Source of the DNA: an uncultured Methanoregulaceae archaeon
GTDB lineage: Archaea; Halobacteriota; Methanomicrobia; Methanomicrobiales; Methanospirillaceae
Reading direction: 5' to 3'
Assembly: GCA_963705255.1 (NCBI GenBank)
Contig: OY970061.1
Location: forward strand, 256,001-320,000
Length of the DNA: 64,000 nt
Each line of letters starts with the position of its first letter. Positions within the stretch are counted from its first letter, which is position 1. The notes under the pieces were generated by a model. It was not told the DNA's origin. It made no database searches and was given only the letters and a program-made list of their open reading frames with translations. This document shows, one piece after another, positions 1-64,000 of this stretch. The position numbers and the translations under genes were made by a program.

Positions 1-250
1 TCTGCGGCTCTTTCGTGACGTCGTACCCGGCGATTGTCGCGCGTCCCTTCTGCAGGGCGAGCAGCGTGATGAGCACGTTGATCGCGGTGCTCTTGCCCGC
101 GCCGTTCGGCCCGAGGAACGAGAAGATCTCCCCCCTCCTTACCGAGAAGCTGATACCGTCGACTGCCCTGAAGTCCCCATAGGCATGTTCGAGGCTCTCG
201 ACGCATATGATCGTCCCGTCACTGCCACCTGCCGGGTCTTCTGTTTCCAT
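1..250 (-). CDS. ABC transporter ATP-binding protein (DrrA-like), runs off the window edge
   Basis: Manual minus-strand translation from ATG at 250: METEDPAGG...AVDGISFSVRRGEIFSFLGPNGAGKST (Walker A). Confidence 0.85.
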   Translation of the reverse strand, partial: METEDPAGGSDGTIICVESLEHAYGDFRAVDGISFSVRRGEIFSFLGPNGAGKSTAINVLITLLALQKGRATIAGYDVTKEPQ

Positions 251-484
251 ACCGGGAATATTCCTGAAGAGAATATATGAACGTGGCGATAGCGGCCAGC
301 GGCCCGGAACAAGGCAGGGTCTCGGCAGGGCAGTTGACTGGCAACCAAGTACTGTGCAGGGATTTGCGGTACCAGGGATTCGCGCTCTCCCTTTCCGCAA
401 TACAAATGTATAACCAAAAATACGGGAAAGATCTAATGAACGTTATCCACTACCAGTGCTCCGGATAGTGAGAGGTGAACACCA

Positions 485-1159
485 TTGAACGATACCCCAC
501 TCCTTGATCAGCAGCCCCTCGGGCCCGTCACCTTTGCAGAAAATCCCGAACCCCGCTGCCCCTGCCTCCTGTTGCTGGACACGTCCGGTTCCATGGCAGG
601 GCGTCCCATAGAGGAACTGAATGCCGGGATCCGCGCGTTCTACGAAGAGCTCCAGTCCGATTCCCTTGCGGTCAAACGGGTCGAGGTGGCACTCATCTCC
701 TTTGGCCCCGTCAGGATCATCAGCAACTTCAGCACCGCCGATTTTTTCCTCGATCCGACGCTCGTTGCCGAGGGGGACACGCCGCTCGGCGAAGCAATAA
801 CCATGGGGATCGACCTCGTCCGGAAGCGCAAGGAGGAGTACCGCTCAAACGGCATCTCCTTCTACCGCCCGTGGATCTTCCTGATCACGGACGGCTCGCC
901 AACCGACAAGTGGCAGCATGCTGCGTCAATGGTCCGCGAAGGGGAGAACACAAAGTCCTTCGCATTTTTTGCCATCGGAGTCCAGAACGCGGATATGAAG
1001 GTGCTCCGGCAGATCTCGGTGAGAGAACCGCTCAGGCTCCAGGGCCTGAAGTTCCGGGAGTTCTTCCAGTGGCTCTCGAACTCCATGAAGTCCGCCTCCC
1101 GCAGCAACCCCGGGGACAAAATTCTGCTCGCTCCACCGTCAGGTTGGAGCGAGATATGA
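485..1159 (+). CDS. terY: TerY-family vWA domain protein (TerY-P triad)
   Basis: [23 protein letters not shown] motif, [19 protein letters not shown]; followed by PP2C and kinase genes. Confidence 0.9.
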
Positions 1160-1920
1160 GCTGGAAATACACTGCTTCATCCGTGACCGGAAGAACACAT
1201 CTGGACCGGAACGAACCGGGCCAGGACTACTGCCGTGCCGGCGCAGTCCAGATCTCGGACCGGGAGTTTTTCATCGGTCTCGTAGCAGACGGGGCCGGGA
1301 GCACGAGGTGCGGCGGTGAGGGGGCAAGGACTGCCTGCGATACCGCTTATGAGTCCATAATGAAGACGATCAGGGTGGCGGGGGAGATCCACCCCATAAC
1401 GGACGCGGACGTCAGGGACTGGATCTGCTCTGCCCGGGGGGCAATCGTGGCACAGGCCGCTGCATCGGGAGCACCGGTCCGGGAGTATGCGTGTACCCTG
1501 ATCGGCAGCGTGATCGGCAACGGGCAGGCGATCTGCTTCCAGATCGGGGACGGGGCCATTGTCATGAAGGAACGCGATGAGTACCAAGTCGTTTTCTGGC
1601 CGGACCAGGGGGAATATGCCAATACCACCTTTTTTGTCACGGATGAATCGTTCCTGAAGCACCTGGAGATATCCCGGAAGGATTTTCTGCCGGAAGAGGT
1701 CGCGCTGTTCACAGACGGTCTGCAGAACCTCGTCCTCTCGTTCTCGAAAAAGGCTGCCCACGAGGGTTTTTTCCGCCCCCTGTTCGCTGCGGTACGGGCC
1801 CATTCGGGAAACCGGCTGCCGGACCTTTCCGCCCAGCTCGATGGGTTCCTGTCCCGCAGCGACGTCAATGAGCGGACCGATGACGATAAAACGCTGGTCC
1901 TCGCTGCCCACGTCCCGTGA
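1156..1920 (+). CDS. PP2C-family Ser/Thr phosphatase (TerY-P triad)
   Basis: ATGA overlap with terY; SVTGRTH..QD, VADGAGS, QIGDG, FTDG, DDKT motifs. Confidence 0.9.
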
Positions 1921-3881
1921 TCCCAATGAAGGAAAAAGGTCGTTCGTTCTTCGATTGCCATGGCAGGAGGATCCTGCCCGGGAAAAAGGTCGGGAGCGGG
2001 GGGAGGGCGACGTGTACGATATCGGGCAGGGCCAGCGCTATGTGGCAAAGATCTACCACAAGCCGCTCAGCATGCAGAAGCAGGAGAAACTCCGGCTGAT
2101 GGTCCAGGGGTGCAACGAGGAACTCGAGGAGATCTCCGCCTGGCCGGTCGACCTTGTCTATGACGGGCCGGACGGGCCGGTCTGCGGTTTTCTGATGCCC
2201 AAGGTGACGGATAGCGAGCCGGTCCACACGGTATACGGGCCAACGCACCGGAAACTCATCTTCCCGACCGCTGACTGGAAATTCCTGGTCCGGGCTGCAA
2301 AGAACCTCGCGGCCGCGTTCGACGTGATGCACCATTACGGGTACGTGATCGGGGACGTTAATGAAGGAAATATCCTGGTCAGCAACCATGCCTGCGTCAC
2401 CCTCATCGATTGCGACTCGGTTCAGGTGCGGGCTTCCGCCACCGTCTATTACTGCGAGGTCGGGGTGGCCCAGTTCACCCCGCCGGAGATCCAGAACTCG
2501 AAAGATTTCCGTATCGAGCGGTCGAAGAACCATGACAATTTCGGCCTTGCCATCTTGATCTTCCAGCTCCTGTTCATGGGCAGGCACCCGTTTGCCGGAG
2601 TCTATTCCGGCAGGGAGGACATGCCGATAGAACGGGCGATCGCAGAGTACCGCTTCGCGTTCGGCCGGGATGCACCAAAAAGGCAGATGTCGCCCCCGCC
2701 GAATTCGGTGGGTCTCGCTGTCGTCCCGCCGGAGGTGGCTCGCCTCTTCGAGCAGGCGTTTTGCCAGTCCCACGGGAAGGACCGCCCCTCTGCAGGGGAG
2801 TGGTGGACAGCGCTCGACTCGCTGGAACGGAAGCTGAAGCGGTGCAGTGCCGATTCGGGACACGTGCATCTCTCCGGTCTCTCCTCCTGCCCATGGTGCC
2901 GGCTCGAGCAGGAGTCCGGGGCGTTCCTCTTCCTGAGCCCGGATGCAGTCTCCAAATTCGACCTGGTTGCCGAATGGAAGAAAGTCACTGCATTTCCGCC
3001 GCCCGGTCCGCTCCCGGTCATCTCCCCGGACCAGTCCCATCCCGTTCCGGTCCCCCTGCCCCCGGATCTGGAACGATCGTTTTTCTTCACGAAAGTCCGG
3101 CTGGTTACAGGATTGGTGCTCGCGATCTGGTGCGGGCTTGTCCTCGCAAGCAGCATCTCCACAGACTACGGGATCATCGCAGCAGTCGGGGTCGTTGCTG
3201 CCGTCCTTCTCCTCTTCCCGGGAAAGGAGGCAGCGGAGAAGAGAAGGCGGCGGACGGTGTTTGAAAGTGCCCGCTACCGCTGGGACCTGATCCGGAAGAA
3301 GTGGACCGCGGAGGCGGGCGATGAAGCCTACCGTGTCAAGCTGGCGAAGCTTCAGGGGCTCAAAAATACGTACGCGTCGCTTGAGAGAGAGTATACGGTC
3401 GCCCGGGGCTCATTCCAGCACACGGCAAAGGAACGGCAGCTTGCAGCGTATCTCGGGACCTGCTTCATCGACAGCTACAACTTTCTCCGGATCGGTGCAA
3501 ACCGGAAAGCGGTGCTGAGGTCGTTTGGGATCGAGACCGCGGCAGACATCAACCGGGGGAGCCTCCAGCGCATCACCGAGTTTGGCGATATTCACCGGGA
3601 CGAACTCCTGTCCTGGCGCACACAGATGGAGGAGCGGTTCAGGTTTGATCCCTCCAAGGGGCTGCGACCCGGCGGACCGTCAGAACCTGATCCACCGATT
3701 CCAGCCGAAGATGCGCCCGGTCGAGCGGGAACTTCGGCTCGGGATCGAGTCCCTGAACCAGATCAGGCAGAAGATCCTGCAGAACCGGGCCCGGTACCGG
3801 CCTACGGTCGAACGAAGCGCCCGCGAACTTGCTCAGGCGGCCGCAGACCTCGAGGTCTTCACCCTCCTGAAAAAACCGTGA
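1917..3881 (+). CDS. TerY-P Ser/Thr kinase with TM segments and C-terminal HhH/coiled coil; apparent frameshifts at ~2000 and ~3665
   Basis: GSGG|EGDVY split across a G-run; VAK, IGDVNEGNILV, LIDCDS, CPWC; C-terminus continues in ORF 3525-3881. Confidence 0.85.
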
Positions 3882-3919
3882 AACCGGGCGACCGGGCCGG
3901 AAATTTCCGGGTGAGGGGG

Positions 3920-4618
3920 TTATCCTAGCCCCGTCCGGAACAGATCGGCCGTTCTCTCCGGTTTCTTCCCGGTCAGCAGGAAGACGGTGAGCGCCCTCGT
4001 CCCCCCGCCGGGCACCGGTTTCAGGACAATTGCCGCGGTCTGGTTCCTGACCGATTCAAACCCTGCATCTTCCAGTTGTTTACGCAGGAGGCAGCGGTCG
4101 AACCCGGCATGGAAGACACCGGTATTGTCATCATGGAATGCTCCGCCGTCCGGATCAAGGTCCGCAACACAGAGAAGCCCGGAAGGTTTGAGAATCCGGG
4201 AAAACTGCCCGAGCAGCGGGCGGATGTCCAGGATGTGGTGGAATGTCATGCTGCTGACAACCAGGTCATACTGCCCCTCGAGCAGATCCCCTCGGTCAGG
4301 ATCCATGAGCCGGGTCTTCACGTTCTTCAGGCCCAGGCTGGAGATCTTCCTGTCGAGAATTTCCAGCATTCCCTGCGAACTGTCAACCGCAATGACAGAA
4401 CGGACTTCGGGCTGGAGCTCGAGGGTTAAGAGCCCGGTCCCGCAGCCGAAGTCGAGCACGTCCATATCGGGTCTGATCGCGATCGTCTCGCGGATGGCCC
4501 GGGCGACATCCTGTGCCATCTTCACCCGCCCCGGGTTCTCGTCCCAGGTTGCTGCTACGGAGTCGAAGTTGCGCTTCTCCCCGTTCACGGCATTGAAATC
4601 CCGTTTTTCGTCGCTCAT
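3920..4618 (-). CDS. class I SAM-dependent methyltransferase
   Basis: VLDFGCGTG motif I; SSMTFHHI. Confidence 0.9.
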   Translation of the reverse strand: MSDEKRDFNAVNGEKRNFDSVAATWDENPGRVKMAQDVARAIRETIAIRPDMDVLDFGCGTGLLTLELQPEVRSVIAVDSSQGMLEILDRKISSLGLKNVKTRLMDPDRGDLLEGQYDLVVSSMTFHHILDIRPLLGQFSRILKPSGLLCVADLDPDGGAFHDDNTGVFHAGFDRCLLRKQLEDAGFESVRNQTAAIVLKPVPGGGTRALTVFLLTGKKPERTADLFRTGLG

Positions 4619-4896
4619 CTGATCTCAGGTTAGTTAGCGGGCGGCAGCGAATAAATTCATGGGATCTGTGTGCAATGGAGGGATACAACTCTTGTACGGG
4701 AGCCCGGATACCATGTGCCGGGAAGAACCGGCGGTTCTTTCCCGCATCTGCATCATGGCCGCCGGCCATCCAGGCGTATCGTTCTGGCAAGAAACCGGTC
4801 GCAGGCGATTGTAATGCGGATCCGTGATCCGGAACGTTTCTCGGAACATGGCGTCGTGCTATACCTATTTGACGTGAAGCGACCAAGAATAAAAGA

Positions 4897-5259
4897 ATGG
4901 TACCCGAGCCCGTATTCCGCTACAAACAGTGCCTGATCATCAGGAACGATATCAAGATGAGCTGCGGCAAACGGTGCGCCCAGGCCGGCCACGCCTCCAT
5001 CGGCGCGTATAACGGCGCGGACAAGGCCCTGCAGAAAGCATGGCTCTCTGAAGGGCAGAAGAAAGTGGTGCTCAAGGCAAATGACGAGCGGACACTCTTC
5101 GAACTCAAGGTCATCGCAGAACGATCCGGCATCTCCACATCGCTCATCCAGGACGCAGGAATGACCGAGATCCCTCCAGGTACAATCACGGCCCTCGGCC
5201 TCGGCCCTGCGAAGAGCGAGGATCTCGACAAAATCACCGGTGCTCTCTCTCTTTTATGA
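4897..5259 (+). CDS. pth2: peptidyl-tRNA hydrolase Pth2
   Basis: KQCLIIRNDIKMSCGK..AQAGHA, IQDAGMTEIPPGT. Confidence 0.95.
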   Translation: MVPEPVFRYKQCLIIRNDIKMSCGKRCAQAGHASIGAYNGADKALQKAWLSEGQKKVVLKANDERTLFELKVIAERSGISTSLIQDAGMTEIPPGTITALGLGPAKSEDLDKITGALSLL

Positions 5260-6530
5260 ACCAGAGCCCCTACTCCCTTGAACGCGAGCTCGGCATGCGG
5301 TACTACGCGAGCGATGCCGAGGGGATCGGCGGGAGACTGCGGTCGGTGCCCGGGGACTTCCGGGTAGAGGAGATCCCCCTGCCGGAGAAAGGGGGGACGA
5401 GCGGGCCGTACCTGATCTGCACCCTCACCAAGACCAACTGGGAGCTCCAGCACGCAGTAAAAGAGGTAGCAAAACGGCTGGGTATCAGCCACCGGCGCAT
5501 CGGCTGGGCGGGTACGAAGGACCGGAACGCCGTGACCAGCCAGCGGATCTCGATCTACAATGTCACGGCTGAGCAGGTTGCAGGTGTACGGCTGAAGGAC
5601 ATTCTCCTTGAACCCCTCGGGAATGCGAACGAGGCTCTGTCGCTCGGTGACCTGCAGGGAAACCGGTTTGACCTCGTGATCCGCGAACCTGATACGCCCG
5701 ATCCCGGGGAACGTATCCAGGAAATTACGGAAACGGTCAGGGACGGCGTACCCAACTATTACGGCCTCCAGCGCTTCGGCGCCATCCGTCCGGTCACGCA
5801 CAAGGTAGGGGAATGGATCCTGCGGGGCGACTTTGAGCAGGCCGTGCTGACCTACATCGGGCTTGCCTATCCCGCCGAGACCGACACGGTGAAAGCGATC
5901 CGGTCGGAATTTTACCAGAGCCGCGACCCCGCGCCGGCGCTCCGCAGTCTCCCGGTCCAGATGAACTATGAACGTGCCATGCTCCATCACCTGCACGTCC
6001 ATGCCGGCGATTATAGCGGGGCGCTCCGGGAACTGCCGCCCAAGCTGCTCTCGATGTTCGTCTCCGCGTTCCAGTCGTACCTCTTCAACTGTGCCCTGAG
6101 CCTCCGGTTTGACGATGGATACGGGCTCAGCGATCCCGTGCCAGGAGACCGGCTGTTGTTTGCCAACGGGCGGACTGATACCGCTACCACATCAAACCTT
6201 GCTGCGGTCTCGTTGCATATCCGGCGGGGACGGTGCAGCATTGCGCTCTTCATGCCCGGCAGAGAAAAGATGGATCCGAAAACAGAAGGCGGGCGCGTGA
6301 TGGAGGAACTCCTGGCAGGGTATTCGATCACCCCGGAGGACTTCGGACACGCTTCAGCATTCGTGCACACGAAGTTCGAAGGCGCATGGCGGCCGATTGC
6401 GCTGAAAACGGAGATCGAATCTGCCCTTGAGGGAAGCAGCGTCCGGCTGAAATTCACCCTGCCCCCCGGCCACTACGCGACAACGGTCTGCCGCGAGTTC
6501 ATGAAGGCAGACCCGGTCCGGATGATCTGA
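5256..6530 (+). CDS. truD: tRNA pseudouridine(13) synthase TruD
   Basis: DFRVEE, AGTKDRNAVTSQ, GNRF, NYYGLQRFG, FTLPPGHYAT. Confidence 0.95.
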   Translation: MNQSPYSLERELGMRYYASDAEGIGGRLRSVPGDFRVEEIPLPEKGGTSGPYLICTLTKTNWELQHAVKEVAKRLGISHRRIGWAGTKDRNAVTSQRISIYNVTAEQVAGVRLKDILLEPLGNANEALSLGDLQGNRFDLVIREPDTPDPGERIQEITETVRDGVPNYYGLQRFGAIRPVTHKVGEWILRGDFEQAVLTYIGLAYPAETDTVKAIRSEFYQSRDPAPALRSLPVQMNYERAMLHHLHVHAGDYSGALRELPPKLLSMFVSAFQSYLFNCALSLRFDDGYGLSDPVPGDRLLFANGRTDTATTSNLAAVSLHIRRGRCSIALFMPGREKMDPKTEGGRVMEELLAGYSITPEDFGHASAFVHTKFEGAWRPIALKTEIESALEGSSVRLKFTLPPGHYATTVCREFMKADPVRMI

Positions 6531-6541
6531 ACGACGTGTGG

Positions 6542-7345
6542 TCAGCGGCGCGATTCCGCAAGTCTCTTGGCGCCGTCAATGGCATCGTTGAGGTTGCCCA
6601 GCTCGTCGACAATATTGAGTTTCACCGCGTCGGCGCCCCGGATCACCCTGCCGTCCTCAATATCTGAGCGTGCGATCACGCGCTGGGTGGTAACATCGGT
6701 GATGAACGCTTCGAAGCTTTCGTCAACGATCTGCCTGGCGTATTCCTGCTCGTTAGCAGTCATGGGGCGCGAATCCGAGCCCATGTCTTTCATGTTGCCC
6801 GATTCTACCACGCTCGTGTTGTAGCCTTCGTTCTCCATCCAGCGGCTGATATCGGAGAACCTCCAGATCACCCCTACCCCGGCCGTGAACGTATCAGGAT
6901 CCGCGTAGATCCTGTCCGCATGGGCACTTACATAATACGCAGCTGAAGTTGCCATATCTCCCATCGAGACCACGACCGGTTTTTTCGTCTTTGCGTATTC
7001 GAGGTCGCGGATGATCTCCTCAGCAGCTGCAGGTGAACCGCCAGGGCTGTCGACCCGCAGGACGATTGCCTCGGTCATCGGGTCATCAGCTGCCGACCTC
7101 AGGTTGTTGCCCACCACCTCACTTCCGATCGAGGTGCCATCATCCACCAGACCGGTGACCATGGTCCCTTCCATCCGGACTACGGTCACGCCACCGGTTC
7201 GTTCCGGGTGGGTGAGATACATGGCGGCGATGACAGCTCCCGTTACGACGATGACGAAAACGATGATGACGAAAATCCATTTCATAGCCGGCCGGCGTCC
7301 CACGCGAGCAGGACCTGCAGCACGTTGCCAGATATCCATGTCCAT
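6542..7345 (-). CDS. sppA: signal peptide peptidase SppA (S49)
   Basis: N-terminal TM; LRVDSPGGS, MATSAAYY; start could also be at 7285. Confidence 0.9.
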   Translation of the reverse strand: MDMDIWQRAAGPARVGRRPAMKWIFVIIVFVIVVTGAVIAAMYLTHPERTGGVTVVRMEGTMVTGLVDDGTSIGSEVVGNNLRSAADDPMTEAIVLRVDSPGGSPAAAEEIIRDLEYAKTKKPVVVSMGDMATSAAYYVSAHADRIYADPDTFTAGVGVIWRFSDISRWMENEGYNTSVVESGNMKDMGSDSRPMTANEQEYARQIVDESFEAFITDVTTQRVIARSDIEDGRVIRGADAVKLNIVDELGNLNDAIDGAKRLAESRR

Positions 7346-7346
7346 G

Positions 7347-8033
7347 TTATACCCCGGCATAGAGTACATCGAATTCAGAGACGAGGTTGCTCCCGCACAT
7401 GTAGTATTTTTTCAGGTTGAGCCGGATCATCTCGTCTTCGCTGTTGATGTGCATCCCGCCGACAAGCGATGGCGTGTCGGAACCCCCGACGATGAACGGC
7501 AGGTGGATGAGACGGATCTCGTCCACGAGCCGGTCGTGCAGCATATGCCAGTTCAGGGTGGGCCCGCCTTCGATCATCAGCTTCTTCACGCCGAACTTTT
7601 CCCTGAGGATCTTCAGGAGCAGAGGGAGCTCGACATGGGTCTTTCCGGCAACGATGACGTGGGCACCTTTCTTCCTGATCGCTCCGACCCGCTCCTGCGG
7701 GGCCGCTTCGCAGACCGCGATTGCCGTCGGCGCATCGGGCCCGAGCACGTTGGCATCGAGCGGGATATCGGCCATACTGCACGGGATGACGCGGAGCGGG
7801 CTCTTCCCCGGCACCAGCCGGACCGTGAGGAACGAGTTGTCGATCCGGATAGTGTTGGCCCCGACCATGATGGCATCATATTCGGCCCGGGTGGTGTGCA
7901 GGAGGGTCTCAGTCTCGGGTGCCATGTATTTCATCAGGATCTTTGAGGATGCTCCTTTCTTGAGCGTGAGCTTGCCGTCCGCAGTAATTTCCGACATCAT
8001 CAGCACGTGCGGGCGGTCGTGTGTGGTTGTCAT
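7347..8033 (-). CDS. RibD C-terminal-type pyrimidine reductase (DHFR-like fold)
   Basis: TADGKL, DAIMVGANTIRIDN, LMIEGGPTLN, PFIVGG. Confidence 0.85.
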   Translation of the reverse strand: MTTTHDRPHVLMMSEITADGKLTLKKGASSKILMKYMAPETETLLHTTRAEYDAIMVGANTIRIDNSFLTVRLVPGKSPLRVIPCSMADIPLDANVLGPDAPTAIAVCEAAPQERVGAIRKKGAHVIVAGKTHVELPLLLKILREKFGVKKLMIEGGPTLNWHMLHDRLVDEIRLIHLPFIVGGSDTPSLVGGMHINSEDEMIRLNLKKYYMCGSNLVSEFDVLYAGV

Positions 8034-8173
8034 TGCCGATCTTCTCGCCTCCTGTATTGGACGGGGAACATAAATAACGTGACGCTAGCGGCCACCGCCC
8101 GGCGCAGATCCCCGGTACTCCCGCTGCGCCCGATGAGCAACTATTAATGGTTTATGTACCCATGAATTGAGTT

Positions 8174-8806
8174 ATGAATATTACTGCACTCCGGCCACGG
8201 TTTATCAGGAATCTTGAGCCGGTCGCAGACGTCTTTGTCAGGCTCAGGATAACGCCCAACCAGATATCGCTGCTCGCACTCGCGGCCGGTATCGCATGTG
8301 CGGTTCTCTTCTGGCAGCGGCAGTTTCTTACGGGGGCTCTCTTCCTCCTGCTCTCCGCCGTCCTGGACCTCGTGGACGGGAGCGTTGCCCGGAAGACCGG
8401 TGCCCATACCGATTTCGGGGCTGTCTTTGACTGGATCGTTGACAAGTACGTGGACGCGCTGGCCCTGCTCGGCGTCGGGCTTGCCGGCATCCCGATCGTG
8501 AGCGGATTTTTCCCGGTGCCCCCCGCTGCCGACTTTGCCGTCGTCGCATTTGCGATCATCGGCTCCCTGATGAACACCTTCATCAAGCCCGTGGTCTACG
8601 CGGAGATCGGGTACCGTGAAAAAGTGGAGGGGAAGATCGACGACCCCCTCGAAGGGATCGGGTTCTTCGGCAGGCCGGAGACACTCCTTGTCCTGATCCT
8701 CGGCGGGGCCTTCAACCTGATCTGGGCCTCGGTCATCATCATCGCTGTCTTCACGAACCTGTCCGCACTCCAGCGGATCACGTACCTTTACCGAACGCTT
8801 TCCTGA
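8174..8806 (+). CDS. CDP-alcohol phosphatidyltransferase
   Basis: TPNQIS; DLVDGSVAR..GAVFDWIVD signature. Confidence 0.92.
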   Translation: MNITALRPRFIRNLEPVADVFVRLRITPNQISLLALAAGIACAVLFWQRQFLTGALFLLLSAVLDLVDGSVARKTGAHTDFGAVFDWIVDKYVDALALLGVGLAGIPIVSGFFPVPPAADFAVVAFAIIGSLMNTFIKPVVYAEIGYREKVEGKIDDPLEGIGFFGRPETLLVLILGGAFNLIWASVIIIAVFTNLSALQRITYLYRTLS

Positions 8807-9587
8807 CCTCGCCGTAATAGATCTGGTAGAGGTCTTCAGCAAATTTCCCGAGGTTCGGGATGATGGTAAACAGCCCGTAGGCGATCACGATGAGACAGAT
8901 GAGGGCGAGGAATTCTGCGATGACATTGTGCGCCCAGAAGAAACTCTCGTAACCCAGTTCGCCGTTGCTGGCGATGTCCGGGTAATATGGGAACCATTGT
9001 TGCGTGTATGCCATGATGACAAAGACGTTCCTTAACAGGTTCAGGAAATAGATGGTCGGGGCGACGATGAGGAAGGCCAGTATTTTCTGCCGGAACGTCG
9101 TTGGCACGGCAGCCGATACCCCGAGCAGGATGGCGATGCTCTGGATGCCGGTGCAGGCGAGGATAATCTCCACGCGGAAACCGTTACGGGAGATGATGTT
9201 CCAGTCTGCAAGGTTCACGCTGAAATGGAGGAGGTTGAGCAGCCAGACGATCTGCCCGACGACCGCCCCGATGAGCCAGTCGCCGAGTACAGGAATATAT
9301 TCGAACGGGGCGTAGATGATGAACGCCACCGCGGCAGCCCGCGACAGGTGCATGACCCGCTCGTCATCGGCCATAAGGTACTGGGCCGTGATGACGAGGA
9401 ACGGTACCGAGAGTGCCGCTATGACCGGGTACATGAAATTATTCTCGCTGAAATAGAACGGCAGTTCGGCAAAGAGAGACAATACGATAAAAACCCAGCC
9501 GATGATGGCCGCATATTTACGGTGGGGACCGGGTATGAGGAACGCAAGAAACCCGATACAGGATATCAGGACCAGATACTCGATCAT
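8778..9587 (-). CDS. artA: archaeosortase A
   Basis: Polytopic membrane protein with IILACTGIQS, NLLRN, AHN (Cys/Arg/His). Confidence 0.92.
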   Translation of the reverse strand: MIEYLVLISCIGFLAFLIPGPHRKYAAIIGWVFIVLSLFAELPFYFSENNFMYPVIAALSVPFLVITAQYLMADDERVMHLSRAAAVAFIIYAPFEYIPVLGDWLIGAVVGQIVWLLNLLHFSVNLADWNIISRNGFRVEIILACTGIQSIAILLGVSAAVPTTFRQKILAFLIVAPTIYFLNLLRNVFVIMAYTQQWFPYYPDIASNGELGYESFFWAHNVIAEFLALICLIVIAYGLFTIIPNLGKFAEDLYQIYYGEVRKAFGKGT

Positions 9588-9750
9588 TATAGGATTTATT
9601 CACCCAATACCAAAAAAAGGATTCTGAACGGGCACAGTTCAAGACGGGTTCCGGGACAGGATAACGGCTTTCCGGAGGCGCCGGACTCTCCGGGGAGCCT
9701 GACACGCACAAGACGAGGCTTAATCTCCTATGGTCGCGCATACTATACCG

Positions 9751-10062
9751 ATGTTCTGTCCTGAATGTAAAACCATGCTGATGTCATCTGCAGGCCAGCT
9801 GAAGTGCCGGAAATGCGGGTATATCCGGAAGATTGAAGGCGCTGACCAGATGAAGCGTAAGGTAAACCGCAGTGAGAATGAGATTGTGATCGTTGAGGAG
9901 GAGGGCCAGGAAAAGACCATGCCCACCATCCAGATCAAGTGTCCCAAGTGCGAGAACAATCTTGCTATCTGGTGGCTTCGTCAACTCCGTGCAGCCGATG
10001 AAAGCGAAGTCCGCTTCTTCCGCTGCACCGAATGCGGTCACACCTGGCGCCAGTACGACTGA
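9751..10062 (+). CDS. tfs: transcription factor S
   Basis: Two Zn ribbons (MFCPEC; CPKC...QLRAADE...CTEC). Confidence 0.95.
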   Translation: MFCPECKTMLMSSAGQLKCRKCGYIRKIEGADQMKRKVNRSENEIVIVEEEGQEKTMPTIQIKCPKCENNLAIWWLRQLRAADESEVRFFRCTECGHTWRQYD

Positions 10063-10309
10063 ATTTTTTCCCATAACTTTTTGTTTTAAATTGTGCCTGA
10101 ACGGGATTCATGGTATCAGGATCATACTTCCCATAATTTCAAACGGTCCTTGAAGACCAAAAATGCCGTTAAAACAGGATGCCGTACACACAAAATGACT
10201 GCTCCTGTTGTATACTATACGGGTCGGGTTCCCGCTCTTTTCGCCAGCGGAAAAGGGCAACCCTTAATTTGCGCCACTCATCACTCATAATGGTAAATCG
10301 GGGTTTTGC

Positions 10310-12201
10310 ATGACCGAAGACTTTGATGTCAGACTTACCGAGAAGCACTACATGCCCGACCCGTCCTACAAGCAGAACAGCTGGGTTGGTGACTATGCAA
10401 CGGTATACCGGGATTTCCTCCGGGACCCGGAACGGTTCTGGGACACTATTGCACGGGAGCTCCACTGGTTCTCCCCATACCGCAAAGTGAAGGAGTGGAA
10501 TTACCCGTACGCCCGCTGGTTCACCGGCGGCAAGACCAACATCACCTACAACTGCCTCGACCGCCACATGCAGAACTCACGGCGCAACAAGGTGGCGCTC
10601 ATCTGGAGAGGCGAGGATGATACCGAGCGGATCTACACCTACCGCCAGCTCTACCGCGAGGTGATGCGGGTTGCCAACGGCCTCAAAAAACTCGGGGTCG
10701 GGAAAGGCGACCGGGTCTGCATCTACATGCCGATGGTGCCGGAGCAGATCATATCGATGCTTGCCTGCGCCCGCATCGGGGTCGTCCACAGCGTGGTCTT
10801 CGGCGGGTTCGGGGCAGCGGCGCTCAACAGCAGGATCACGGGAGCCGGAGCCAAGGTTGTCATCACGGCCGACGTCACCTTCCGGCGCGGCAAGTCCATC
10901 CCGCTCAAGCACATCATCGAGGAGGCGATCATCAACGCCGAGACCGTCGAGCACGTCGTCGTTCTCCGGCGCGAGCAGCACCAGCCGGTCGAGATCCACC
11001 GCGAGATGGAGGTCGACTTCTACGACATGATCCGGGCGCCGGGGCTGACTGCGAACCCGAGGTCATGGACGCGGAAGACCCCCTCTTCATCCTGTATACC
11101 AGCGGCTCGACCGGGGCTCCGAAAGGGATCGTCCATACGTGCGGGGGGTACATGGTCGGAACCTACTACACCACAAAGAACGTCTTCGACATCAAGGACA
11201 CCGATGTCTACTGGTGTACCGCGGACCCGGGCTGGATCACCGGGCATTCCTACGTGGTCTACGGCCCGCTTTCCGTGGGTGCGACCATCATCATGACCGA
11301 AAGCACTCCCGATTTCCCCGACCCCGGGGTCTACTGGCGGATGGTCGAGGAGTTCGGGGTCACGATCCTCTACACAGCGCCGACAGCGATACGGATGTTC
11401 ATGAAGCTCGGGGAGGAGTGGCCGGGTAAATACAACCTGAGCACGCTGAGGATCCTCGGATCCGTTGGCGAACCACTCAACCCCGAGGCGTTCGAGTGGT
11501 ACTACCGCGTCATCGGGAAGGACCGCTGCCCGGTCGTGGACACCTGGTGGCAGACCGAGACCGGCATGCACATGGTGACAACCCTGATCGGGGAACCGAT
11601 GTACCCGGGGTTTGCGGGCAAGGCAGTCCCCGGCGTGGTCGCCGATGTCGTGGACAAAGACGGGAACTCTGTCCCGCCCGGAACCGGGGGTTTTCTCGTG
11701 ATCCGGGAACCCTGGCCTTCCATGCTCAGGACCGTATACAAGGACGACGACCGGTACAGGAAGGACTGGACAACGATCCCCGGGTGCTATGCAGTCGGCG
11801 ACCTTGCGGTCAGGAACAAGGAGGGCTACATCATGGTCCTCGGGCGGGCCGACGACCTGATCGTGGTCGCGGGCCACAACATCGGGACAGCCGAAGTCGA
11901 GAGTGCGCTCGTCTCCCACCAGGCTGTCGCAGAGGCTGCGGTCATCGGCAAACCGGATCCTGTGAAGGGAAATGTCATCAAGGCGTTTGTGATCCTCCGG
12001 GTCGGGCACATTCCCGGCGAACGGCTGAAAAACGAGTTGCTCTACCACGTGCGGATAACGCTCGGCCCCATCGCCATGCCCTCAGAGATCGAGTTCGTCC
12101 AGTCCCTGCCCAAGACCCGCAGCGGCAAGATCATGCGGCGGGTGCTCAAGGCCCAGGAGCTGGGTATGGACCCGGGCGACATCTCGACTCTTGAAGAATA
12201 A
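10310..12201 (+). CDS. acs: acetate--CoA ligase, split by an apparent frameshift at ~11040
   Basis: ORF 10310-11296 ([18 protein letters not shown]) plus ORF 11065-12201 ([31 protein letters not shown]). Confidence 0.93.
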
Positions 12202-12252
12202 GGCCGGATCAAGACCCATCTTTTTAAATACTGTTTTGTGGCATTTATAAAT

Positions 12253-12813
12253 ATGAAGGTCAGACCAGAGGACTCCCTCAAGATCGAGAACATTGTCGCT
12301 TCCGCAAAGGTGACCGATTACCTGGATCTACCCGCGCTCGCATCCAAGATCAAGGACGCCGAATACAACAAGAAGCGGTTTCCGGGGGTCGTGCTCCGGA
12401 TGCAGGACCCCAAGATTGCGGCTCTTGTTTTCGGGTCGGGCAAAGTGGTGCTCACCGGGGCAAAGAGCATCGACAGCCTGAGCAAGGGGCTCAACATCCT
12501 TGGCGGGCTCTTGCGGAAACAGGGCATCGACATCCCCAAGAAACTGGAGTACAAGATCCAGAACATCGTCACCTCGGCCGATCTTGCCACCGCGATAAAC
12601 CTGAACAAGATCGCGGTTGGCTTCAACCTCGACCGGATCGAATACGAGCCCGAACAGTTTCCGGGTCTCGTTTACCGTCTGGACAACCCGAAAGTTGTGG
12701 TGCTCCTCTTCGGGTCCGGCAAACTGATCATCACCGGTGGCAAGGAACCGGACGACGCGAAGAAAGCGGTCGTCAAGATCCTATCAGACCTCCGCAGCCT
12801 CGGTCTCCTGTAA
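12253..12813 (+). CDS. tbp: TATA-box-binding protein
   Basis: Two repeats: IENIVAS/IQNIVTS, FPGVV/YEPEQFPGLVY, FGSGK. Confidence 0.97.
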   Translation: MKVRPEDSLKIENIVASAKVTDYLDLPALASKIKDAEYNKKRFPGVVLRMQDPKIAALVFGSGKVVLTGAKSIDSLSKGLNILGGLLRKQGIDIPKKLEYKIQNIVTSADLATAINLNKIAVGFNLDRIEYEPEQFPGLVYRLDNPKVVVLLFGSGKLIITGGKEPDDAKKAVVKILSDLRSLGLL

Positions 12814-13001
12814 TTATCGTTCCCGGCAGGTTTACCTCCCGGGGTCCAATTTTATTTTTTATTTAACTATTATGATAATGCATATATTGCCCCGATTCAT
12901 CATATATAAAACAACCGGCCATTGCCTGACAATAACGGAGCCTATATATCCTCATTTGAATAAATATATACTAGGTAGTTTAAAAAATCTGGATGTGATG
13001 C

Positions 13002-13376
13002 ATGAGAACAGAGAACGTAATGTATTTTACTGAAAAGGAAGAGGAGTTTGCAAATCTCCTCATCGAGATCGGAACGAAACGGAATGTTGCAAAGGTGCTG
13101 GTATTCCTTGCAAACACATCCGAGGCGACATCACGCGCCATCGAACGCGGGACCGACCTCCGCCAGCCGGAAGTCAGCATTGCGATGCGCTACCTGATCG
13201 AGCAGAACTGGATCTCGAGCAGGGAGAGCAAGGCTGAGAGCAAGGGGCGCCCGGTCAAGATCTACGAGCTGGCCAAACCCATCCAGGAGATCATGGACAA
13301 CATCGAGAAAGAGAAGAAGAAGGAAGCAAACAACCAGCTCGCCCTGGTCCAGAAGTTACGGGACTACATCCGCTGA
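13002..13376 (+). CDS. wHTH transcriptional regulator (methanogen ArsR/MarR-like family)
   Basis: SRAIERGTDLRQPEVSIAM, KGRPVKIYEL. Confidence 0.85.
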   Translation: MRTENVMYFTEKEEEFANLLIEIGTKRNVAKVLVFLANTSEATSRAIERGTDLRQPEVSIAMRYLIEQNWISSRESKAESKGRPVKIYELAKPIQEIMDNIEKEKKKEANNQLALVQKLRDYIR

Positions 13377-14069
13377 AGTAACAATCCTGCACTTTTTTTC
13401 GCCACCGACGATCACGGTGGTCTTGTCTGCAAAGCCGGTGAAGAGTCCGCTCTCCACAACTCCCGGCACGGAAGCAATTGCCGCTTCGAGCTCAGCGGGC
13501 CGTGTGATCTCTGCAAACGTGCAGTCAAGGATAAAATTCCCGTTGTCCGTTATGACCGGGCCGTCTTTTCTGGCCCCCTCGCGGATGACCGGGCGGCACC
13601 CGAACCCCCTGAGCTGGGTCATAACCGGGCGGACAGCAAACGGGATCACTTCCACCGGTACCGGGGCACCAAGCCGGGGAACCACTTTCTGTTCGTCAAC
13701 GATAACGACGAACCGGAATGCGGCAGCCGCCACGCATTTCTCCCGCGTGTGGGCGGCCCCGCGCCCCTTGATCAGGTTCAGGCCGGGGCCGACCTCATCG
13801 GCGCCGTCAATTGCGATATCGATGACCGGGTTATCATCGAGCGTGGTCAGCGGGATGGCATATTCACGGGCACGCATGGCGGTCTGGTAGGATGTGGGGA
13901 CCCCCGATATCTTCAGCCCTTCCCGGACCCGGGACGAGAGCCGCTCGATCATGTAATACACGGTCGAACCGGTCCCAAGCCCGATCACCATGCCGTCTTC
14001 CACCATATCCGCGGCATGATAGCCGGCCGCGCTCTTTGCCGCCGTAAGGGCCCTCACTTTCTCATCCAT
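13356..14069 (-). CDS. rpiA: ribose-5-phosphate isomerase A
   Basis: GLGTGST, DGADEV, IKGRGAA..REK; real start MDEKV at 14069. Confidence 0.95.
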   Translation of the reverse strand: MDEKVRALTAAKSAAGYHAADMVEDGMVIGLGTGSTVYYMIERLSSRVREGLKISGVPTSYQTAMRAREYAIPLTTLDDNPVIDIAIDGADEVGPGLNLIKGRGAAHTREKCVAAAAFRFVVIVDEQKVVPRLGAPVPVEVIPFAVRPVMTQLRGFGCRPVIREGARKDGPVITDNGNFILDCTFAEITRPAELEAAIASVPGVVESGLFTGFADKTTVIVGGEKKCRIVTSADVVP

Positions 14070-14131
14070 GCAAGTGATACGTATCGGTGCGAGAATAATT
14101 AAAACTGGTGATTCCGGGCAGGGCCCGGGCG

Positions 14132-14914
14132 TCAGGATAAAAAGATCTTCCTGGTGTCCTCGTGGGCCCTGTGAGCCGTGCAGTCGAGGGTGACCGGGGT
14201 TATCGAGACGTTGCCTTCCCTGACGGAATGGACATCGGTCCCCTCCCCGGCGTCGGTGAAGAGGGGGCCGTTGATCCAGAAATACGGGCGGCCGCGGGGG
14301 TCGAGCCGTTTTTCCACGCCGGTGTGGAAGAGCTTCCGGGCAAGGCGGGTCACCTCGTAACCGCCTCTCACCTTCGAAGGGATGTTCACGTTGATCACGT
14401 CCGCATCGGGAGGGAACCCGTGCGCGAGCACGCGATCGACGACGTCGCGTACGATCTTCTTTGCCGCATCGAAACTCTGGCCGTGCGTGCGGGGGTCGTC
14501 GAACTTGTCGCCCTGGTCCTCGACCTGAAGCGAGAAGGCGATGCCCTTGACACCCTGGTTCGAGGCTTCCAGTGCCGCCCCGACCGTCCCGGATGTCATG
14601 ATGGACTCGAACGAGAGGTTCTCTCCGATATTGATCCCGCTCACCACCATCGTCGGGTTGAGTTTGAGCGCGTAAAGCCCGATGATCACGGCGTCGGTCG
14701 GCTTGCCGGCCACTGCCCATGCAGGCACCCCGTTCAGCACGACCTGGTTTGCCCGCAGCGGCTCGAAGATTGAGATCGACCTGCCGACTGCGCTCTGCTG
14801 GGTGGCCGGGGCGACGACCGTCACGTCCGCGATGGGAACGAGGGCTTCGTACGCCGCCCAGAGCCCGATCGAGCTCACGCCGTCGTCATTGGTCAGCAGG
14901 ATGGAAGGTCTCAT
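14132..14914 (-). CDS. surE: 5'/3'-nucleotidase SurE
   Basis: ILLTNDDG, VSGINIGEN, SGTVGAA, SITPV. Confidence 0.95.
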   Translation of the reverse strand: MRPSILLTNDDGVSSIGLWAAYEALVPIADVTVVAPATQQSAVGRSISIFEPLRANQVVLNGVPAWAVAGKPTDAVIIGLYALKLNPTMVVSGINIGENLSFESIMTSGTVGAALEASNQGVKGIAFSLQVEDQGDKFDDPRTHGQSFDAAKKIVRDVVDRVLAHGFPPDADVINVNIPSKVRGGYEVTRLARKLFHTGVEKRLDPRGRPYFWINGPLFTDAGEGTDVHSVREGNVSITPVTLDCTAHRAHEDTRKIFLS

Positions 14915-15121
14915 ATGCATCGTCTCTGGCTTCTTCTCCACACATAAAGTCGGAGACCTCCCTCTTATTCCTTTCCGGTCTTCTCGCAGGGGGATCCGCA
15001 CGCATCACCCACAACGACCAGTCCCGTTCATCTATCTGCGGCCGGTCGTGAACGGTACGGAACCCTGCGAGGGTTCACCGATCGGATAGGGTAATTTTCC
15101 CAGACAGCATAGGTACGGGGG

Positions 15122-16006
15122 ATGAAGGTCCTGCTTGCCGAATACACCACTGCCCATGACCCCGCCCTGGCCCGCGAGGGCAGGGCAATGCTCGAAGTCC
15201 TTACCCGGAGCTTCACGCGCTGCGGCCACGAACCGGTCCCTGTCGGGAGCGGTGACTTTGCATCGGAGATCGAACTCCTCGCCCCTGCCTGCGACATGGG
15301 GCTCGTGATCGCCCCGGACGAGATGCTCGCAAAGTATACGATGCTTCTCGAGCAGCACACCTACAACCTCGGCTGCGGGTTCATGACGGCAGCCCTCTGC
15401 GCAAACAAGGTGCAGACCGGCAAAGTCCTGCGGAGCCACGGCATCCCGGTCCCCGGCGATGCGGGGAAAGGGAAGCGGGTGATCAAACCGGTGAAAGGCT
15501 GCGGCTCGCAGGGAGTCAGGCTGTCGGACGGTGAACCGGGCGAAGGGGAGTTCGCGCAGGAGTACATCGAGGGAGAACACCTCTCGGTCAGCATCGTCTC
15601 AAACCGCGTCATCGGGGACGCCTGCCTCTACTTCACGGGAAATCCCGCGGCTGTCCTTGCGGTCAACCGGCAGCTCATCGGGACGGCCGAGGACGGGTCA
15701 TTCCGGTACCTTGGCGGGGAGACGCCGGTCCACCCGGCCCGCGAAGACGAGATTACCGGCGTGGCCAGAAAGGCGGCGGAGGTGCTCGGCTGCCAGGGGT
15801 ATTGCGGGATTGATGTCGTGGTCGCCGACAAGGTCTATGTCGTTGACGTGAACCCGCGGATCACGACGAGCCTCGTGGGGATTGCCGCCTGTATGGAGGA
15901 GGAGATCGCCGACCTCCTCATCTCAGCCTCGAAAGGCGAAGGGCCGGCTGAGGTCCACCTGAAGGGAAGCGTCCGGTTCGATACGCACGGGAAGGTCACG
16001 CAGTGA
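15122..16006 (+). CDS. mfnD: ATP-grasp ligase, likely tyramine--glutamate ligase of methanofuran biosynthesis
   Basis: VIKPVKGCGS, QEYIEGEHLS, YCGIDVV, DVNPRITTS; adjacent to an mfnF-like gene. Confidence 0.75.
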   Translation: MKVLLAEYTTAHDPALAREGRAMLEVLTRSFTRCGHEPVPVGSGDFASEIELLAPACDMGLVIAPDEMLAKYTMLLEQHTYNLGCGFMTAALCANKVQTGKVLRSHGIPVPGDAGKGKRVIKPVKGCGSQGVRLSDGEPGEGEFAQEYIEGEHLSVSIVSNRVIGDACLYFTGNPAAVLAVNRQLIGTAEDGSFRYLGGETPVHPAREDEITGVARKAAEVLGCQGYCGIDVVVADKVYVVDVNPRITTSLVGIAACMEEEIADLLISASKGEGPAEVHLKGSVRFDTHGKVTQ

Positions 16007-16971
16007 TGATCGGGATCGATGTCGGGGGCGCGAATCTCAAGGTTGTTGACAAAAATGGCGTCCACCTCCACTACTGCCCCCTCTGGGAGGAGGCGCCTGT
16101 CACGGACTACCTCCTGCGCTACGTGCAGGGGCCGGCCGATCCCGCGGCTGTCGTGATGAGCGGGGAGCTTGCCGACTGTTTTGAGAACAAGGCGCAGGGG
16201 ATCTCGTTCATCGTGGGTGCCGTGAAGGCTGCCTTTCCACGGGCGAAGTTCTATGGCACGGACGCCCGGTTCCACGATGGGGCAGCCCCGTTCCTTGCGG
16301 CTGCCAACTGGCTTGCCTCCGCGGACTACCTCAGGATACGCCACCCCGGCGCCGTCCTGCTGGACATCGGGAGCACGACGGCCGATATCATCCCCTTCGG
16401 GCGGTTCCCGGAACTGCACGACCTCACCGATCTCCTGCGGCTCCAGAAGGGATATCTCCTGTATACCGGCATGCTCCGCACGAACATCGCCACGCTCCTC
16501 CGGTCCGTGGATATTGAGGGTGTCTGGACACCGGTCAGCACAGAATATTTCGCCGCGAGCGCCGATGCCCACCTCGTCCTCGGGAATATCACGCCAGGAC
16601 AATACACCTGCGATTCTCCGGATCACCGGGAGAGGTCCCGGGAAGCATCGCTGCGGAGGCTTGCCAGGGTGGTCTGTGCCGACCTCGATGAGATTGGTGC
16701 GGAGGGAGCAGTTGAGATCGCCCGGCAGTTCTGGGATGTCCAGCGGGACCTGGTGTGTGGCCAGGTGAGAAAAGTCGCAAAGGATTCCCGTGCCCGGGAG
16801 ATTATTGTCGCGGGCATCGGGGCCCCGATTTTTGCCCGCGAACTGGGCGGCGCCGACCTCACGCAGGAACTGGGCCCTGCCGCCGATGCCCTGCCGGCGT
16901 TTGCCGTACGGGAGATCGCGGTGAGGGACGGGATATTTTCCGGGATAGGGAATAAAGAAAAAAGAGAATAA
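16003..16971 (+). CDS. mfnF: hydantoinase/oxoprolinase-family (H4MPT-linked C1) protein, likely MfnF
   Basis: GIDVGGANLK, MSGELADCF, AAANW, DIGSTTADI. Confidence 0.75.
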   Translation: MMIGIDVGGANLKVVDKNGVHLHYCPLWEEAPVTDYLLRYVQGPADPAAVVMSGELADCFENKAQGISFIVGAVKAAFPRAKFYGTDARFHDGAAPFLAAANWLASADYLRIRHPGAVLLDIGSTTADIIPFGRFPELHDLTDLLRLQKGYLLYTGMLRTNIATLLRSVDIEGVWTPVSTEYFAASADAHLVLGNITPGQYTCDSPDHRERSREASLRRLARVVCADLDEIGAEGAVEIARQFWDVQRDLVCGQVRKVAKDSRAREIIVAGIGAPIFARELGGADLTQELGPAADALPAFAVREIAVRDGIFSGIGNKEKRE

Positions 16972-17224
16972 GGCTCTGTTGAAATCCTCAGAGAAACATG
17001 CAGTCGCTCTTGGGGGCTCCAGCACTTCATGCTTCCGCCCCCGCCGCTCGGGCATCCCCCATATAGGGATAGTTCCTCAGAAGGTTGATGAAAACCCCGA
17101 AAAACGGGGGTCAAGGGGATGCTCCCCTTGGGATGCCTCCCCCGCTGGGGGAGAGAGGGGGTTACCCTCATAACCGCAGCAGTGTATAAGCAAATGATCA
17201 GAAAAATAGGATTTCAACAAAGCC
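16972..17224. mobile_element. MITE, 253 bp, with IS903/IS5-family-like terminal inverted repeats
   Basis: Left end GGCTCTGTTGAAATCCT, right end AGGATTTCAACAAAGCC (17 bp, 1 mismatch); no transposase; interior homologous to 21333-21560. Confidence 0.8.
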
Positions 17225-17282
17225 AAGAATAAGGAAAAAAGCCTATGAACCTGTCGCCCGGCAGCGCAACCGGGGAACCTCC

Positions 17283-17534
17283 ATGAAATCCTGGAAGCTG
17301 AGCCTTCTCCTACTCGCCGGCTCCCTTGCGGTCACCGTACTCCTCTGGTACCTGGGCCTGCCGTTCTTCTTCGTCTTCCTCTTCGTCCCGCTTGCGCCCT
17401 TTTTCGGCCGCAGGAGGACGGTCAGGACGTGCCCTGTGTGCGGATGGGAAACCACAGGCAGCGAGCGCTTCTGCCCCCGTGATGCGACCCCCCTCCGGGA
17501 TCCGGGCGGCGAGGGTGGAGAGGGAGAGAAGTGA
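17283..17534 (+). CDS. small membrane protein with C-terminal Zn ribbon
   Basis: Hydrophobic N-terminus then CPVCG...FCPRD. Confidence 0.6.
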   Translation: MKSWKLSLLLLAGSLAVTVLLWYLGLPFFFVFLFVPLAPFFGRRRTVRTCPVCGWETTGSERFCPRDATPLRDPGGEGGEGEK

Positions 17535-17987
17535 GAACGGGAGCCTCATCCCGAATACGTCCGCGGTCGGGATATCCCCGAAATTCCGTCCCGCGTAATT
17601 CCGCCAGGTTGTGCGATCGACGACAATCCCCAGGGCATCGATCACCCTGGCAGCCCGGCTGGGTGGCATCGTGGTCGAGAGCGTGGAAAAAATATCAACG
17701 ACCGGTGACCCGATCCGGGTACCGGGATAAAACGGCTCATCGGCATAACAGAGGTTGCAGCATGTCTTACAGGTAAATCTTTTCACGCGGACGGTGACGA
17801 TGTAATCCTGGTCGTGCTCCATGAGCACAGCAAATTTTTTCCGTCTCGTGTCATAGCCCTGCAGCGGTCCCCCGCACTTCGGGCATCGGGACAATCCGGT
17901 GAATTCGATCCCGTCTAACGAGGAGATGGTGGTCTGTACCAGATCTCTGACCATCGGCGGGATGCGGGGAGGTCTCATGGTGCGCAC
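17310..17987 (-). CDS. hypothetical Zn-ribbon/HTH protein resembling a transposase N-terminus
   Basis: CPKCG...VRVKRFTCKTC, then SRAARVIDALGIVVDRTT; no DDE domain seen. Confidence 0.6.
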   Translation of the reverse strand: MRTMRPPRIPPMVRDLVQTTISSLDGIEFTGLSRCPKCGGPLQGYDTRRKKFAVLMEHDQDYIVTVRVKRFTCKTCCNLCYADEPFYPGTRIGSPVVDIFSTLSTTMPPSRAARVIDALGIVVDRTTWRNYAGRNFGDIPTADVFGMRLPFSLLSLSTLAARIPEGGRITGAEALAACGFPSAHRARPDRPPAAEKGRKRDEEEDEEERQAQVPEEYGDRKGAGE

Positions 17988-18166
17988 TCAGGGAACCTGA
18001 CCGTTCTTTCCTTTTTGCCGGCATGCAAACTGGTTTACCGGTCCAGGTTGTCATAGAAAACTCTATTGTTTTGCTTATATACCCCCCTGGTATTCATCAA
18101 TTTAATGTACGTTTTACGTAACATTAAATACGATCAGGTGGAACCCTGTTTGTTCGAGGACAGAAC

Positions 18167-20026
18167 ATGGATTTCAATTACGTACCAAGCACCTGCCCCT
18201 ATTGCGGCAACGGCTGCGGGATCAACCTTGTCGTCAGGGACGGCACCGTTGCCGGGATCTCACCCTGGCACCGTAACCCGGTCAACGAGGGGAAGGTCTG
18301 CATCCGCGGGAACAAGTCGTTCGAGTTTGTCAACAACCCCGCGCGGCTCACCACCCCCCTGATCAGGAAGGACGGGAAGTTTGTCGAGACCAGCTGGGAA
18401 GACGCGTATAAGGAGATCGCCTCCGCGTTCAAGGCTATCAAGGGAGACGCAATCGGTGTTGTCGCCTCCGCACGGAACACCAACGAGGACTCTTTTGTCT
18501 TGAAGAACTTCGCGGCAAACGTGCTGAAGACCGCCAACATCGACTACTGCGGCCGCCGCTGCAATGCCGACGCGGTCAGGGGACTCGCTGACGCTTTCGG
18601 CGCCGGGGCAACCACCAACTCCCTCGCCGACCTGAGCGAGGCAAAGGCAATCCTTGTCGTGGGCAGCGACCCGCTTGCGGAGAACCCGCTTGCCGGCCGC
18701 AGGGTGATCATCGCCCAGCAGAACGGCGCAAAGATCATCGTCGCCGACGCCCGCACCACGGCAACGGCAAAGATCGCCGACCTTCACATCGCCTGCAACC
18801 CGGGCACCGGTGTCGCATTGGTCAACGGCATCATCAGCGCGATCGTCAGGGCCGGAAAGGAGGACAAGGACTTCATCGCAAAGAAGACGAAGGACTTCGA
18901 GAAGTGCAAGGCAGCCGCTGCCTCCGCAACCCCCGACGCGGTCGCCAAGATCTGCGGTATATCCGCTGACGCTGTCACCAGGGCAGCCGAGATCTTTGCA
19001 GCAGCCCAGCCCGCGGCAGTCGTCACCTCCGCAGGGGCAGGCTCGGGAGACCTTATCCGGGCAGTTGCAAATCTCCAGCTCGTGACCGGCAATGTCGGCA
19101 AGGCCGGTTCCGGTGTCAACCTCCTCCGCGGCAAGAGCAATGCCCAGGGAGCGGCCGATGTCGGTGCCGTCCCCGGAGAGGGCGGCCTGACCGTCCCGGC
19201 CATGATCGACGCGGCAGCAGCCGGCAAGATCAAGGCGCTCTACGTGGTCGGCGAGAACATCGCCTCCGCAGGCGCCCATGTCACTGATGCCCTCGGCAAG
19301 CTTGACTTCCTTGTTGTCCAGGACCTCTTCATGACCGAGACTGCAGCGAAGGCAAACGTTGTCCTGCCCTCTGCCTCCTTTGCAGAGCGCGACGGCACCG
19401 TCACCAACGCCGAGCGCCGTGTCCAGAGAGTGCGAAAGGCAGTCGAGCCGGTCGGGTCTTCCAGGGCAGACTGGCAGATCGTTGCCGAACTCGCCAAAGC
19501 GATGGGCCACGAGAAGGAGTTCGCCTTCAAGGACGCAGAGGCGATCTTCAACGAGATTGCAAAGGTAGTCCCTGCCTATGCAGGCATCACCTACGCGAAG
19601 CTCGAGCAGCCTGAGGCCGTCCAGTGGCCGGCAGCAGGCGGGGCGTTCGGCACCGCGATCCTGTATGCCGACAAGTTCGCGACCAGGGACGGCAAGGCAG
19701 CCTTCGCCGCAGTTGACTTCAAGGCAGGCGAAGCAGTCAGCGCAGAGTTCCCGTTCATGGTCGCCGCCCAGTGGCCCACGGGCACCCTGTCCGTCAACAC
19801 TGCCTCCATTGTCCGCGAATGGCCAAACCCCGCAGTCTCCATCAACAAGGAGGATGCAAAGGCCCTCGGGATCACGAGCGGCCAACCGGTAAAGGTGACC
19901 GGCAAGGGCGGCAGCGCAGTCCTCGAGGCGAAGGTCACCGCAGACATCAAGAAGGGTGTCGTCTCCATGCCGGCAACTTTTGCGGCTGCGGCGGTCAAAG
20001 TCGAGAAAGTAACGGAGGGAGCATAA
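18167..20026 (+). CDS. FdhA-like molybdopterin oxidoreductase subunit (divergent)
   Basis: CPYCGNGC...GKVCIRG Fe-S motif, LRGKSNAQGA, VVQDLFMTETA, TNAERRVQ. Confidence 0.85.
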   Translation: MDFNYVPSTCPYCGNGCGINLVVRDGTVAGISPWHRNPVNEGKVCIRGNKSFEFVNNPARLTTPLIRKDGKFVETSWEDAYKEIASAFKAIKGDAIGVVASARNTNEDSFVLKNFAANVLKTANIDYCGRRCNADAVRGLADAFGAGATTNSLADLSEAKAILVVGSDPLAENPLAGRRVIIAQQNGAKIIVADARTTATAKIADLHIACNPGTGVALVNGIISAIVRAGKEDKDFIAKKTKDFEKCKAAAASATPDAVAKICGISADAVTRAAEIFAAAQPAAVVTSAGAGSGDLIRAVANLQLVTGNVGKAGSGVNLLRGKSNAQGAADVGAVPGEGGLTVPAMIDAAAAGKIKALYVVGENIASAGAHVTDALGKLDFLVVQDLFMTETAAKANVVLPSASFAERDGTVTNAERRVQRVRKAVEPVGSSRADWQIVAELAKAMGHEKEFAFKDAEAIFNEIAKVVPAYAGITYAKLEQPEAVQWPAAGGAFGTAILYADKFATRDGKAAFAAVDFKAGEAVSAEFPFMVAAQWPTGTLSVNTASIVREWPNPAVSINKEDAKALGITSGQPVKVTGKGGSAVLEAKVTADIKKGVVSMPATFAAAAVKVEKVTEGA

Positions 20027-20027
20027 C

Positions 20028-21281
20028 ATGGCAAAGAAAGGCGACATGCTCTATGCATGGACCAACGATGCGGAGATCAAGAAGAAGGCCGAGCTCGGTG
20101 GCGCGGTCACCGCGCTCTGGAAGCACGCGCTCGAGTCCAAGGCTGTCGACGCGGTGCTCGTCATCTCCCGGGGCAAGGATCTCTACGATGCAAAGCCGAC
20201 CCTTGTCAAGAACGCGGCCGATCTCGCCAAGACGGCAGGATCGCTCCACTGCGGTACCCTCCTCCTGCCAAAACTGGTGAAGAAGTACCTTGACGGCGCC
20301 GAGACCATGAAGATCGGTGTCACCGTCAAGGGCTGCGACGCGATGGCGTTCTACGAACTGGCCAAGCGCAAGCAGATCAACCTCGACAACATCGTCATGA
20401 TCGGGGTCAACTGCGGTGGCTCGGTCAGCCCGGTCCTCGCCCGGAAGATGATCGCCGACAAGTACGGCGTCGACCCGGACAAGGTCCACAAGGAAGAGAT
20501 CGACAAGGGCCAGTTCATCATCGAGTACGAGGGCGGCCACAAGGGCATCTCCGTGGACGAGCTCGAAGAGCACGGCTACGGGCGGCGCAGCAACTGCCGC
20601 CGCTGCAAGATGAAAGTCCCCCGCCAAGCAGACCTTGCCTGCGGGAACTGGGGTGTCATCGGCGAGAAGGCCGGCAAGGCCACGTTCGTGGAGGTCTGCT
20701 CAGAGAAGGGTGCAAACCTCCTCTCCGGCGCAGTAAAATCCGGCGTCCTCGCAACGGAGCCGGCAAATCCGAAGGGTCTCGACATCCGCGGCAAGGTCGA
20801 GGGCGCAATGATGAAGCTCGGCGACAAGTGGCGCAAGAAAGATTTCGAGGCACTCGGCGAAGGCAAGGACCGGCTCAAGAAGATCATGGCCGAGACCTCG
20901 CGCTGCATCAAGTGCTACTCCTGCATCTCGGCCTGCCCGATCTGCTACTGTGTCGACTGCACCACCAAGAACCCGTCCTACGTCACTCCCGGCGAAGTGC
21001 CCCCGAATTTCATGTTCCACCTCATCCGCTTCGCCCACATCGCCCCGTCCTGCGTGAACTGCGGCCAGTGCCAGGAACTCTGCCCGGCGGAGATCCCGAA
21101 CGCGCTCTTCATGCACGCCCAGCAGGTGGAACTCGAGAAGATGTTTGGCCATACCCCGGGTATCTCGATGGAGCTCCCGATCCTCGCATACGCAGAGGAG
21201 AAGGTGGAGCGCGAGCGGCTGCACAACACCGGCAGCGACATGATCTACGAGAACGTCTTCAACCCGCTTCCCAAACACTGA
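20028..21281 (+). CDS. fdhB: F420-dependent formate dehydrogenase beta subunit (FrhB/FdhB family)
   Basis: GGAVT, GSLHCG, KGCD, RRSNCRRC, ADLACGNWG, two ferredoxin motifs. Confidence 0.93.
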   Translation: MAKKGDMLYAWTNDAEIKKKAELGGAVTALWKHALESKAVDAVLVISRGKDLYDAKPTLVKNAADLAKTAGSLHCGTLLLPKLVKKYLDGAETMKIGVTVKGCDAMAFYELAKRKQINLDNIVMIGVNCGGSVSPVLARKMIADKYGVDPDKVHKEEIDKGQFIIEYEGGHKGISVDELEEHGYGRRSNCRRCKMKVPRQADLACGNWGVIGEKAGKATFVEVCSEKGANLLSGAVKSGVLATEPANPKGLDIRGKVEGAMMKLGDKWRKKDFEALGEGKDRLKKIMAETSRCIKCYSCISACPICYCVDCTTKNPSYVTPGEVPPNFMFHLIRFAHIAPSCVNCGQCQELCPAEIPNALFMHAQQVELEKMFGHTPGISMELPILAYAEEKVERERLHNTGSDMIYENVFNPLPKH

Positions 21282-21289
21282 ATCAAAAT

Positions 21290-21300
21290 CTTCTTTTTTT
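21290..21300 (+). terminator. oligo-T archaeal terminator after fdhB
   Basis: CTTCTTTTTTT just after the stop codon. Confidence 0.4.
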
Positions 21301-21332
21301 GCTCTGGAAAAATCGTTGTCTTTCATTAAGGA

Positions 21333-21560
21333 CGCTCTTGGGGGCTACGTCTTCAGGGTCCAGATGGACCCTTCAGACTTTCGCCCCCGCCACTCGGGCA
21401 TCCCCAGTATCGCGATAGTTTCTCAGAAGGTTGACGAAAATATCTTGAAACGGGGGTCAAGGGGGGGTGCACCCCTTGGGCTGCCTCCCCATCTGGGGGA
21501 GAGAGGGGGCCACACTCATAATGTTGGCGGCTATAAGCGATTTAATCATTAAAAGAGGAT
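21333..21560. repeat. degenerate copy of the 16972-17224 MITE interior (no intact TIRs)
   Basis: Shared blocks CGCTCTTGGGGGCT, CTCGGGCATCCCC, CTCAGAAGGTTGA, AAACGGGGGTCAAGGGG, CTGGGGGAGAGAGGGGG. Confidence 0.8.
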
Positions 21561-21613
21561 CTCCTTCGAAGCTTTTCTTTGCGGATCCATCCTCACCCTG
21601 ACCCGTTCCGGTT

Positions 21614-22105
21614 TCAGTTTTCCTTCTTGAAGGATCCCTCGAGCAGCTCCCTGAACTCCGCCAGCTTCAGTCCCGGTTCGCGCCTCATCGGGTGGACGTT
21701 GGATCCTTCCATCTCCCCGAGGGCGAATGCGAACCGCGCCCGGATCGTGGGGGGCAGCCCGCTCTCATCGATGGATTCGAACCCGAACGCCCGGTAAAAA
21801 GGGACGAGCCCGAGGACCGCGTGCATGTAGAGAAGATCATGGTGGCAGGCCTCGACAAGGGCGGCGACCGCGAGCTTCGCGTACCCGTGCCCCCTCAGGT
21901 CCACCGGAGTGAAGACCCCGTCGACCTCGTACCCGTCCGGGTGGCGCCGGCAGCGGGCGACGCTGACAAGGGCGTTGCCGGAGAAGACCCCGAATACCCG
22001 GTCGATCGATGGGTCACCTTTCGTCTGGTGGTAGTCCTCCCAGAGTTTTTCGGCGAGCCCAAACTCGTCGCTTTTCAGTTCCCGTGCACCTGCCTCACCC
22101 GTCAT
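21614..22105 (-). CDS. GNAT N-acetyltransferase
   Basis: VFTPVDLRGHGYAK, FYRAFGF. Confidence 0.85.
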   Translation of the reverse strand: MTGEAGARELKSDEFGLAEKLWEDYHQTKGDPSIDRVFGVFSGNALVSVARCRRHPDGYEVDGVFTPVDLRGHGYAKLAVAALVEACHHDLLYMHAVLGLVPFYRAFGFESIDESGLPPTIRARFAFALGEMEGSNVHPMRREPGLKLAEFRELLEGSFKKEN

Positions 22106-23448
22106 ACTATCCTGAACGCTCCTGAGGGGATATGGATCTCAAACCGCGCACCGCTGCCCGGTACCCCGGTCTCCGTGATGCTGATCCCTGTCACCCCGAG
22201 GATCTCCCGGTCGATGAAGAGGCCGAGGCCCGGGTGCTTCTCCGACCCGTACTCGAAGATCGCTTCCTTGTCGGTGTCCGGGATGCCGGGGCCGTTGTCC
22301 TCGACAACTAGGTCCAGCCCGTCCCCCGCAAGCCGGTAGGTCACGACAATGTCCGTTGCACCCTTCCCGTGCCTCACTGCGTTGTCGAGGAGGTTGGAAA
22401 AGACGTTCTTCAGCAGCCGGTCGGCGTAGACCTCCAGCCGTTCGGTCCAGACCCTGAGCGAGACCGTCCCGGGGTCTGGCCGGGAAACCTCGTTCAGGAT
22501 GACCTCCTGGACATGGTGCCAGACCGGCTCTTCCACTCCAAGGTCCTGGTAGTATTTCGTCAACTCGAGGCGCCGCCGGATATACCGCACCGGCTCCCAC
22601 AGCCTGCCTGCGAGGTCCCGGGCCTCGGGGCTCTGGCACCGCTCTTTTCCCGATCTCAGCATCTCCGACAGCCGCCCGGTCACGCCCAGCAGGTCGTTCC
22701 TGGTGACGCCCGAGAGGAGGTTGAGCTCCCGGTTGGCCTGCCGGAACGCGTCTTCGGTGCGTTTCCGGTCCGTGATGTCCACAAGCGTCACGATGAATCC
22801 CGAGTCCGATACCGCGCCGGCCGAGAGGATGCCCTCGACATGCGTCCCGTCCTTCCTGACCAGCCGGGCCTCGTGGGAATACCGGGCCCCGTTCTTCCGG
22901 ATCCCGCTGATGAACTCCTCTAGGTTACCGGGGTCGTCCCAGAACGTCCGGAAGGGTTCTCCCGCCATCTCCGCGGCACGGGTGCCGAGGATCTCCGCCC
23001 CCCGGAAATTGGCGTCCTCGATGATCGGGACGGGGCCGTCGAGCCGGACTACGAATGAGCCTGCCTCGGAGTGATCGAACAGCCCGCGGTACCGCTCCTC
23101 CTGTTCCTTCAGGTTCAGGGAAAGGTACGCCACTACCCAGCCGATGGCAACAAGGACCACGAACCGTGCTGCCGCCGAAATGATGTCGCCCGCTGCCGGG
23201 GGCGGGACCAGGCAGACCATGACAACATAGACGAGGCCGATGCAGGAGGCGAACAGAACCCCCCTCCGCGGGAAGCGGTACGATGCGATGATGATGGGGA
23301 AATACAGGAGGTGGGGGGCGACGATGGTGACGTGGTAGAGCAGCCCGAAAAGGTTGAAGGTCAGGCTTACTGCCGTGGCAAGGGCCAGGAGAAGAAGCCA
23401 CGCCCGGTCGTCCCGGAATATCCTTTCCAGTCTCCTTTGCAGTTCCAT
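22102..23448 (-). CDS. membrane PAS + HATPase sensor kinase-like protein
   Basis: Four TMs, PAS, NLLDNAVRHG, DNGPGI, GLGL; H-box reads TRND. Confidence 0.88.
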   Translation of the reverse strand: MELQRRLERIFRDDRAWLLLLALATAVSLTFNLFGLLYHVTIVAPHLLYFPIIIASYRFPRRGVLFASCIGLVYVVMVCLVPPPAAGDIISAAARFVVLVAIGWVVAYLSLNLKEQEERYRGLFDHSEAGSFVVRLDGPVPIIEDANFRGAEILGTRAAEMAGEPFRTFWDDPGNLEEFISGIRKNGARYSHEARLVRKDGTHVEGILSAGAVSDSGFIVTLVDITDRKRTEDAFRQANRELNLLSGVTRNDLLGVTGRLSEMLRSGKERCQSPEARDLAGRLWEPVRYIRRRLELTKYYQDLGVEEPVWHHVQEVILNEVSRPDPGTVSLRVWTERLEVYADRLLKNVFSNLLDNAVRHGKGATDIVVTYRLAGDGLDLVVEDNGPGIPDTDKEAIFEYGSEKHPGLGLFIDREILGVTGISITETGVPGSGARFEIHIPSGAFRIV

Positions 23449-23525
23449 CGTGATCCCGCTGGTTCGGATCTATGAAAATGCTGCTATTTAAAACCCCGGG
23501 GTCGCACACCACCGGAAAAATACGA

Positions 23526-23978
23526 TCATTTCCACCCGAAAAGGGGGATCAGGGGCTTCAGGGGGTCGTAATCCCTGCCCAGCGCCGAGAGCAGGAACGA
23601 CTGCGAAAATTCCCGCCCCTGGCTATTCTCAAACCGGATCACCACTTTCAGTTCCGTCATCATTCCTCCGAGCGGGTGCCGGTGGGACTCATCCGCCCCG
23701 AGGGACGGGAGCTCGAACTCCTTATCCGCCGGCACGAGCGTGACGTGGATCCGGTGCGCAGCTGCGCTTCCCACGTTGGTAAGGATGAGTGTTTTTGCGT
23801 CCTCGCTGAGTGCCGCAGTGACCTCCGGAAGAGATGTGGAATCCTGCATGATCAGCAGGGACATCAGGACGGTGATGAAGATCACGAAGACGAAGCCGGC
23901 AAGATAGATATTGATAAAAAAGAATACGATGGTGAGGATGGGCCCCAGAACAAGGACGGCCCGCGTAGTTCTGTCCAT
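23526..23978 (-). CDS. hypothetical membrane protein
   Basis: 150-aa ORF with N-terminal TMs. Confidence 0.7.
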   Translation of the reverse strand: MDRTTRAVLVLGPILTIVFFFINIYLAGFVFVIFITVLMSLLIMQDSTSLPEVTAALSEDAKTLILTNVGSAAAHRIHVTLVPADKEFELPSLGADESHRHPLGGMMTELKVVIRFENSQGREFSQSFLLSALGRDYDPLKPLIPLFGWK

Positions 23979-24071
23979 AGAGACTCTTCTCCGCGTGACT
24001 TTTTTTGTTTAACGGTTTGTTGTTTCTGCCCGTACCCGTTCTCCCCGCATCCCGGGCCGGTCCCTGCCTCC

Positions 24072-25109
24072 TTACAGGTGGTGGAGGCTGCGGAGTTTTG
24101 ACACAATCTCAGAGGTATGACGGGACGGGTCCCCGCTCTCTTTCCTGCAGGGGGATCCCTGCAATGCCCGGAAAATATGCCGTACTGCCTCGCCGTGGGA
24201 CGGGCCGTACCCCCCTTCCAGTACCAGGGCAAGCGGCTGCGAGCCTGAATCGAGCAGCAGGGCGGTGAGATGCCCGAGGTCTTCCGGCACAAGGTTCATA
24301 CCCCCGACCGGGTCGTCCGAGAGGGTATCCTGGCCTGCAGAGACCATCACCAGATCCGGCTTCATACGTTTGAGTAATGGCAGGAAGACTTCAGAAAAGA
24401 CGCAGGAATAATCAGCACCGCCCGAGCCCGGCAGGAGGGGGGCATTCACCGAAAAACCTTTTCCGGCGCCGGTGCCGGTCTCTCCAAGTGCCCCGGTGTG
24501 CGGGAAGAGACCGGACTGGTGGACCGAGCAGTAGAGGACGCGGTCGCTGCCATAGAAAATATCCTGCGTCCCGTTGCCGTGGTGGACGTCCCAGTCGATG
24601 ATGGCGACACGGTCGACCAGGGTTAAGGCTTTTGCAGCGGCGATCGCAACATTGTTCATGAGGCAGAACCCCATCGCCCATGCCGCGGCAGCATGGTGGC
24701 CGGGAGGACGGACGAGGGCAAAACAGCTCGTCCCGTCGAGTGCACGTTCCATCGCGGCGACCGCGGATCCCGCCGCATAGGTTGCCACGTCGTAGGAGTG
24801 AGGATTGATATAGGTATTCTGGTCGATGAACCCGGAGATGAAGGTGTTCTGTTCGAGATATCCCCCGGAGTACACGGTGTCCCGGACATAATCGTAATCC
24901 GTGTGCTGCAGGCACTGGCCCCTCAGCCATGCGAGGTATCCCGGATCGTGGACGCGTTCGATCTCCCCGCAGGCTGCGGCAACGGGTTCGATCAGCGGGA
25001 GGTTCTCCGGCAGGCGCCTGATGATGGAGACCAGGCGGTCATGGCTCTCCACATGGCCCTCCCGGTTGTGCTGTTCAAAGACCGGGCCGCTGATCGCTGA
25101 ACACTTCAT
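24072..25109 (-). CDS. histone deacetylase-family protein
   Basis: RPPGHHA, GFCLMNN, DWDVHHGNGTQ, SAGQD, LEGGY; start MKCSA at 25109. Confidence 0.93.
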   Translation of the reverse strand: MKCSAISGPVFEQHNREGHVESHDRLVSIIRRLPENLPLIEPVAAACGEIERVHDPGYLAWLRGQCLQHTDYDYVRDTVYSGGYLEQNTFISGFIDQNTYINPHSYDVATYAAGSAVAAMERALDGTSCFALVRPPGHHAAAAWAMGFCLMNNVAIAAAKALTLVDRVAIIDWDVHHGNGTQDIFYGSDRVLYCSVHQSGLFPHTGALGETGTGAGKGFSVNAPLLPGSGGADYSCVFSEVFLPLLKRMKPDLVMVSAGQDTLSDDPVGGMNLVPEDLGHLTALLLDSGSQPLALVLEGGYGPSHGEAVRHIFRALQGSPCRKESGDPSRHTSEIVSKLRSLHHL

Positions 25110-25494
25110 TGATCTTATCAGGGGGATTATCCCGTATATATCTCTCTTTTCCGGCAGGAGACGGGGAGTGCTGAACCGGTGAAATGAATCGTCCGGACAT
25201 TTCAGCGAAAGACGGGTGGCAACCGTTCCGGTTTTTTCCGGAATTTCCGGCAATGCCGCTTTCCACCGGGGTTGCGCGTCTGACCCGGACCGGAAAAAAT
25301 TCCGGAGAATACGCGTTTTCCGGCGGTTCTTATACGGTTTTTTCCACGTATGGCAGATTCCGGTGAAAGTCAACGAAATATCATTGACCTGCCCCGCACG
25401 GGGTTCGCTTTTTTTCTGCAGTATTGCAGTCCGATCGGCGAACAATTCGAAAATTATTAATAACTACACAAAAAAGTGTTACTTTGGCCTATAC

Positions 25495-25510
25495 GTGATG
25501 TTATATAATA
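25495..25510 (+). promoter_or_regulatory. putative TATA box for fdhC
   Basis: TTATATAA at 25501, 50 nt upstream of the ATG; GAGGTG RBS follows. Confidence 0.45.
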
Positions 25511-25550
25511 CGTTGCTGGTATAGGTGGACATTTCAGAGGTGTGTAAAGA

Positions 25551-26450
25551 ATGGCATTTCATCCTCCGGTAGCAATCATCGCAAAAGCGGGTGACTCCGG
25601 AAAGTACAAGGTAGGCCTGCCAGCATGGAACATGCTCCTCCGCGGGTTCCTCGCCGGCGCCTTTATCGCCATGGGCGGTGCGCTTGCAACGGTATGCAGT
25701 ACCAATATTGCTGCGAGTGCAGCGGCGATCAAGGACGTACCCGGCCTGGCATTTGGTGTGTCAAGTGCCGGGTTCGCACAGTTGATCCTGGGAGCCACGT
25801 TCCCTGTTGGGCTTATCATCATCGTCCTGACAGGCGCGGAACTCTTCACCGGTGACGCAATGCTCGCCCCGGTGGCGGCGTTCGTGCACAAGGTGAGCTG
25901 GGTGCAGGTCATCAACCTGTGGATCTGGGTCTATATCGGTAACTTCATCGGATCTATTGTCTGGGCATATATCATGGCCAACGGGCCGTTCGTCTCATTT
26001 GGCATGGATGCCACAACCGGGGCGACCACCGCAACGATCACCGCGTTCGGAACGAGGGCGATAGCGATCGCGGTTGCAAAGACCAGTTATGTGGGAATGA
26101 TGGGCATGTGGTCTGCGTTCCTCAAGGCAGTGGCCTGTAACTGGCTCGTCAACCTGGCCATCCTGCTCGGCATCTGCGCCGATGACCTGATCGGCAAGTT
26201 CTTCGGCATCTGGTTCCCGATCATGGCCTTCGTCTCGAGCGGGTTCGAGCACTCGGTTGCAAACATGTATTTCATCCCTGCCGGCATCCTGACCGCGGGC
26301 CTGACGAATACCGCAACCACGGTAAACTGGGTCAACATGTGGACGAGCAACCTTATCGTCGTCACTATCGGTAATATCGTTGGCGGGATGTTCTTTGTCG
26401 GTGTACTCTACTGGGTTGCGTTCCGGAAAGAGATCGCAGCACTGAAGTAG
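25551..26450 (+). CDS. fdhC: formate/nitrite transporter FdhC
   Basis: FPVGL...GAELFTG, GNFIGS, CNWLV, GFEHSVANM, GNIVGG. Confidence 0.93.
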   Translation: MAFHPPVAIIAKAGDSGKYKVGLPAWNMLLRGFLAGAFIAMGGALATVCSTNIAASAAAIKDVPGLAFGVSSAGFAQLILGATFPVGLIIIVLTGAELFTGDAMLAPVAAFVHKVSWVQVINLWIWVYIGNFIGSIVWAYIMANGPFVSFGMDATTGATTATITAFGTRAIAIAVAKTSYVGMMGMWSAFLKAVACNWLVNLAILLGICADDLIGKFFGIWFPIMAFVSSGFEHSVANMYFIPAGILTAGLTNTATTVNWVNMWTSNLIVVTIGNIVGGMFFVGVLYWVAFRKEIAALK

Positions 26451-26473
26451 ATTTACCACAAACACTCTTTTTC

Positions 26474-26998
26474 ATGAAGATCGGAAATGTTGACGTAAAG
26501 ATCTCGATCCTCGTCATTGTGGTGTTTGTCTTCTTTGCCCTCCTCATCGTCGTAGCATCCTTCTCCAGTCCCGCTGTCCGTTCCCAGCTCTACTGGATGC
26601 TTCCCGCGCTTATCCTGCTCCTCGTAATGCCGATGGCGCTCAACTACCTGAGCAGGAAAGAGTATGCGGAGCTCGAACCGGTATACGAACGTGAAGCACG
26701 CCCGGTCAGGATACGGATGATCAACGAGTCGATGATCGGGAAGATCGTGAAGATTGAAGGAGTGGTCGAGAGTGTCCGTTTCCAGTTCCTGAACCGACCC
26801 CAGTTCATGGTCGCGGACCGGACCGGGGAGATCCCGGTGAAGATGTTCACGAGCCCCCCGGAAGATATCCGCAAGGATGATCTCGTCGAAGTTCTGGGAT
26901 CCGTCATCCGCAGGTACATGGTTGTCGGCGACCCGGTGGTCAACTGCGTCTCGATCAGGAAACGGGATAAAAATACCCGGTCTGAGGGGAAGTCCTGA
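26474..26998 (+). CDS. membrane-anchored OB-fold protein
   Basis: Two TMs then VKIEGVV..VADRTGEI..VEVLG OB pattern. Confidence 0.7.
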   Translation: MKIGNVDVKISILVIVVFVFFALLIVVASFSSPAVRSQLYWMLPALILLLVMPMALNYLSRKEYAELEPVYEREARPVRIRMINESMIGKIVKIEGVVESVRFQFLNRPQFMVADRTGEIPVKMFTSPPEDIRKDDLVEVLGSVIRRYMVVGDPVVNCVSIRKRDKNTRSEGKS

Positions 26999-27065
26999 TC
27001 TCCGGTCCGGAAGTTGGTTATGAGCGCGAATATATCCAGAATCCTGATGTTCCGCATCCCCTGCC

Positions 27066-27899
27066 ATGACCCGCACTGACGCCGGCCTGCAGTCCAGGAG
27101 TGCCGGGACAAAATTCCTGGAACCTCTGGTCCCTGTCCTGTCATTTGGGGGGACGCTTGCGGGGATCTTCATCTGGAGCCTGGGCTTTCATTTCGGCATC
27201 CAGTACGCTGCAATCGGCTCTCTCCTGGGCTCGTGCATCCTCGCGTACCTTGCCTGGATACGGCAGAAAAAAGACATCGTCTCGCTGACAACGCCGATCT
27301 ATGCATTCATCTTCTTTATCGTGCCGGCAGACTACCTGCCCGGGATCGTGCTCCAGCTCCTCTTTGCTGCAGGTCTCACGATCCTCCTCGTGCGGCTGAA
27401 ATACCGGTTCGGCGCCTCGGACGAACCGGTTCCGGACGGCACGGTCCTTGCCGGGTCCCTCAGGACCTATGCGGAACGGGTGCAGGGCTCATTTTCTTCC
27501 CTGCCGCAGGGAGGTGCAGAGAGTGCGGGAGAAGTGTTCATCCGGTTTGCCCGGGGAGATTACGAGGAGGCTGCCCGGGAAGCAGACCGGGCAATACGGC
27601 ACCTGGGACCTGCCGGCGAGGCACAGCCTCTGATCCTCGCCTTTTCCGTAGTCAGCGAACAGGCGGCTCACCTGAACCGCTCGCTCCATCCCCCGGAACG
27701 CTATCTGAAATTCGGTCCGGAATATTCGTCGCTCCTCGCGAACCCCGACCCCGTCTCCCGGGACGAGGAGCAGGAATACCATACGACCCTGTATAATGCG
27801 CTGCTTCTCCTGTACGCGGTGGCGTGGAACCGATCAGGTGCGGATCGCGACCGGCTTCTCGCATGCCAGGATTTTGCCCTGAAATTATTCACGCAGTGA
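27066..27899 (+). CDS. hypothetical membrane protein
   Basis: Four N-terminal TMs plus a helical C-terminus; 3' end duplicated at 38692-38895. Confidence 0.75.
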   Translation: MTRTDAGLQSRSAGTKFLEPLVPVLSFGGTLAGIFIWSLGFHFGIQYAAIGSLLGSCILAYLAWIRQKKDIVSLTTPIYAFIFFIVPADYLPGIVLQLLFAAGLTILLVRLKYRFGASDEPVPDGTVLAGSLRTYAERVQGSFSSLPQGGAESAGEVFIRFARGDYEEAAREADRAIRHLGPAGEAQPLILAFSVVSEQAAHLNRSLHPPERYLKFGPEYSSLLANPDPVSRDEEQEYHTTLYNALLLLYAVAWNRSGADRDRLLACQDFALKLFTQ

Positions 27900-28018
27900 T
27901 ACTGGGCCAGAAGGAAAACCAGAATCCTGTCCGGGGCCTTCCCCGGTAGTACGTTTCTGGGTCCAATACGACATCCTCTTTTGTATTGACTGCGAAAAGA
28001 CCGGTTCTGGTCCTGCAG

Positions 28019-29861
28019 CTATAAAATTGGTTTCAGTGGCCAGGGATCTTGATCTTGTTTCCGGCAGGATGCCGAATGGCTTGAGCGGGCATACGCTTTC
28101 AGGATATCGGTCCTCGTGAGAAAGCCGACCAGCTGGTCCGGCGACTCTTTTGCCACGACAGGGAGATGATTGATGCCATGCCCTACCATGATCGCGATTG
28201 CATCCTCAAGAGTGTCTTCCGGATTGACAACGAACGGGGCCGGAGTCATGACCTGCCGTAAGGCCGGCCCCCCTCCTTCCGCGGTGCGGATAGTGCGTGC
28301 ATCCCGGTTCGTGATGATCCCTGCAAGACGATTGTCCGCGAGTACCTGGAAAACCGGAATGTCCTGTTGTCGCGGTGAGGTCGAGGACCTTTGCGGGCTC
28401 ATCTGACAGGGAGAGGGTGATGACTGCCTCCTGCGGGATCATTGCATCCCGGACCAGGATCCGTTCGAGTGTTTCCCGGTCATATTCCCCGCGATGGGCG
28501 CCGGACTGCGCTTTTGTCGGCACCTGTTGCCGGAAAATGGTCTTCTCCCCTTTTAACAGGGTTGAGACGGCAACCGCGGCCATAGCTGGTATCAGGATCG
28601 TGATGCTCCCGACCATCTCGACGACCATGATCAACACCGCGATGGGGGCATTTGCTACTGCCCCGAAGAGGGAGATCATACCGACAACAACAAACACCGG
28701 CACCGATTCCATCGGGACGTACGCCGGGGCAAGCAGGTGCAGGATTATGCCGAGCGCCCCGCCGATTGCTGCACCGATCGTAAGTCCCGGTGCAAAAACG
28801 CCCCCGCTCCCCCCCGAGCTGAGGGTAAAGGAGGTCGTCAGGATCTTGACAAACGGCAGCAGCAGGAGCACGGAGAGCGGGACCATGGAATAGATCATGA
28901 GCTGGGTAAAACCGTAGCCGGTCCCCATGCCGGCAAGACCGAGCATTTCTGCCTCCGGGGATATGAATGAAAGTGCAATGACGAGTATACCCAGAAGGAG
29001 AAAACCTGAGACCGGTTTTACGTACATCGGGAGATTGTAACGTTTGAATACGGCAGTCCACTGGTCGCGGGTCCAGTAAAAGACAAAGATATAGAGAAGA
29101 CCGAACACCGCACACAGGACCCCGAGCAGGAGGAACAGGGGGATCTGCCAGACATTCCAAGAGAGCGGACCGAGCGCAAAGATAGGGTCATACCCTTCGA
29201 AGAACCCGAAGATTGCGTACCCGATAACCGAGGCGAGGAATGCCGGGATGATTGCCTCGGATTCGAAATCCCGGGTATAGAGGACTTCTGCCGCGAGGAC
29301 TGCTCCTCCCAGGGGCGCCTTGAATATTGTCCCAATCCCTGCACCGATCCCGGTCGTGAGCGCAATTCTCCTCTCGCGGGGGCTGAGGCCGAGGATATCC
29401 GCGACAAGGGATCCAAAACCCGCAGAGATCTGGGCAGCCGGCCCTTCCCTTCCCGCACTCCCCCCGGTCGAGATGGTGAGGATTGCCGTGACCGCTTTCA
29501 GGACCGGAATCCGTTTGCGTATCCTGCCATCGCTGTGGAATGCCTTGATCGCTGAATCAGTGCCATGGCCTTCTGCCTCCGGTGCGTACTTTGTCACGAG
29601 TATGCCAGTCAGCAAACTCCCGAAACAGAGGATGGGAAGCAGGAGCAGGAGGGAATGGGGTTCGGACCACTGGCTGATCGCAGCCACTGTCTGCCCCTCC
29701 CGGGGATAGGCATACTGCAGGAGATTCCCCATGAAAAATGCCGTTCCCCATTTGAGCCCTTCATAAAAAAGAAGAGACCCGACACCGGCAATGACACCTA
29801 CAACTATTGCGATAACGAGGACTCGTTTTGTCGGCGTGATACCAGAGGGGAAAGAGAACAT
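28019..29861 (-). CDS. ClC chloride channel/antiporter with CBS pair; apparent frameshift at ~28345
   Basis: GGSAGREGP, FKAPLGG, GSGGVFAP; CBS domains split between ORFs 28206-29861 and 28019-28402. Confidence 0.92.
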
Positions 29862-30050
29862 CAGATATTCCGCGGATTTTTTTGCCAGATTCTATGTTAT
29901 TGATCTCATCGGCCATCAGGTTATCTGGACGGGACAGTTTTCCCTGGCCAGGGCATGCAACGAAGGGAGATCGAACCTTTTCATTCAGAGCGGGAGCTTT
30001 CAGAATGGAGAAACTCTGTTGCCCCGGGTTTTGCTGATTAATGGCAGGCT

Positions 30051-30344
30051 TTAGCCGGCTACCGGTTTTTTCTTCACTGACTGCCACATCCCGATGATGA
30101 ATGAGATGAGTGCAAGCAGAATGAACCCGAATTGTGAGGCATCGATGAATGAACTTTGAAGAAGGGTGGAGAAGAAAATATTTACTGCGTCGAGAATCGT
30201 GTACAGGAAAAGGAAGATCAGGCCTGCGAGGAATTCATTCCTCTTCCACAGTATTGCCAGCACAACGGCAATACACGCAACAACTATTTTGATAATTTCA
30301 TAGAGAAATATACCCGCATCAAAGATGACGGGTGGCATTATCAT
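30051..30344 (-). CDS. small hypothetical membrane protein
   Basis: 97-aa ORF with three hydrophobic segments. Confidence 0.6.
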   Translation of the reverse strand: MIMPPVIFDAGIFLYEIIKIVVACIAVVLAILWKRNEFLAGLIFLFLYTILDAVNIFFSTLLQSSFIDASQFGFILLALISFIIGMWQSVKKKPVAG

Positions 30345-30433
30345 TACCTCAGCAGGGTATTGAGCATGGGATTGTATTTAATTATTGAGAGAAACCTCCG
30401 GCCGGTTATTTCAGATCCCCTTCATAAACCAGG

Positions 30434-32857
30434 TTATGAATAGGGGTGGATCTTCCTGAATAAGCGGACCTTGATCTGGTCACTGATCAGGAAGGCCGCC
30501 AGTGCATACCCCCAGACAATAAGTGCAAGTGACCATCCGATTGGCGTCATGATGAAGACCCCATAGATCGCGATGAGGGTCGCTCCTACCTGCGTAAGTT
30601 CAGCCGTGCCAAAAAGAGCAAGCGAAGGAAACGGGCGCTCCCAGAAATGCTGCTGGCCGGTGCGGGCGAGATAAATGGTCATGTGACCGGCGACTGCAAG
30701 CTTGAGGAAGATGAGCGTCTGGATGACCCCGGCATCAAGGTGGAAATATTCCCTTGCCACCCAGAGGAGGATAAAGCTTGAGACAACCCCAAAAATCCCG
30801 AGGATAGTTGCGAGAGTCAGGATGCGGTTCATCTGCCAGCGTACGGGCTTTGGTGCGACCGGTGCGTTGTCGAACGCGATCATCATGATCGGGAGGTCGT
30901 TCAGGATCGCCAGCACGACCAGCATGAGCGCAGTAATCGGGTAGAAATCCAGAAGGACTATACAGAGGGTCAGGAAGATCAGGACCCTGACCGTCTCGGC
31001 GATCCGGTAAACTGCATAATTTTCCATCCGCCGGAATATTTCCCGGCTCCGCTCAATTGCATCGATGATGACCGAGAGCCCGGGTTTTGTTAAGACAATA
31101 TCCGCAGCAGCCTTTGCCGCATCGGTAGCACCGGCGACCGCTATACCGGCATCAGCCTCACGGAGTGCCGGCGCATCGTTCACGCCATCCCCGGTCATGC
31201 CGACAATGTGGTCGCCTTCCTGCAGGATTTTCACGATCTGGAACTTGTTCTCCGGAAATACCTGTGCAAACCCGTCGGCAGCCTCCAGCTGGTGACGGGT
31301 CTCTTCCCCGTCACCGGCAATGAATGCGGACTGGGGAAGGATGTTTGTGCCAAGCCCGACCTGCACGGAGATCTCGTGTGCAATGGCGATGTGATCCCCT
31401 GTCACCATCTTCACGTTCACGCCGAGTTTTTTTGCTTCAACTATCGTGGCTGCAGAATCCTCGCGGGGTGGATCGAAAAGCCCGATCAGGCCAAGGTAGT
31501 GCCATTTCCCGGAGTCATCGGTCTTCGCCACCCCGAGGGCCCGGAACCCTTTCTCTGCAAAACCGGTTACCCACCCGTCCAGTGTTGAGGCAAGAGCCCC
31601 GTCATTCCCGGCAAGGGACGCAATTGCCTGCGGAGCTCCCTTTGCCACGTCGAACGATCTTCCCGAACGTTCCCGGATCGAAGCCTTGGACAATTTCGCG
31701 ACCGGATCGAAGGGGACAAAATCCAGTATTTCAAAACCGGCAGTATCGGGCCGGGTCGTGAGAGTGTCATGCCGTGAAAAAATCGCCATGTCGATGGGAT
31801 CATTGCTCTCTTTTCTGGAGGCCAGTGCCGCTGCACTAACGACGTCCTGTTCCGAAACCCCGGGAAAGGTCCTGACATCTCCGACGCTGATGGAATTCTG
31901 GGTAATGGTCCCGGTTTTGTCGGAACAGAGAATATCCATGCCGGCCATCTCTTCGATGGCGGTGAGCCGGCTGACAATCGCCTCCTTTTTTGCAAGGGCC
32001 ACGGCCCCGGCGGCAAGTGTCACCGTCATTACCGCGGGAAGTGCTGCGGGAATCGCCGCTACGACCAAGATGAGGGCAAACTGAAGGGTGTCGAGAAAGG
32101 ACGCGGATCGTAAGAGTGCAACGATCAAAACGATGCTGACCAGAACAATAGCAAGGATGATGAGATAGTTCCCGATCCGCTCGACCGCTGCCTGGAAATG
32201 GCTTCGCGGGGGTTTATTCTGGACAAGCCGGGCGGTCTTGCCAAAGTAGGTATTTCCCCCGATGGTCGTGACCCTCGCATCCATCTCGCCCTGGCGTGCG
32301 ATCGATCCGGAGAATACGGTGTCGCCCGGCTTCTTCTCGACCGGGAGGGATTCGCCGGTCAGGGCCGATTCATCGAGAAGAAGGTATTTCCCGGTACCCA
32401 GTATCGCGTCTGCCGGCACGATGTCGCCGAGCCGGATATGGACGATATCCCCGGGCACGAGTTCGCGGGCCGGGATCTCCTGCCATGTCCCGTCCCGGAG
32501 AACCCGGGCGTTGGGGGCGAGCCGCTTTTTAAGAAGTTCGATAGCATTCTCCGCTTTCCGTTCCTGGAAAAACCCGACGACCGCGTTGGTCATGAGCAGG
32601 AGGAGGATGACGGCAAAGTCCTCCCAGTGTGCAATAACCGCCGAGAGGATAGCGGCAGCCTCGATCATCCACGGGATCGGGCCCCAGAAATAGGACAGGA
32701 ACTTGAGCAGCGGATGCTTCTTCTCTTCAGGGATATCGTTGAAGCCGTACCGGCTTCGGAGGTCAGCGACCTCGGCACTGGTCAGCCCTGTCCTGGATCC
32801 CTGAATAGGTGCGGGTGAATCTGGTGCTCTATCCGGGGGTAGGGTGCCGCTCGCCAT
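30434..32857 (-). CDS. P-type (IIIA) plasma-membrane H+-ATPase
   Basis: FWGPIPWMIE, TGES, IPAALP, CSDKTGT, GDGVNDAP, ILNDLP. Confidence 0.95.
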   Translation of the reverse strand: MASGTLPPDRAPDSPAPIQGSRTGLTSAEVADLRSRYGFNDIPEEKKHPLLKFLSYFWGPIPWMIEAAAILSAVIAHWEDFAVILLLLMTNAVVGFFQERKAENAIELLKKRLAPNARVLRDGTWQEIPARELVPGDIVHIRLGDIVPADAILGTGKYLLLDESALTGESLPVEKKPGDTVFSGSIARQGEMDARVTTIGGNTYFGKTARLVQNKPPRSHFQAAVERIGNYLIILAIVLVSIVLIVALLRSASFLDTLQFALILVVAAIPAALPAVMTVTLAAGAVALAKKEAIVSRLTAIEEMAGMDILCSDKTGTITQNSISVGDVRTFPGVSEQDVVSAAALASRKESNDPIDMAIFSRHDTLTTRPDTAGFEILDFVPFDPVAKLSKASIRERSGRSFDVAKGAPQAIASLAGNDGALASTLDGWVTGFAEKGFRALGVAKTDDSGKWHYLGLIGLFDPPREDSAATIVEAKKLGVNVKMVTGDHIAIAHEISVQVGLGTNILPQSAFIAGDGEETRHQLEAADGFAQVFPENKFQIVKILQEGDHIVGMTGDGVNDAPALREADAGIAVAGATDAAKAAADIVLTKPGLSVIIDAIERSREIFRRMENYAVYRIAETVRVLIFLTLCIVLLDFYPITALMLVVLAILNDLPIMMIAFDNAPVAPKPVRWQMNRILTLATILGIFGVVSSFILLWVAREYFHLDAGVIQTLIFLKLAVAGHMTIYLARTGQQHFWERPFPSLALFGTAELTQVGATLIAIYGVFIMTPIGWSLALIVWGYALAAFLISDQIKVRLFRKIHPYS

Positions 32858-33221
32858 AGATAACGATCTCTTGGTATATCTGCCATACTAAACCCACGAT
32901 TTCATATAATTTTCGATACGTGCAGGATGCATCTTCTCGTGATCCCGGAAGAGCCGGATCCTCCATCCATAATGTTTCAGGATTTGTCTCAAAATCTGAA
33001 TCTCATGGCAGATCCTATCATATCCCTAATCAATACCCATGGCAGGTAAGACTTATTCTCGCCTCGGGAATTCCGGTGATACCGGGATGATCGGTTAAAG
33101 GGCCAGCTCAGTCCGGTAAAAACAACTGGGCTGATCAGCAGTGGAAAAAGAGACCTGAACGGGAGTGTCAGGGCATGACGGTTTGTCTTCAGGGGAAAAA
33201 ACAGGTGGAGGAATAGATCAA

Positions 33222-34676
33222 ATGCCAGAAGTATGTATAGGATTTGAGGTGCACCAGCCGTTCCGGCTCAACCGGCACTTCTCACCGGATCCGAAGAAGA
33301 AGAAAAAAGAATTGTTTGAACTTTACTTTGACGAACTGAACCGGGAAGTGCTGGACCGGGTATCTGAAAAGTGTTACGTACCCGCTACGCAGATCATTCT
33401 CGAAAAACTGGACGAGGGGTTCAACTGTGCGTTCTCCCTCTCCGGGACGCTGATCGAGCAACTGGAAAAGTGGCAGCCGGATGTCCTCGCCCTCTTTGAC
33501 CAGGTTGCCCGTCACCGGAACTGCGAGCTGCTCGGGCAGACCTATTATCACAGCATTGCCGGTTGTTTTGGCGACAAGTCGGAATTTATCGACCAGGCAG
33601 GGATGCACGCGGACCTGATGTACGATCTTTTTAAGATCCGCCCCACGGTCTTCGAGAACACCGAGTTCACCTTCAACAACCAGATCGCCACCCACGTAAA
33701 AGAGATGGGCTATGCCGGTGTTTTTACCGAGGGTGTGGACCGTATCCTCGGCTGGCGCAGCCCGCACCATATCTATACCTGTAACGAGCTGCCCGTTCTC
33801 CTGCGCGACACCCAGCTCTCCGACGATATTGCGTTCCGGTTCGGTAACCAGGGCTGGGACAAGTACCCGCTGACTGCAGACACCTATGCGGACTGGCTTG
33901 CCGGTACATCCGGGGAACTCGTCAATATCTTCCTCGATTACGAGACCTTTGGGGAGCACTTCTGGAAAGAGACCGGGATCTTTAACTTCCTCTCCTACCT
34001 GCCCGCCGAACTGGAGAAGCGGGGGGTTAAGACCGTCCTCCCTGCAGATGCCCTGCTGCAACATGCGCCGATCGGCACTATCGATGTCTCCACTACCATC
34101 TCGTGGGCCGATATCGAGAAGGATGCATCGGCCTGGATGGGCAACGAGCGGCAGCATACGGCCTATTCGGCGGTCCAGAAAGCGGCGGCCTTTGCCAAGG
34201 ACAAGTCCATCTGGCGGTATCTCCAGACAAGTGACCACTTCTATTACATGGCCTCCAAGTACGGGACCTGCGGCGAGGTGCACAACTACTTCAGCCACCA
34301 TGAAGCCGAGGATGCGTTCAGGACGTACATGGCAATCCTTGCCGACTTTGAGAAACGCAACATCCGGGTCATGAAGAACCGGAGATCGGCAAAGACGCTC
34401 CGGACCCTGGCACCGGAGGAGGCGTTCCATTTCGCCTCGCCCAATGGGTACGTGGGGTATGCAGCGTATAGTCTTGACCAGTTCTGTGACCTGCTCCGGG
34501 TGGTGCCGGCCGACTCGATCGCGTACCATCAGGAGCGGGGGGATATTGCGCACTGGATCGAACATACGCTGGACGATCAAAAACTGGCCGCCGGTGTCAG
34601 TGGCCATACAGACCGGCAGGAACTTTTGGATGTGATCAATGGGCGGAGGGAGTTGTTATGGAGTCACTTAAGGTAG
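33222..34676 (+). CDS. GH57 alpha-amylase-family protein with C-terminal DUF5752-like domain
   Basis: FEVHQP, QTYYHS, NTEF, DYETFGEH, LQTSDHFYYM. Confidence 0.92.
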   Translation: MPEVCIGFEVHQPFRLNRHFSPDPKKKKKELFELYFDELNREVLDRVSEKCYVPATQIILEKLDEGFNCAFSLSGTLIEQLEKWQPDVLALFDQVARHRNCELLGQTYYHSIAGCFGDKSEFIDQAGMHADLMYDLFKIRPTVFENTEFTFNNQIATHVKEMGYAGVFTEGVDRILGWRSPHHIYTCNELPVLLRDTQLSDDIAFRFGNQGWDKYPLTADTYADWLAGTSGELVNIFLDYETFGEHFWKETGIFNFLSYLPAELEKRGVKTVLPADALLQHAPIGTIDVSTTISWADIEKDASAWMGNERQHTAYSAVQKAAAFAKDKSIWRYLQTSDHFYYMASKYGTCGEVHNYFSHHEAEDAFRTYMAILADFEKRNIRVMKNRRSAKTLRTLAPEEAFHFASPNGYVGYAAYSLDQFCDLLRVVPADSIAYHQERGDIAHWIEHTLDDQKLAAGVSGHTDRQELLDVINGRRELLWSHLR

Positions 34677-35797
34677 CGTTCTTCTGCTGGGAGTCGATGT
34701 ATGCCGAGCGGGTGGGCGGCCTTGCAAATGCGGCTACCAACCTGGCCGAGACCCTGGCTAAGAATCACGAGGTGCATTTCTTCACCCGGGGATGGATTCC
34801 GGACCAGACAATCAACAGTGTCTCGTACCATTACTGCCGGCCCCATGGTGGTAATACGGTACAGTACTGCGAGGAGATGAGCAACGGGATGGTGGAACAG
34901 TTCCACCAGTCCGACAGGAATGAAAAATTTGATATCCTCCACTTCCATGACTGGCACCCGATCCCGGCGCTCCACCGGCTGCAGGACCGGGACACCATCC
35001 TCACGTTCCACTCTACGGAATACGGCAGGAACGGCAACCAGTATGGTGACTGGTGGGAGTACCGGGAGATCTCCGGCAAGGAGTGGTATGGCGGGCTGAT
35101 TGCCAAGAGGGTGACCGCCGTCTCCACGGTCATGAAAAACGAGGTTATGCAACTCTATAACGTGCCCGACTGGAAGTGCGATGTGGTTCCGAATGGCATC
35201 GTGCCGCGCCAGTACCGTGCCTATCTCGATGCAGGTGAGGTGAAACGGGCCTACGGGATCCACCCGTTTGCCCCGCTGATCCTGTTCATTGGCAGGCTGG
35301 CCTACCAGAAGGGCCCGGACCTGTTCATCGAAGCGATCCGGAAGGTCTGCCAGCACCGCTGGGATGCAAAGGTGATCGTTGCCGGTGACGGGGGGATGCG
35401 ACAGTTCCTCCAGGAGCGGGCACGGGACCTGCCGGTGAATTTCGTCGGTTATATTCCGGATTCGGAGTATATCCGCATCCTGAATGCATGCGATCTTGTG
35501 GTGATCCCGAGCAGGAACGAGCCGTTCGGTCTTGTGCTTCTTGAAGCTTGGAGCGCAGAGAAACCCGTTGTTGCCTGCGATGTCGGCGGTCTCTCGGAGA
35601 ACATCGACTCGTTCGTCAACGGCATCAAGGTGCAACCGGATTCTGAATCGCTGGCCTGGGGGATCAGCACCATGATAGAGGATCCCATGAGTGCGCAGGT
35701 CCAGGGAAGACGGGGGAGAACAAAGGTGGACAGGCAGTTCCTCTGGGACCCGATCGCGACCCGGATGGCAAATGCCTACACAAAGGTGAGCGGGTAA
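34658..35797 (+). CDS. GT4 glycosyltransferase (glycogen synthase-like)
   Basis: VGGLA, HFHDWH, GRLAYQKG, PSRNEPFGLVLLEAW. Confidence 0.92.
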   Translation: MESLKVAFFCWESMYAERVGGLANAATNLAETLAKNHEVHFFTRGWIPDQTINSVSYHYCRPHGGNTVQYCEEMSNGMVEQFHQSDRNEKFDILHFHDWHPIPALHRLQDRDTILTFHSTEYGRNGNQYGDWWEYREISGKEWYGGLIAKRVTAVSTVMKNEVMQLYNVPDWKCDVVPNGIVPRQYRAYLDAGEVKRAYGIHPFAPLILFIGRLAYQKGPDLFIEAIRKVCQHRWDAKVIVAGDGGMRQFLQERARDLPVNFVGYIPDSEYIRILNACDLVVIPSRNEPFGLVLLEAWSAEKPVVACDVGGLSENIDSFVNGIKVQPDSESLAWGISTMIEDPMSAQVQGRRGRTKVDRQFLWDPIATRMANAYTKVSG

Positions 35798-35860
35798 ACC
35801 TGGAACCATGCTTTTGAACTGTTTTGGAATACGCACTTTGCGGTGTGGCTCATGTGCTGA

Positions 35861-36049
35861 ATGATGATGGAGGTGGAGGGCTATTACCTGCAGGAGCGCA
35901 GGTTTGGCTCTATGAGCCGGGTTGTCCGTCCCGCTGCCCGAAACGGTCACCGAGAAGGGAGTAACTGCGACATTTTAAAAAATGGTGTTCTGGAGATTCA
36001 ACGGAAAAAACAGAGAAGGAAACTCAAAGCAAAGATCGTAACTGAATGA
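35861..36049 (+). pseudogene. Hsp20 C-terminal remnant
   Basis: YYLQERRFGSMSRVV...LKNGVLEI, frame-disrupted and lacking the N-terminus. Confidence 0.7.
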
Positions 36050-36095
36050 TTCCTTTTTTTTGATGGATATGAGATATGGGCTACCATATCCGGCG

Positions 36096-37757
36096 TCACC
36101 GCGGTTTGTAGAGCATGGTATCTGTAACATCTTCAAGGGTCTCCAGTACTCCGATAACATTACCCACTGAGTCCCTGATAACCGCCGCGGTGAAGTACAG
36201 CCATATTCCTTCTTTTCCCAGTTTCGGGAAAAAATCCGTGGCTTCATAAGCACCTTCCACCAGCCGCGATTTGCTGGATTTTTTCCCGTACCACCGGGGG
36301 ATCTCATCTATTGCATTGTCGATAACCAGGTCAGCCAGGCATGGCCGTTTTTCATCGTAAAACGCTCTCCAGTGCTGGTCGGTCCCGATTACGTCATCCG
36401 CTTTAATCCCGGAATATTCTTCGAGGGCCCGGTTCCAGAAGATGATAGCATGATTTTTATCGATCATGAACTGTGGGATGGGAGAACCCTGCAGCACAGC
36501 ATTCAGCAGGATTTCACGTTCCCGGTATTCGGCCTCGACTCTGCCGGTAATATCCCGGAAGATCCCGAGTGCATTCCAGATGCCCTTGAAGTGGAGGGAT
36601 GTCAAGGACATCTCCAGATGAATTGCTTTTCCGGAGCTGCCCTGCATATGCAGTTCGCAGGGACATCGGGAGAACGGGCCTCCGTGTGATCTGAAAAAGA
36701 TCAGGAAATTGGATTTGTCCATGTCGCGGGATTGCTGAAGGGAGAACAGGGAAAAGAAGTTATTCCTCATAACGTTATCAGAATTCATGCCGAACAGTCT
36801 CTCTGCCGCCGGATTCCAATACCTGATGATCCCGTTCTGGTCAAGAAGCGCGATGGCGTCGCTGGCCCCGTCCGTGATGCCATGGAACAGTTCCTCGCTC
36901 TCTTTGATCTCCTTCTTGGCGAGGACTTTCTCGGTGATGTCATTTCCTACGACAATATACCCGGCACGGGTCCCGTCTTCCCCGGTCAGTTCCCGGGTGT
37001 TCCACGAGATATGCCGGGTAAAGCCGCTTTTTGTGCGGATCCGTGTCTCATAATTTTCCAGTGCCTTGTTATTCCGGATTATATCCCTGATCTTCCTTGT
37101 GACTTCCTTCCGGTACTCGATATCCGGGTAAAGCCATTTCCACACCTCGTTCCTTCCTATGACCTCGTCCCTGGAATATCCGGTAATCTCCTCCGCCGCC
37201 TTGTTCCAGATGACGATATTATTATGGGTATCAAGAAATGTCATCCAGAGTTTTGCGTTGATTATCACGCTCTTCTGGAACTCGGCATACCGGTGAATCT
37301 CGTTTTTTGCTTCGGCAATGGCCGTTATGTCATCCCCGATGACAATAAAACCTGCACTCTTACCGTCATCCCCTGCAAGTTCCCGGGTATTCCACGAGAT
37401 TCTCCTCGTACCTCCGTTCTTTGTACGAATTGTGGTCTCAAAATTCTCAAGGTTTTTTTTGCTCCTGATGCTTTCCACTATCTTCTCAGTGACCCCGCGG
37501 CGGTAACCGGCATCCGGATAAATCCATCTCCAGATTGCAGTATTCCCCAGCACTTCCCCGCCGGAATAACCGGATATTTCCTCTGCTGCCCTGTTCCAGA
37601 TAACGACACGCCTGCCGGTATCAAGAAACATCATCCAGAGCTTCGCGTTCATGATGATGCTCTCGAAGAACCGGGTCAGATCATTATTTTTCTGGGTAGA
37701 TGCCCATTCCGAAAAAACTCCTTCTGTTTTTTTATCCGGGATGAATTGCTCTTCCAT
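36096..37757 (-). CDS. stand-alone protein of four PAS domains
   Basis: Four repeats of the WN.AAE/WN.ALE...DIT/DVT pattern; no output domain. Confidence 0.9.
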   Translation of the reverse strand: MEEQFIPDKKTEGVFSEWASTQKNNDLTRFFESIIMNAKLWMMFLDTGRRVVIWNRAAEEISGYSGGEVLGNTAIWRWIYPDAGYRRGVTEKIVESIRSKKNLENFETTIRTKNGGTRRISWNTRELAGDDGKSAGFIVIGDDITAIAEAKNEIHRYAEFQKSVIINAKLWMTFLDTHNNIVIWNKAAEEITGYSRDEVIGRNEVWKWLYPDIEYRKEVTRKIRDIIRNNKALENYETRIRTKSGFTRHISWNTRELTGEDGTRAGYIVVGNDITEKVLAKKEIKESEELFHGITDGASDAIALLDQNGIIRYWNPAAERLFGMNSDNVMRNNFFSLFSLQQSRDMDKSNFLIFFRSHGGPFSRCPCELHMQGSSGKAIHLEMSLTSLHFKGIWNALGIFRDITGRVEAEYREREILLNAVLQGSPIPQFMIDKNHAIIFWNRALEEYSGIKADDVIGTDQHWRAFYDEKRPCLADLVIDNAIDEIPRWYGKKSSKSRLVEGAYEATDFFPKLGKEGIWLYFTAAVIRDSVGNVIGVLETLEDVTDTMLYKPR

Positions 37758-38241
37758 TATTCCCTCCTGGTATCATCTCATTACCAGACCTCTGGACAGC
37801 GGATCTGCATTACTGAATGACAAAGTGTTTACCGACCTTACTGTTTATCAACGTTTGGTTTGATCCATGTCCCGCCGTTCTTGACGGCCTTTAGCAGGTG
37901 ACCGGGTTTTCATTCCGTCAGGAGTCTGGCTACCCTCCATGAAATGAGACAAAAAACCCGGTAAGCCCTCACAATTTCCGGAAGTTGAAATGACCGGGTA
38001 TCGATGAAATAGTGTGCGGAATACGCAGACGAACTGATTTTTCATTTGTACCGGACAGGCTGCCGGTGACGGTCCATTAGCCTGGAAACTCCCTGCCCTC
38101 AGGATCGGCCGCACAGTTCATCATCTCACCGATCGCCTCCGGTTTTTTGTTCTCCCTTGCTCTTGCCCGAGATGAAACCAGCAGGGATCCCCCCGTGGCG
38201 TCTCCTCTTTTCCGGTGGGAGTGCCGCCGTTCTGGCGAAAT

Positions 38242-38631
38242 TTACCAGGCTATGTTCTCTTCGAGAATCTGCTGCCGGCGTATCGCCCAGAGGATGATCG
38301 ACGCGCTGATGAAGGCGAGGAAGAACGCGAACCGGTAGAGAATTGCCTGGGATACCGCCACTCCCTGGGGCGAGACGAGAAGACCGCCGACCAGAAAGAG
38401 CAGGGTTACGGCACAGACCGTGGGAATTGCATAGTACCTGCTCGACCAGAAGGACAGGACGAGGGGAATGAAATAGAGCAGCCAGACCGGCTCTCCGAGA
38501 GGCGTAATCGTATCGATCAGGTAGACTGCAACGAGTACCAGTACGACGATAATAACAATTCCAAGATCCGATGTAAGAGAACTGAATATCTGTGTTACCG
38601 GTGTCTGGTTATGACGTCTGGCTGATGGCAT
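38242..38631 (-). CDS. small four-TM membrane protein (sensor N-terminus-like)
   Basis: IDTITPLG..VWLLYFIPL hydrophobic pattern. Confidence 0.6.
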   Translation of the reverse strand: MPSARRHNQTPVTQIFSSLTSDLGIVIIVVLVLVAVYLIDTITPLGEPVWLLYFIPLVLSFWSSRYYAIPTVCAVTLLFLVGGLLVSPQGVAVSQAILYRFAFFLAFISASIILWAIRRQQILEENIAW

Positions 38632-38691
38632 GGAACACTCTGTCTGGAGCGGGAACAGGTATTTCCAGAATATAGTATCGTATTCCGGGAA

Positions 38692-38895
38692 GTGTTAAAA
38701 ATCCTTGCGATCTTTCTGGAATATTCGGTCCGGTTTGTGCATCCCGATCTCCCCGCGCAGGACCGGGAGCAGGAATACTGTATGACCCTGTACAATGCGC
38801 TCCTCTACCTGTATGCTGCAGCCTGGGACCGCTCCCCGGCCGACCGGGACCGGCTCCTGCACCTGAAGGACTTCGCCCTGAAACTGGCGTCGTGA
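38692..38895 (+). pseudogene. 3' fragment paralogous to 27066-27899
   Basis: EQEYCMTLYNALLYLYAAAWDRSPADRDRLL..DFALKL vs EQEYHTTLYNALLLLYAVAWNRSGADRDRLL..DFALKL. Confidence 0.85.
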
Positions 38896-39459
38896 TTCCG
38901 GAATATCGCGTAGTTTTTTATTCCTCTGCGTATAGCCGGAAGAAGATTGATGATCCGGTTGAAACCTCCACTCTCACGGCAGGATGAACGCCGCCGCAGT
39001 CGAAGATTGATATCTTCTCCACAGCCTGCGGCTGCCCCCAACGGGGAGCCAGCCATGACCAAATGGTCAGGGGCGGCTGGCTGAAGAAAATTCTATTAAG
39101 AATTTTCGACTCGCCCCCGCGGCGGATCAGGGACTAAAAATTCTGAAAACCTTTGTGCCCTGCCGTGCCTCTTCTCTTACGAGATTCGGCAAGTCGAAGA
39201 ACCTGATGGTTCTTCTCCCGTCTCATTCCTGCGGAATTCGACGCCTCGGAGAGGCCCTGAGACGGGGGACACTCCCGAATTTTACACTATTAACCAATTT
39301 TCACGAATCTTGAACGGACCCTCTTGGCCCATATTTCCGCACTTGCCGAAAGGGACAGCGCAAATCATTTCCGAAACCTTCTTTTCACCCCAGTCCCACT
39401 ATCGGTTATGCGTGGGCCGGCCGGGCGCCGCCGTGCGGATACTCTCTGAGGTGTGTGGC

Positions 39460-40041
39460 ATGATCGAGAAGCTGCTGTTGGGGAACCTGAGGTTCCGGGA
39501 ATCGGATTTCACCACAAATATCGATTATTACCGGGGACTGGCCGGCAGCCAGCACCCGACGACGCTCTGGATCGGGTGCTCGGACTCGCGGCTCCAGACC
39601 GGGCACATCACCCAGGCCCGGGCCGGCGAGCTCTTCATCCAGCGGAACATCGGGAACATCGTCCCGATCCATGACTGGAACTTTGCAACCGTGCTGGAAT
39701 ACGCGGTGGTGCACCTGGAGGTGAGCGACGTGGTCGTCTGCGGGCACTCGAACTGCGGGGCGATCCGGGCGCTTGATAAGGAGAGCACGGACGCGTACAT
39801 CCCCCTCTGGCTGAACAATGCCCGCGAGGCGAAGGAGCGCGTGGACAGGAAGATCAAGCTCCCGGAGACCATTCCGGAGCAGGAGGCGCGGTACCGCCTG
39901 ATCGAGCAGGAGAACGTGCGCCTCCAGCTGGAGCACCTCTCCACCTACCCGCTCCTGAAGAAGGCAGTGGACGAGAAGCGGGTGGAAGTCCACGGCCTCT
40001 ACTACGACCTCGCGACCGGCGCGCTGACCCGGGTGACGTGA
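39460..40041 (+). CDS. beta-class carbonic anhydrase
   Basis: IGCSDSR, RNIGN, CGHSNCGA, HGLYYDL. Confidence 0.95.
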   Translation: MIEKLLLGNLRFRESDFTTNIDYYRGLAGSQHPTTLWIGCSDSRLQTGHITQARAGELFIQRNIGNIVPIHDWNFATVLEYAVVHLEVSDVVVCGHSNCGAIRALDKESTDAYIPLWLNNAREAKERVDRKIKLPETIPEQEARYRLIEQENVRLQLEHLSTYPLLKKAVDEKRVEVHGLYYDLATGALTRVT

Positions 40042-40076
40042 GGCCGATCCCGGAACGTTCCCCGGGTCCCGGTCCG

Positions 40077-40553
40077 TCAGCGCCGGATCCCGCCGGCGAA
40101 CTTCTCCAGCGTCCCCGCAAACGATCCCCCGTCCACATCCTTCTCGATGGTGGACGCGGACGAGACGAACCTCATCCCCTTCTTTTCGAGCGCCTTCCGG
40201 ACCACGACGATCGCGGTTGCGTCGCCGCGGCCGCCCATCTCCACGAGGACGTGGAACGGCTTCCCGTTCCCGCCCGTGACCGAGGCGAGGTACTCGTTCA
40301 CGAACGGGGGCACCTTCCCGGCCCAGACCGGGCTCGCGATGACGAGGGTGTCCGTGCCGGAGAGATCGCTCTTCACCGGCCTGATGGCCGATCTCATGCC
40401 AAAGAAGGCTTTCAGCGCGTTGCCCGCGATGCCGCTCTCCCGGGCCGGCTCAATCCGGACCAGCTCCGCGTCCAGGAGCTTCGCGAGGGCCGTCGCGACC
40501 TTTTCGGTGTGCCCTTTCCATGAGTAGTAGACGATAAGAGTTGCCATGCTCAT
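40077..40553 (-). CDS. flavodoxin-family protein
   Basis: VYYSWKGHTEKVA, SPVWAG. Confidence 0.88.
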   Translation of the reverse strand: MSMATLIVYYSWKGHTEKVATALAKLLDAELVRIEPARESGIAGNALKAFFGMRSAIRPVKSDLSGTDTLVIASPVWAGKVPPFVNEYLASVTGGNGKPFHVLVEMGGRGDATAIVVVRKALEKKGMRFVSSASTIEKDVDGGSFAGTLEKFAGGIRR

Positions 40554-40632
40554 TTCCCATCTTCCATCGGGAGACAGGGGCAAAAAGGTTCCGGTCTTCG
40601 GGCGGCCGCCCCGCCGTCAGCCGGCAAAAAAG

Positions 40633-41283
40633 TTACGCAGTCCCTGCGCTGTCATAGACCTGGCAGAGGTAGCGCGCCTCGAAGAGGACGATGAAGGGTA
40701 TGAGGATGAACAGGATGAGGAATCCTACAAACGGGATAGCCATGCAGATGACTTCTACGATGCCGATGATGACGATCATGAGGATGAGGGCGACGATGTA
40801 GGAGAGCCAGCCGATCTTCCCGATCGTTGCAAGGATCGCGCCGAAGTTGAAGGCCTCGCCCATGCTGCCCGTCCGGGCGAACCGGATGATCCCGATGGCT
40901 TCGAACAGGGCGATGATAAAGGCTACAATATAGAGGATAACGATGCCGATGAGGAACCCGCCGACCGCCGCCATTGCCGCGGCCCGGTTTCCGGAGATCG
41001 CCGCCATAACGACCGGTGCAATAGCTATGAAGGCTATGATGATAATCGGGATCGCGTAGATGAGTCCGATAATGAAAAGCTTGATCCCATCGATGAACAG
41101 GGTTGCCCAGCCGGTGACCTCCGGGGCCGGTTTTTCCCCGCGGAAGATCTTCAGCTTGTACCCGAGCAGGGGCAGGGCCAGCAGGATCGTCGCGACCAGC
41201 AGCAGCACCCATCTCTTCCATTTTCCGACAAGACCTTCCTTTGCATACCCGAAGGCTTCACCTAGCATTTTTCCGTATTCCAT
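40633..41283 (-). CDS. DUF4013-like membrane protein
   Basis: LLGYKLKI.RG..PAPE..W..LFIDG; FARTGS.GEAFNF. Confidence 0.8.
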   Translation of the reverse strand: MEYGKMLGEAFGYAKEGLVGKWKRWVLLLVATILLALPLLGYKLKIFRGEKPAPEVTGWATLFIDGIKLFIIGLIYAIPIIIIAFIAIAPVVMAAISGNRAAAMAAVGGFLIGIVILYIVAFIIALFEAIGIIRFARTGSMGEAFNFGAILATIGKIGWLSYIVALILMIVIIGIVEVICMAIPFVGFLILFILIPFIVLFEARYLCQVYDSAGTA

Positions 41284-41380
41284 GTAAATCACCACTATAC
41301 AGGATTGTTTTTTGTTCCGGGCCTTAAAAACTGGTCGATTTAATATTTTGCCGGAGGGAAAAAAGGGTTGTGCTGTTTTT

Positions 41381-43003
41381 TCAGGAAAACCCGGGGGTAA
41401 GGTCGTCTGTTATCCGCTTGTTCTTCACGAGGTTGAGCCCGGCGATATAGTCCTCGTAATAGTGGATGCGGGTGCTGACCGGGAACGGGATGCCGATTGT
41501 AGAGATGATGGCCTCACCCCGGTCGAGGGTCTGGATCTCGATCTCCATCTTCGAGAGGTCCTGCTTGGCGCTGCCCATGAGGATCTCCCGGTCGCCCCGG
41601 TCGCCGAGGCCCATCACCACGAAGGTGTTGATCTGGGCGAGCACCTTCGGGTCCACGTTCTTCGGCTGCTGGGTGATGACGCAGAGGCCGACGCCGAACT
41701 TCCGCCCTTCCATCGCGCACTCGCGGAAGATCTGGGTAGAGGAGCCGCCGGCGCTGAGCACCCGTTGCGCCTCCTCGATCGTGATCAGCACCTTCTTCTG
41801 CTCCACCGGTTCGGTCTCCGTCCCGAACTCCTCCGCGGACTTCCGGTGGGCCTGCATGATCCTCCGCGTGATCATCGAGAGGACGAAGAGTTCGCTCCGC
41901 TCGCCCATCCGGGGGATGTCGATCAGGACGACCTTGTTGTCGTGGAGGTGCCGGAGGATCTCCGTTACGGACGAGCCGGACTCGCGGAAGAACTTCCGGT
42001 TGCCGCTCACGATGTTCCGGATCCGGCGCTGGATCACCCCGAGCGTGCCCGGGTGGAATGCTGCCAGCTTCTCCGCAATGGCCGGGAACGGGCCGGCGTA
42101 CGTGCCCGCCTTCACGGCATCCGGGAGCGTGTCGACGTTCGCCTGCAGGAAGAACGGGATGATCTCTTTGCCCTCAAACTCCTCGAGCGACTCGATTGCG
42201 TCCCGCTGGGCCTGCGAGAGGTCGTAGAGGAGGGCAAGGTCGGTCATCCGGAAGTCGTCGTAGTCGAGCCAGAGGCTGGAAAGACCGTACTTCTTCCGGT
42301 CCGCCTCGCTGATGGTGAAGACCGCGAGGCCGTCCCTTCCGGCCGTGTAGTGGACGAGCCCGAGCGTCCGCTCCCCGGTGCTCGACTGCCCTCCCCGGAC
42401 GTACTCGCCGTGCGGGTCGACCATCAGGAGGCCGAACTGCTGCACCTTCATGCAGGAGGCGCAGAAGGTCTTCATGAAGTTGGACTTGCCCATGCCGGTG
42501 GTGGCAAAGACGCCCATGTGCTGGGGCAGGACTTTGCTGTGGATCTTGACCGGGACGTCTTTCAAAACCCCCTGCCCGGTCCGCATCACGCCGACCTCGA
42601 TGTCTCCCATCACTTTCGTCAGGAACGCAAAGTCACCCGCTTCGGGTAGAGTGACCTGCGAGAATTTTGTCGGGACGGTGCGGGGCTTCCGGAATACCCC
42701 GTTCCCGTCCACGAACCCGAGCGGGACCGCCTCGACCCCGATGAAGACGTCCTCGCCCAGCCCGTAGAAGTGCTCGGAGAACGGGCGGGTGTCCCACTTC
42801 TCGTCCGCGAAGTTGGACTCGTGGATAAGGTCGCTGACCTTGGCATAGAAAGAGTAGCCCTTGGCGGTATCGGTGATCTTCAGGATGTCGCCGACAAAAA
42901 GGTTCTCCGCATGCGGGACGATAAACCGGTACGAAAGCACGCTCCGGCCAATGAGCCGGAACTTGGTGGCGTCTGCATTCTCAGTATCGTTCAAATTCAT
43001 CAT
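41381..43003 (-). CDS. herA: HerA DNA translocase/helicase
   Basis: HMGVFATTGMGKS, DPHGEY, IEEAQR, EGRKFGVGL..ITQQP; operon with nurA/rad50/mre11. Confidence 0.93.
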   Translation of the reverse strand: MMNLNDTENADATKFRLIGRSVLSYRFIVPHAENLFVGDILKITDTAKGYSFYAKVSDLIHESNFADEKWDTRPFSEHFYGLGEDVFIGVEAVPLGFVDGNGVFRKPRTVPTKFSQVTLPEAGDFAFLTKVMGDIEVGVMRTGQGVLKDVPVKIHSKVLPQHMGVFATTGMGKSNFMKTFCASCMKVQQFGLLMVDPHGEYVRGGQSSTGERTLGLVHYTAGRDGLAVFTISEADRKKYGLSSLWLDYDDFRMTDLALLYDLSQAQRDAIESLEEFEGKEIIPFFLQANVDTLPDAVKAGTYAGPFPAIAEKLAAFHPGTLGVIQRRIRNIVSGNRKFFRESGSSVTEILRHLHDNKVVLIDIPRMGERSELFVLSMITRRIMQAHRKSAEEFGTETEPVEQKKVLITIEEAQRVLSAGGSSTQIFRECAMEGRKFGVGLCVITQQPKNVDPKVLAQINTFVVMGLGDRGDREILMGSAKQDLSKMEIEIQTLDRGEAIISTIGIPFPVSTRIHYYEDYIAGLNLVKNKRITDDLTPGFS

Positions 43004-44009
43004 GTAAATCTCCAAACAGGTCTTCAAATGTCCGGTGCAGGATCCCCTGCTTCACAAAGCCGGCTCTCAGGTCCTGCTGCATCTGGTCGACAAGCGCATC
43101 GGTGATTTCAACCGTGCGGTGGGCGTCGAGGAGCGGGTAGGGGTATCCCGGTATTCTCCCGTCGCCCGCACATGCGGCAAGGGCCTGCATGGTCGCTGCC
43201 GCGGTCCGGTCGTCTGTCCCCTTCGGGAGCTCCATCTTCAGCGGCCGGCTCACCCCGGGATGGAGAGAGGCGACAAAGATCTCCCCGTGCCGCCCCTGCC
43301 GGTACTCGGTGTGGTCGATCAGGCGGGGGTCGATCCGGGTCCACCACGGGCCGGCAATGCCGTACTCTGCCACAAGCCCGGCAAGCGCGGGAAGGAGCGG
43401 GTGTCCCCCGCCCCACGTCGCCCGGGTCCTTTTCGCCACGGCAGCAAGGAGCACCCCGCGTTCTGCTGCCGTGTTCACAATGCCTGCCAGCACCGGCTCG
43501 TGGTTCTGGCTTGAGACCCGGAGCGCACCGTCGAGGAGCAGGAGCGAGCCTGCCGGCAGGCTGGCGGCGGTCTGCTGCGCCACCCAGTACTCCAGCGTAT
43601 CGCGGAGGACTGCCGAGGCCCGCTCGGGGTCGGCATTGTCAAGGCCTTTGTGCGGCAGGTCGCCGAAACACTCCCGGAAGAGCTCGTCGAAGTCCGCATT
43701 CCGGTGCCCGGGACCGATCGTGACGAGCGTAAGGGGGGTTGCTGCCCGGCCGGCCCGCTCGTTGCCGGTGAAGGTGGTCCGGGCTGCCCGGATCGCGGCA
43801 AGGGTGACGCTCCCGCCGTCCAGCACCGTTGCGTTCGATCCGTCCACGGCGCTCACGGTGCCGGACGGGCCGGGTTCGATGGAGTGGATGCCGTCCCGCC
43901 GGATCCCGCTCTTTTCAGCGAACTGCCGCACGATATCGTCCGGCACGTGGGCGGCGATCCTCCGGAGCGCCTTTACCACCGACTCCTTGTACGAGGAACG
44001 GTTGTCCAT
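42981..44009 (-). CDS. nurA: NurA 5'-3' nuclease
   Basis: AVDGS, LLDGAL, VAKRT, GYPYPLLDAH. Confidence 0.92.
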   Translation of the reverse strand: MDNRSSYKESVVKALRRIAAHVPDDIVRQFAEKSGIRRDGIHSIEPGPSGTVSAVDGSNATVLDGGSVTLAAIRAARTTFTGNERAGRAATPLTLVTIGPGHRNADFDELFRECFGDLPHKGLDNADPERASAVLRDTLEYWVAQQTAASLPAGSLLLLDGALRVSSQNHEPVLAGIVNTAAERGVLLAAVAKRTRATWGGGHPLLPALAGLVAEYGIAGPWWTRIDPRLIDHTEYRQGRHGEIFVASLHPGVSRPLKMELPKGTDDRTAAATMQALAACAGDGRIPGYPYPLLDAHRTVEITDALVDQMQQDLRAGFVKQGILHRTFEDLFGDLHDEFERY

Positions 44010-46450
44010 CACGCCACCTCCCTGACCCTGCTCGCGTTGTCCGTGCCCATCTCGACCATCAGCGTGTTCGCGAACTCGCCCTGGATCTCCGCGATGTGGG
44101 AGATGAGGAGGATCTGGGGGAAGCGGGACTCCTGCGTCCGGAGGGCGACGAGGAGGTTGTTCCTCCGCTCCTCGTCCTGGCTCCCGAAGATCTCGTCGAA
44201 GATCAGGAACGTGCTCTCGTGCACCTGGTGGAGCTCGGCGAGGTAGCGCGAGAGGGCTATTCTTAATGCGACCGCGATGTCGTCCTGCTCGCCCCCGCTG
44301 AAGCGGTCGATGGCGTAATCGTTGTCCACGTCCCGGACGAGGAGGTTGAAGTCCTCGTCGAGGAGGACCTGCTCGTACCTCCCGCCGGTGATCTCGCCGA
44401 TGATCCGGCTCACCTCGCCCTCGAGCCGACTCCGCACGACCTGCATGAGGTAGACCACGTACTCTGCGATGAGCGTCCGGGTCAGTTTCAGGAGCTCGAT
44501 CTCGTCCCTGAGTTCTGCGGCCTGCTTCTGCAGGGCTTTGATCTCTGCTTCTGTTTTTTTGTATTCCACAATTCCCTTCTCTGCGAAGTGGAGATCCTTG
44601 GTTGCTCCTTCGATGGCGACCTCCACGTCGCGGAGTGCCCGGTCGATTTCCTGAACGGCTGCCTCGCATTTCGCAATCTCGTCCGGATTGAATGCCGCTG
44701 CCACGATCTCCTCCGCGAGGCGTGCGAGCCCGGTGTCCCGCTCTGCGATCTTTGTCGTGAGATCGGCAAGCTGCTGGCGCATGGTGCCGGCCTCCCCAAT
44801 CTTCTTCCCGAGCCTCGCTATACCGGAGCTGTACGTTCTGGACTTCCGCGGCCTCCTTCTCGCGGGCAAGGAACTCTGCATCGTTGTAGCCGAGTCTCGC
44901 GAGGGAGTCGCAGGTGAGCTGCTGCTGCTCTTTCCGGCTCGCGAGTTTTGACTCAAGGCTGGCAGTTTCCTCCAGGATCACGGGACGCTGCCGGAGTTTT
45001 GCGTCAATGGCACGGAGGGAATCAAGCAATGGTCTGAGCGCATCGATCGAGTTCTTCTCTCTGCCGAGTTTCTCCTGCCGTCCGAGATCGGCAGCGGCCT
45101 TGTCTGCAAGATCCTGCAGTCTTGCGTTGAACTCCGCGTCGATGTCCCCAAAATGGGCGCCAAGCTTCTGCCGGCAGAGCGGGCAGATCCCATCAGCCCC
45201 GGCGCCCGGATCGTCTTCTGGTCGGCTGCGATCTTCTCCCGCTCCTCTTCGTAGCGTGCAAGCCTGGTAGCGAGCGTGCCGCTCTGCCTGTTGATATCTG
45301 CAAGCCGGAAACTGACGGCCTGTTCAAGCTGGTCTGGCGCAATCTCTCCTGAACCGAGCCCTGCCCGGACTTTTGTAACGAGTCCGTCCTTCTTCTGCTC
45401 GTCTGCATCGAGCGCTTTGATCTGCTCCCGCTGCCGTTCGATTCTCGCGCCCAGGTCCGAGATCTCCCGCTTCGCAAATCCGAGTTCCCCGGTGAGCCTT
45501 GCATGCTCGGCCTTCTTTTTCTGGAGCGCGTCAAGGTTTGCCCTGACCGCCGCATAGGACCCTGCCATCTTTTCGATGCGGTGGTATTCTGTCTCCTCTT
45601 CCGCGATGAGGTTCAGCAGACCTTCGAGTTTCCTGATGTGGGCTGCCTCCTTCTCCCGCTCGGTGCGGAGCGACTGCTGTTCGCCGGTGAGACGGTTGTA
45701 GGTGAGCTTCTTCTCGGTGAGGCGCTTTACGTCCGTGTCGAGCCTTTTCTTCTTTGCCACAAGGAGGTCGCGTTTCTTCGTGTGCTCGTCGAGCGCTGCA
45801 CGCGATGACAGGATCGCAGTCTCCAGCCGGGCACGTTCTTCTTCGCTCTGCCGGCCGGCCATGACCGAAAGCTCGCCCTCCTTCCTCAGGAGTCCGGCAT
45901 TTTTTTCCTCGATCTGTTCTTTCAGGATCTCATCACTTTCAGATTTCAGAAAATCAATCCCGAGCGCTTTCTGGAACCACTCCTTCCGCTTCCCCGGCGT
46001 GTTCTCGAGAAGGGTGAGGAGGTCCTTCTGGGCGGCATAGATGGTGTTTTTGAAGTCCACCGGCCCCATCCCGATCGTCCGCTTCACCTCCTCTTCCACC
46101 TGGCTCACATCATGTGCACGTTCTCTGCCATTATGATAGAATGAAACGGTGTGATCAGCTGGTTTCCCGGGTTTTTTCCTGAACGTACGATGGATTGCGT
46201 ACCGGTCGCCGCCAATCCGGAAGTCGAGCCGGACATCGCACTTCTCCTTCGGACCGGCAAACGATGACAGGATATAATCACCGGATATGCCCGTTGCCCT
46301 GACACCGTACAATGCAAAGAAGATTGCTTCGACCAGGCTTGACTTGCCGGTGCCGTTGTTCCCGAGTATGCCCGTAATCCCGTCCCTGAAATGGATCTCT
46401 ACATCACGGAACCGCTTGAAATTCCTGAGTTCGAGCCGGTCGAGGATCAT
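44009..46450 (-). CDS. rad50: Rad50 SMC-like ATPase; apparent frameshifts at ~45205 and ~44815
   Basis: GNNGTGKSS Walker A, Zn-hook CPLC in the shifted frame, FSGGE, IFDE, ISH. Confidence 0.93.
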
Positions 46451-46730
46451 GACGGTGCTCCGGGAGGTTGCACTTGGATAATTTGTGTGAATCCGGATGG
46501 CTCAGGCGGGATCCATGAACAAAACCTTGTCTGGATATCAATGGGAGGGCTCCCCGCCTCAGGGCCCCTCACGGGGCACGGCGGGGCAAGTACGGAAACA
46601 GAGAACCTGATAATTGCCCAGCCGCGACCCGACGAGGCGTCGCGGCGACCCCCGAAGGGGGTGGGGATGCTCACAAATGCCGCAGATGAATCCGGGAACC
46701 TCTCTGTTTGGAGCGACCAACCAACCGGGT
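46451..46730. mobile_element. 280-bp non-coding insertion flanked by a 7-bp direct repeat GGATCAT
   Basis: GGATCAT at 46444-46450 and 46731-46737; removing it restores an ATGA mre11/rad50 overlap; internal GC hairpins such as CCCCGAAGGGG. Confidence 0.6.
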
Positions 46731-46733
46731 GGA

Positions 46734-47879
46734 TCATTCAGCGTCCTCCTGGTGTTTTTCCATGGCGGCCTGGATGATTGTACGGCCGTGCGAACTGACA
46801 AACTCTTTCTGTTTTACCGAATACTTCTGCTGTTTTTCGACGAACGCAGAAAATTCCTGCAGGTAGTCGATCATCCGGATGTCCTGCTGGAGCGGGACCG
46901 GCCGGTCCTCCTCCTCCGACTTCACCCGGATCTTCAGGTCGAGGAGGCGCTCGCGGACACCGACAAGGTCTTTCGTGTCGATCCCCTTCCCGTGCTCCCG
47001 CGAGAGCCCGTCGAGCGTCACCTGCGCCATCGCGTACTCCGGCAGGTTTTTGTTTTTTACCCGGGCGATGATCTCCCCCGTGATATCCCCGGGGTGGACG
47101 CCTGAACACCTGACTGTCCCGAGGTCCGCCATCGGCGTCTTCGGGAGTTCGAGGTGCCGCACCTCATGCCTGCCCGGGTCCACGAGAAGCCCGCCCTTCT
47201 CGTCCGCGATTTCGCCGTAGGTGAGGTACTCCGTGGAGCCCGAGTACCAGCTGTTGTCCGTGATCCGGCACTGGCGGTGGTAGTGGCCGAGCGCGATGTA
47301 ATCGAAACGGTCGGAGAGGATCGTATTGTCCAGCTCGTGCTCCGCGACTGTGGCTAATCGTTTGTCTTTTATCTGCGTGGCGAGGCCGTGGGTCACAAGG
47401 ACGTTGTGGTGTTTGCCGGAGAGCTCGATCTCATCGTAGGCTATGCGGTAGTCTTCCGGTCTCAGCATATTGGGGATCAGGTGGAAGAGCGTGTCGCCGA
47501 GTTCTGTTTTTTCGTACCGGAATTTGTATGCGGCCGTGATCTGTGATTTGTGGTACGTCAGGACTTCGAACGGCGAGGTCGTGTACCGGGTCTTGACCAT
47601 GCTGTGGTTGCCGGCGATTATCACCAATGGTATGCCGGCTGCGTGGAGGCGTTCGAGTGCTTCTAAAACTGTTGTATAAGCTTTGGTCTTCGGTTTGACG
47701 GTGTCGAAGAGGTCGCCGGCGTGGACGAGGACGTCGGGTTTCTGGGGGATGATGACATCTATCGCTGACAGGAAGTTGTCGTAAATTTGCTTCTCGCGGA
47801 GGTTCATGCCGGACTCGGGATCAAGTCTATTGAAGGCAGCGAGGCCGAGGTGGGTGTCGGCGATATGGATGAGTTTCAT
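46734..47879 (-). CDS. mre11: Mre11 nuclease
   Basis: IADTHLG, AGDLFD, AGNH, THG, ALGHYH, YSGS. Confidence 0.93.
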   Translation of the reverse strand: MKLIHIADTHLGLAAFNRLDPESGMNLREKQIYDNFLSAIDVIIPQKPDVLVHAGDLFDTVKPKTKAYTTVLEALERLHAAGIPLVIIAGNHSMVKTRYTTSPFEVLTYHKSQITAAYKFRYEKTELGDTLFHLIPNMLRPEDYRIAYDEIELSGKHHNVLVTHGLATQIKDKRLATVAEHELDNTILSDRFDYIALGHYHRQCRITDNSWYSGSTEYLTYGEIADEKGGLLVDPGRHEVRHLELPKTPMADLGTVRCSGVHPGDITGEIIARVKNKNLPEYAMAQVTLDGLSREHGKGIDTKDLVGVRERLLDLKIRVKSEEEDRPVPLQQDIRMIDYLQEFSAFVEKQQKYSVKQKEFVSSHGRTIIQAAMEKHQEDAE

Positions 47880-48249
47880 TTTGGTTATGGAGTATGTGGA
47901 TTTTTCTTGAATATAAGGGGGAGGGGGAGAGAGTGAAACTAAAATCCCGGGCTTGGATTTTATGGAACCCAGGTCTTTCCGCCTATAGCGGGATTAATAT
48001 TTTCCGGGTGCTTATATCTCCTTACTATCATGAGCACGAAAGCGAGAATTACGGGAGTTCCCAGGACTCCTGTCGTGGCACCACGCACGAAGACCCGGTC
48101 AGTGCCGGACCGTGATGAAGAGGTGCACCTCTCCCCGGTCCAGCGGATGCGGGGAAAGATCTCTCTTTCGGATCCGGAAATGGTCCGCCGTATTATTTTT
48201 GATCCGTCCCTGGAGTCGTGACCGATGGTTGCGGGGTCCGGGAGTGACG

Positions 48250-48547
48250 CGACCATTTTCATTGATGCAAATATTTGCGACCAGGACAATCCGCTACACA
48301 CGGTGTAGCCAATTTCCTCCGGAGGGATCTCTTCCTTGCAGCAGCCACGGGGGAAGACAAGGAAAAACTGACGGAAGTTCCTGAGGTTCGTGACAGAAAA
48401 ACCGCACCGGAATTCACGTCTTAATTGTGCACTCAGTGCGTGCACAATCTGTTCGCCGTACCCTGCACGGTTCTCTCCAAGAATTTCACGGCGGATCCGA
48501 ACACCGATCCGCTCCATCAAGTCCTTACAATCCCCGCTTCCGGACAA
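48250..48547 (-). pseudogene. DUF1016/YhcG N-terminal remnant
   Basis: RAGYGEQIVHALSAQL...GFSVTNLRNFRQFF...LSWS, then similarity is lost. Confidence 0.7.
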
Positions 48548-48654
48548 ACACTCCTAAATCCCAGCCAAAACACACCCGGTCTCCGTGGGCTCTGGTGACG
48601 GAAAATGTATGAGAAAAAATGCATGCGGGGATACATGGTCTTTAAAAGAGAACA

Positions 48655-49188
48655 TCACGATCCCGGTGAAATCCGCTGGAGAGCATTCTTGAGATCGAGA
48701 TAGAGCGGGACGGTTTCACCCGGAGTCCGGATTGCCTGTTTGAATGAGAATTTTTTATAGAACTCAACGGCACTGTGCTTTGAATCCACCGTAATGATAC
48801 GGCAACCGACATATCGGGAGAGTGTGATGGAGATGGTGAAGATCTTCCTCAGCATACTCCGCCCGACCCCGAACCGCTCATACTCACTGTGCGTTGCCAG
48901 CCGTGCAATCTTCAGGGCCGGATACTTCCGGAAATGATAACTCTCTTCGCGGTCACATTCTTCGACAGCCCTTACTTCGATGCTGTCGTTGATGAGGGTG
49001 AAGTACCCGACAAGGTTCCCCTTCCAGAAAACCAGCCGCGTCACAGAAATCAGGTTGTTCTGGTTAACGAGTGCGTCATCCTTTAAAAATTCATCAAGTT
49101 CCGGTTCAGATGAATGAAACCCGGACAAATCATGATCTGCGTCCAGAAGGATAAATTCAAGTTCTTCAAAAGGGATGGGGGAGAGCAT
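48655..49188 (-). CDS. GNAT acetyltransferase, toxin-type
   Basis: F.S...LDEFLK.DA, VGYFTL, PALKIARLA, ITVDSK..AVEFYKKFSF. Confidence 0.85.
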   Translation of the reverse strand: MLSPIPFEELEFILLDADHDLSGFHSSEPELDEFLKDDALVNQNNLISVTRLVFWKGNLVGYFTLINDSIEVRAVEECDREESYHFRKYPALKIARLATHSEYERFGVGRSMLRKIFTISITLSRYVGCRIITVDSKHSAVEFYKKFSFKQAIRTPGETVPLYLDLKNALQRISPGS

Positions 49189-49202
49189 TCTAAAAGCACG
49201 CG

Positions 49203-49353
49203 TCAGTCAAGCCCGGCATGCTCTGCGTCGCGCTTCGCTTCACGCATAAGGTTCAGGCCTTCACGGGTAAATGTCGGATGCTCTGAGTACCTTCTGAAAC
49301 GCTATTGCATCATCGCCTTCGAGCACAAGCCCGATCTCAATTGGTTTTGCCAT
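49203..49353 (-). CDS. small putative antitoxin upstream of the GNAT gene (apparent frameshift ~49290)
   Basis: Manual translation MAKPIEIGLVLEGDDAIAFQK|YSEHPTFTREGLNLMREAKRDAEHAGLD*; ends 14 nt before the GNAT ATG. Confidence 0.5.
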
Positions 49354-49462
49354 AAGCATCTTCTCCTGAATTTTTCGTTGTTTTATTATATGCTCAGGGA
49401 ATTATATCAAAGCTCTTGTGGAGGAGGTTGTCCGTCAGTACGATTTTGGATGCCTTGATTTC

Positions 49463-49786
49463 TCAGATCCCCATCTTCCCGGGCAGGTCCCGGGCCCAAG
49501 CCGCGATCGCTGCCGGGTCCTTCATAACTTTTGCAAGGCCGACGACGAACCCGGCGACCGGCACCTTCGCGAGGTCATTGCGGTGCTGTTTCACGAACTT
49601 CCCCACGTCGCCGACCATCCTCCCCATGTACATCGGCCCCCCGATGACGACCGCGTTGTATCCCGCGAGCGATGCGACCGTCCCCACCTCCGCGACGTCA
49701 GCGGTGTGGCCGGCGGCCTGCAGTTCCTTCCCGATCGCCTGCGCAATCTCTGCGGTCGATCCCGGTGCACCCGAAACCACCGACAC
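49463..49786 (-). pseudogene. flavodoxin (HemG-like) copy 1, 5'-truncated and internally deleted
   Basis: GSTAEIAQAIG...GGPMYMG...KDPA joined directly to AIAAWARDLPGKMGI. Confidence 0.8.
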
Positions 49787-49818
49787 ATTAATAATCCTAA
49801 TCGTGATTAGTCCTAATC

Positions 49819-51177
49819 ATGATTAGAGAGTTCATCGACCGGGAGGAGGAGCGCCTGCTGCTTGAGCATGAGTGGCAGAGTGCCGGCGGGAGGCTCATCA
49901 TCCTCTACGGCCGGAGGCGGATCGGAAAGACCCGGCTTATCGATGAATTTATCCGGGACAAGCCTGGCATACTCTATATCGCAGAGGACGCATCCCCGCA
50001 TATCCAGATAGCCCAGCTCAAGGCCCGGTGTGCGGAGTATTTTGGCGATCCTCTCCTCGCCGGGCTGGATATCAGGACGTGGGAGCAGCTCTTTACCTAT
50101 CTCGCACAAAAACCGCTCACCAGGAGGACGTACCTTGTGATCGATGAGTTTACGTACCTGATCCGGAACGACCCCTCCATTCTTTCTGCGCTCCAGAAAG
50201 CCTGGGACCGGAGTATCACCGGCTCCGACTGGTGCCTTCTCCTCTCCGGGTCGATACTCTCGCTCATGAGTGATCTTGCCCTCTCGTCCACATCCCCGCT
50301 CTATGGCCGGAGGACGCGTGACCTGCTGCTCGGGCCGCTCCGGTTCTCCGATGCGAGAAAGTTTTTCCATTTCCCGTTCTCTGACACCCTGAAAGTGTAC
50401 CTGTCGATCGGAGGTGTGCCGGAGTATCTTCTCAAGGCTGGCGCGTATGAGGATTGCAACTCATTTTACAAAACCGAGTTTTTCAACCGGTACGGGTACT
50501 TTTACCACGAACCGTACTTTATCCTCTCGCAGGAGTTCCGGGAGCTCGAGGTGTACCAGTCCGTCCTCCACGCGGTTGCGCTTGGCAACACCGCCCCGAC
50601 AGCGATCGCCCAGTTCTGCGGTCTCGACACCCGCCATGTGTACCCGTACCTCGAATCCATGATCCGGCTGGGGCTCGTGGAAAAAGAGGTGCCGCTTCTG
50701 GGTAATCCACGGCAGGGGATATACCGCATCCGGGACCGGGTCTTTGATTTCTGGTACTGCTATGTGTTCCCTCGCAGGCAGGAGATCGAGACGGGGCATC
50801 CCGGTTCCGTACTCCCGGACATCAACCCGTTCTTCGGCAGGCAGTTCGAGGCGTTCGTGCGGGACGAGTACGCCGGGGTCGTTCTGGCGGGATACCGTAC
50901 CGGCCACTGGTGGTATAAGGAGGACGAGATCGATCTCGTGGCGGTCGACGATAATTCATCTACCGTTATCTTCGGTGAATGCAAATGGGGGGATGTCAGT
51001 CTTCAGCAGGCTAAAAAACTCCTCGCCCTCTTAAAAACAAAGTCAAAGCTCGTGCGTGCCGACAATTACCGCCACCGGAAGTACGCGCTGTTCTCTGCCG
51101 GGACAATTGAAGGGAAGGCCCGGTTGCGGGACGATGGCTATCTGGTTTTTGACAGCACTGACTTAGAAGGATTCTGA
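49819..51177 (+). CDS. archaeal ATPase with DUF234-like/PD-(D/E)XK C-terminus
   Basis: FIDREEE, GRRRIGKT, IDEF, SPLYGRRT, GGVPEY, EIDLVA...GECKW. Confidence 0.9.
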   Translation: MIREFIDREEERLLLEHEWQSAGGRLIILYGRRRIGKTRLIDEFIRDKPGILYIAEDASPHIQIAQLKARCAEYFGDPLLAGLDIRTWEQLFTYLAQKPLTRRTYLVIDEFTYLIRNDPSILSALQKAWDRSITGSDWCLLLSGSILSLMSDLALSSTSPLYGRRTRDLLLGPLRFSDARKFFHFPFSDTLKVYLSIGGVPEYLLKAGAYEDCNSFYKTEFFNRYGYFYHEPYFILSQEFRELEVYQSVLHAVALGNTAPTAIAQFCGLDTRHVYPYLESMIRLGLVEKEVPLLGNPRQGIYRIRDRVFDFWYCYVFPRRQEIETGHPGSVLPDINPFFGRQFEAFVRDEYAGVVLAGYRTGHWWYKEDEIDLVAVDDNSSTVIFGECKWGDVSLQQAKKLLALLKTKSKLVRADNYRHRKYALFSAGTIEGKARLRDDGYLVFDSTDLEGF

Positions 51178-51421
51178 TGAATCCTTCACGTCCTCGATAT
51201 TCTGATGAACATCTCTGACTTCGAAGAGTCCTGACGGACTCTTCCTGTCCTCGATATTCTGATGAACATCTCTGACTTCGAAGGATTCTGATGAATCCTT
51301 CACGTCCTCAAATCCTGCTGCACTCGATTTTTCTGAACTCGAAGGATTCTGATAAATCCTTCACGTCCTCGAATTTCGCTGCGCTCGATTCTTCGGATAT
51401 AGAAGGATTCTGATGAATCCT
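51166..51421. repeat. tandem array of five hairpin units (57-61 bp period)
   Basis: GAAGGATTC-TGAT-GAATCCTTC units at 51166, 51223 (variant), 51280, 51341 (one stem mismatch), 51402 (truncated). Confidence 0.9.
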
Positions 51422-51455
51422 GAGAATGGTGCGGTCCCGCAGCCGCTCCCCCGTT

Positions 51456-51713
51456 TCAGATCCCCATCTTCCCGGGCAGGTCCCGGGCCCAGGCCGCGAT
51501 CGCCGCCCAGTCGCGGAAGTCCCCGACCGGGGATTTTACTTTCTTGGTGATCCAGTTCTGGAACCACGAGAGTTTTTCAGGGTCCAGCCTGCCGGCGAAC
51601 ACGGTCCGGGCAACCGGCTGCAGCGGGGCGAGGGCGTCACGGAGTGCCTTCTCCGAGGCCGCGATCCCTGTCGGGTCCTCTGCACTATTGCGGCCGGTGA
51701 ATTCCCTCAGCAT
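51456..51713 (-). pseudogene. flavodoxin copy 2, 3' half only
   Basis: FAGRLDPEKLSWFQ...GDFRDWAAIAAWARDLPGKMGI; 3' end near-identical to copy 1. Confidence 0.8.
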
Positions 51714-51775
51714 CCGCGATTTTTATCCGGGTTGTCGTTTGCGTAGAAAAAAAGAGTGAGGTTTACGATTGGACT

Positions 51776-52234
51776 CTAGAGAAGATCTTCGATCTTCCGG
51801 ATCAGGACCTCCGCATGGCGGATCGCGGATTCCGCCTCCGTTTCCGAAATGGAACCGGCCGTATCATAGACCGAGCTGTGGCGCTTGCGTCGCATCCGGT
51901 CGAAGATGACTGCATCTTGGTTATCCAGAAAGAGCTCAGCGAATTTTACAACGGAGATGTGCTGGTTCGCACCGTCCGGGCGGTACCCTTTGGAAAACAT
52001 CAGTGCCCGGCCGGCCTGAAGAACTGCGTTATACGCGATGGTGTATGCCCAGTCATGATCCGTAGTGAGGATTGTGCGTGCTGTGCTGAGATCACGGTGG
52101 GCCAGTGCAATCGCATCCTTCACTTTTTTTCTTTCGGGACCGAGCCTTTTGATCAGGCCCTCCCGTTCAAGGAGTCGAAGACCTTCGTCTTCTCCTCTCT
52201 CATCCCTTCGGGATTCGGGATCTTCAATCATCAC
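51776..52234 (-). CDS. HEPN domain protein (toxin of an MNT-HEPN pair)
   Basis: AYNAVLQAGRAL, RRKRHSSVY; overlaps the upstream MNT gene. Confidence 0.85.
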   Translation of the reverse strand: MMIEDPESRRDERGEDEGLRLLEREGLIKRLGPERKKVKDAIALAHRDLSTARTILTTDHDWAYTIAYNAVLQAGRALMFSKGYRPDGANQHISVVKFAELFLDNQDAVIFDRMRRKRHSSVYDTAGSISETEAESAIRHAEVLIRKIEDLL

Positions 52235-52787
52235 AGGCTCCGCTTATCATGATCTTCTCTTCCTGCATTACATTCCTTACGAATGGATCCTTGTCCTTCT
52301 TCCGCTTTGTAAATTCCCGGGCGGTCATGAGCGTGTAATTGATCTCCCGGCCGGTGGCACGCTCGCAGGAATGGATGATGGGGATGAGCCGATCCTCCTC
52401 CACCGTTCCCACGATGAAGAGGTCGATGTCGCTTTTTTCACCGGCGGTCCCCTTTGCAAACGACCCATAGATGAAGACGCACGTGATCTCCTCACCGGCA
52501 ATGGCGTCCCTGATGATGCCGGCAACCCCTTCTGTCTTCAGCACGATCTTCTGGAGATCAGGATACAGGAAATGGCCGGTATTGACCGTGTAATACTGCT
52601 GGTTTCCTTTCTTCTGACCGGTAATGAGGCCGAAGGATTCGAGGTTTGCGAGCTCCCGGCGCACCGCATTGATATTCTCGGATGTCGTGCGGACGATCTC
52701 GCGGATGTAGAATTCGCTCCCCGGGTTGAGCAGGAAGAGCATGAGGAGCTTCACCCGGGTTTTTGATGAGATGAGCGCTTCCAGCAT
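52224..52787 (-). CDS. wHTH + minimal nucleotidyltransferase (MNT) antitoxin
   Basis: N-terminal HTH (YIREI..NAVRREL); IYGSFAKG...SDIDL. Confidence 0.9.
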   Translation of the reverse strand: MLEALISSKTRVKLLMLFLLNPGSEFYIREIVRTTSENINAVRRELANLESFGLITGQKKGNQQYYTVNTGHFLYPDLQKIVLKTEGVAGIIRDAIAGEEITCVFIYGSFAKGTAGEKSDIDLFIVGTVEEDRLIPIIHSCERATGREINYTLMTAREFTKRKKDKDPFVRNVMQEEKIMISGACDD

Positions 52788-52869
52788 GAATACATAATGT
52801 ATTCAATTGAGTAAAAAATGTATTCATTGCCCGATTCATGTCCCGGTACTTATGAGCGGTTTTCCCCTT

Positions 52870-53355
52870 TTTCACGCTCCCATCTTCCCAGGCAGCAATC
52901 GCGGCCCAGTCGCGGAAGTTGCCGACCGGGGATTTTACTTTCTTCGTGATCCACTTCTGGAACCACGAGAGTTTTTCCGGGTCCAGCCGGCGGCGAACAC
53001 GGTCCGGGCAACCGGCTGGAGCGGGGCGAGGGATGCATGGAGTGCCTTCTCCGCGTTTGCCATCGCTGCCGGGTCCTTCGAGACCGCCGCAAGGCCCACG
53101 GTGAACGCGGCGACCGGCACCTTCGCCAGACTATCGCGGTGCCGTTTCACGAACTTCCCGACATCCCCGACCCATCCTTCCCATGTACATCGGCCCACCG
53201 ATGACGACCGCGTGGTAGCCCGCGAGCGATGCGACGGTCGCCACCTCCGCGACATCTGCAGCGTGGCCGGCGGCCTGCAGTTCCTTTCCTATCGCCTGCG
53301 CAATCTCAGCGGTCGATCCGTTCTTCGATGCGTAGGCTATGAGGATGTGGGACAT
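52870..53355 (-). pseudogene. flavodoxin copy 3, near full length but frameshifted with an altered 3' end
   Basis: MSHILIAYASKNGSTAEIA... continues across ORFs 53131-53355 and 52935-53255. Confidence 0.8.
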
Positions 53356-53585
53356 GGTTTTTCACTTAATTGAAAATTGTGTGTTGGAGGGGATAAGGGT
53401 GGGGGGGTGTTGGAAAATAAATTGTGTTAACGATTCATGTTGAAATCATGTTGAAAAAATGTCGCGAGGTAGTCCTATGACTATGGAAAAACACTGGATA
53501 ACTCATAACTCAATAATCACTTTCACGCAACTCAAACTGAATAACTAAATTAAGTGACGTATCCAATAGATCCTGAGGTTGGGTA

Positions 53586-54624
53586 TTGAGTCCAAAAGAG
53601 ATCTTTTTTCAAAATGATCGGGTTCTTATTATAAATGATAGTATTTTCGAAACCAAACTTATCAAACCCGACTCTGTTGATCTGGTTGTGACATCGCCCC
53701 CCTATAATGTTGATATCAAATATAATTCGCACGATGATCAGATATCTTACGAAAAATACAAAGAGTTCAGTAAAGACTGGATGACCTGCTGCTACAAGTG
53801 GCTCAAAGATGATGGAAGATTCTGTCTGAATATACCTCTCGATAAAAATAAAGGTGGCCAGCAGAGTGTTGGTGCCGATTTAACAACGATTGCAAAAAAG
53901 ATCGGTTTTAATTATCATTCTACTATCATCTGGAATGAAGGAAATATTTCACGACGGACTGCCTGGGGTTCATGGTTGAGTGCTTCTGCACCCTACGTGA
54001 TTGCACCCGTTGAATTAATTGTCATTTTGTACAAAAAATACCTGGAAGAAGACAAGCGGTTCTCAAGAATCAGATATTTTACGACAGGATTTTTTGGATT
54101 GGACCAATGGGCTCTGGTCTTTTAGCGGAGAGAGTAAAAAGAAAATCGGACACCCTGCACCGTTCCCTGTCGAATTGCCAAAGCGATGTATGAAATTATT
54201 CAGTTTCAAAGGAGATACGGTTTTAGATCCTTTCCTCGGAAGTGGAACAACCCTTGTTGCGTCTTACCTCAATGACCGGAAAGGAATTGGAATTGATATC
54301 GATCCTCACTATTGTCAGATTGCGCTTGATCGTCTGAAAAAAGAAGGCGGAATGGGACAGACCAGCATCTCACAATACTTCACACAGCCCAAAACAAAAC
54401 CAAAAAGCAAGAAAACCGGCTTAACCCAAACGGATATTATTTTCCAATATTTCAAAGATCATCCATCACGATCCGTTACCTATGATGATGTCGGAGAATG
54501 GATCAAACAAGAGAGTGAAAAAAATTCTGTTATGGAAATCAAAGCTTTTGAAAAAATTATGAGGACTCTGGCAAAAGAAGGAAAAATTACCAAAATTGAC
54601 AAAGGCCTTTTCAAATACGAATAA
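53586..54624 (+). CDS. beta-class N4/N6 DNA methyltransferase with C-terminal wHTH; apparent frameshift at ~54035
   Basis: VTSPPYN, WNEGNISRRTAWGSW, HPAPFP, LDPFLGSGTT; split at an A6 run. Confidence 0.92.
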
Positions 54625-54734
54625 CCCGAATTGATTGCTACCCGGGCTTGTCTTTTTTCAATTAGGTTTATTTTAGTATAAATATAAACAAAGGTTTCTG
54701 ACAGAGTATTCATTCCACGAGATGGTGTCAAGCA

Positions 54735-55325
54735 ATGCCCGAACGAACTCAAAATCAGGAGCGCCAAGCATCCGTGAGCAGGGAAGGTGCAAAATTTGAA
54801 TTATATGTGAAAAATTCCTTGAATGATTCGTTTACCACTCAAAAGCAAAATATCCGAATATTGAATGGAAATGAAGTTTTCAAGGACCCGCATCTCAAAG
54901 ACCATTTTACAATACCTGTTCGGGGATTCAACAAGAACTGGGGTGATGTGGATCTCGTTGCAAAAGATCTTGACACCAATCATCCTATCGCATTAATTAG
55001 TTGTAAATTGAGTCTTCATGGACGGTTTTCTGAAACTCTTTTCTACTCGAAGATATATCGTGATAAAATACCTGATTTGAAAGTAGTTTTCGCAACACCG
55101 GATAAAGGAAGGCAGAGCCAACCCGGCATTTGGAAATCCGAATGGGGCACAACTCCAAACCCAACAAAAGATCGTGCTTTTGCGGAAACATTTCTCGATG
55201 GGGTTTACATTGATAATGAATATCGGATAAGTGAATGGGGATTAACTGGAGCGACCGTTCTTGGTGGAAAAATTAAGCCATTCGCTCAATTGGCCGGAGA
55301 TATTGAAAGTTGGAAAATTGTTTGA
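54735..55325 (+). CDS. putative type II restriction endonuclease (PD-(D/E)XK variant)
   Basis: GAKFE...GDVDLV...ISCKLSLHGR; directly downstream of the MTase. Confidence 0.75.
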   Translation: MPERTQNQERQASVSREGAKFELYVKNSLNDSFTTQKQNIRILNGNEVFKDPHLKDHFTIPVRGFNKNWGDVDLVAKDLDTNHPIALISCKLSLHGRFSETLFYSKIYRDKIPDLKVVFATPDKGRQSQPGIWKSEWGTTPNPTKDRAFAETFLDGVYIDNEYRISEWGLTGATVLGGKIKPFAQLAGDIESWKIV

Positions 55326-55447
55326 TAATCCATCTACAGACGAACATCTTATCAGTTTTTTAACCATTCTTCGAGTTCAGAATAACAATTTTTATTACCA
55401 AAATTTTTCAGAAATTATAATGTCATAGGAAACTCACAGTCAATGCA

Positions 55448-56323
55448 ATGGTAAATTTCGAAAACTGGTTTTTCAAATACAATACTTGGTCGTACAGCAA
55501 GCACCGGCTTTTTGATTTATGTAAAAGAAATTTTTATTACCGCTATATTGGGACTGCTCTAAAAGAGTCCACTGATTTCGATACTTATAAATTAAAACGG
55601 CTGAAGGACCTTAATTCAAAATATGCGTTAGAAGGACTATTGATCCATGGCGTTATCGAAAATCAGATTGGACAACATTACCTCGGAAGAGATCTGAACG
55701 AAGGTGGAGCAAAATCTCAGTTTGTCCAAAGAGTTGAGCAATACCGAAAAACGGCATGCGATATGATAACTGAATTTTTTAATGGACTTCCTAAAGATGA
55801 TGAATTCTTTGACAGAATTAGAGCCGAAGGCCAGGATAAAATTAGCATGTTTTTTGGTGTTATCTGGCCCCAATTAAAAGATCTCGAATACCTGAAACAT
55901 GAAGATTTTGACAAATTCAAAATCAACGACGTGGAAGTTACTGTCAAAGTGGATTATGTTAGCAAAACAAAAAATGATATAATTGTACTTACGGACTGGA
56001 AGACTGGCCAAGATAATGAAGAATATGAAAGTGATCTGCAGATTGGGACTTATGTACTCTGGGCGATGCAATATTATCAGAAAACGCCAATACAGATTCG
56101 AAATGAGCTTGCCTACTTGAAAACTGGCATGATGCGACAGACTGAATTCAACGACGAAGTTTTGGAAACAATTAGAAAAAAGATTGTCGACGATTTCGAG
56201 CAGATGAATTTGAATTATGAGATGAACAATTATCCTGCCTCTCCAGAACCTCGTAAATGCATTAGCTGCCAGTTTGGGACTGTTTGCCCGGAATCTAAGA
56301 TTAAAGATTATTTAAAAGGGTGA
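55448..56323 (+). CDS. Cas4/AddB-like PD-(D/E)XK nuclease with four-Cys Fe-S motif
   Basis: WSYSK...CKRNFYYRY, G.LIH, VKVDYV, LTDWKTG, Q...Y, CISCQFGTVC. Confidence 0.88.
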   Translation: MVNFENWFFKYNTWSYSKHRLFDLCKRNFYYRYIGTALKESTDFDTYKLKRLKDLNSKYALEGLLIHGVIENQIGQHYLGRDLNEGGAKSQFVQRVEQYRKTACDMITEFFNGLPKDDEFFDRIRAEGQDKISMFFGVIWPQLKDLEYLKHEDFDKFKINDVEVTVKVDYVSKTKNDIIVLTDWKTGQDNEEYESDLQIGTYVLWAMQYYQKTPIQIRNELAYLKTGMMRQTEFNDEVLETIRKKIVDDFEQMNLNYEMNNYPASPEPRKCISCQFGTVCPESKIKDYLKG

Positions 56324-56327
56324 TTTT

Positions 56328-58958
56328 GTGGATAAAAAAATGGAAATTTTGATCATATTTGCAAATATTTCTGAGAACAAGACCACAATCTCTTTAGACT
56401 CCTTGAGTAATATCCGACTTATTCTGAGTTTATTTCAAGAAGAAATAATCTCTGACGATGAATTCAATCAAGAACTTGAAAATCTTATTGAAGAGGGTTA
56501 TTTATCGAAATCTAGATCGGAAGAATTCGAAGTTACTCCACGTGGTCTCGACAATAGTCAAATCTATTGGAAGAACCCTTCTAGGCGAATCAGAGTATGA
56601 TCGATTAACACATTCTATTTTAGATTATACGAATTCCAAAGGAAAGCCTAAATATATTAGAATGCTTGGGGATCGCCTTAATAAACTTCAGCAGGCGAAA
56701 GCAAATAAGACGAGAAATGTTGATCCGAATTCCGTCCATCCGCTAGGAATTTTAATAAAAATTCAACACAATATAGAGCAACTTTTCACCAGCGAATTTA
56801 ATCTCATTGCTGATCATCTAAAAGATAATAAAATCTTTGAGAACGAAAAGAAAAACTTGCAAAACAAACTTTCTCGTCAGTATAACATTCCAATAATTGT
56901 TTTGCGATCTGGAAATACTCTTCTTGTAACAGGTCCGATCAGAATTGAATCGATTTCATTTTTCAACACAATTCTATCATCTGTAAAATGTTATCCGACT
57001 GAACGAAGGAAAATACCACAATGGAATAATGTAATTTTATATCATTTCGTTGAGAAAGCATTAAGAAAAATTGGGTTTTTACCTTCTGGACAATTTACCT
57101 TCACGAATTATTCAAACTGCAAACAGCATGAAGAAAACTCCGGTTATTTAGAATGTGATGCAATAAAATTGAGTTTCATCGACCTCAAGAACGACACGGT
57201 TTTTGTTTTCGTCGAATCATATCAGTCAATTCTTCATTCTTTACTTCAATTCATAGCTGTAAATTTAAAAAGTGGAACATCAAGAGATGCGATCATCGAT
57301 AAGATCAAAAAATTAAAATTGAGAGTAATTCCCTTTGGGAGGAGAATTAATTTTATAGATCTTGCCTGGGATAAAGATTTGAGTCATGAAAAAATCCCAG
57401 ATAGCATGAAAACATACTGTGAATACTGGGAAGACACACATGGGATTCTAATATCTCAAATAATTCAACCTATTATCATAACTCAAGCCTTCAACCGATC
57501 ATTATCCTATCCAGCCGAAATGATAAATATCGACAAACTTTCTATTGAACAGGCTTACGGGAATGTTCCAAAACGAAAGCCGAGATATGAGGACCTAGAT
57601 GAAAGATTTAATAAAATAAAATATCTCTCTAGTTTCAAGTCATATCGTGATGAAAATACAGAAAAATTTTTTAAATTGAATATTATCGAAAACTCTCCTT
57701 CTCTAAAAACGTTGATTGATCTAAACGGATTTAAAGGAACGGTTCAGATTTCACCACCATTATTGGAATTTTCAAGAGGGGCGTTTAGTATTGATCCTTT
57801 GGATGTCTTTAATCATGAATTTGGACCTGTTTGCGGGAAGAAAAATCTTGTAATCACTCATATCCTTACTCACGTGTCTATTAGTGACAGACAAATTGAT
57901 ATTTTCTGTGACGCAATAAGTCGAGCATTTAATATTTTTAATTTTGGCACAATAAGCAAGAATCCAGGAGCAAAAATAAAAAAATTCGATTCGATAACGA
58001 ACCTCAATGCTCTTGAAAATAAAGTCCGTGAATTTGAACCGTTAAACAATTCCAATGCAATTGGAATTGCAATAATTCCGGATGACTCGTCATTTTATTA
58101 CTCGTTAAAAAATATGTTTCCTGTCAAAACTGGTACGAGACTTCAAATTGTTAAAATGTCATCATTCGATAAAATAATTTCATCTAATTTTCCGGGTATG
58201 AAGCTTCTCAGCTCTAAATATTTTTATTAAAGCATTGAAAACAAATGAAGCCGTATGGACATTAGCAACATCTGCGGGGTCTCTCGAAAGAAAAATCCTT
58301 ATTCTTGGGTATTGGTTTCAGTCAAAATCCGTATGAAGGTAAAATCAGTAAATGCGCTACAGTGATGCATGACTCCCACGGAGCAAAAATAACTTGGAAA
58401 GTGTTTGCAACCCCCCAACAAAAAAGAACAATCGATGTAATTTGGTTTGATAATTTATTAACAAGAATCCACGATATCGTCGATTCTGAAAAACCATCTC
58501 GAATCGTTTGTTATCGAACTGGAGAATTGTTCCCAACGGAAATGGATGCCTTAAAAATTGCAATAAAAAAATGTCAATGGCTTGATTCGATAAAATTATC
58601 ATTTATTTCAATAATTGATGCATCGAATTGCCGGTTTTTCAAAAGAAATGATAGAAAGTTGAATCTACCGGCGGGATATGGAATAATAATTAATGACAAA
58701 GAAGCTTTTCTCTCCACATCAAATTATGATAGTCGTGGGTTGCGGCAGGGAACTGTGATGCCAGTTCGAATAAAAAATGAACTTGGTGATGATCTGATAA
58801 CAAATATCCTCATGGAATACCATGACCTGACCTACCTAAACTGGCAAACTCCATTTACTACTGCAAAACATCCACTGGTTGTAACAATTGCAAATCGCTT
58901 TGCGGAACTCACGAGAGAAGGAGTGCCCACGGAGAACACATTTTATTTGGATTTATGA
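56328..58958 (+). CDS. ago: long prokaryotic Argonaute, predicted catalytically inactive, apparent N-terminal wHTH; apparent frameshifts at ~56575, ~58209 and ~58280-58308
   Basis: PAZ TYCEYWEDTHGI...QPII...YPAE; MID YYSLK, LQIV, LNIFIK..VWTL; PIWI GIGFS, YRTG, QGTVMP, LTYLNW, HPLVVTIAN. Confidence 0.85.
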
Positions 58959-59912
58959 CGGTCACAGTAATTTCAGACGAAATAATATCAGCCTTGTCAA
59001 CTCTGGCACCCTCAATAGATCCAGCAAAAGCAAAATTGGAGATAGATCCAATTTCAATCGAATTCTCAAATTTTTTCAGCTGAACCTCTTGGATTAATCG
59101 TAATTGAATTTATCCAAGAAACCGTGAAAGATGGAAACTATTCATTTTTAATTCCAAATAAGTGTCCGGATAGAAAAGAGTTCGATAGAATAATTTATTC
59201 ATTGTACTCCCAAAAGAGACATGAAAAATTATCTTACTTGCTGGATATTTACCATTTTTTCTGGATTAAACACCCGGATATAGAAACAAGTGCATTATTC
59301 GATTCTCTAAAAAAAATCGAGGAATCGAGAACAATAATTTCGAAAAAAACTATTCTCAAAATTTGTTCAGAATGCTCATCAGATTCTCGCGATAATCCAT
59401 GTTGTAAATCGACAGATCGAAATCTCCTTGAAATTACGGATTGTTCATTACATGAAAATGTTGGGGCAGTTATCCGTTTCAACCAACATATGGAGATTTA
59501 TGTAAAAAACCAATTGAACAAATCAGGCATAAAAACAGTTGGTTGGGAAAAGGAACGATATGGAAAAGAAATCTGCACAAGTGTAACATATCATTGTGAC
59601 GGTGAACCAATTGAGATGGATACAATCGGTATCTCAACACCTCTTGCAGTATTATTAATCGAAGTAAAGACAGCGAAGAATACTTCCATGAATGAAATTA
59701 GAAAGACGGAAAATAAGTTTGAATCGATAATTTCCAAGATCAATAAGATCTCTAATCGAACAATCCCCTTTTTAAAAATTTTTGTTACGAGCGGCGAATT
59801 CGATCCGAATCTACCAATAAAAGCATACCAGAGAAAAAATTGGGATTTTATTGACAGATCAAAGGTTACGAAAATAAACGAAGAGTTTGAGAAAATTAAA
59901 AAATCACTTTAA
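58955..59912 (+). CDS. Argonaute-associated Zn-ribbon + PD-(D/E)XK (Mrr/NERD-like) nuclease; apparent frameshift at ~59075
   Basis: ATGA overlap with the ago stop; MTVTVISDE...; removing one T from a T-run joins ORF 59124-59912 (CSEC, EMDTIG...LIEVKT). Confidence 0.7.
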
Positions 59913-59960
59913 TTATTTGAGTTTGACACAGGTTACATTAAAAATTAATTTTATTGATCA

Positions 59961-61547
59961 TTAAATGTCGTAGACGCCTGAATCGGGGACAGAGAACTCG
60001 GCGTTTGCACCGTTATAAAATGAGATATCTTCGTCTTTGAGAATTTTGAAAAATGGATCTTCCTCAAGAATTTCTTCCGAAGCAATCAACCATCCCTTAT
60101 TCACGGCTTCATATGCTAATAGCCAATGATCATCATATAACTGTTCTTTAACTAAGAACTTCATCCAAATATTCTCGTTTAAATCATCTTTTATTAATCC
60201 GATATTTCTCATGTCCAACGCAATTAGGGCTACTATAGGATTGTCATTTTTCGAAAGAATTTCTGAAACATCATTTTCCATTACAAAATTCATTTCTTTT
60301 GCCAACCACAATGCCCAAGCGATTTCAAAATCATTTGAATATTTGCTATGGAACCGGATCAATTCAGAAATCGTCTCTCCAATTCTATCGATTTTTCCTT
60401 CATAATTAATATCTTTGAGACGCAACAAAATTTCTACAACGTTTGGAATGCACGAGCTTTGAACTTGCATCGATTTCAACAACAACGATTCAAATAATGG
60501 AATATTATCATCAAATATTTTTTTATTTCTAACGCGTATAATCCCATATTTTAAAACAAAATCGTCAGGAAATAATGCACAATACTCATTCACTCGACTG
60601 AAATAATTTATGAGATCCGTTTTTTGAGTTTTAATATTATTCGAAGAATTCTCAGGAATCCTAAAATTAAATTGTCGAATACCGGGTACCCATATGGGTT
60701 CCAATATGTGTGGGACTTCGCATATTTTTATTTTACTGGGGTTCACCTCTAATTCAAAATTTTTTAAAATTTTTTGTAATTTGGTGAGAGCTTCTTCGGC
60801 TACATATAAATCTTGAAAAAAAAGGAAATAATCGTCAATAATCCGAATTCCTTTTAATGGTTCATTCAATTGTTTTTCTAATTCAATATCTACTGCAGTA
60901 GCAATTATCTCCGCTACTATCACAGAAGAATCCGGTCCGATTGGAATCCCAATTGTCTGTCCGTCTCTAGTTCCTCTCAAACATCTATCAAGATCATTTC
61001 CAAAAAGAGATCGATTATTACGTTCACGTTTAGCAATTGCTTTGCCATGAAGTGCCCAAGCTATACTATGAGTATAGATTGTATCATAATACCTCGAAAT
61101 ATCCGCCCTCAACATATGTCTAAATTGGGTGGATCTTAAAGCAATTTCTTGCTCAAAATTTACCTTATCTTTAACAACATCGAAAGAACGTTTTTGTTTA
61201 TCTCTAATAATTGGAAAACAAGGTCTTGATATTGAGATAGGAGACTTTTTTACATGATCCTTTATTTTATCCCAATTTTTTTCAATATAATAACAAAGCA
61301 TCAATTGATAAAATGGGTTTGGAATTGTCAAATTTCGTCGAAGATTTTTAACTCTGGGAACTGAAAATAAACAACTTTTGGATCCTGGTATATTTTTTTT
61401 TGATTTTTTAGTCCATTGTTTAATAGATCTCTCTAATTCGCTCAAAGGTAACAAATTCATTTTTTCTGCAAGATCATTGGTTTGAAAAGGAGGTGGAACT
61501 TCAACGGGGAAATACCCCCAATTAATAAGATCCTTTGCTGTGAGCAT
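59961..61547 (-). CDS. AbiK-like (UG/Abi class 1) defence reverse transcriptase with helical C-terminus
   Basis: GYFP..PPPF, RR...IPNP, DISRYYDTIYTHSIAWA, GIPIGP, RIIDD, HWLLAYE. Confidence 0.88.
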   Translation of the reverse strand: MLTAKDLINWGYFPVEVPPPFQTNDLAEKMNLLPLSELERSIKQWTKKSKKNIPGSKSCLFSVPRVKNLRRNLTIPNPFYQLMLCYYIEKNWDKIKDHVKKSPISISRPCFPIIRDKQKRSFDVVKDKVNFEQEIALRSTQFRHMLRADISRYYDTIYTHSIAWALHGKAIAKRERNNRSLFGNDLDRCLRGTRDGQTIGIPIGPDSSVIVAEIIATAVDIELEKQLNEPLKGIRIIDDYFLFFQDLYVAEEALTKLQKILKNFELEVNPSKIKICEVPHILEPIWVPGIRQFNFRIPENSSNNIKTQKTDLINYFSRVNEYCALFPDDFVLKYGIIRVRNKKIFDDNIPLFESLLLKSMQVQSSCIPNVVEILLRLKDINYEGKIDRIGETISELIRFHSKYSNDFEIAWALWLAKEMNFVMENDVSEILSKNDNPIVALIALDMRNIGLIKDDLNENIWMKFLVKEQLYDDHWLLAYEAVNKGWLIASEEILEEDPFFKILKDEDISFYNGANAEFSVPDSGVYDI

Positions 61548-61652
61548 TAATGAGTATTCAAATCAAGCAAGGAAAATACTATCTTTTTTTATTTTGCTTT
61601 CAGTAATCAAACAGAGACCCATGTTGCTGTGATCCTCAAATCCCCGGAGAAA

Positions 61653-61910
61653 TTATTCCCCTTTCCCTTCAATAATCGCGATAACTTTCTTTCCGGTATC
61701 AGTTATCCGGTAATATCGGCCCGTGTGTTCATCCGGTGTCAGGCATTCAACGAGGCCCTTTTCGGTAAGTTCAATCATGACTCTGCTGATCGTAGAGCGG
61801 TCCATAACCAGTTGTTTGGCGAGATTCGTTGGCGAGTTGGGTTTATGAAGAGCTTTAAGCACCAGTCTCCTGGTCTTCCCTCTACCGACAAAACTCACAA
61901 GGTCAAACAT
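61653..61910 (-). CDS. small wHTH transcriptional regulator upstream of the RT
   Basis: SPTNLAKQL..DRSTISRV..EL.EKGLV...YRITDTG. Confidence 0.85.
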   Translation of the reverse strand: MFDLVSFVGRGKTRRLVLKALHKPNSPTNLAKQLVMDRSTISRVMIELTEKGLVECLTPDEHTGRYYRITDTGKKVIAIIEGKGE

Positions 61911-62060
61911 TTAATGAAAAATGGGGTGATTATTGTGATGAATTTGCGTAGTGATGATGTTGTACTGATGTGGTAAATTTTATCGCCTTCCCCGGCCAAT
62001 ACCTACTCCGGTGCCTGGTGAACATAAATCGAATAAATGTGGATGTGAAAATATCCCGGA

Positions 62061-62220
62061 GCGGTCACCCCCGGCTGTAAACTTTGTTCCGACCTGGAAC
62101 ATTGTCGCTCCGCAGGTGCTTCACCAGACACCGCATCGGGGAGATTCTTCGTCAAGGATCTCCCCAATTTTAGAGTAATTCGAAGAACTCCTACGAGTTC
62201 TTCTCATCCTCTCATAACCT
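62061..62220 (+). repeat. structured direct repeat, copy 1
   Basis: GCGGTCACCCCCGGCT...TGTTCCGA..GGAACA.TGTCGCTC...CCAGACACC shared with 63252-63435. Confidence 0.8.
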
Positions 62221-62662
62221 CATGGCTATGAGAGTGCTCCCAAATAACCCCGGTACGGCCCCGGATTCCCTGTTTTTCCGGAGACAGAGACAGTAATTCC
62301 GGAAAATGAGACAGTAATTCATGCATTTCCGGTCATTTTTACACCTGAAACCATGAGACGCTATTTGGGTGCATTTGGACACGAAAAAGAGGGTGGATCG
62401 GGTTTCAGCCCGTCTTTGCATATTTTCTGGAATGGAAGAGGCTTCCTGATGATTATGGGGGGTGTCGCGATTTTACGTCGGAGAAGGGATACCTTAAGAG
62501 TACTATCCCCCCGGCAGAGCCCCCTCCGGCGATCACCGGCGCAGGAGTGCCCTGCCACTCTCAACCGCGATGGCAAAAACACATGAGCCAATGTGAGTCC
62601 GGTCCCCACAACAGGCCGGGCAAAAAATGGAAAATAATCGGAAGATGTAAAATACGTTTTTG

Positions 62663-62881
62663 TTATTCAGCCTGGACTGCAACGAATGTTGCCGATGAAT
62701 GGGATTTTGGGACTGGCATACCATCCTCAATAAGCCCGCGGATATGCATCTCGATCGCTTCATGCATCCGCTCTTCCGTTTCCTCGCGGGTTTTTCCGGT
62801 TGCAATACAACCAGGAAGATCCGGAGAGTATGCCGAAAAATTCTTTCCGGCTTTTTCAATTACAATCAGGAACCTGTGCAT
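62663..62881 (-). CDS. hicB: HicB antitoxin (short form)
   Basis: AYSPDLPGCIATGKTREE...EAIEMH. Confidence 0.88.
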   Translation of the reverse strand: MHRFLIVIEKAGKNFSAYSPDLPGCIATGKTREETEERMHEAIEMHIRGLIEDGMPVPKSHSSATFVAVQAE

Positions 62882-63123
62882 TGTATGATCATTCCTTGAA
62901 TTTCTGAAGAATTGAGCATAGCGAAATTCGAAGACGAGAAGAGTTCATAAGAACTCTTCGAAGGTTCTTGCTTAGAGATACTGTTCATCGTACCGGGGGC
63001 AAGATCATCTGAAAAGTGTCCGGCAATGGTGACCCGTCCGGATTTTTCCTTATGCTTGTACTGACGATGACTTCCCTTCGATGCAACACTATACCATCCA
63101 TCATCCTCGATTAATTTGATCAT
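62866..63123 (-). CDS. hicA: HicA toxin; 3' end altered by a hairpin-repeat insertion, usual MKVRE start reads CTG
   Basis: IEDDGW...KGSHRQYKH..K.GRVTIAGH...L.PGT.NSI.KQ. Confidence 0.8.
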   Translation of the reverse strand: MIKLIEDDGWYSVASKGSHRQYKHKEKSGRVTIAGHFSDDLAPGTMNSISKQEPSKSSYELFSSSNFAMLNSSEIQGMIIQCTGS

Positions 63124-63251
63124 CTCGCGGACTTTCAGGATGGATCCTCCGGGTGGTTGTTGATCAGTCTTTGTTGTTGTTGCTCATTAGGTTTTTCTGC
63201 CAGTTTCTTTAAAAAGAGATTTGGCTGGTTTGCAATCGTCCATTGTGCCCT

Positions 63252-63435
63252 GCGGTCACCCCCGGCTTTCAACATATGTTCCGATCCGGAACAGTGTCGC
63301 TCATCAGGGACTTCGCCAGACACCAGGACGTTGGGGGATTTTTCGTCGGAGATCCCCCGCCTTTTCAGGGTACTCTCCTGTCCCTTGCGGGAAGCAAGAG
63401 TAGTTAGAAGAATCTGATGATTCCTCTCACAATCA
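63252..63435 (+). repeat. structured direct repeat, copy 2
   Basis: Homologous to 62061-62220 with hairpins conserved. Confidence 0.8.
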
Positions 63436-63537
63436 AACTCCAACGATAAGATGGGAGAAGCCAGGCCGACCTTCAACTTCGGAGAATTCCGATGCGATAC
63501 GGGGAAGTGATGAAAACGGGGAGTTGACAGCTGCCTG

Positions 63538-64000
63538 CTATTTCTCCCCGCTGATCATCCGTACCGTTGCTTCCTTTGTCAGCAGGGTCATCTGGTGAAT
63601 TGCAATCGCGTTCAGTTTTTCCAGGCGCTCAGGCTGGGACAGTTTGTCGCTGATGAAATGTGCGTTGAGGTTCTCGAGATTCGATAAACACACGAGTTGT
63701 GAAATGTCCGCATAATCCCGGATATTTCCTTTCTTCCCCGGGTTCCTTTCCCTCCACTCCTTTGCGTTCATGCCGAACAACGACATATTCAGGACATCGG
63801 CTTCGGAAGCATAGATCGCATTGATCTGCGGTTTTGTCAGCAGGGGAGGGATAAGGTTCTCCTGCACGGCATCAGTATGGATCCGGTAATTTATTTTTGC
63901 AAGGTTCCGGCGGATGTCCCATCCAAGACTTTTCCGCTCCTCTTCCTTGAGACGCTGGAACTCCTTGATGAGGTAAAGCTTGAACTCGACCGAGATCCAT
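63538..64000 (-). CDS. KilA-N domain-containing protein, C-terminal part (5' end outside the window)
   Basis: WISVEFKLYLIKEFQRLK...KINYRIHTDAV.ENLIP...YASEADVLN...GNIRDYA...SNLENLNA. Confidence 0.8.
   Translation of the reverse strand, partial: WISVEFKLYLIKEFQRLKEEERKSLGWDIRRNLAKINYRIHTDAVQENLIPPLLTKPQINAIYASEADVLNMSLFGMNAKEWRERNPGKKGNIRDYADISQLVCLSNLENLNAHFISDKLSQPERLEKLNAIAIHQMTLLTKEATVRMISGEK

Follow-up and report, generated by a model that had tools for sequence, protein, structure and literature searches.

A long Argonaute without slicer aspartates lies between a Cas4-like nuclease and a candidate Card1-like nuclease in a conserved three-gene operon of a methanogen

Introduction

What might an Argonaute that lacks its slicing aspartates do between two different nucleases in a single operon? 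To our knowledge, each known inactive-Argonaute system has a single effector as partner of the Argonaute. We have analysed a 64,000-nucleotide stretch of DNA (the window) from an archaeal genome in which a Cas4-like gene, a long prokaryotic Argonaute (pAgo) gene and a third gene, gene 3, follow one another on the same strand. An earlier note, made from the letters of the window, had described this trio and taken the host for a methanogen, which the presence of mcrA in the genome bears out (6.7e-70). The locus raises three linked questions: whether the trio is a genuine and intact unit, what each protein is likely to be, and how the three might work together.

Results

A tightly coupled operon in a low-GC island

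The three genes span 55448-59912 on the plus strand, and the coordinates and spacing given in the earlier note were exact (Table 1). The stop codon of the Cas4-like gene at 56323 is followed by 4 nt and then the GTG start of ago at 56328, and an ATGA at 58955-58958 overlaps the ago stop with the ATG of gene 3, which is translationally coupled to the upstream ago. The trio adjoins a restriction-modification pair on one side and a Drt4-like reverse transcriptase on the other, within an island of about 34% GC against 55% for the genome. Pfam N6_N4_Mtase matched two methylase fragments (2.4e-18 and 1.5e-24) over complementary profile ranges, and the reverse transcriptase scored 238 bits against the NCBIfam Drt4 model, under its cut-off of 450.

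Table 1. Features of the island and the genes it carries (window positions)
Feature	Coordinates	Strand	Evidence
Low-GC island holding the trio and neighbouring genes	53550..61600	.	34.9% GC vs 57.6% in the rest of the window
N6/N4 DNA methyltransferase, one extra base at 54033	53586..54624	+	Pfam N6_N4_Mtase
BsaWI-like type II restriction endonuclease	54735..55325	+	Pfam RE_BsaWI 1.7e-09
Cas4-family (RecB-like PD-(D/E)XK) nuclease, 291 aa, unbroken	55448..56323	+	Pfam, PADLOC, conserved residues
ago, long prokaryotic Argonaute, 875 codons after removal of 3 extra bases (56546, 58209, 58280)	56328..58958	+	
Gene 3, ~318 codons after removal of 1 extra base (59077)	58955..59912	+	
Drt4-like defence reverse transcriptase, convergent with gene 3	59961..61547	-	PADLOC Drt4 1.1e-170; Pfam RVT_1 6.1e-10

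A search for the same three-gene neighbourhood elsewhere, which the earlier note had proposed, was successful. A Cas4-like gene lies directly upstream of ago in all seven related loci where the 5′ end of ago is complete, and gene 3 lies directly downstream in all 11 loci that reach beyond ago. These loci come from archaea and from a bacterium (a Methylomonas MAG), and in most cases the stop codon of one gene overlaps the start of the next or is separated from it by no more than 15 nt. Since the gene order recurs in independent archaeal and bacterial loci, the arrangement is not a product of chance, and the evidence supports a co-oriented, tightly coupled operon whose order is kept elsewhere. 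None of 300 further genomes from this order was found to carry the Argonaute; given also a GC content of about 34% against 58%, the trio is rare and horizontally acquired.

The foreign GC content of the island and the patchy distribution of the trio would also suit a module that is not for host defence at all, serving instead a mobile element (in inter-element competition or addiction) or the processing of DNA in repair or replication, with the Argonaute as a scaffold that targets two nucleases of the repair type. Cas4/RecB and NucS/Card1-like PD-(D/E)XK folds do occur in repair enzymes, and MGME1, an AdnAB-type helicase-nuclease and NucS were among the PDB matches. We nevertheless consider this explanation improbable. 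The trio has defence genes as neighbours in the window and in related loci: a Drt4-like gene adjoins it in L002, L010 and L013, type I restriction-modification genes are present in L007, L009 and L002, and L002 also has a TIR protein. The island ends yielded no integrase and no convincing flanking direct repeats, and there is no tRNA gene in 45000-64000. Against a phage-free plasmid set the Argonaute gave a single weak Piwi match, to a Hydrogenophilus plasmid (24% identity, 26% query coverage), and gene 3 had no match in the plasmid collection.

Gene breaks most likely reflect assembly errors

In the deposited sequence ago is split into frames A/B/C/A by three breaks, at around 56546, 58209 and 58280. 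A further break, absent from the earlier note, divides gene 3 at around 59077, and another divides the methylase at 54033; each of the five breaks corresponds to a single extra base. Contigs from four short-read metagenome runs are exactly one base shorter than the window at every break site that they span, and otherwise differ from it by one substitution and one in-frame TTT insertion. Site 54033 is covered by three runs (X1, X2 and X4), 56546 by three, 58209 by two, and 58280 and 59077 by one each; the X2 contig begins at 58277 and has no bearing on 58280. The contigs have a depth of 3-6 and come from one study, and this study may have provided the sample from which the genome derives. With the five bases removed, the frames of ago, gene 3 and the methylase are all open. 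The mended ago has 875 stop-free codons, in agreement with the length of about 875 aa predicted in the earlier note, and its product is identical at 869 of 871 residues to P0009, an intact 871-aa protein from another assembly.

Could the frameshifts nonetheless be real, and the locus a decaying pseudogene cluster that is non-functional here? Five single-base breaks do fall within 5 kb of deposited sequence, and related loci show decay, with insertion sequences interrupting ago in L009 and L011 and a truncated ago in L012. Furthermore, proteins from two other assemblies, P0001 (629 aa) and P0014 (630 aa), end at the premature stop that follows the second ago break in the window (about 58228), so the surplus base at 58209 is either a genuine polymorphism or a systematic error that recurs across assemblies. 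Against decay stand the intact copy and the short-read contigs, which lack one base at every break site covered. In all five cases it is the assembly that has the additional base, and a flanking flavodoxin gene of the host, beyond the island, shows the same kind of split. The closed genome scores 89.5% for completeness, and the listed genomes of the same genus reach 93-99%; together these observations fit an assembly-wide indel error. We therefore regard the breaks as most likely assembly errors, as the earlier note had implied, and genuine decay as quite unlikely. One consequence is that single-base insertion errors break real genes in this deposited genome, and annotation pipelines will miss or misname the locus.

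A long Argonaute with a conserved MID pocket and substituted slicer positions

The mended Argonaute comprises an N-terminal extension of about 126 residues (winged-helix-like) followed by N, PAZ, MID and PIWI domains, and full-length homologues are 871-879 aa long. Pfam Piwi matched the window ago fragment at 6.3e-14 and the intact P0009 at 1.6e-18 (67.4 bits, cut-off 28.9), over profile positions 5-299 of 302. Foldseek returned 258 matches to the Argonaute model at E ≤ 0.001, headed by hAgo2 (1.5e-24), and model residues 127-806 correspond to hAgo2 35-790; the mean pLDDT of the model is 66.8, and the C-terminal part of PIWI (755-871) is poorly modelled. In the AlphaFold model, residues 490-636 superimpose on the hAGO2 MID domain (Z 14.2, rmsd 2.7 Å, 128 aligned) and residues 299-401 on the Hiwi1 PAZ (Z 13.2, rmsd 2.4 Å). 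With 101 of 107 residues aligned to this eukaryotic domain, the PAZ appears complete, as far as a model of mean pLDDT 66.8 can indicate; Pfam PAZ scored below its cut-off (2.5e-04 and 7e-04). Long-B pAgos reportedly have a reduced PAZ (PAZ*; Ryazansky 2018).

In an alignment of 11 sequences, the MID pocket residues Y586, K590, Q602 and K630 are invariant, and the Y-K-Q part matches the corresponding positions of Drosophila Piwi in an HMM alignment. PAZ, PIWI and a MID domain with a Y-K-Q-K pocket, all of which had been named from the sequence, are thus upheld by the Pfam Piwi match, the model comparisons and the residue alignment. The DEDX tetrad of slicing Argonautes is not kept: the same HMM alignment to Drosophila Piwi places both aspartates and the fourth position, the glutamate finger being unplaced. 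G658 (in GIGFS) and T726 (in YRTG), in P0009 numbering, align with the catalytic Asp of the Piwi motifs GFD and YRDG, and glycine and threonine occupy these two positions in all 11 family members aligned. The asparagine of IANR falls on the fourth position, where the family reads N, D or E. The earlier reading of G, T and N at these positions was therefore correct, and the protein is a long-form Argonaute that keeps its 5′-phosphate pocket and lacks the slicer aspartates. By sequence the family is about equidistant from solved short, long-A and eukaryotic Argonautes (E 5e-06 to 1e-02). Its best match to any solved Argonaute is weak (E 2.9e-05), and the C-terminal half of PIWI is nearest to the SPARTA/SPARSA-type short pAgos (5.2e-06).

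Two candidate nucleases flank the Argonaute

The product of the first gene matched Pfam PDDEXK_1 (3.3e-18) and Cas_Cas4 (6.7e-06), and aligned with the PADLOC model Aga_Cas4-like_Nuc over positions 2-306 of 308 (2.2e-11); another such model gave 5.4e-11. Residues C25, C271, C274, C280, D169, D183, K185, Q198 and Y202 are invariant in eight homologues. The ACE nucleases are characterised by a Cas4-family D-DxK motif with one N-terminal and three C-terminal cysteines (PMC12094033), and this feature set is present here as D169, D183-W-K185 and the four cysteines. Judged by these residues, the putative catalytic and Fe-S-type positions are all kept. The best PDB chain, 9iac_A (277 aa), is a very distant match (E 0.035) and is probably an ACE1. 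The conserved residues and the full-length match to the Argonaute-associated Cas4-like model bear out the assignment of this gene as a Cas4-like nuclease in the earlier note.

Gene-3 homologues are 316-322 aa long, in a single frame, and are laid out as an N-terminal helical domain, a Cys4 zinc ribbon and a putative C-terminal Card1-like PD-(D/E)XK domain. Among 34 sequences E183 and D225 (the latter in L002 numbering) are invariant, ExK is the consensus, and C137, C140 and C152 are near-invariant. Card1_endonuc (PF09002) matched ten of the 34 family members (best 4.9e-06), and a rubredoxin-like ribbon was matched at 6.5e-04; the window fragments and the L002 homologue had no Pfam, PADLOC or NCBIfam match. 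A 262-aa fragment scored up to 0.90 in Protein Atlas, with Card1_endonuc/NERD clusters as the leads, and the first gene-3 profile, run against PDB sequences, returned zinc-ribbon noise only. The top Foldseek match was Card1 (6xl1_A, E 1.5e-03, TM 0.20), with nothing at E ≤ 0.001, and a wide VIA search gave a best Z of 6.2 with unrelated folds tied, so that structure suggests the nuclease fold and does not establish it; the pLDDT of the model is 70, and residues 193-233 are under 50. The motif thus supports a Cys4 ribbon joined to a putative Card1-like nuclease domain with an E...D...ExK signature, to which structure adds weakly. The Zn/PD-(D/E)XK nuclease proposed in the earlier note is in keeping with the ribbon, the signature and the Card1_endonuc matches. 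Comparison of gene 3 with pAgo-associated nucleases gave no PDB sequence match, and no model of PADLOC, Pfam or NCBIfam passed its threshold, in libraries that may lack bAgaN. Complex prediction for gene 3 with the Argonaute MID-PIWI lobe (P0002 440-873) gave a score of 0.00 and a mark of 0.32, which is neutral on binding.

Discussion

Both types of partner are known separately, in the ACE and BPAN systems; the trio is their combination beside one inactive Argonaute, and we did not find this combination described. In BPAN (a long-B pAgo with bAgaN, such as EcBPAN of E. coli), a simple operon of two or three genes places an inactive pAgo with four domains immediately upstream of a PD-(D/E)XK nuclease, and the N-terminal domain of the nuclease engages target-bound Argonaute, whereupon its C-terminal nuclease domain is activated (PMC10620215; PMC13535254). 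The trio resembles BPAN in its simple operon and in this gene order, seen here in the ATGA overlap and the E...D...ExK residues of gene 3, and gene 3 follows bAgaN in layout, with a non-catalytic N-terminal part ahead of a putative nuclease domain. It differs in that gene 3 carries a zinc ribbon and a Card1-like domain, shows no detectable sequence kinship to RecB2/og_15 in the libraries searched and has no PADLOC Aga match. The trio Argonaute also has an apparently complete PAZ and an extra N-terminal domain, and the Cas4-like gene is always present.

APACE1, the cyanobacterial long-A pAgo with ACE1, likewise has a four-Cys, D...DxK nuclease of the Cas4 family in a pAgo operon, and ACE1 binds to the MID-PIWI lobe of the pAgo and trims siDNA guides (PMC12094033). 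The operon link is matched here by the 4-nt spacer in the window and by all seven informative loci. However, the APACE1 pAgos keep DEDX and slice, whereas the trio Argonaute is without the tetrad and is not an active long-A partner; in the trio, moreover, the Cas4-like gene comes before ago and a second nuclease gene after it. The mechanism proposed below is akin to that of SPARDA and other short pAgo-nuclease systems, in which, reportedly, an inactive pAgo senses the target and a PD-(D/E)XK-type nuclease degrades DNA collaterally. Unlike SPARDA, the trio has a long Argonaute with its own N and PAZ domains, no APAZ protein and a nuclease of another family. Gene 3 shares a C-terminal Card1_endonuc-type PD-(D/E)XK motif with the CRISPR ancillary nucleases Card1/Can2, but has an N-terminal helical domain and zinc ribbon in place of a recognised CARF sensor, and its genomic partner is an Argonaute rather than a type III CRISPR system.

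The earlier note knew of no description of this architecture. That holds for gene 3 and for the full trio: the literature yielded no operon of a Cas4-like gene, an inactive long pAgo and a second nuclease, although the family may be listed in Table S1 of the ACE paper or among the operon orthogroups in Ryazansky 2018. It does not hold for the first two genes, since a Cas4-family gene next to an inactive pAgo is already in print (PMC2743648; PMC12094033), and PADLOC has models for both the Argonaute and its Cas4-like partner.

By analogy with ACE1 (PMC12094033) and BPAN (PMC10620215; PMC13535254), it is plausible that the Cas4-like enzyme provides guides, the Argonaute senses and gene 3 kills. 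The Argonaute would load short 5′-phosphorylated guides and recognise complementary invader nucleic acid without cutting it. Target recognition would recruit or de-repress the gene-3 nuclease, which would then degrade DNA, either that of the invader or collaterally, like bAgaN in BPAN. The Cas4-like enzyme would act upstream in the manner of ACE1, turning DNA ends into guides or trimming guides bound to the Argonaute, and the three proteins would form a self-contained unit of guide-maker, sensor and effector.

The guide-making role is open to another interpretation. Here the Cas4-like protein would make no guides, the Argonaute would draw RNA guides from transcripts as RsAgo, EcAgo and the short pAgos do, and the two nucleases would act jointly after target recognition, or else the Cas4-like enzyme would remove DNA that gene 3 has nicked. 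The characterised inactive pAgos all use 5′-phosphorylated RNA guides, drawn from the transcriptome with no help from the nuclease, and EcAgo loads RNA guides without its nuclease (PMC10620215); an enzyme that processes DNA ends is therefore not obviously needed. The MID pocket is of the common Y-K-Q-K type, and the complete Cas4-like active site would suit either role. On the other side, the PAZ appears complete in the model, unlike the reduced PAZ reported for long-B pAgos. Furthermore, ACE1, the only characterised Cas4-family enzyme associated with a pAgo, processes and trims guides (PMC12094033). We regard RNA guidance with two post-recognition nucleases as a possible but doubtful alternative. 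Equally tentative is the full form of the guide-maker scheme, in which a dead long Argonaute, in contrast to all inactive pAgos characterised to date, would receive DNA guides from its own Cas4-family nuclease and switch on a separate Card1-like nuclease; guide biogenesis, sensing and killing would then form a complete innate pathway within a single 4.5-kb operon exchanged between archaea and bacteria.

In conclusion, the locus is best explained as an intact, horizontally acquired, three-component Argonaute defence module with guide-maker, sensor and effector roles, a reading that we hold with evenly balanced confidence. The zinc ribbon with a putative Card1-like nuclease represents an effector family missing from the current library models of defence systems. 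The conserved, compact operon adds a Cas4-family enzyme to the Argonaute-nuclease pair, and would allow a hard-wired guide supply to be tested directly.

Conservation and genomic setting of the trio

The Cas4-like gene, ago and gene 3 are co-oriented on the + strand, with a 4-nt spacer after the first and an ATGA overlap between the second and third, as the earlier note described. It had proposed searching for the same three-gene neighbourhood elsewhere, and this was found. A pattern scan of GTDB species genomes matched 76 stretches, one of which was confirmed (a Methylomonas MAG), and a scan of JGI metagenomes matched 283, with 12 related loci confirmed. At each of the seven loci where the 5′ end of ago is complete (L001-L005, L007, L009) the Cas4-like gene lies directly upstream, and gene 3 follows directly, in a single frame, at all 11 loci that extend past ago (L001-L008, L010, L012, L013). 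Locus L012 is a remnant consisting of the last 137 ago codons and gene 3; no Cas4-like gene was present in the 8 kb upstream, which holds unrelated genes. At two metagenome loci (L009, L011) ago is broken by an IS-type insertion of about 1 kb encoding a DDE-transposase-type HTH protein (HTH_Tnp_4, 1.7e-19).

The GC content of the trio is low at every locus (34–39%). The window copy has 34%, compared with 58% in the remainder of the window and 54.6% in the genome. The host carries mcrA, and its single Piwi gene is the ago of the trio; a search of 300 other genomes from the same order with an Argonaute profile gave no match at E ≤ 1e-10. The neighbours of the trio are defence genes. Type I restriction-modification (RM) genes occur at L007, L009 and L002, together with a TIR protein at L002. 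Next to gene 3 the window has a Drt4-like defence reverse transcriptase (RT), as do L002, L010 and L013, the three closest relatives with sequence past gene 3; it is convergent with gene 3 in all but L013, where the two are co-oriented. More distant loci lack the RT, and we read it as a travelling neighbour, outside the conserved trio. The low-GC island opens with an RM pair; in L002 the corresponding place is taken by a methylase, which is followed by an unrelated 203-aa ORF. At the island's right edge is a small winged-helix regulator (HVO_A0261_N 2e-09, MarR-like), and just beyond the island a 21-nt unit occurs twice in tandem (86% identity).

Coordinates of the trio, neighbouring features and extra bases (window positions unless a locus is named; X1-X4, metagenome runs, probably short-read)
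Feature	Position	Strand	Remarks
Cas4-like gene (gene 1)	55448-56323	+	291-aa ORF; ORF listing of 53000-62500
ago (gene 2)	56328 (GTG start) to 58958	+	Argonaute-like; same listing; deposited pieces 56328-56600, 56458-58230, 58305-58958
gene 3	58955 (ATG start) to 59912	+	same listing; deposited pieces 58955-59083, 59124-59912
RM pair	53586-55325	+	N6/N4 methyltransferase, BsaWI-like endonuclease
Drt4-like RT	59961-61547	-	PADLOC 1.1e-170; adjoins gene 3
Same-type RT	L002 8785-10404	-	adjoins gene 3
Same-type RT	L010 1410-1574	-	adjoins gene 3
Same-type RT	L013 1257-2726	+	adjoins gene 3
Winged-helix regulator	61653-61910	-
Tandem 21-nt copies	62276-62317
Flavodoxin-like gene	52935-53355	-	two overlapping ORFs
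IS-type insertion	L009 6644-7609		in ago
IS-type insertion	L011 133-588		in ago
Remnant locus	L012 8001-9189
Extra base	54033		in neighbouring methylase; missing in contigs of X1, X2, X4
Extra base	56546		in ago; missing in contigs of X1, X3, X4
Extra base	58209		in ago; missing in contigs of X1, X2
Extra base	58280		in ago; missing in contigs of X1
Extra base	59077		in gene 3; missing in contigs of X1

Frame breaks

In the deposited sequence ago is in three pieces, the fragmentation noticed earlier, and gene 3 is in two. With full-length homologues as tblastn queries, ago changes frame at about 56546, 58209 and 58280, each time by a +1 shift and with a short third-frame stretch between the last two, and gene 3 does so at about 59077. 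When the largest ago fragment was searched against 5.8 billion proteins, eight of the 8000 candidates scored reached E ≤ 0.001, five of them of 873–879 aa. The window Argonaute's own 90% cluster has eight members (629, 871, 624, 590, 89, 213, 630 and 199 aa). One of these, P0009 (871 aa, from another assembly), reads through all three ago break points, and two others, P0001 (629 aa) and P0014 (630 aa), are without the first break but, like the window sequence, end at the second.

The earlier note had called for polishing with accurate reads. Logan contigs from four runs of one freshwater-sediment metagenome study were aligned to 53500-61600; Nextera-type adapter remnants at loose contig ends suggest short-read libraries. 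These contigs lack exactly one base at each break site covered, and otherwise differ from the window by one substitution and one in-frame TTT insertion. Both are population variants: A>G at 58848 (X1 and X4), and the TTT after 57625 (X1). Deleting the five extra bases gives open frames of 875 (ago), 318 (gene 3) and 345 (methylase) codons, and the corrected Argonaute is identical to P0009 at 869 of 871 residues.

Two of the break sites have GG[T]CTC in common, two have T[C]AGCT, and one lies in an A run; the pattern looks like systematic base-calling error linked to sequence motifs, and may be connected with methylation. Just outside the island, in its GC-rich flank and beyond the region compared with the contigs, a flavodoxin-like host gene is split into fragments matching Pfam Flavodoxin_5 profile positions 1-58 and 58-115, probably by another assembly indel. 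The closed 2.60-Mb genome scores only 89.5% for completeness, against 93–99% for the same-genus genomes listed. The split flavodoxin gene, the low completeness and the shared motifs point the same way as the contigs, and assembly error is the most likely cause of the breaks. The caveats are contig depths of 3–6, the origin of all runs in one study, maybe of the genome's source sample, and the recurrence of the 58209 break in two further assemblies.

The three proteins

By its sequence, the gene 1 product is a Cas4-family nuclease, as had been claimed. It matches Pfam PDDEXK_1 (3.3e-18) and Cas_Cas4 (6.7e-06), and matches two PADLOC models of Argonaute-associated Cas4-like nucleases over its full length (2.2e-11 and 5.4e-11); the PADLOC CRISPR Cas4 models cover its C-terminal half only. 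Eight homologues keep C25, C271, C274, C280, D169, D183-W-K185 and Q198...Y202, features that PMC12094033 lists for Cas4 proteins and for ACE, the Cas4-family enzymes of prokaryotic Argonautes (pAgos). The protein is remote from solved structures, the best PDB match being 9iac_A (277-aa chain, E 0.035).

Gene 2 encodes a long Argonaute. P0009 matches Pfam Piwi (1.6e-18), and its AlphaFold model (mean pLDDT 66.8; residues 755-871 below 50) gave 258 Foldseek matches at E ≤ 0.001, headed by hAgo2 (1.5e-24), PIWI-clade proteins and CbAgo. With VIA-align, residues 127-806 cover hAgo2 35-790, with MID at 490-636 (Z 14.2, rmsd 2.7 Å) and PAZ at 299-401 (Z 13.2, rmsd 2.4 Å). Residues 1-126 form an additional N-terminal part, predicted as helix-helix-helix-strand-strand, with a sub-threshold winged-helix match (HTH_45, 0.0044). 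In an HMM alignment the first and second catalytic Asp of Drosophila Piwi align with the G of GIGFS and the T of YRTG, the fourth tetrad position falls within the family's IA(N/D/E)RFA, and the MID-pocket Y, K and Q also align. Across 11 sequences there is no variation at G658, T726, Y586, K590, Q602 and K630. The domains, the MID pocket, the two substituted Asp positions and the N at the fourth position are as first placed. No solved Argonaute is close to the family in sequence (best E 5e-06 to 3e-05), and the family's MID-PIWI half matches the PADLOC pAgo model PDLC02436 (3.2e-39). In the structural model the complete PAZ looks closer to that of long-A pAgos, whereas the lost tetrad and downstream nuclease are typical of long-B pAgos.

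The family of gene 3 is very small: a full HMMER scan of 1.84 billion representatives gave 54 members at E ≤ 0.001, of which 18 reach E ≤ 1e-30 and the distant ones score 1e-28 to 1e-04, non-fragment members being 304–334 aa. Among 34 aligned members (L002 numbering) E183 and D225 are invariant, C137, C140, C152 and S212 near-invariant, and the consensus is LLLCExKT; taken as a sequence pattern, a Cys ribbon precedes an E...D...ExK nuclease core. Pfam Card1_endonuc is matched by 10 of the 34 (best 4.9e-06), and Mrr_cat, NERD and Hjc by one each; the ribbon resembles the rubredoxin-like end of rubrerythrin (6.5e-04). No PADLOC or NCBIfam model matches. In a structure model of pLDDT 70, poor over residues 193-233, the top Foldseek match is Card1 (E 1.5e-03), and VIA scores peak at Z 6.2. 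Of the zinc/PD-(D/E)XK nuclease proposed earlier, the ribbon and motif stand; the protein is probably a PD-(D/E)XK nuclease whose N-terminal part is a helical domain of no recognised fold.

Mechanism and relation to known systems

Gene 3 resembles the bAgaN nuclease of BPAN, an inactive long-B pAgo system, both in its place downstream of an inactive pAgo gene and in its layout, an N-terminal domain with a C-terminal PD-(D/E)XK. In the E. coli example, EcBPAN, the nuclease is described as being recruited, and freed from autoinhibition, by Ago that has bound its target (PMC10620215; PMC13535254). The Cas4-like gene resembles ACE1, which is reported to bind active cyanobacterial pAgos at their MID-PIWI lobe and to trim siDNA guides (PMC12094033). 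By these analogies, the Cas4-like enzyme would supply guides, the inactive Argonaute would sense the target and gene 3 would kill as a nuclease. This scheme, the same as the earlier note's, is the best explanation, and we would give it about an even chance of being right. Its main rival holds that the guides are RNA and that the Cas4-like enzyme acts downstream; RNA guides are indeed what PMC10620215 gives for all characterised inactive pAgos.

The earlier suggestion of an undescribed architecture holds in part. No description of the trio or of the gene-3 family was found in the literature, supplementary tables, outside the search, being a place where they may be listed. Cas4-family genes beside pAgos, inactive ones included, are already published (PMC2743648; PMC6299218; PMC12094033): the case in PMC2743648 is a long pAgo of Dehalococcoides described as inactivated, PMC6299218 gives orthogroups og_56 and og_60, and PMC12094033 notes that long-B and short pAgos are the co-encoded partners of some ACE1 and ACE2 genes. 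That inactive pAgos have nuclease effectors is likewise well established. The trio is of real interest to the Argonaute field, and is not a new category.

Follow-up and report, generated by a model that had tools for sequence, protein, structure and literature searches.

We propose, with a probability of about 0.6, that the window (the whole 64,000-nucleotide stretch of archaeal DNA that was analyzed) encodes a catalytically dead Argonaute that carries an adaptor module and stands between two nucleases in a sensor-effector system, and that the frame breaks seen in the window are consensus errors. The operon sits in a low-GC defence island (with no tRNA gene at the island edges within 48000-64000) and has a conserved order, namely a Cas4-family nuclease, the Argonaute, and a zinc-ribbon PD-(D/E)XK nuclease (Table 1). 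A literature search returned no description of this architecture.

Table 1. Coordinates of the operon features in the window
Feature	Position	Strand	Basis or remark
Cas4-family PD-(D/E)XK nuclease, 291 aa, operon gene 1	55448..56323	+	Pfam, PADLOC, invariant residues
Argonaute start and acidic winged helix	56328..56548	+	Frame 0; GTG 56328 or ATG 56340
First Argonaute frame break	56546		One base surplus relative to short-read contigs; TCTC run context
Three long helices, residues 67-121	56548..56703	+	Frame 1; DSSP of AlphaFold model
Argonaute N domain and linker L1	56704..57237	+	Approximate bounds; CbAgo/TtAgo structural alignment
Full-sized PAZ	57238..57540	+	Pfam PAZ, PDB sequence matches; motif 57415-57522
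Linker L2 and MID	57541..58250	+	Presumed Y-K-Q-K type pocket; second frame break 58209
Dead PIWI	58251..58958	+	Pfam Piwi 6.3e-14; frame 2 then frame 0; third break 58280
Third gene, ~318 aa: N-terminal part, zinc ribbon, C-terminal PD-(D/E)XK	58955..59912	+	Alignment A4; frame break 59077

One Argonaute gene with probable assembly errors

The segment 56328-57540 is the 5' part of one gene and not two genes: once three frame breaks are closed, 56328-58958 reads as one ORF of ~876 codons, and relatives of 873-879 aa cover every piece of it in the window. The initial annotation had described an ORF at 56328-56600 that joins the long reading frame by one frameshift near 56575. The ORF is present in frame 0 and the first break is real in the window as assembled, but the frame-0 reading that matches the relatives stops at TPRG (56548), and the frame-1 reading picks up at STIVKSIG (56548-56571), so the join lies at ~56546-56548, ~27 nt upstream of where it had been placed, and the frame-0 tail after TPRG is out-of-frame text. 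Nor is this break the only one, since the gene holds two others, at ~58209 and ~58280.

The read-level check that had been called for at the join was carried out on contigs built from short reads of four metagenome runs (X1-X4; depth only 3-6). The surplus base at 56546 is missing in all three runs that cover it (X1, X3, and X4), the one at 58209 is absent from both covering runs (X1 and X2), and the one at 58280 is absent from the X1 contig, the X2 contig being uninformative because it stops 3 nt away. The X1 contig also lacks one base at 59077, in the third gene, and has a TTT behind 57625, where the window is 3 bases shorter; the latter site coincides with a one-residue gap relative to the homologous record P0003. 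Over 5.7 kb, the window and the short-read contigs differ by six indels (three of which depend on run X1 alone) and one substitution. Each of the five single-base differences is a surplus base in the window, and four of the six indels lie at TCTC/CTCT, the other two beside A6 or T6 runs. Because the near-identical short-read contigs miss one base at every break they cover, the three breaks in the Argonaute gene (56546, 58209, and 58280) are most likely assembly consensus errors, and the organism itself probably does not have the frameshift. We also weighed a programmed frameshift but dropped it, the extra bases being absent from the short-read contigs. A point against this reading is that such errors are not pervasive, since no internal stops occur in five long core genes (four with PF00133 matches and one with a PF00562 match) of the same genome. 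For annotation, this means that indel errors in low-GC islands of this assembly probably make intact defence genes look like pseudogenes.

Two other readings of the breaks were weighed. It is unlikely that they are genuine and mark a decaying island in which the Argonaute, a methyltransferase, and the third gene have turned into pseudogenes. Such decay would account for five single-base frame breaks within 5.7 kb in an assembly whose core genes are intact, as well as for the second break, which is common to record P0001 (this record runs through the first break and stops at the second), and relatives do decay: an insert of ~0.9 kb splits locus L015, and only the last 136 codons are left in L016. 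However, six indels against one substitution, with every single-base one a surplus, is the pattern of consensus error and not of decay, and the completeness of the genome is 89.5%, compared with 96-99% in 11 genomes of the same genus. That the winged helix is instead a separate small gene 5' of the Argonaute, an alternative raised in the initial annotation, can for practical purposes be set aside. The window as assembled does have a stop at 56598-56600, and the protein library holds entries of 100-201 aa that match the N terminus only (and that may be contig-end fragments), but the module is fused to the Argonaute in one ORF in 30 of 30 full-length relatives (815-895 aa), L006 (the one locus found in a search of genome contigs for related loci) and L020 have single ORFs of 874 and 882 aa, respectively, and the break vanishes in the short-read contigs.

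An added N-terminal module and its predicted partner

The first ~121 residues are an added module made of an acidic 66-residue winged helix and three long helices. In the AlphaFold model of the whole Argonaute (pLDDT 94.6, pTM 0.92), residues 1-66 (56340-56537) form a winged helix, residues 67-121 form three helices (DSSP H67-81, H83-99, and H103-121), and residues 122-873 form a complete Argonaute. A model of the isolated stretch 56340-56548 (69 codons from ATG 56340; pLDDT 88.8) gives the same winged-helix pattern as the full-length model (H2-11, H19-33, H39-51, E55-57, and E63-65), with three helices followed by a beta-hairpin wing. The best 50 VIA-align matches listed are all winged-helix domains (Z 9.2-7.1), among them the Cdc53 WHB domain (Z 9.2, rmsd 1.3 over 61 of 69 residues), MukF (8.7), ORC2 (8.2), and RosR (7.8); Foldseek returns winged-helix matches with weak E-values (0.08-0.4) and TM scores of 0.55-0.72. 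Canonical Argonautes align to the model only from residue 121 or 127 on, to residue 873, and alignments with more distant ones (~760-790 aa) begin only at query position ~223-236. Structure prediction and the homologues with both parts in one ORF, the two checks that had been proposed for the extra winged helix, thus bear out the initial annotation on this point.

The module is the predicted docking site of the downstream effector. In complex predictions, the Argonaute helix that follows the wing docks on the third protein with ipSAE values of 0.66, 0.67, and 0.67, compared with 0.00 for the best of three controls, and swapping the third protein abolishes the score; of 157 solved complexes, 116 reach the mark used for docking, as do 2 of 215 mismatched pairs, a calibration that is only rough for our own alignments and for three chains. 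At least 97% of the contacts agree between runs, and the partner pLDDT is at least 78. The predicted interface pairs Argonaute residues 52, 67-72, 74-76, and 79-80 with residues 76-105 of the third protein and includes the invariant Argonaute residue G69 together with L92 and L96, which are invariant in the third protein; a conserved T..G.AL motif of the helical stretch lies at this predicted surface. It should be noted that the docked Argonaute chain is an isolated 125-residue fragment and that the whole protein may pack this helix against its body.

The initial annotation had proposed a DNA-binding or autoregulatory role for the module, and the results do not support this. We consider it improbable that the winged helix binds nucleic acid (an operator or the distal end of the duplex of guide and target) or autoregulates, even though the fold itself allows it, its structural matches include the regulators DtxR/IdeR, RosR, Fur, and LexA, Pfam HTH_45 gives weak hints (E 0.004-0.011, below the cut-off), and Ryazansky et al. 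(PMC6299218), in the portion of that paper available, report N-terminal DNA-binding domains on 15 long pAgos. DNA-binding regulators of this fold are expected to have a basic surface and a basic or polar recognition helix, whereas here the winged helix has a net charge of -10 to 0 and a pI of 4.1-6.5 in 41 of 41 aligned family sequences, none of them basic, and its third helix is rich in D/E (the window copy has a net charge of -10 and a pI of 4.1). Because the domain is acidic in every aligned sequence, DNA binding is doubtful; the top VIA-align matches, moreover, bind protein (cullin WHB, MukF, Nse, kleisin), and the predicted complex provides a protein partner.

A complete Argonaute body with a full PAZ and a dead PIWI

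The body is, as modeled, a complete N-L1-PAZ-L2-MID-PIWI Argonaute whose PAZ has two subdomains. Argonautes with a full PAZ give the best structural matches: CbAgo (6qzk_A) aligns with Z 34.0 and rmsd 5.9 over 673 residues (model 127-873 with chain 1-748), and TtAgo (5xow_A) with Z 32.9 (model 121-873 with chain 2-685). RsAgo and EcAgo are absent from the PDB sequence matches and from the best 50 Foldseek and VIA-align rows, an observation that we do not count as evidence. The full PAZ motif claimed in the initial annotation is found at 57415-57522 and is kept across the family; the Pfam PAZ match spans positions 2-105 of the 123-position profile (~100 residues), scoring 21-22 bits in P0002 and P0003 and 29.3 bits, above the cut-off, in P0021. 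A PDB sequence search matches Piwi PAZ domains (E 2.7e-4 to 6.5e-3), and the modeled PAZ contains one helix (359-367) and one hairpin (375-391).

In 47 family rows, the MID residues K, Q, and K are at least 80% conserved and Y at least 50%, forming what we take to be a Y-K-Q-K type pocket for the guide 5' end. A Pfam Piwi match reaches 1.9e-17. The PIWI domain nevertheless lacks the DEDX tetrad of slicing Argonautes across the clade, in line with the inactive PIWI noted at the outset: the window has G (in GIGFSQ, 58308-58325) and T (in YRTG, 58512-58523) at catalytic sites, and in all family rows shown the first Asp is replaced by G/A/S, the glutamate finger GE by R-T/Y, and the third Asp by T/A/K/R, a comparison that covers the first three positions, the fourth having no reliable alignment.

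Relatives and origin

In a tree with 55 other retrieved rows, which are unlabeled as to long-A or long-B, the family of the window Argonaute forms its own clade (support 99), and both scored aspartates are kept in 49 of the 55. A library of 1.84 billion proteins gave 127 matches, and the nearest detectable relatives, which include eukaryote-type rows, almost all keep both aspartates. The separate clade and the aspartates kept in most of the other rows fit an inactivation separate from that of the RsAgo/EcAgo type, so that the independent inactivation put forward in the initial annotation agrees with the sequence comparison. The protein has the full two-subdomain PAZ of long-A and not the reduced PAZ* of long-B, and it shares with long-B the loss of catalytic residues and a co-encoded effector.

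A further reading would make this a long-B Argonaute-nuclease (BPAN) system of the ordinary kind, its PAZ reduced as usual. In favor of it are the dead PIWI, the D..EVK motif that the downstream nuclease has in common with EcbAgaN, and the place in "Class II" that PADLOC gives to the model of the upstream nuclease, yet we regard this reading as very unlikely. The PAZ has ~100 residues and covers nearly the whole Pfam profile, whereas the PAZ of EcAgo is described, in the available text of PMC13535254, as ~60 residues and hairpin-like, and PAZ* is reported for almost all long-B pAgos in the portion of PMC6299218 at hand. The Argonaute also carries an extra 121-residue module, its neighbor is of the Cas4 family, which the available part of PMC12094033 ties to long-A subclades, and nearly all of the nearest detectable relatives retain both aspartates. 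Finally, the PADLOC model pAgo_II covers only the C-terminal ~140 residues (1.5e-10), whereas the generic model PDLC02436 scores 3.6e-46.

The two nucleases of the operon

Catalytic residues are invariant in both nucleases. The upstream protein matches Pfam PDDEXK_1 (3.3e-18) and Cas_Cas4 (6.7e-06; 26.7 bits against a cut-off of 22.7) and, over its whole length, the PADLOC model Aga_Cas4-like_Nuc (2.2e-11). It has the Cas4 traits D...DxK, QxxxY, and one N-terminal plus three C-terminal cysteines, with C25, C271, C274, C280, D169, D183-W-K185, Q198, and Y202 invariant in 8 of 8 rows, and it matches the probable ACE1 chain 9iac_A weakly (E 0.035). Its gene lies directly 5' of the Argonaute in 9 of the 10 loci with upstream DNA.

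The third gene, whose ATG overlaps the Argonaute stop, lies 3' of the Argonaute in all 11 loci with downstream DNA. In alignment A4, C137, C140, C152, E183, D225, E239, and K241 are invariant; D225, E239, and K241 make up the D..E-V-K motif, which reads E-V-K in the window copy. A search with the A4 profile (E up to 10) found no similar solved chain besides two chance-level rows, and no Pfam, PADLOC, or NCBIfam model reached threshold; the Protein Atlas gave leads to an Mrr_cat cluster (0.91) and a Card1_endonuc cluster (0.87).

A proposed sensor-effector mechanism

The analysis shows how the Argonaute and its operon are built, that the module is fused, that the catalytic residues are gone, and that the operon is conserved, and it predicts the docking. 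Which guides are used, how the system is activated, and what becomes of the cell are what we infer. Because the MID pocket and the PAZ are retained, the Argonaute would bind a 5'-phosphorylated guide, and it may recognize invader nucleic acid without cutting it. The helix behind the wing would let the N-terminal module hold the downstream nuclease, target binding would turn this nuclease on as in BPAN systems, and the Cas4-family enzyme may make or trim guides, as ACE1 does with cyanobacterial long-A Argonautes. More tentatively, the operon may represent a distinct, uncharacterized defence class whose ancestors were slicing Argonautes with a full PAZ (long-A-type) and whose origin was independent of long-B. 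The Argonaute would have given up its cutting and acquired the acidic winged-helix stalk, which would tether and gate the effector, with the Cas4 protein feeding guides. If so, there would be a second, convergent path from cutting an invader to sensing it and triggering an effector, and the class would combine components that until now have been described in separate systems only (APACE and BPAN). If the docking holds, it would give a testable handle on how target recognition passes to the effector and would mean that evolution reached the sensor-effector design more than once.

Comparison with known systems

In the available text of PMC13535254, EcbAgaN engages its Argonaute through an N-terminal domain and has a C-terminal PD-(D/E)XK domain with a D-EVK motif. 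The window operon resembles BPAN, as far as that source describes it, in having a dead long Argonaute followed by a nuclease with a C-terminal PD-(D/E)XK domain and a D..EVK motif, in the predicted engagement of the Argonaute by the N-terminal part of this nuclease, and in that guide-directed recognition is expected to switch on a collateral nuclease. It differs in that the PAZ is full and not a ~60-residue hairpin, the Argonaute carries a winged-helix and three-helix module and is preceded by a Cas4-family nuclease, the effector contains a zinc ribbon, and docking is predicted to go through the added module. Since no solved chain shows detectable sequence similarity to the third protein and no model reached threshold, this protein resembles bAgaN in architecture and motif only.

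Extra domains in front of a PAZ-containing long pAgo have precedents in the 15 proteins of Ryazansky et al. (2018; PMC6299218), which have Schlafen, lambda-repressor-like, or OB-fold domains at their N termini; an acidic winged helix with a helical stalk, probably not DNA-binding, is not among the types listed in the part of that paper available. Table S1 of the same paper, in its available rows, includes Archaeoglobus fulgidus WP_048095815.1, a longA protein of 892 aa that lacks the tetrad and whose PAZ (316-420, listed as normal) and PIWI (661-882) are both given; judged by this table row alone, it is like the family of the window Argonaute in size and domain positions, but its MID type is RK and not YK. 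The 895-aa haloarchaeal longA rows of that table were also considered and are probably not this family, since they are listed with a tetrad.

The available text of PMC12094033 describes Cas4 partners of slicing long-A Argonautes, among them ACE1, which processes guides and binds its Argonaute. As in APACE1, a Cas4-family nuclease (D-DxK, four cysteines) here adjoins a full-PAZ long Argonaute; unlike the APACE1 Argonautes, which according to the same text keep DEDD and cut, the window Argonaute has lost D, E, and D, and its operon has a third gene. The operon thus unites the idea of a Cas4 partner and the idea of an effector around a dead full-PAZ Argonaute.

An Argonaute with an added N-terminal module

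We built an AlphaFold2 model of P0002, a family protein 58% identical to the middle piece of the window's Argonaute, from a 105-row alignment (pLDDT 94.6, pTM 0.92). In this model, a winged helix (helices 2-12, 19-33 and 39-51; strands 55-57 and 63-65) is followed by further helices at 67-81, 83-99 and 103-121, with beta structure from residue 124 on. CbAgo and TtAgo align end to end with the rest of the chain in VIA-align (CbAgo 1-748 on model residues 127-873, Z 34.0, rmsd 5.9, 673 aligned; TtAgo 2-685 on 121-873, Z 32.9), which places a complete Argonaute at residues 122-873 of the predicted structure and leaves residues 1-121, the module, as an addition. The best Foldseek matches to the model (CbAgo, human Ago1, CpAgo, Siwi and KmAgo) all have a full PAZ domain.

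Residues 1-69 of the window's own protein (56340-56548), folded with 41 rows, gave the same elements at pLDDT 88.8. The winged helix proposed in the initial annotation is borne out by a wide VIA-align search with this segment, in which all of the best 50 matches were winged-helix domains, including Cdc53 WHB (Z 9.2, rmsd 1.3, 61 residues), MukF (8.7), Nse (8.3), ORC2 (8.2), Scc1 (8.0) and RosR (7.8). Foldseek matches, with weak E-values (0.08-0.4), are likewise winged helices, and sequence searches give no more than sub-threshold hints of the fold.

The PAZ motif (57415-57522), previously described as complete, is indeed conserved across the family. The Pfam PAZ profile is covered from 2 to 105 of 123 by residues 306-403 of family protein P0003 (22 bits) and scores above cut-off on another, P0021 (29.3 bits), and a PDB sequence search matched Piwi PAZ domains (E 2.7e-4 to 6.5e-3). 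The PAZ of the window Argonaute is of the full type, whereas that of EcAgo is described as hairpin-like and ~60 residues long (PMC13535254). In the MID pocket, the family conserves K, Q and K.

A rare, catalytically inactive family

A search of 1.84 billion representatives with a profile built from eight relatives yielded 127 matches at E up to 0.001. The N-terminal region is common to 30 full-length proteins of 815-895 aa; in more distant Argonautes (~760-790 aa) the alignment starts at query positions ~223-236, which pair with their own residues ~100-115, and these proteins are therefore without ~120 residues.

In a MID-PIWI FastTree of 96 rows, the 41 family rows group as a single clade with a local support of 99. 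In every family row G, A or S stands in place of the first catalytic Asp, and the family has other residues, too, at the glutamate finger (GE) and at the third Asp (RDG). The window copy, with G for the first Asp and T for the third, has the inactive PIWI noted from the sequence at the outset. Outside the family, 49 of 55 rows, eukaryote-type sequences among them, keep both aspartates scored, and those of the 49 with the glutamate-finger region aligned also keep GE. As judged from these alignments, the tree shows a separate inactive clade; its rows are all unlabelled, so it gives no formal long-A/long-B placement, and FastTree is prone to joining long branches. The earlier suggestion that this may be an independently inactivated Argonaute of the long-A type fits all the indirect evidence.

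The family is rare, being found in two of 400 other sampled genomes of the phylum and in none of 11 from the same genus; one bacterial MAG, labelled Methylomonas, also carries it. At the locus of one metagenome relative (L015), the Argonaute is broken after about residue 205 by a stop-rich insert of ~0.9 kb (5561-6492), which may be a mobile element. At another (L016, 1-5000), it is reduced to its last 136 codons plus the third gene, with unrelated ORFs in the 5 kb upstream.

The reading frame of the Argonaute gene

The initial annotation saw two ORFs joined by one frameshift near 56575. ORFs at 56328-56600 (frame 0) and 56458-58230 (frame 1) are both present; the gene, however, lies in four pieces rather than two (frame 0 to 56548, frame 1 to ~58209, frame 2 to ~58280 and frame 0 to 58958), all spanned as one chain by relatives of 873-879 aa. 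These relatives put the first junction between TPRG (end 56548) and STIVKSIG (56548-56571), ~27 nt earlier than proposed.

A sequencing-run search found the stretch in five metagenome runs, four of which (X1-X4, from one study) were compared with the window over 53500-59200. Their contigs are taken to be short-read-derived because they have Nextera-type adapter ends. Compared with the window, they show a single substitution (58848) and six indels (see table); four of the indels fall at TCTC/CTCT, and the other two are next to A6 or T6 runs. At every one of the five single-base sites it is the window that has the extra base, and each contig indel restores a frame or closes a gap seen against relatives. 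The completeness of the source genome is 89.5%, against 96-99% in 11 genomes of the same genus. Other findings weigh against an artefact: contig depths are only 3-6, three of the six indels are supported by X1 alone, and P0001, a 629-aa record marked as the window's own, passes the first break and ends at the second. In addition, five long core genes of the genome have no internal stop, so any indel errors in the assembly seem to be concentrated in the AT-rich island. On balance, the frame breaks, including the one originally reported, are probably an assembly artefact.

Whether or not they are, the natural Argonaute gene is a single ORF. The alternative that the winged helix is a separate small gene draws on the split seen in the window, and is refuted by the 30 full-length relatives that share the N-terminal region.

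Genes of the island and differences of the short-read contigs (runs X1-X4) from the window
Feature	Position	Strand	Remarks
N6/N4 DNA methyltransferase, type II, split over two frames	53586-54125 and 54019-54624		
BsaWI-like restriction endonuclease	54735-55325		
Cas4-family nuclease	55448-56323		
Argonaute pieces	56328-58958		
Further ORF (third gene, as assembled)	59124-59912		
DRT4-type reverse transcriptase	59961-61547	minus	PADLOC Drt4, 1.1e-170
Small winged-helix protein, 85 aa, right island edge	61653-61910	minus	Pfam HVO_A0261_N 37.6 bits, above cut-off
One base fewer in contigs	54033		X1, X2, X3
One base fewer in contigs	56546		X1, X3, X4
One base fewer in contigs	58209		X1, X2
One base fewer in contigs	58280		X1; X2 contig ends 3 nt away
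One base fewer in contigs	59077		X1
Three bases more in contigs	behind 57625		X1

Two flanking nucleases and a predicted docking site

The Cas4-like gene lies directly upstream of the Argonaute in nine of the 10 loci with upstream DNA (L016 is the exception). The third gene immediately follows the Argonaute in all 11 loci that include downstream DNA, and in many of them, as in the window, it overlaps the Argonaute stop. The Cas4-like protein keeps D169, D183-W-K185, Q198, Y202 and four cysteines in all eight rows; its best solved match, 9iac_A, is weak (E 0.035). It is the break at 59077 that makes the third protein (~320 aa) look only 262 aa long in the window. This protein combines a zinc ribbon (C137, C140, C152) with invariant E183, D225 and E239-x-K241. 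The libraries searched gave no name for it, only weak leads to Card1- or Mrr-type nucleases.

A DNA-binding role for the winged helix, as first proposed, is unlikely. The fold is one that such a role would use, but all 41 rows have an acidic domain (net charge -10 to 0, pI 4.1-6.5), which argues against operator-type DNA binding, and the structures it matches best are winged helices that bind proteins. Among the rows, the window copy is the most acidic, and the third helix of the domain is D- and E-rich. Complex prediction on Argonaute residues 1-125, as the scored partner, together with the third protein and the Cas4-like protein gave scores of 0.66, 0.67 and 0.67, against 0.00 for the best of three controls; 116 of 157 solved complexes reach this score, as do two of 215 mismatched pairs. 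Contacts agreed to at least 97% between runs, with a partner pLDDT of at least 78. The score fell to 0.00 when the third protein was replaced, which makes it, rather than the Cas4-like enzyme, the predicted partner. The predicted interface joins Argonaute residues 52, 67-72, 74-76 and 79-80 to residues 76-105 of the third protein, and includes G69 of the T..G.AL motif, the sole invariant residue of the module, as well as the third protein's invariant L92 and L96. The prediction, made on a fragment without the Argonaute body and with a tool calibration that is rough for this set-up, supports binding of the module to the third protein.

Genomic setting

GC content is 33-39% across 53.5-61.6 kb, against ~58-60% for the window, and this island (53500-61600) is packed with defence genes. 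The source genome is a single contig of 2.60 Mb, with the window at 256001-320000. An Argonaute profile search found the island in none of 11 genomes of the same genus, and no tRNA gene was found at its edges. The methyltransferase (53586-54624) and the BsaWI-like endonuclease form a restriction-modification pair at the left end; the methyltransferase frame split sits at an A-run (54033), and with one A fewer, as in three short-read runs, it becomes a single ORF. The DRT4-type reverse transcriptase adjoins the Argonaute operon here and in the two closest relatives' loci (L007, 8662-10281; L018, 1257-2726), which suggests that the two systems travel as a pair. The 85-aa winged-helix protein may be a regulator. 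Just beyond the island lies a HEPN and nucleotidyltransferase gene pair (51776-52787, minus strand; Pfam HEPN 4.7e-09, Polbeta and NTP_transf_2 ~1e-09).

Comparison with known systems

The Argonaute-nuclease operon with its fused putative adaptor module is conserved, rare and uncharacterised; our literature searches turned up no account of a dead Argonaute that carries a winged-helix extension and lies between two nucleases. One case of an inactivated long pAgo beside a Cas4-like nuclease was already on record from Makarova et al. (PMC2743648), and Ryazansky et al. report 15 long pAgos with N-terminal domains of the Schlafen, lambda-repressor-like and OB-fold types (PMC6299218). In APACE1, a long-A Argonaute that slices is paired with a guide-processing enzyme of the Cas4 family; such ACEs are said to go with two long-A subclades, and ~21% of long-A pAgos are without the tetrad (PMC12094033). 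BPAN combines a dead long-B Argonaute with bAgaN, whose N-terminal domain engages the Argonaute and whose C-terminal D-EVK nuclease is released by target recognition (PMC10620215, PMC13535254). Table S1 of Ryazansky et al. lists an 892-aa A. fulgidus protein as longA with normal PAZ and no tetrad (PMC6299218), and its domain positions, as given in that table row alone, resemble those of the window's family.
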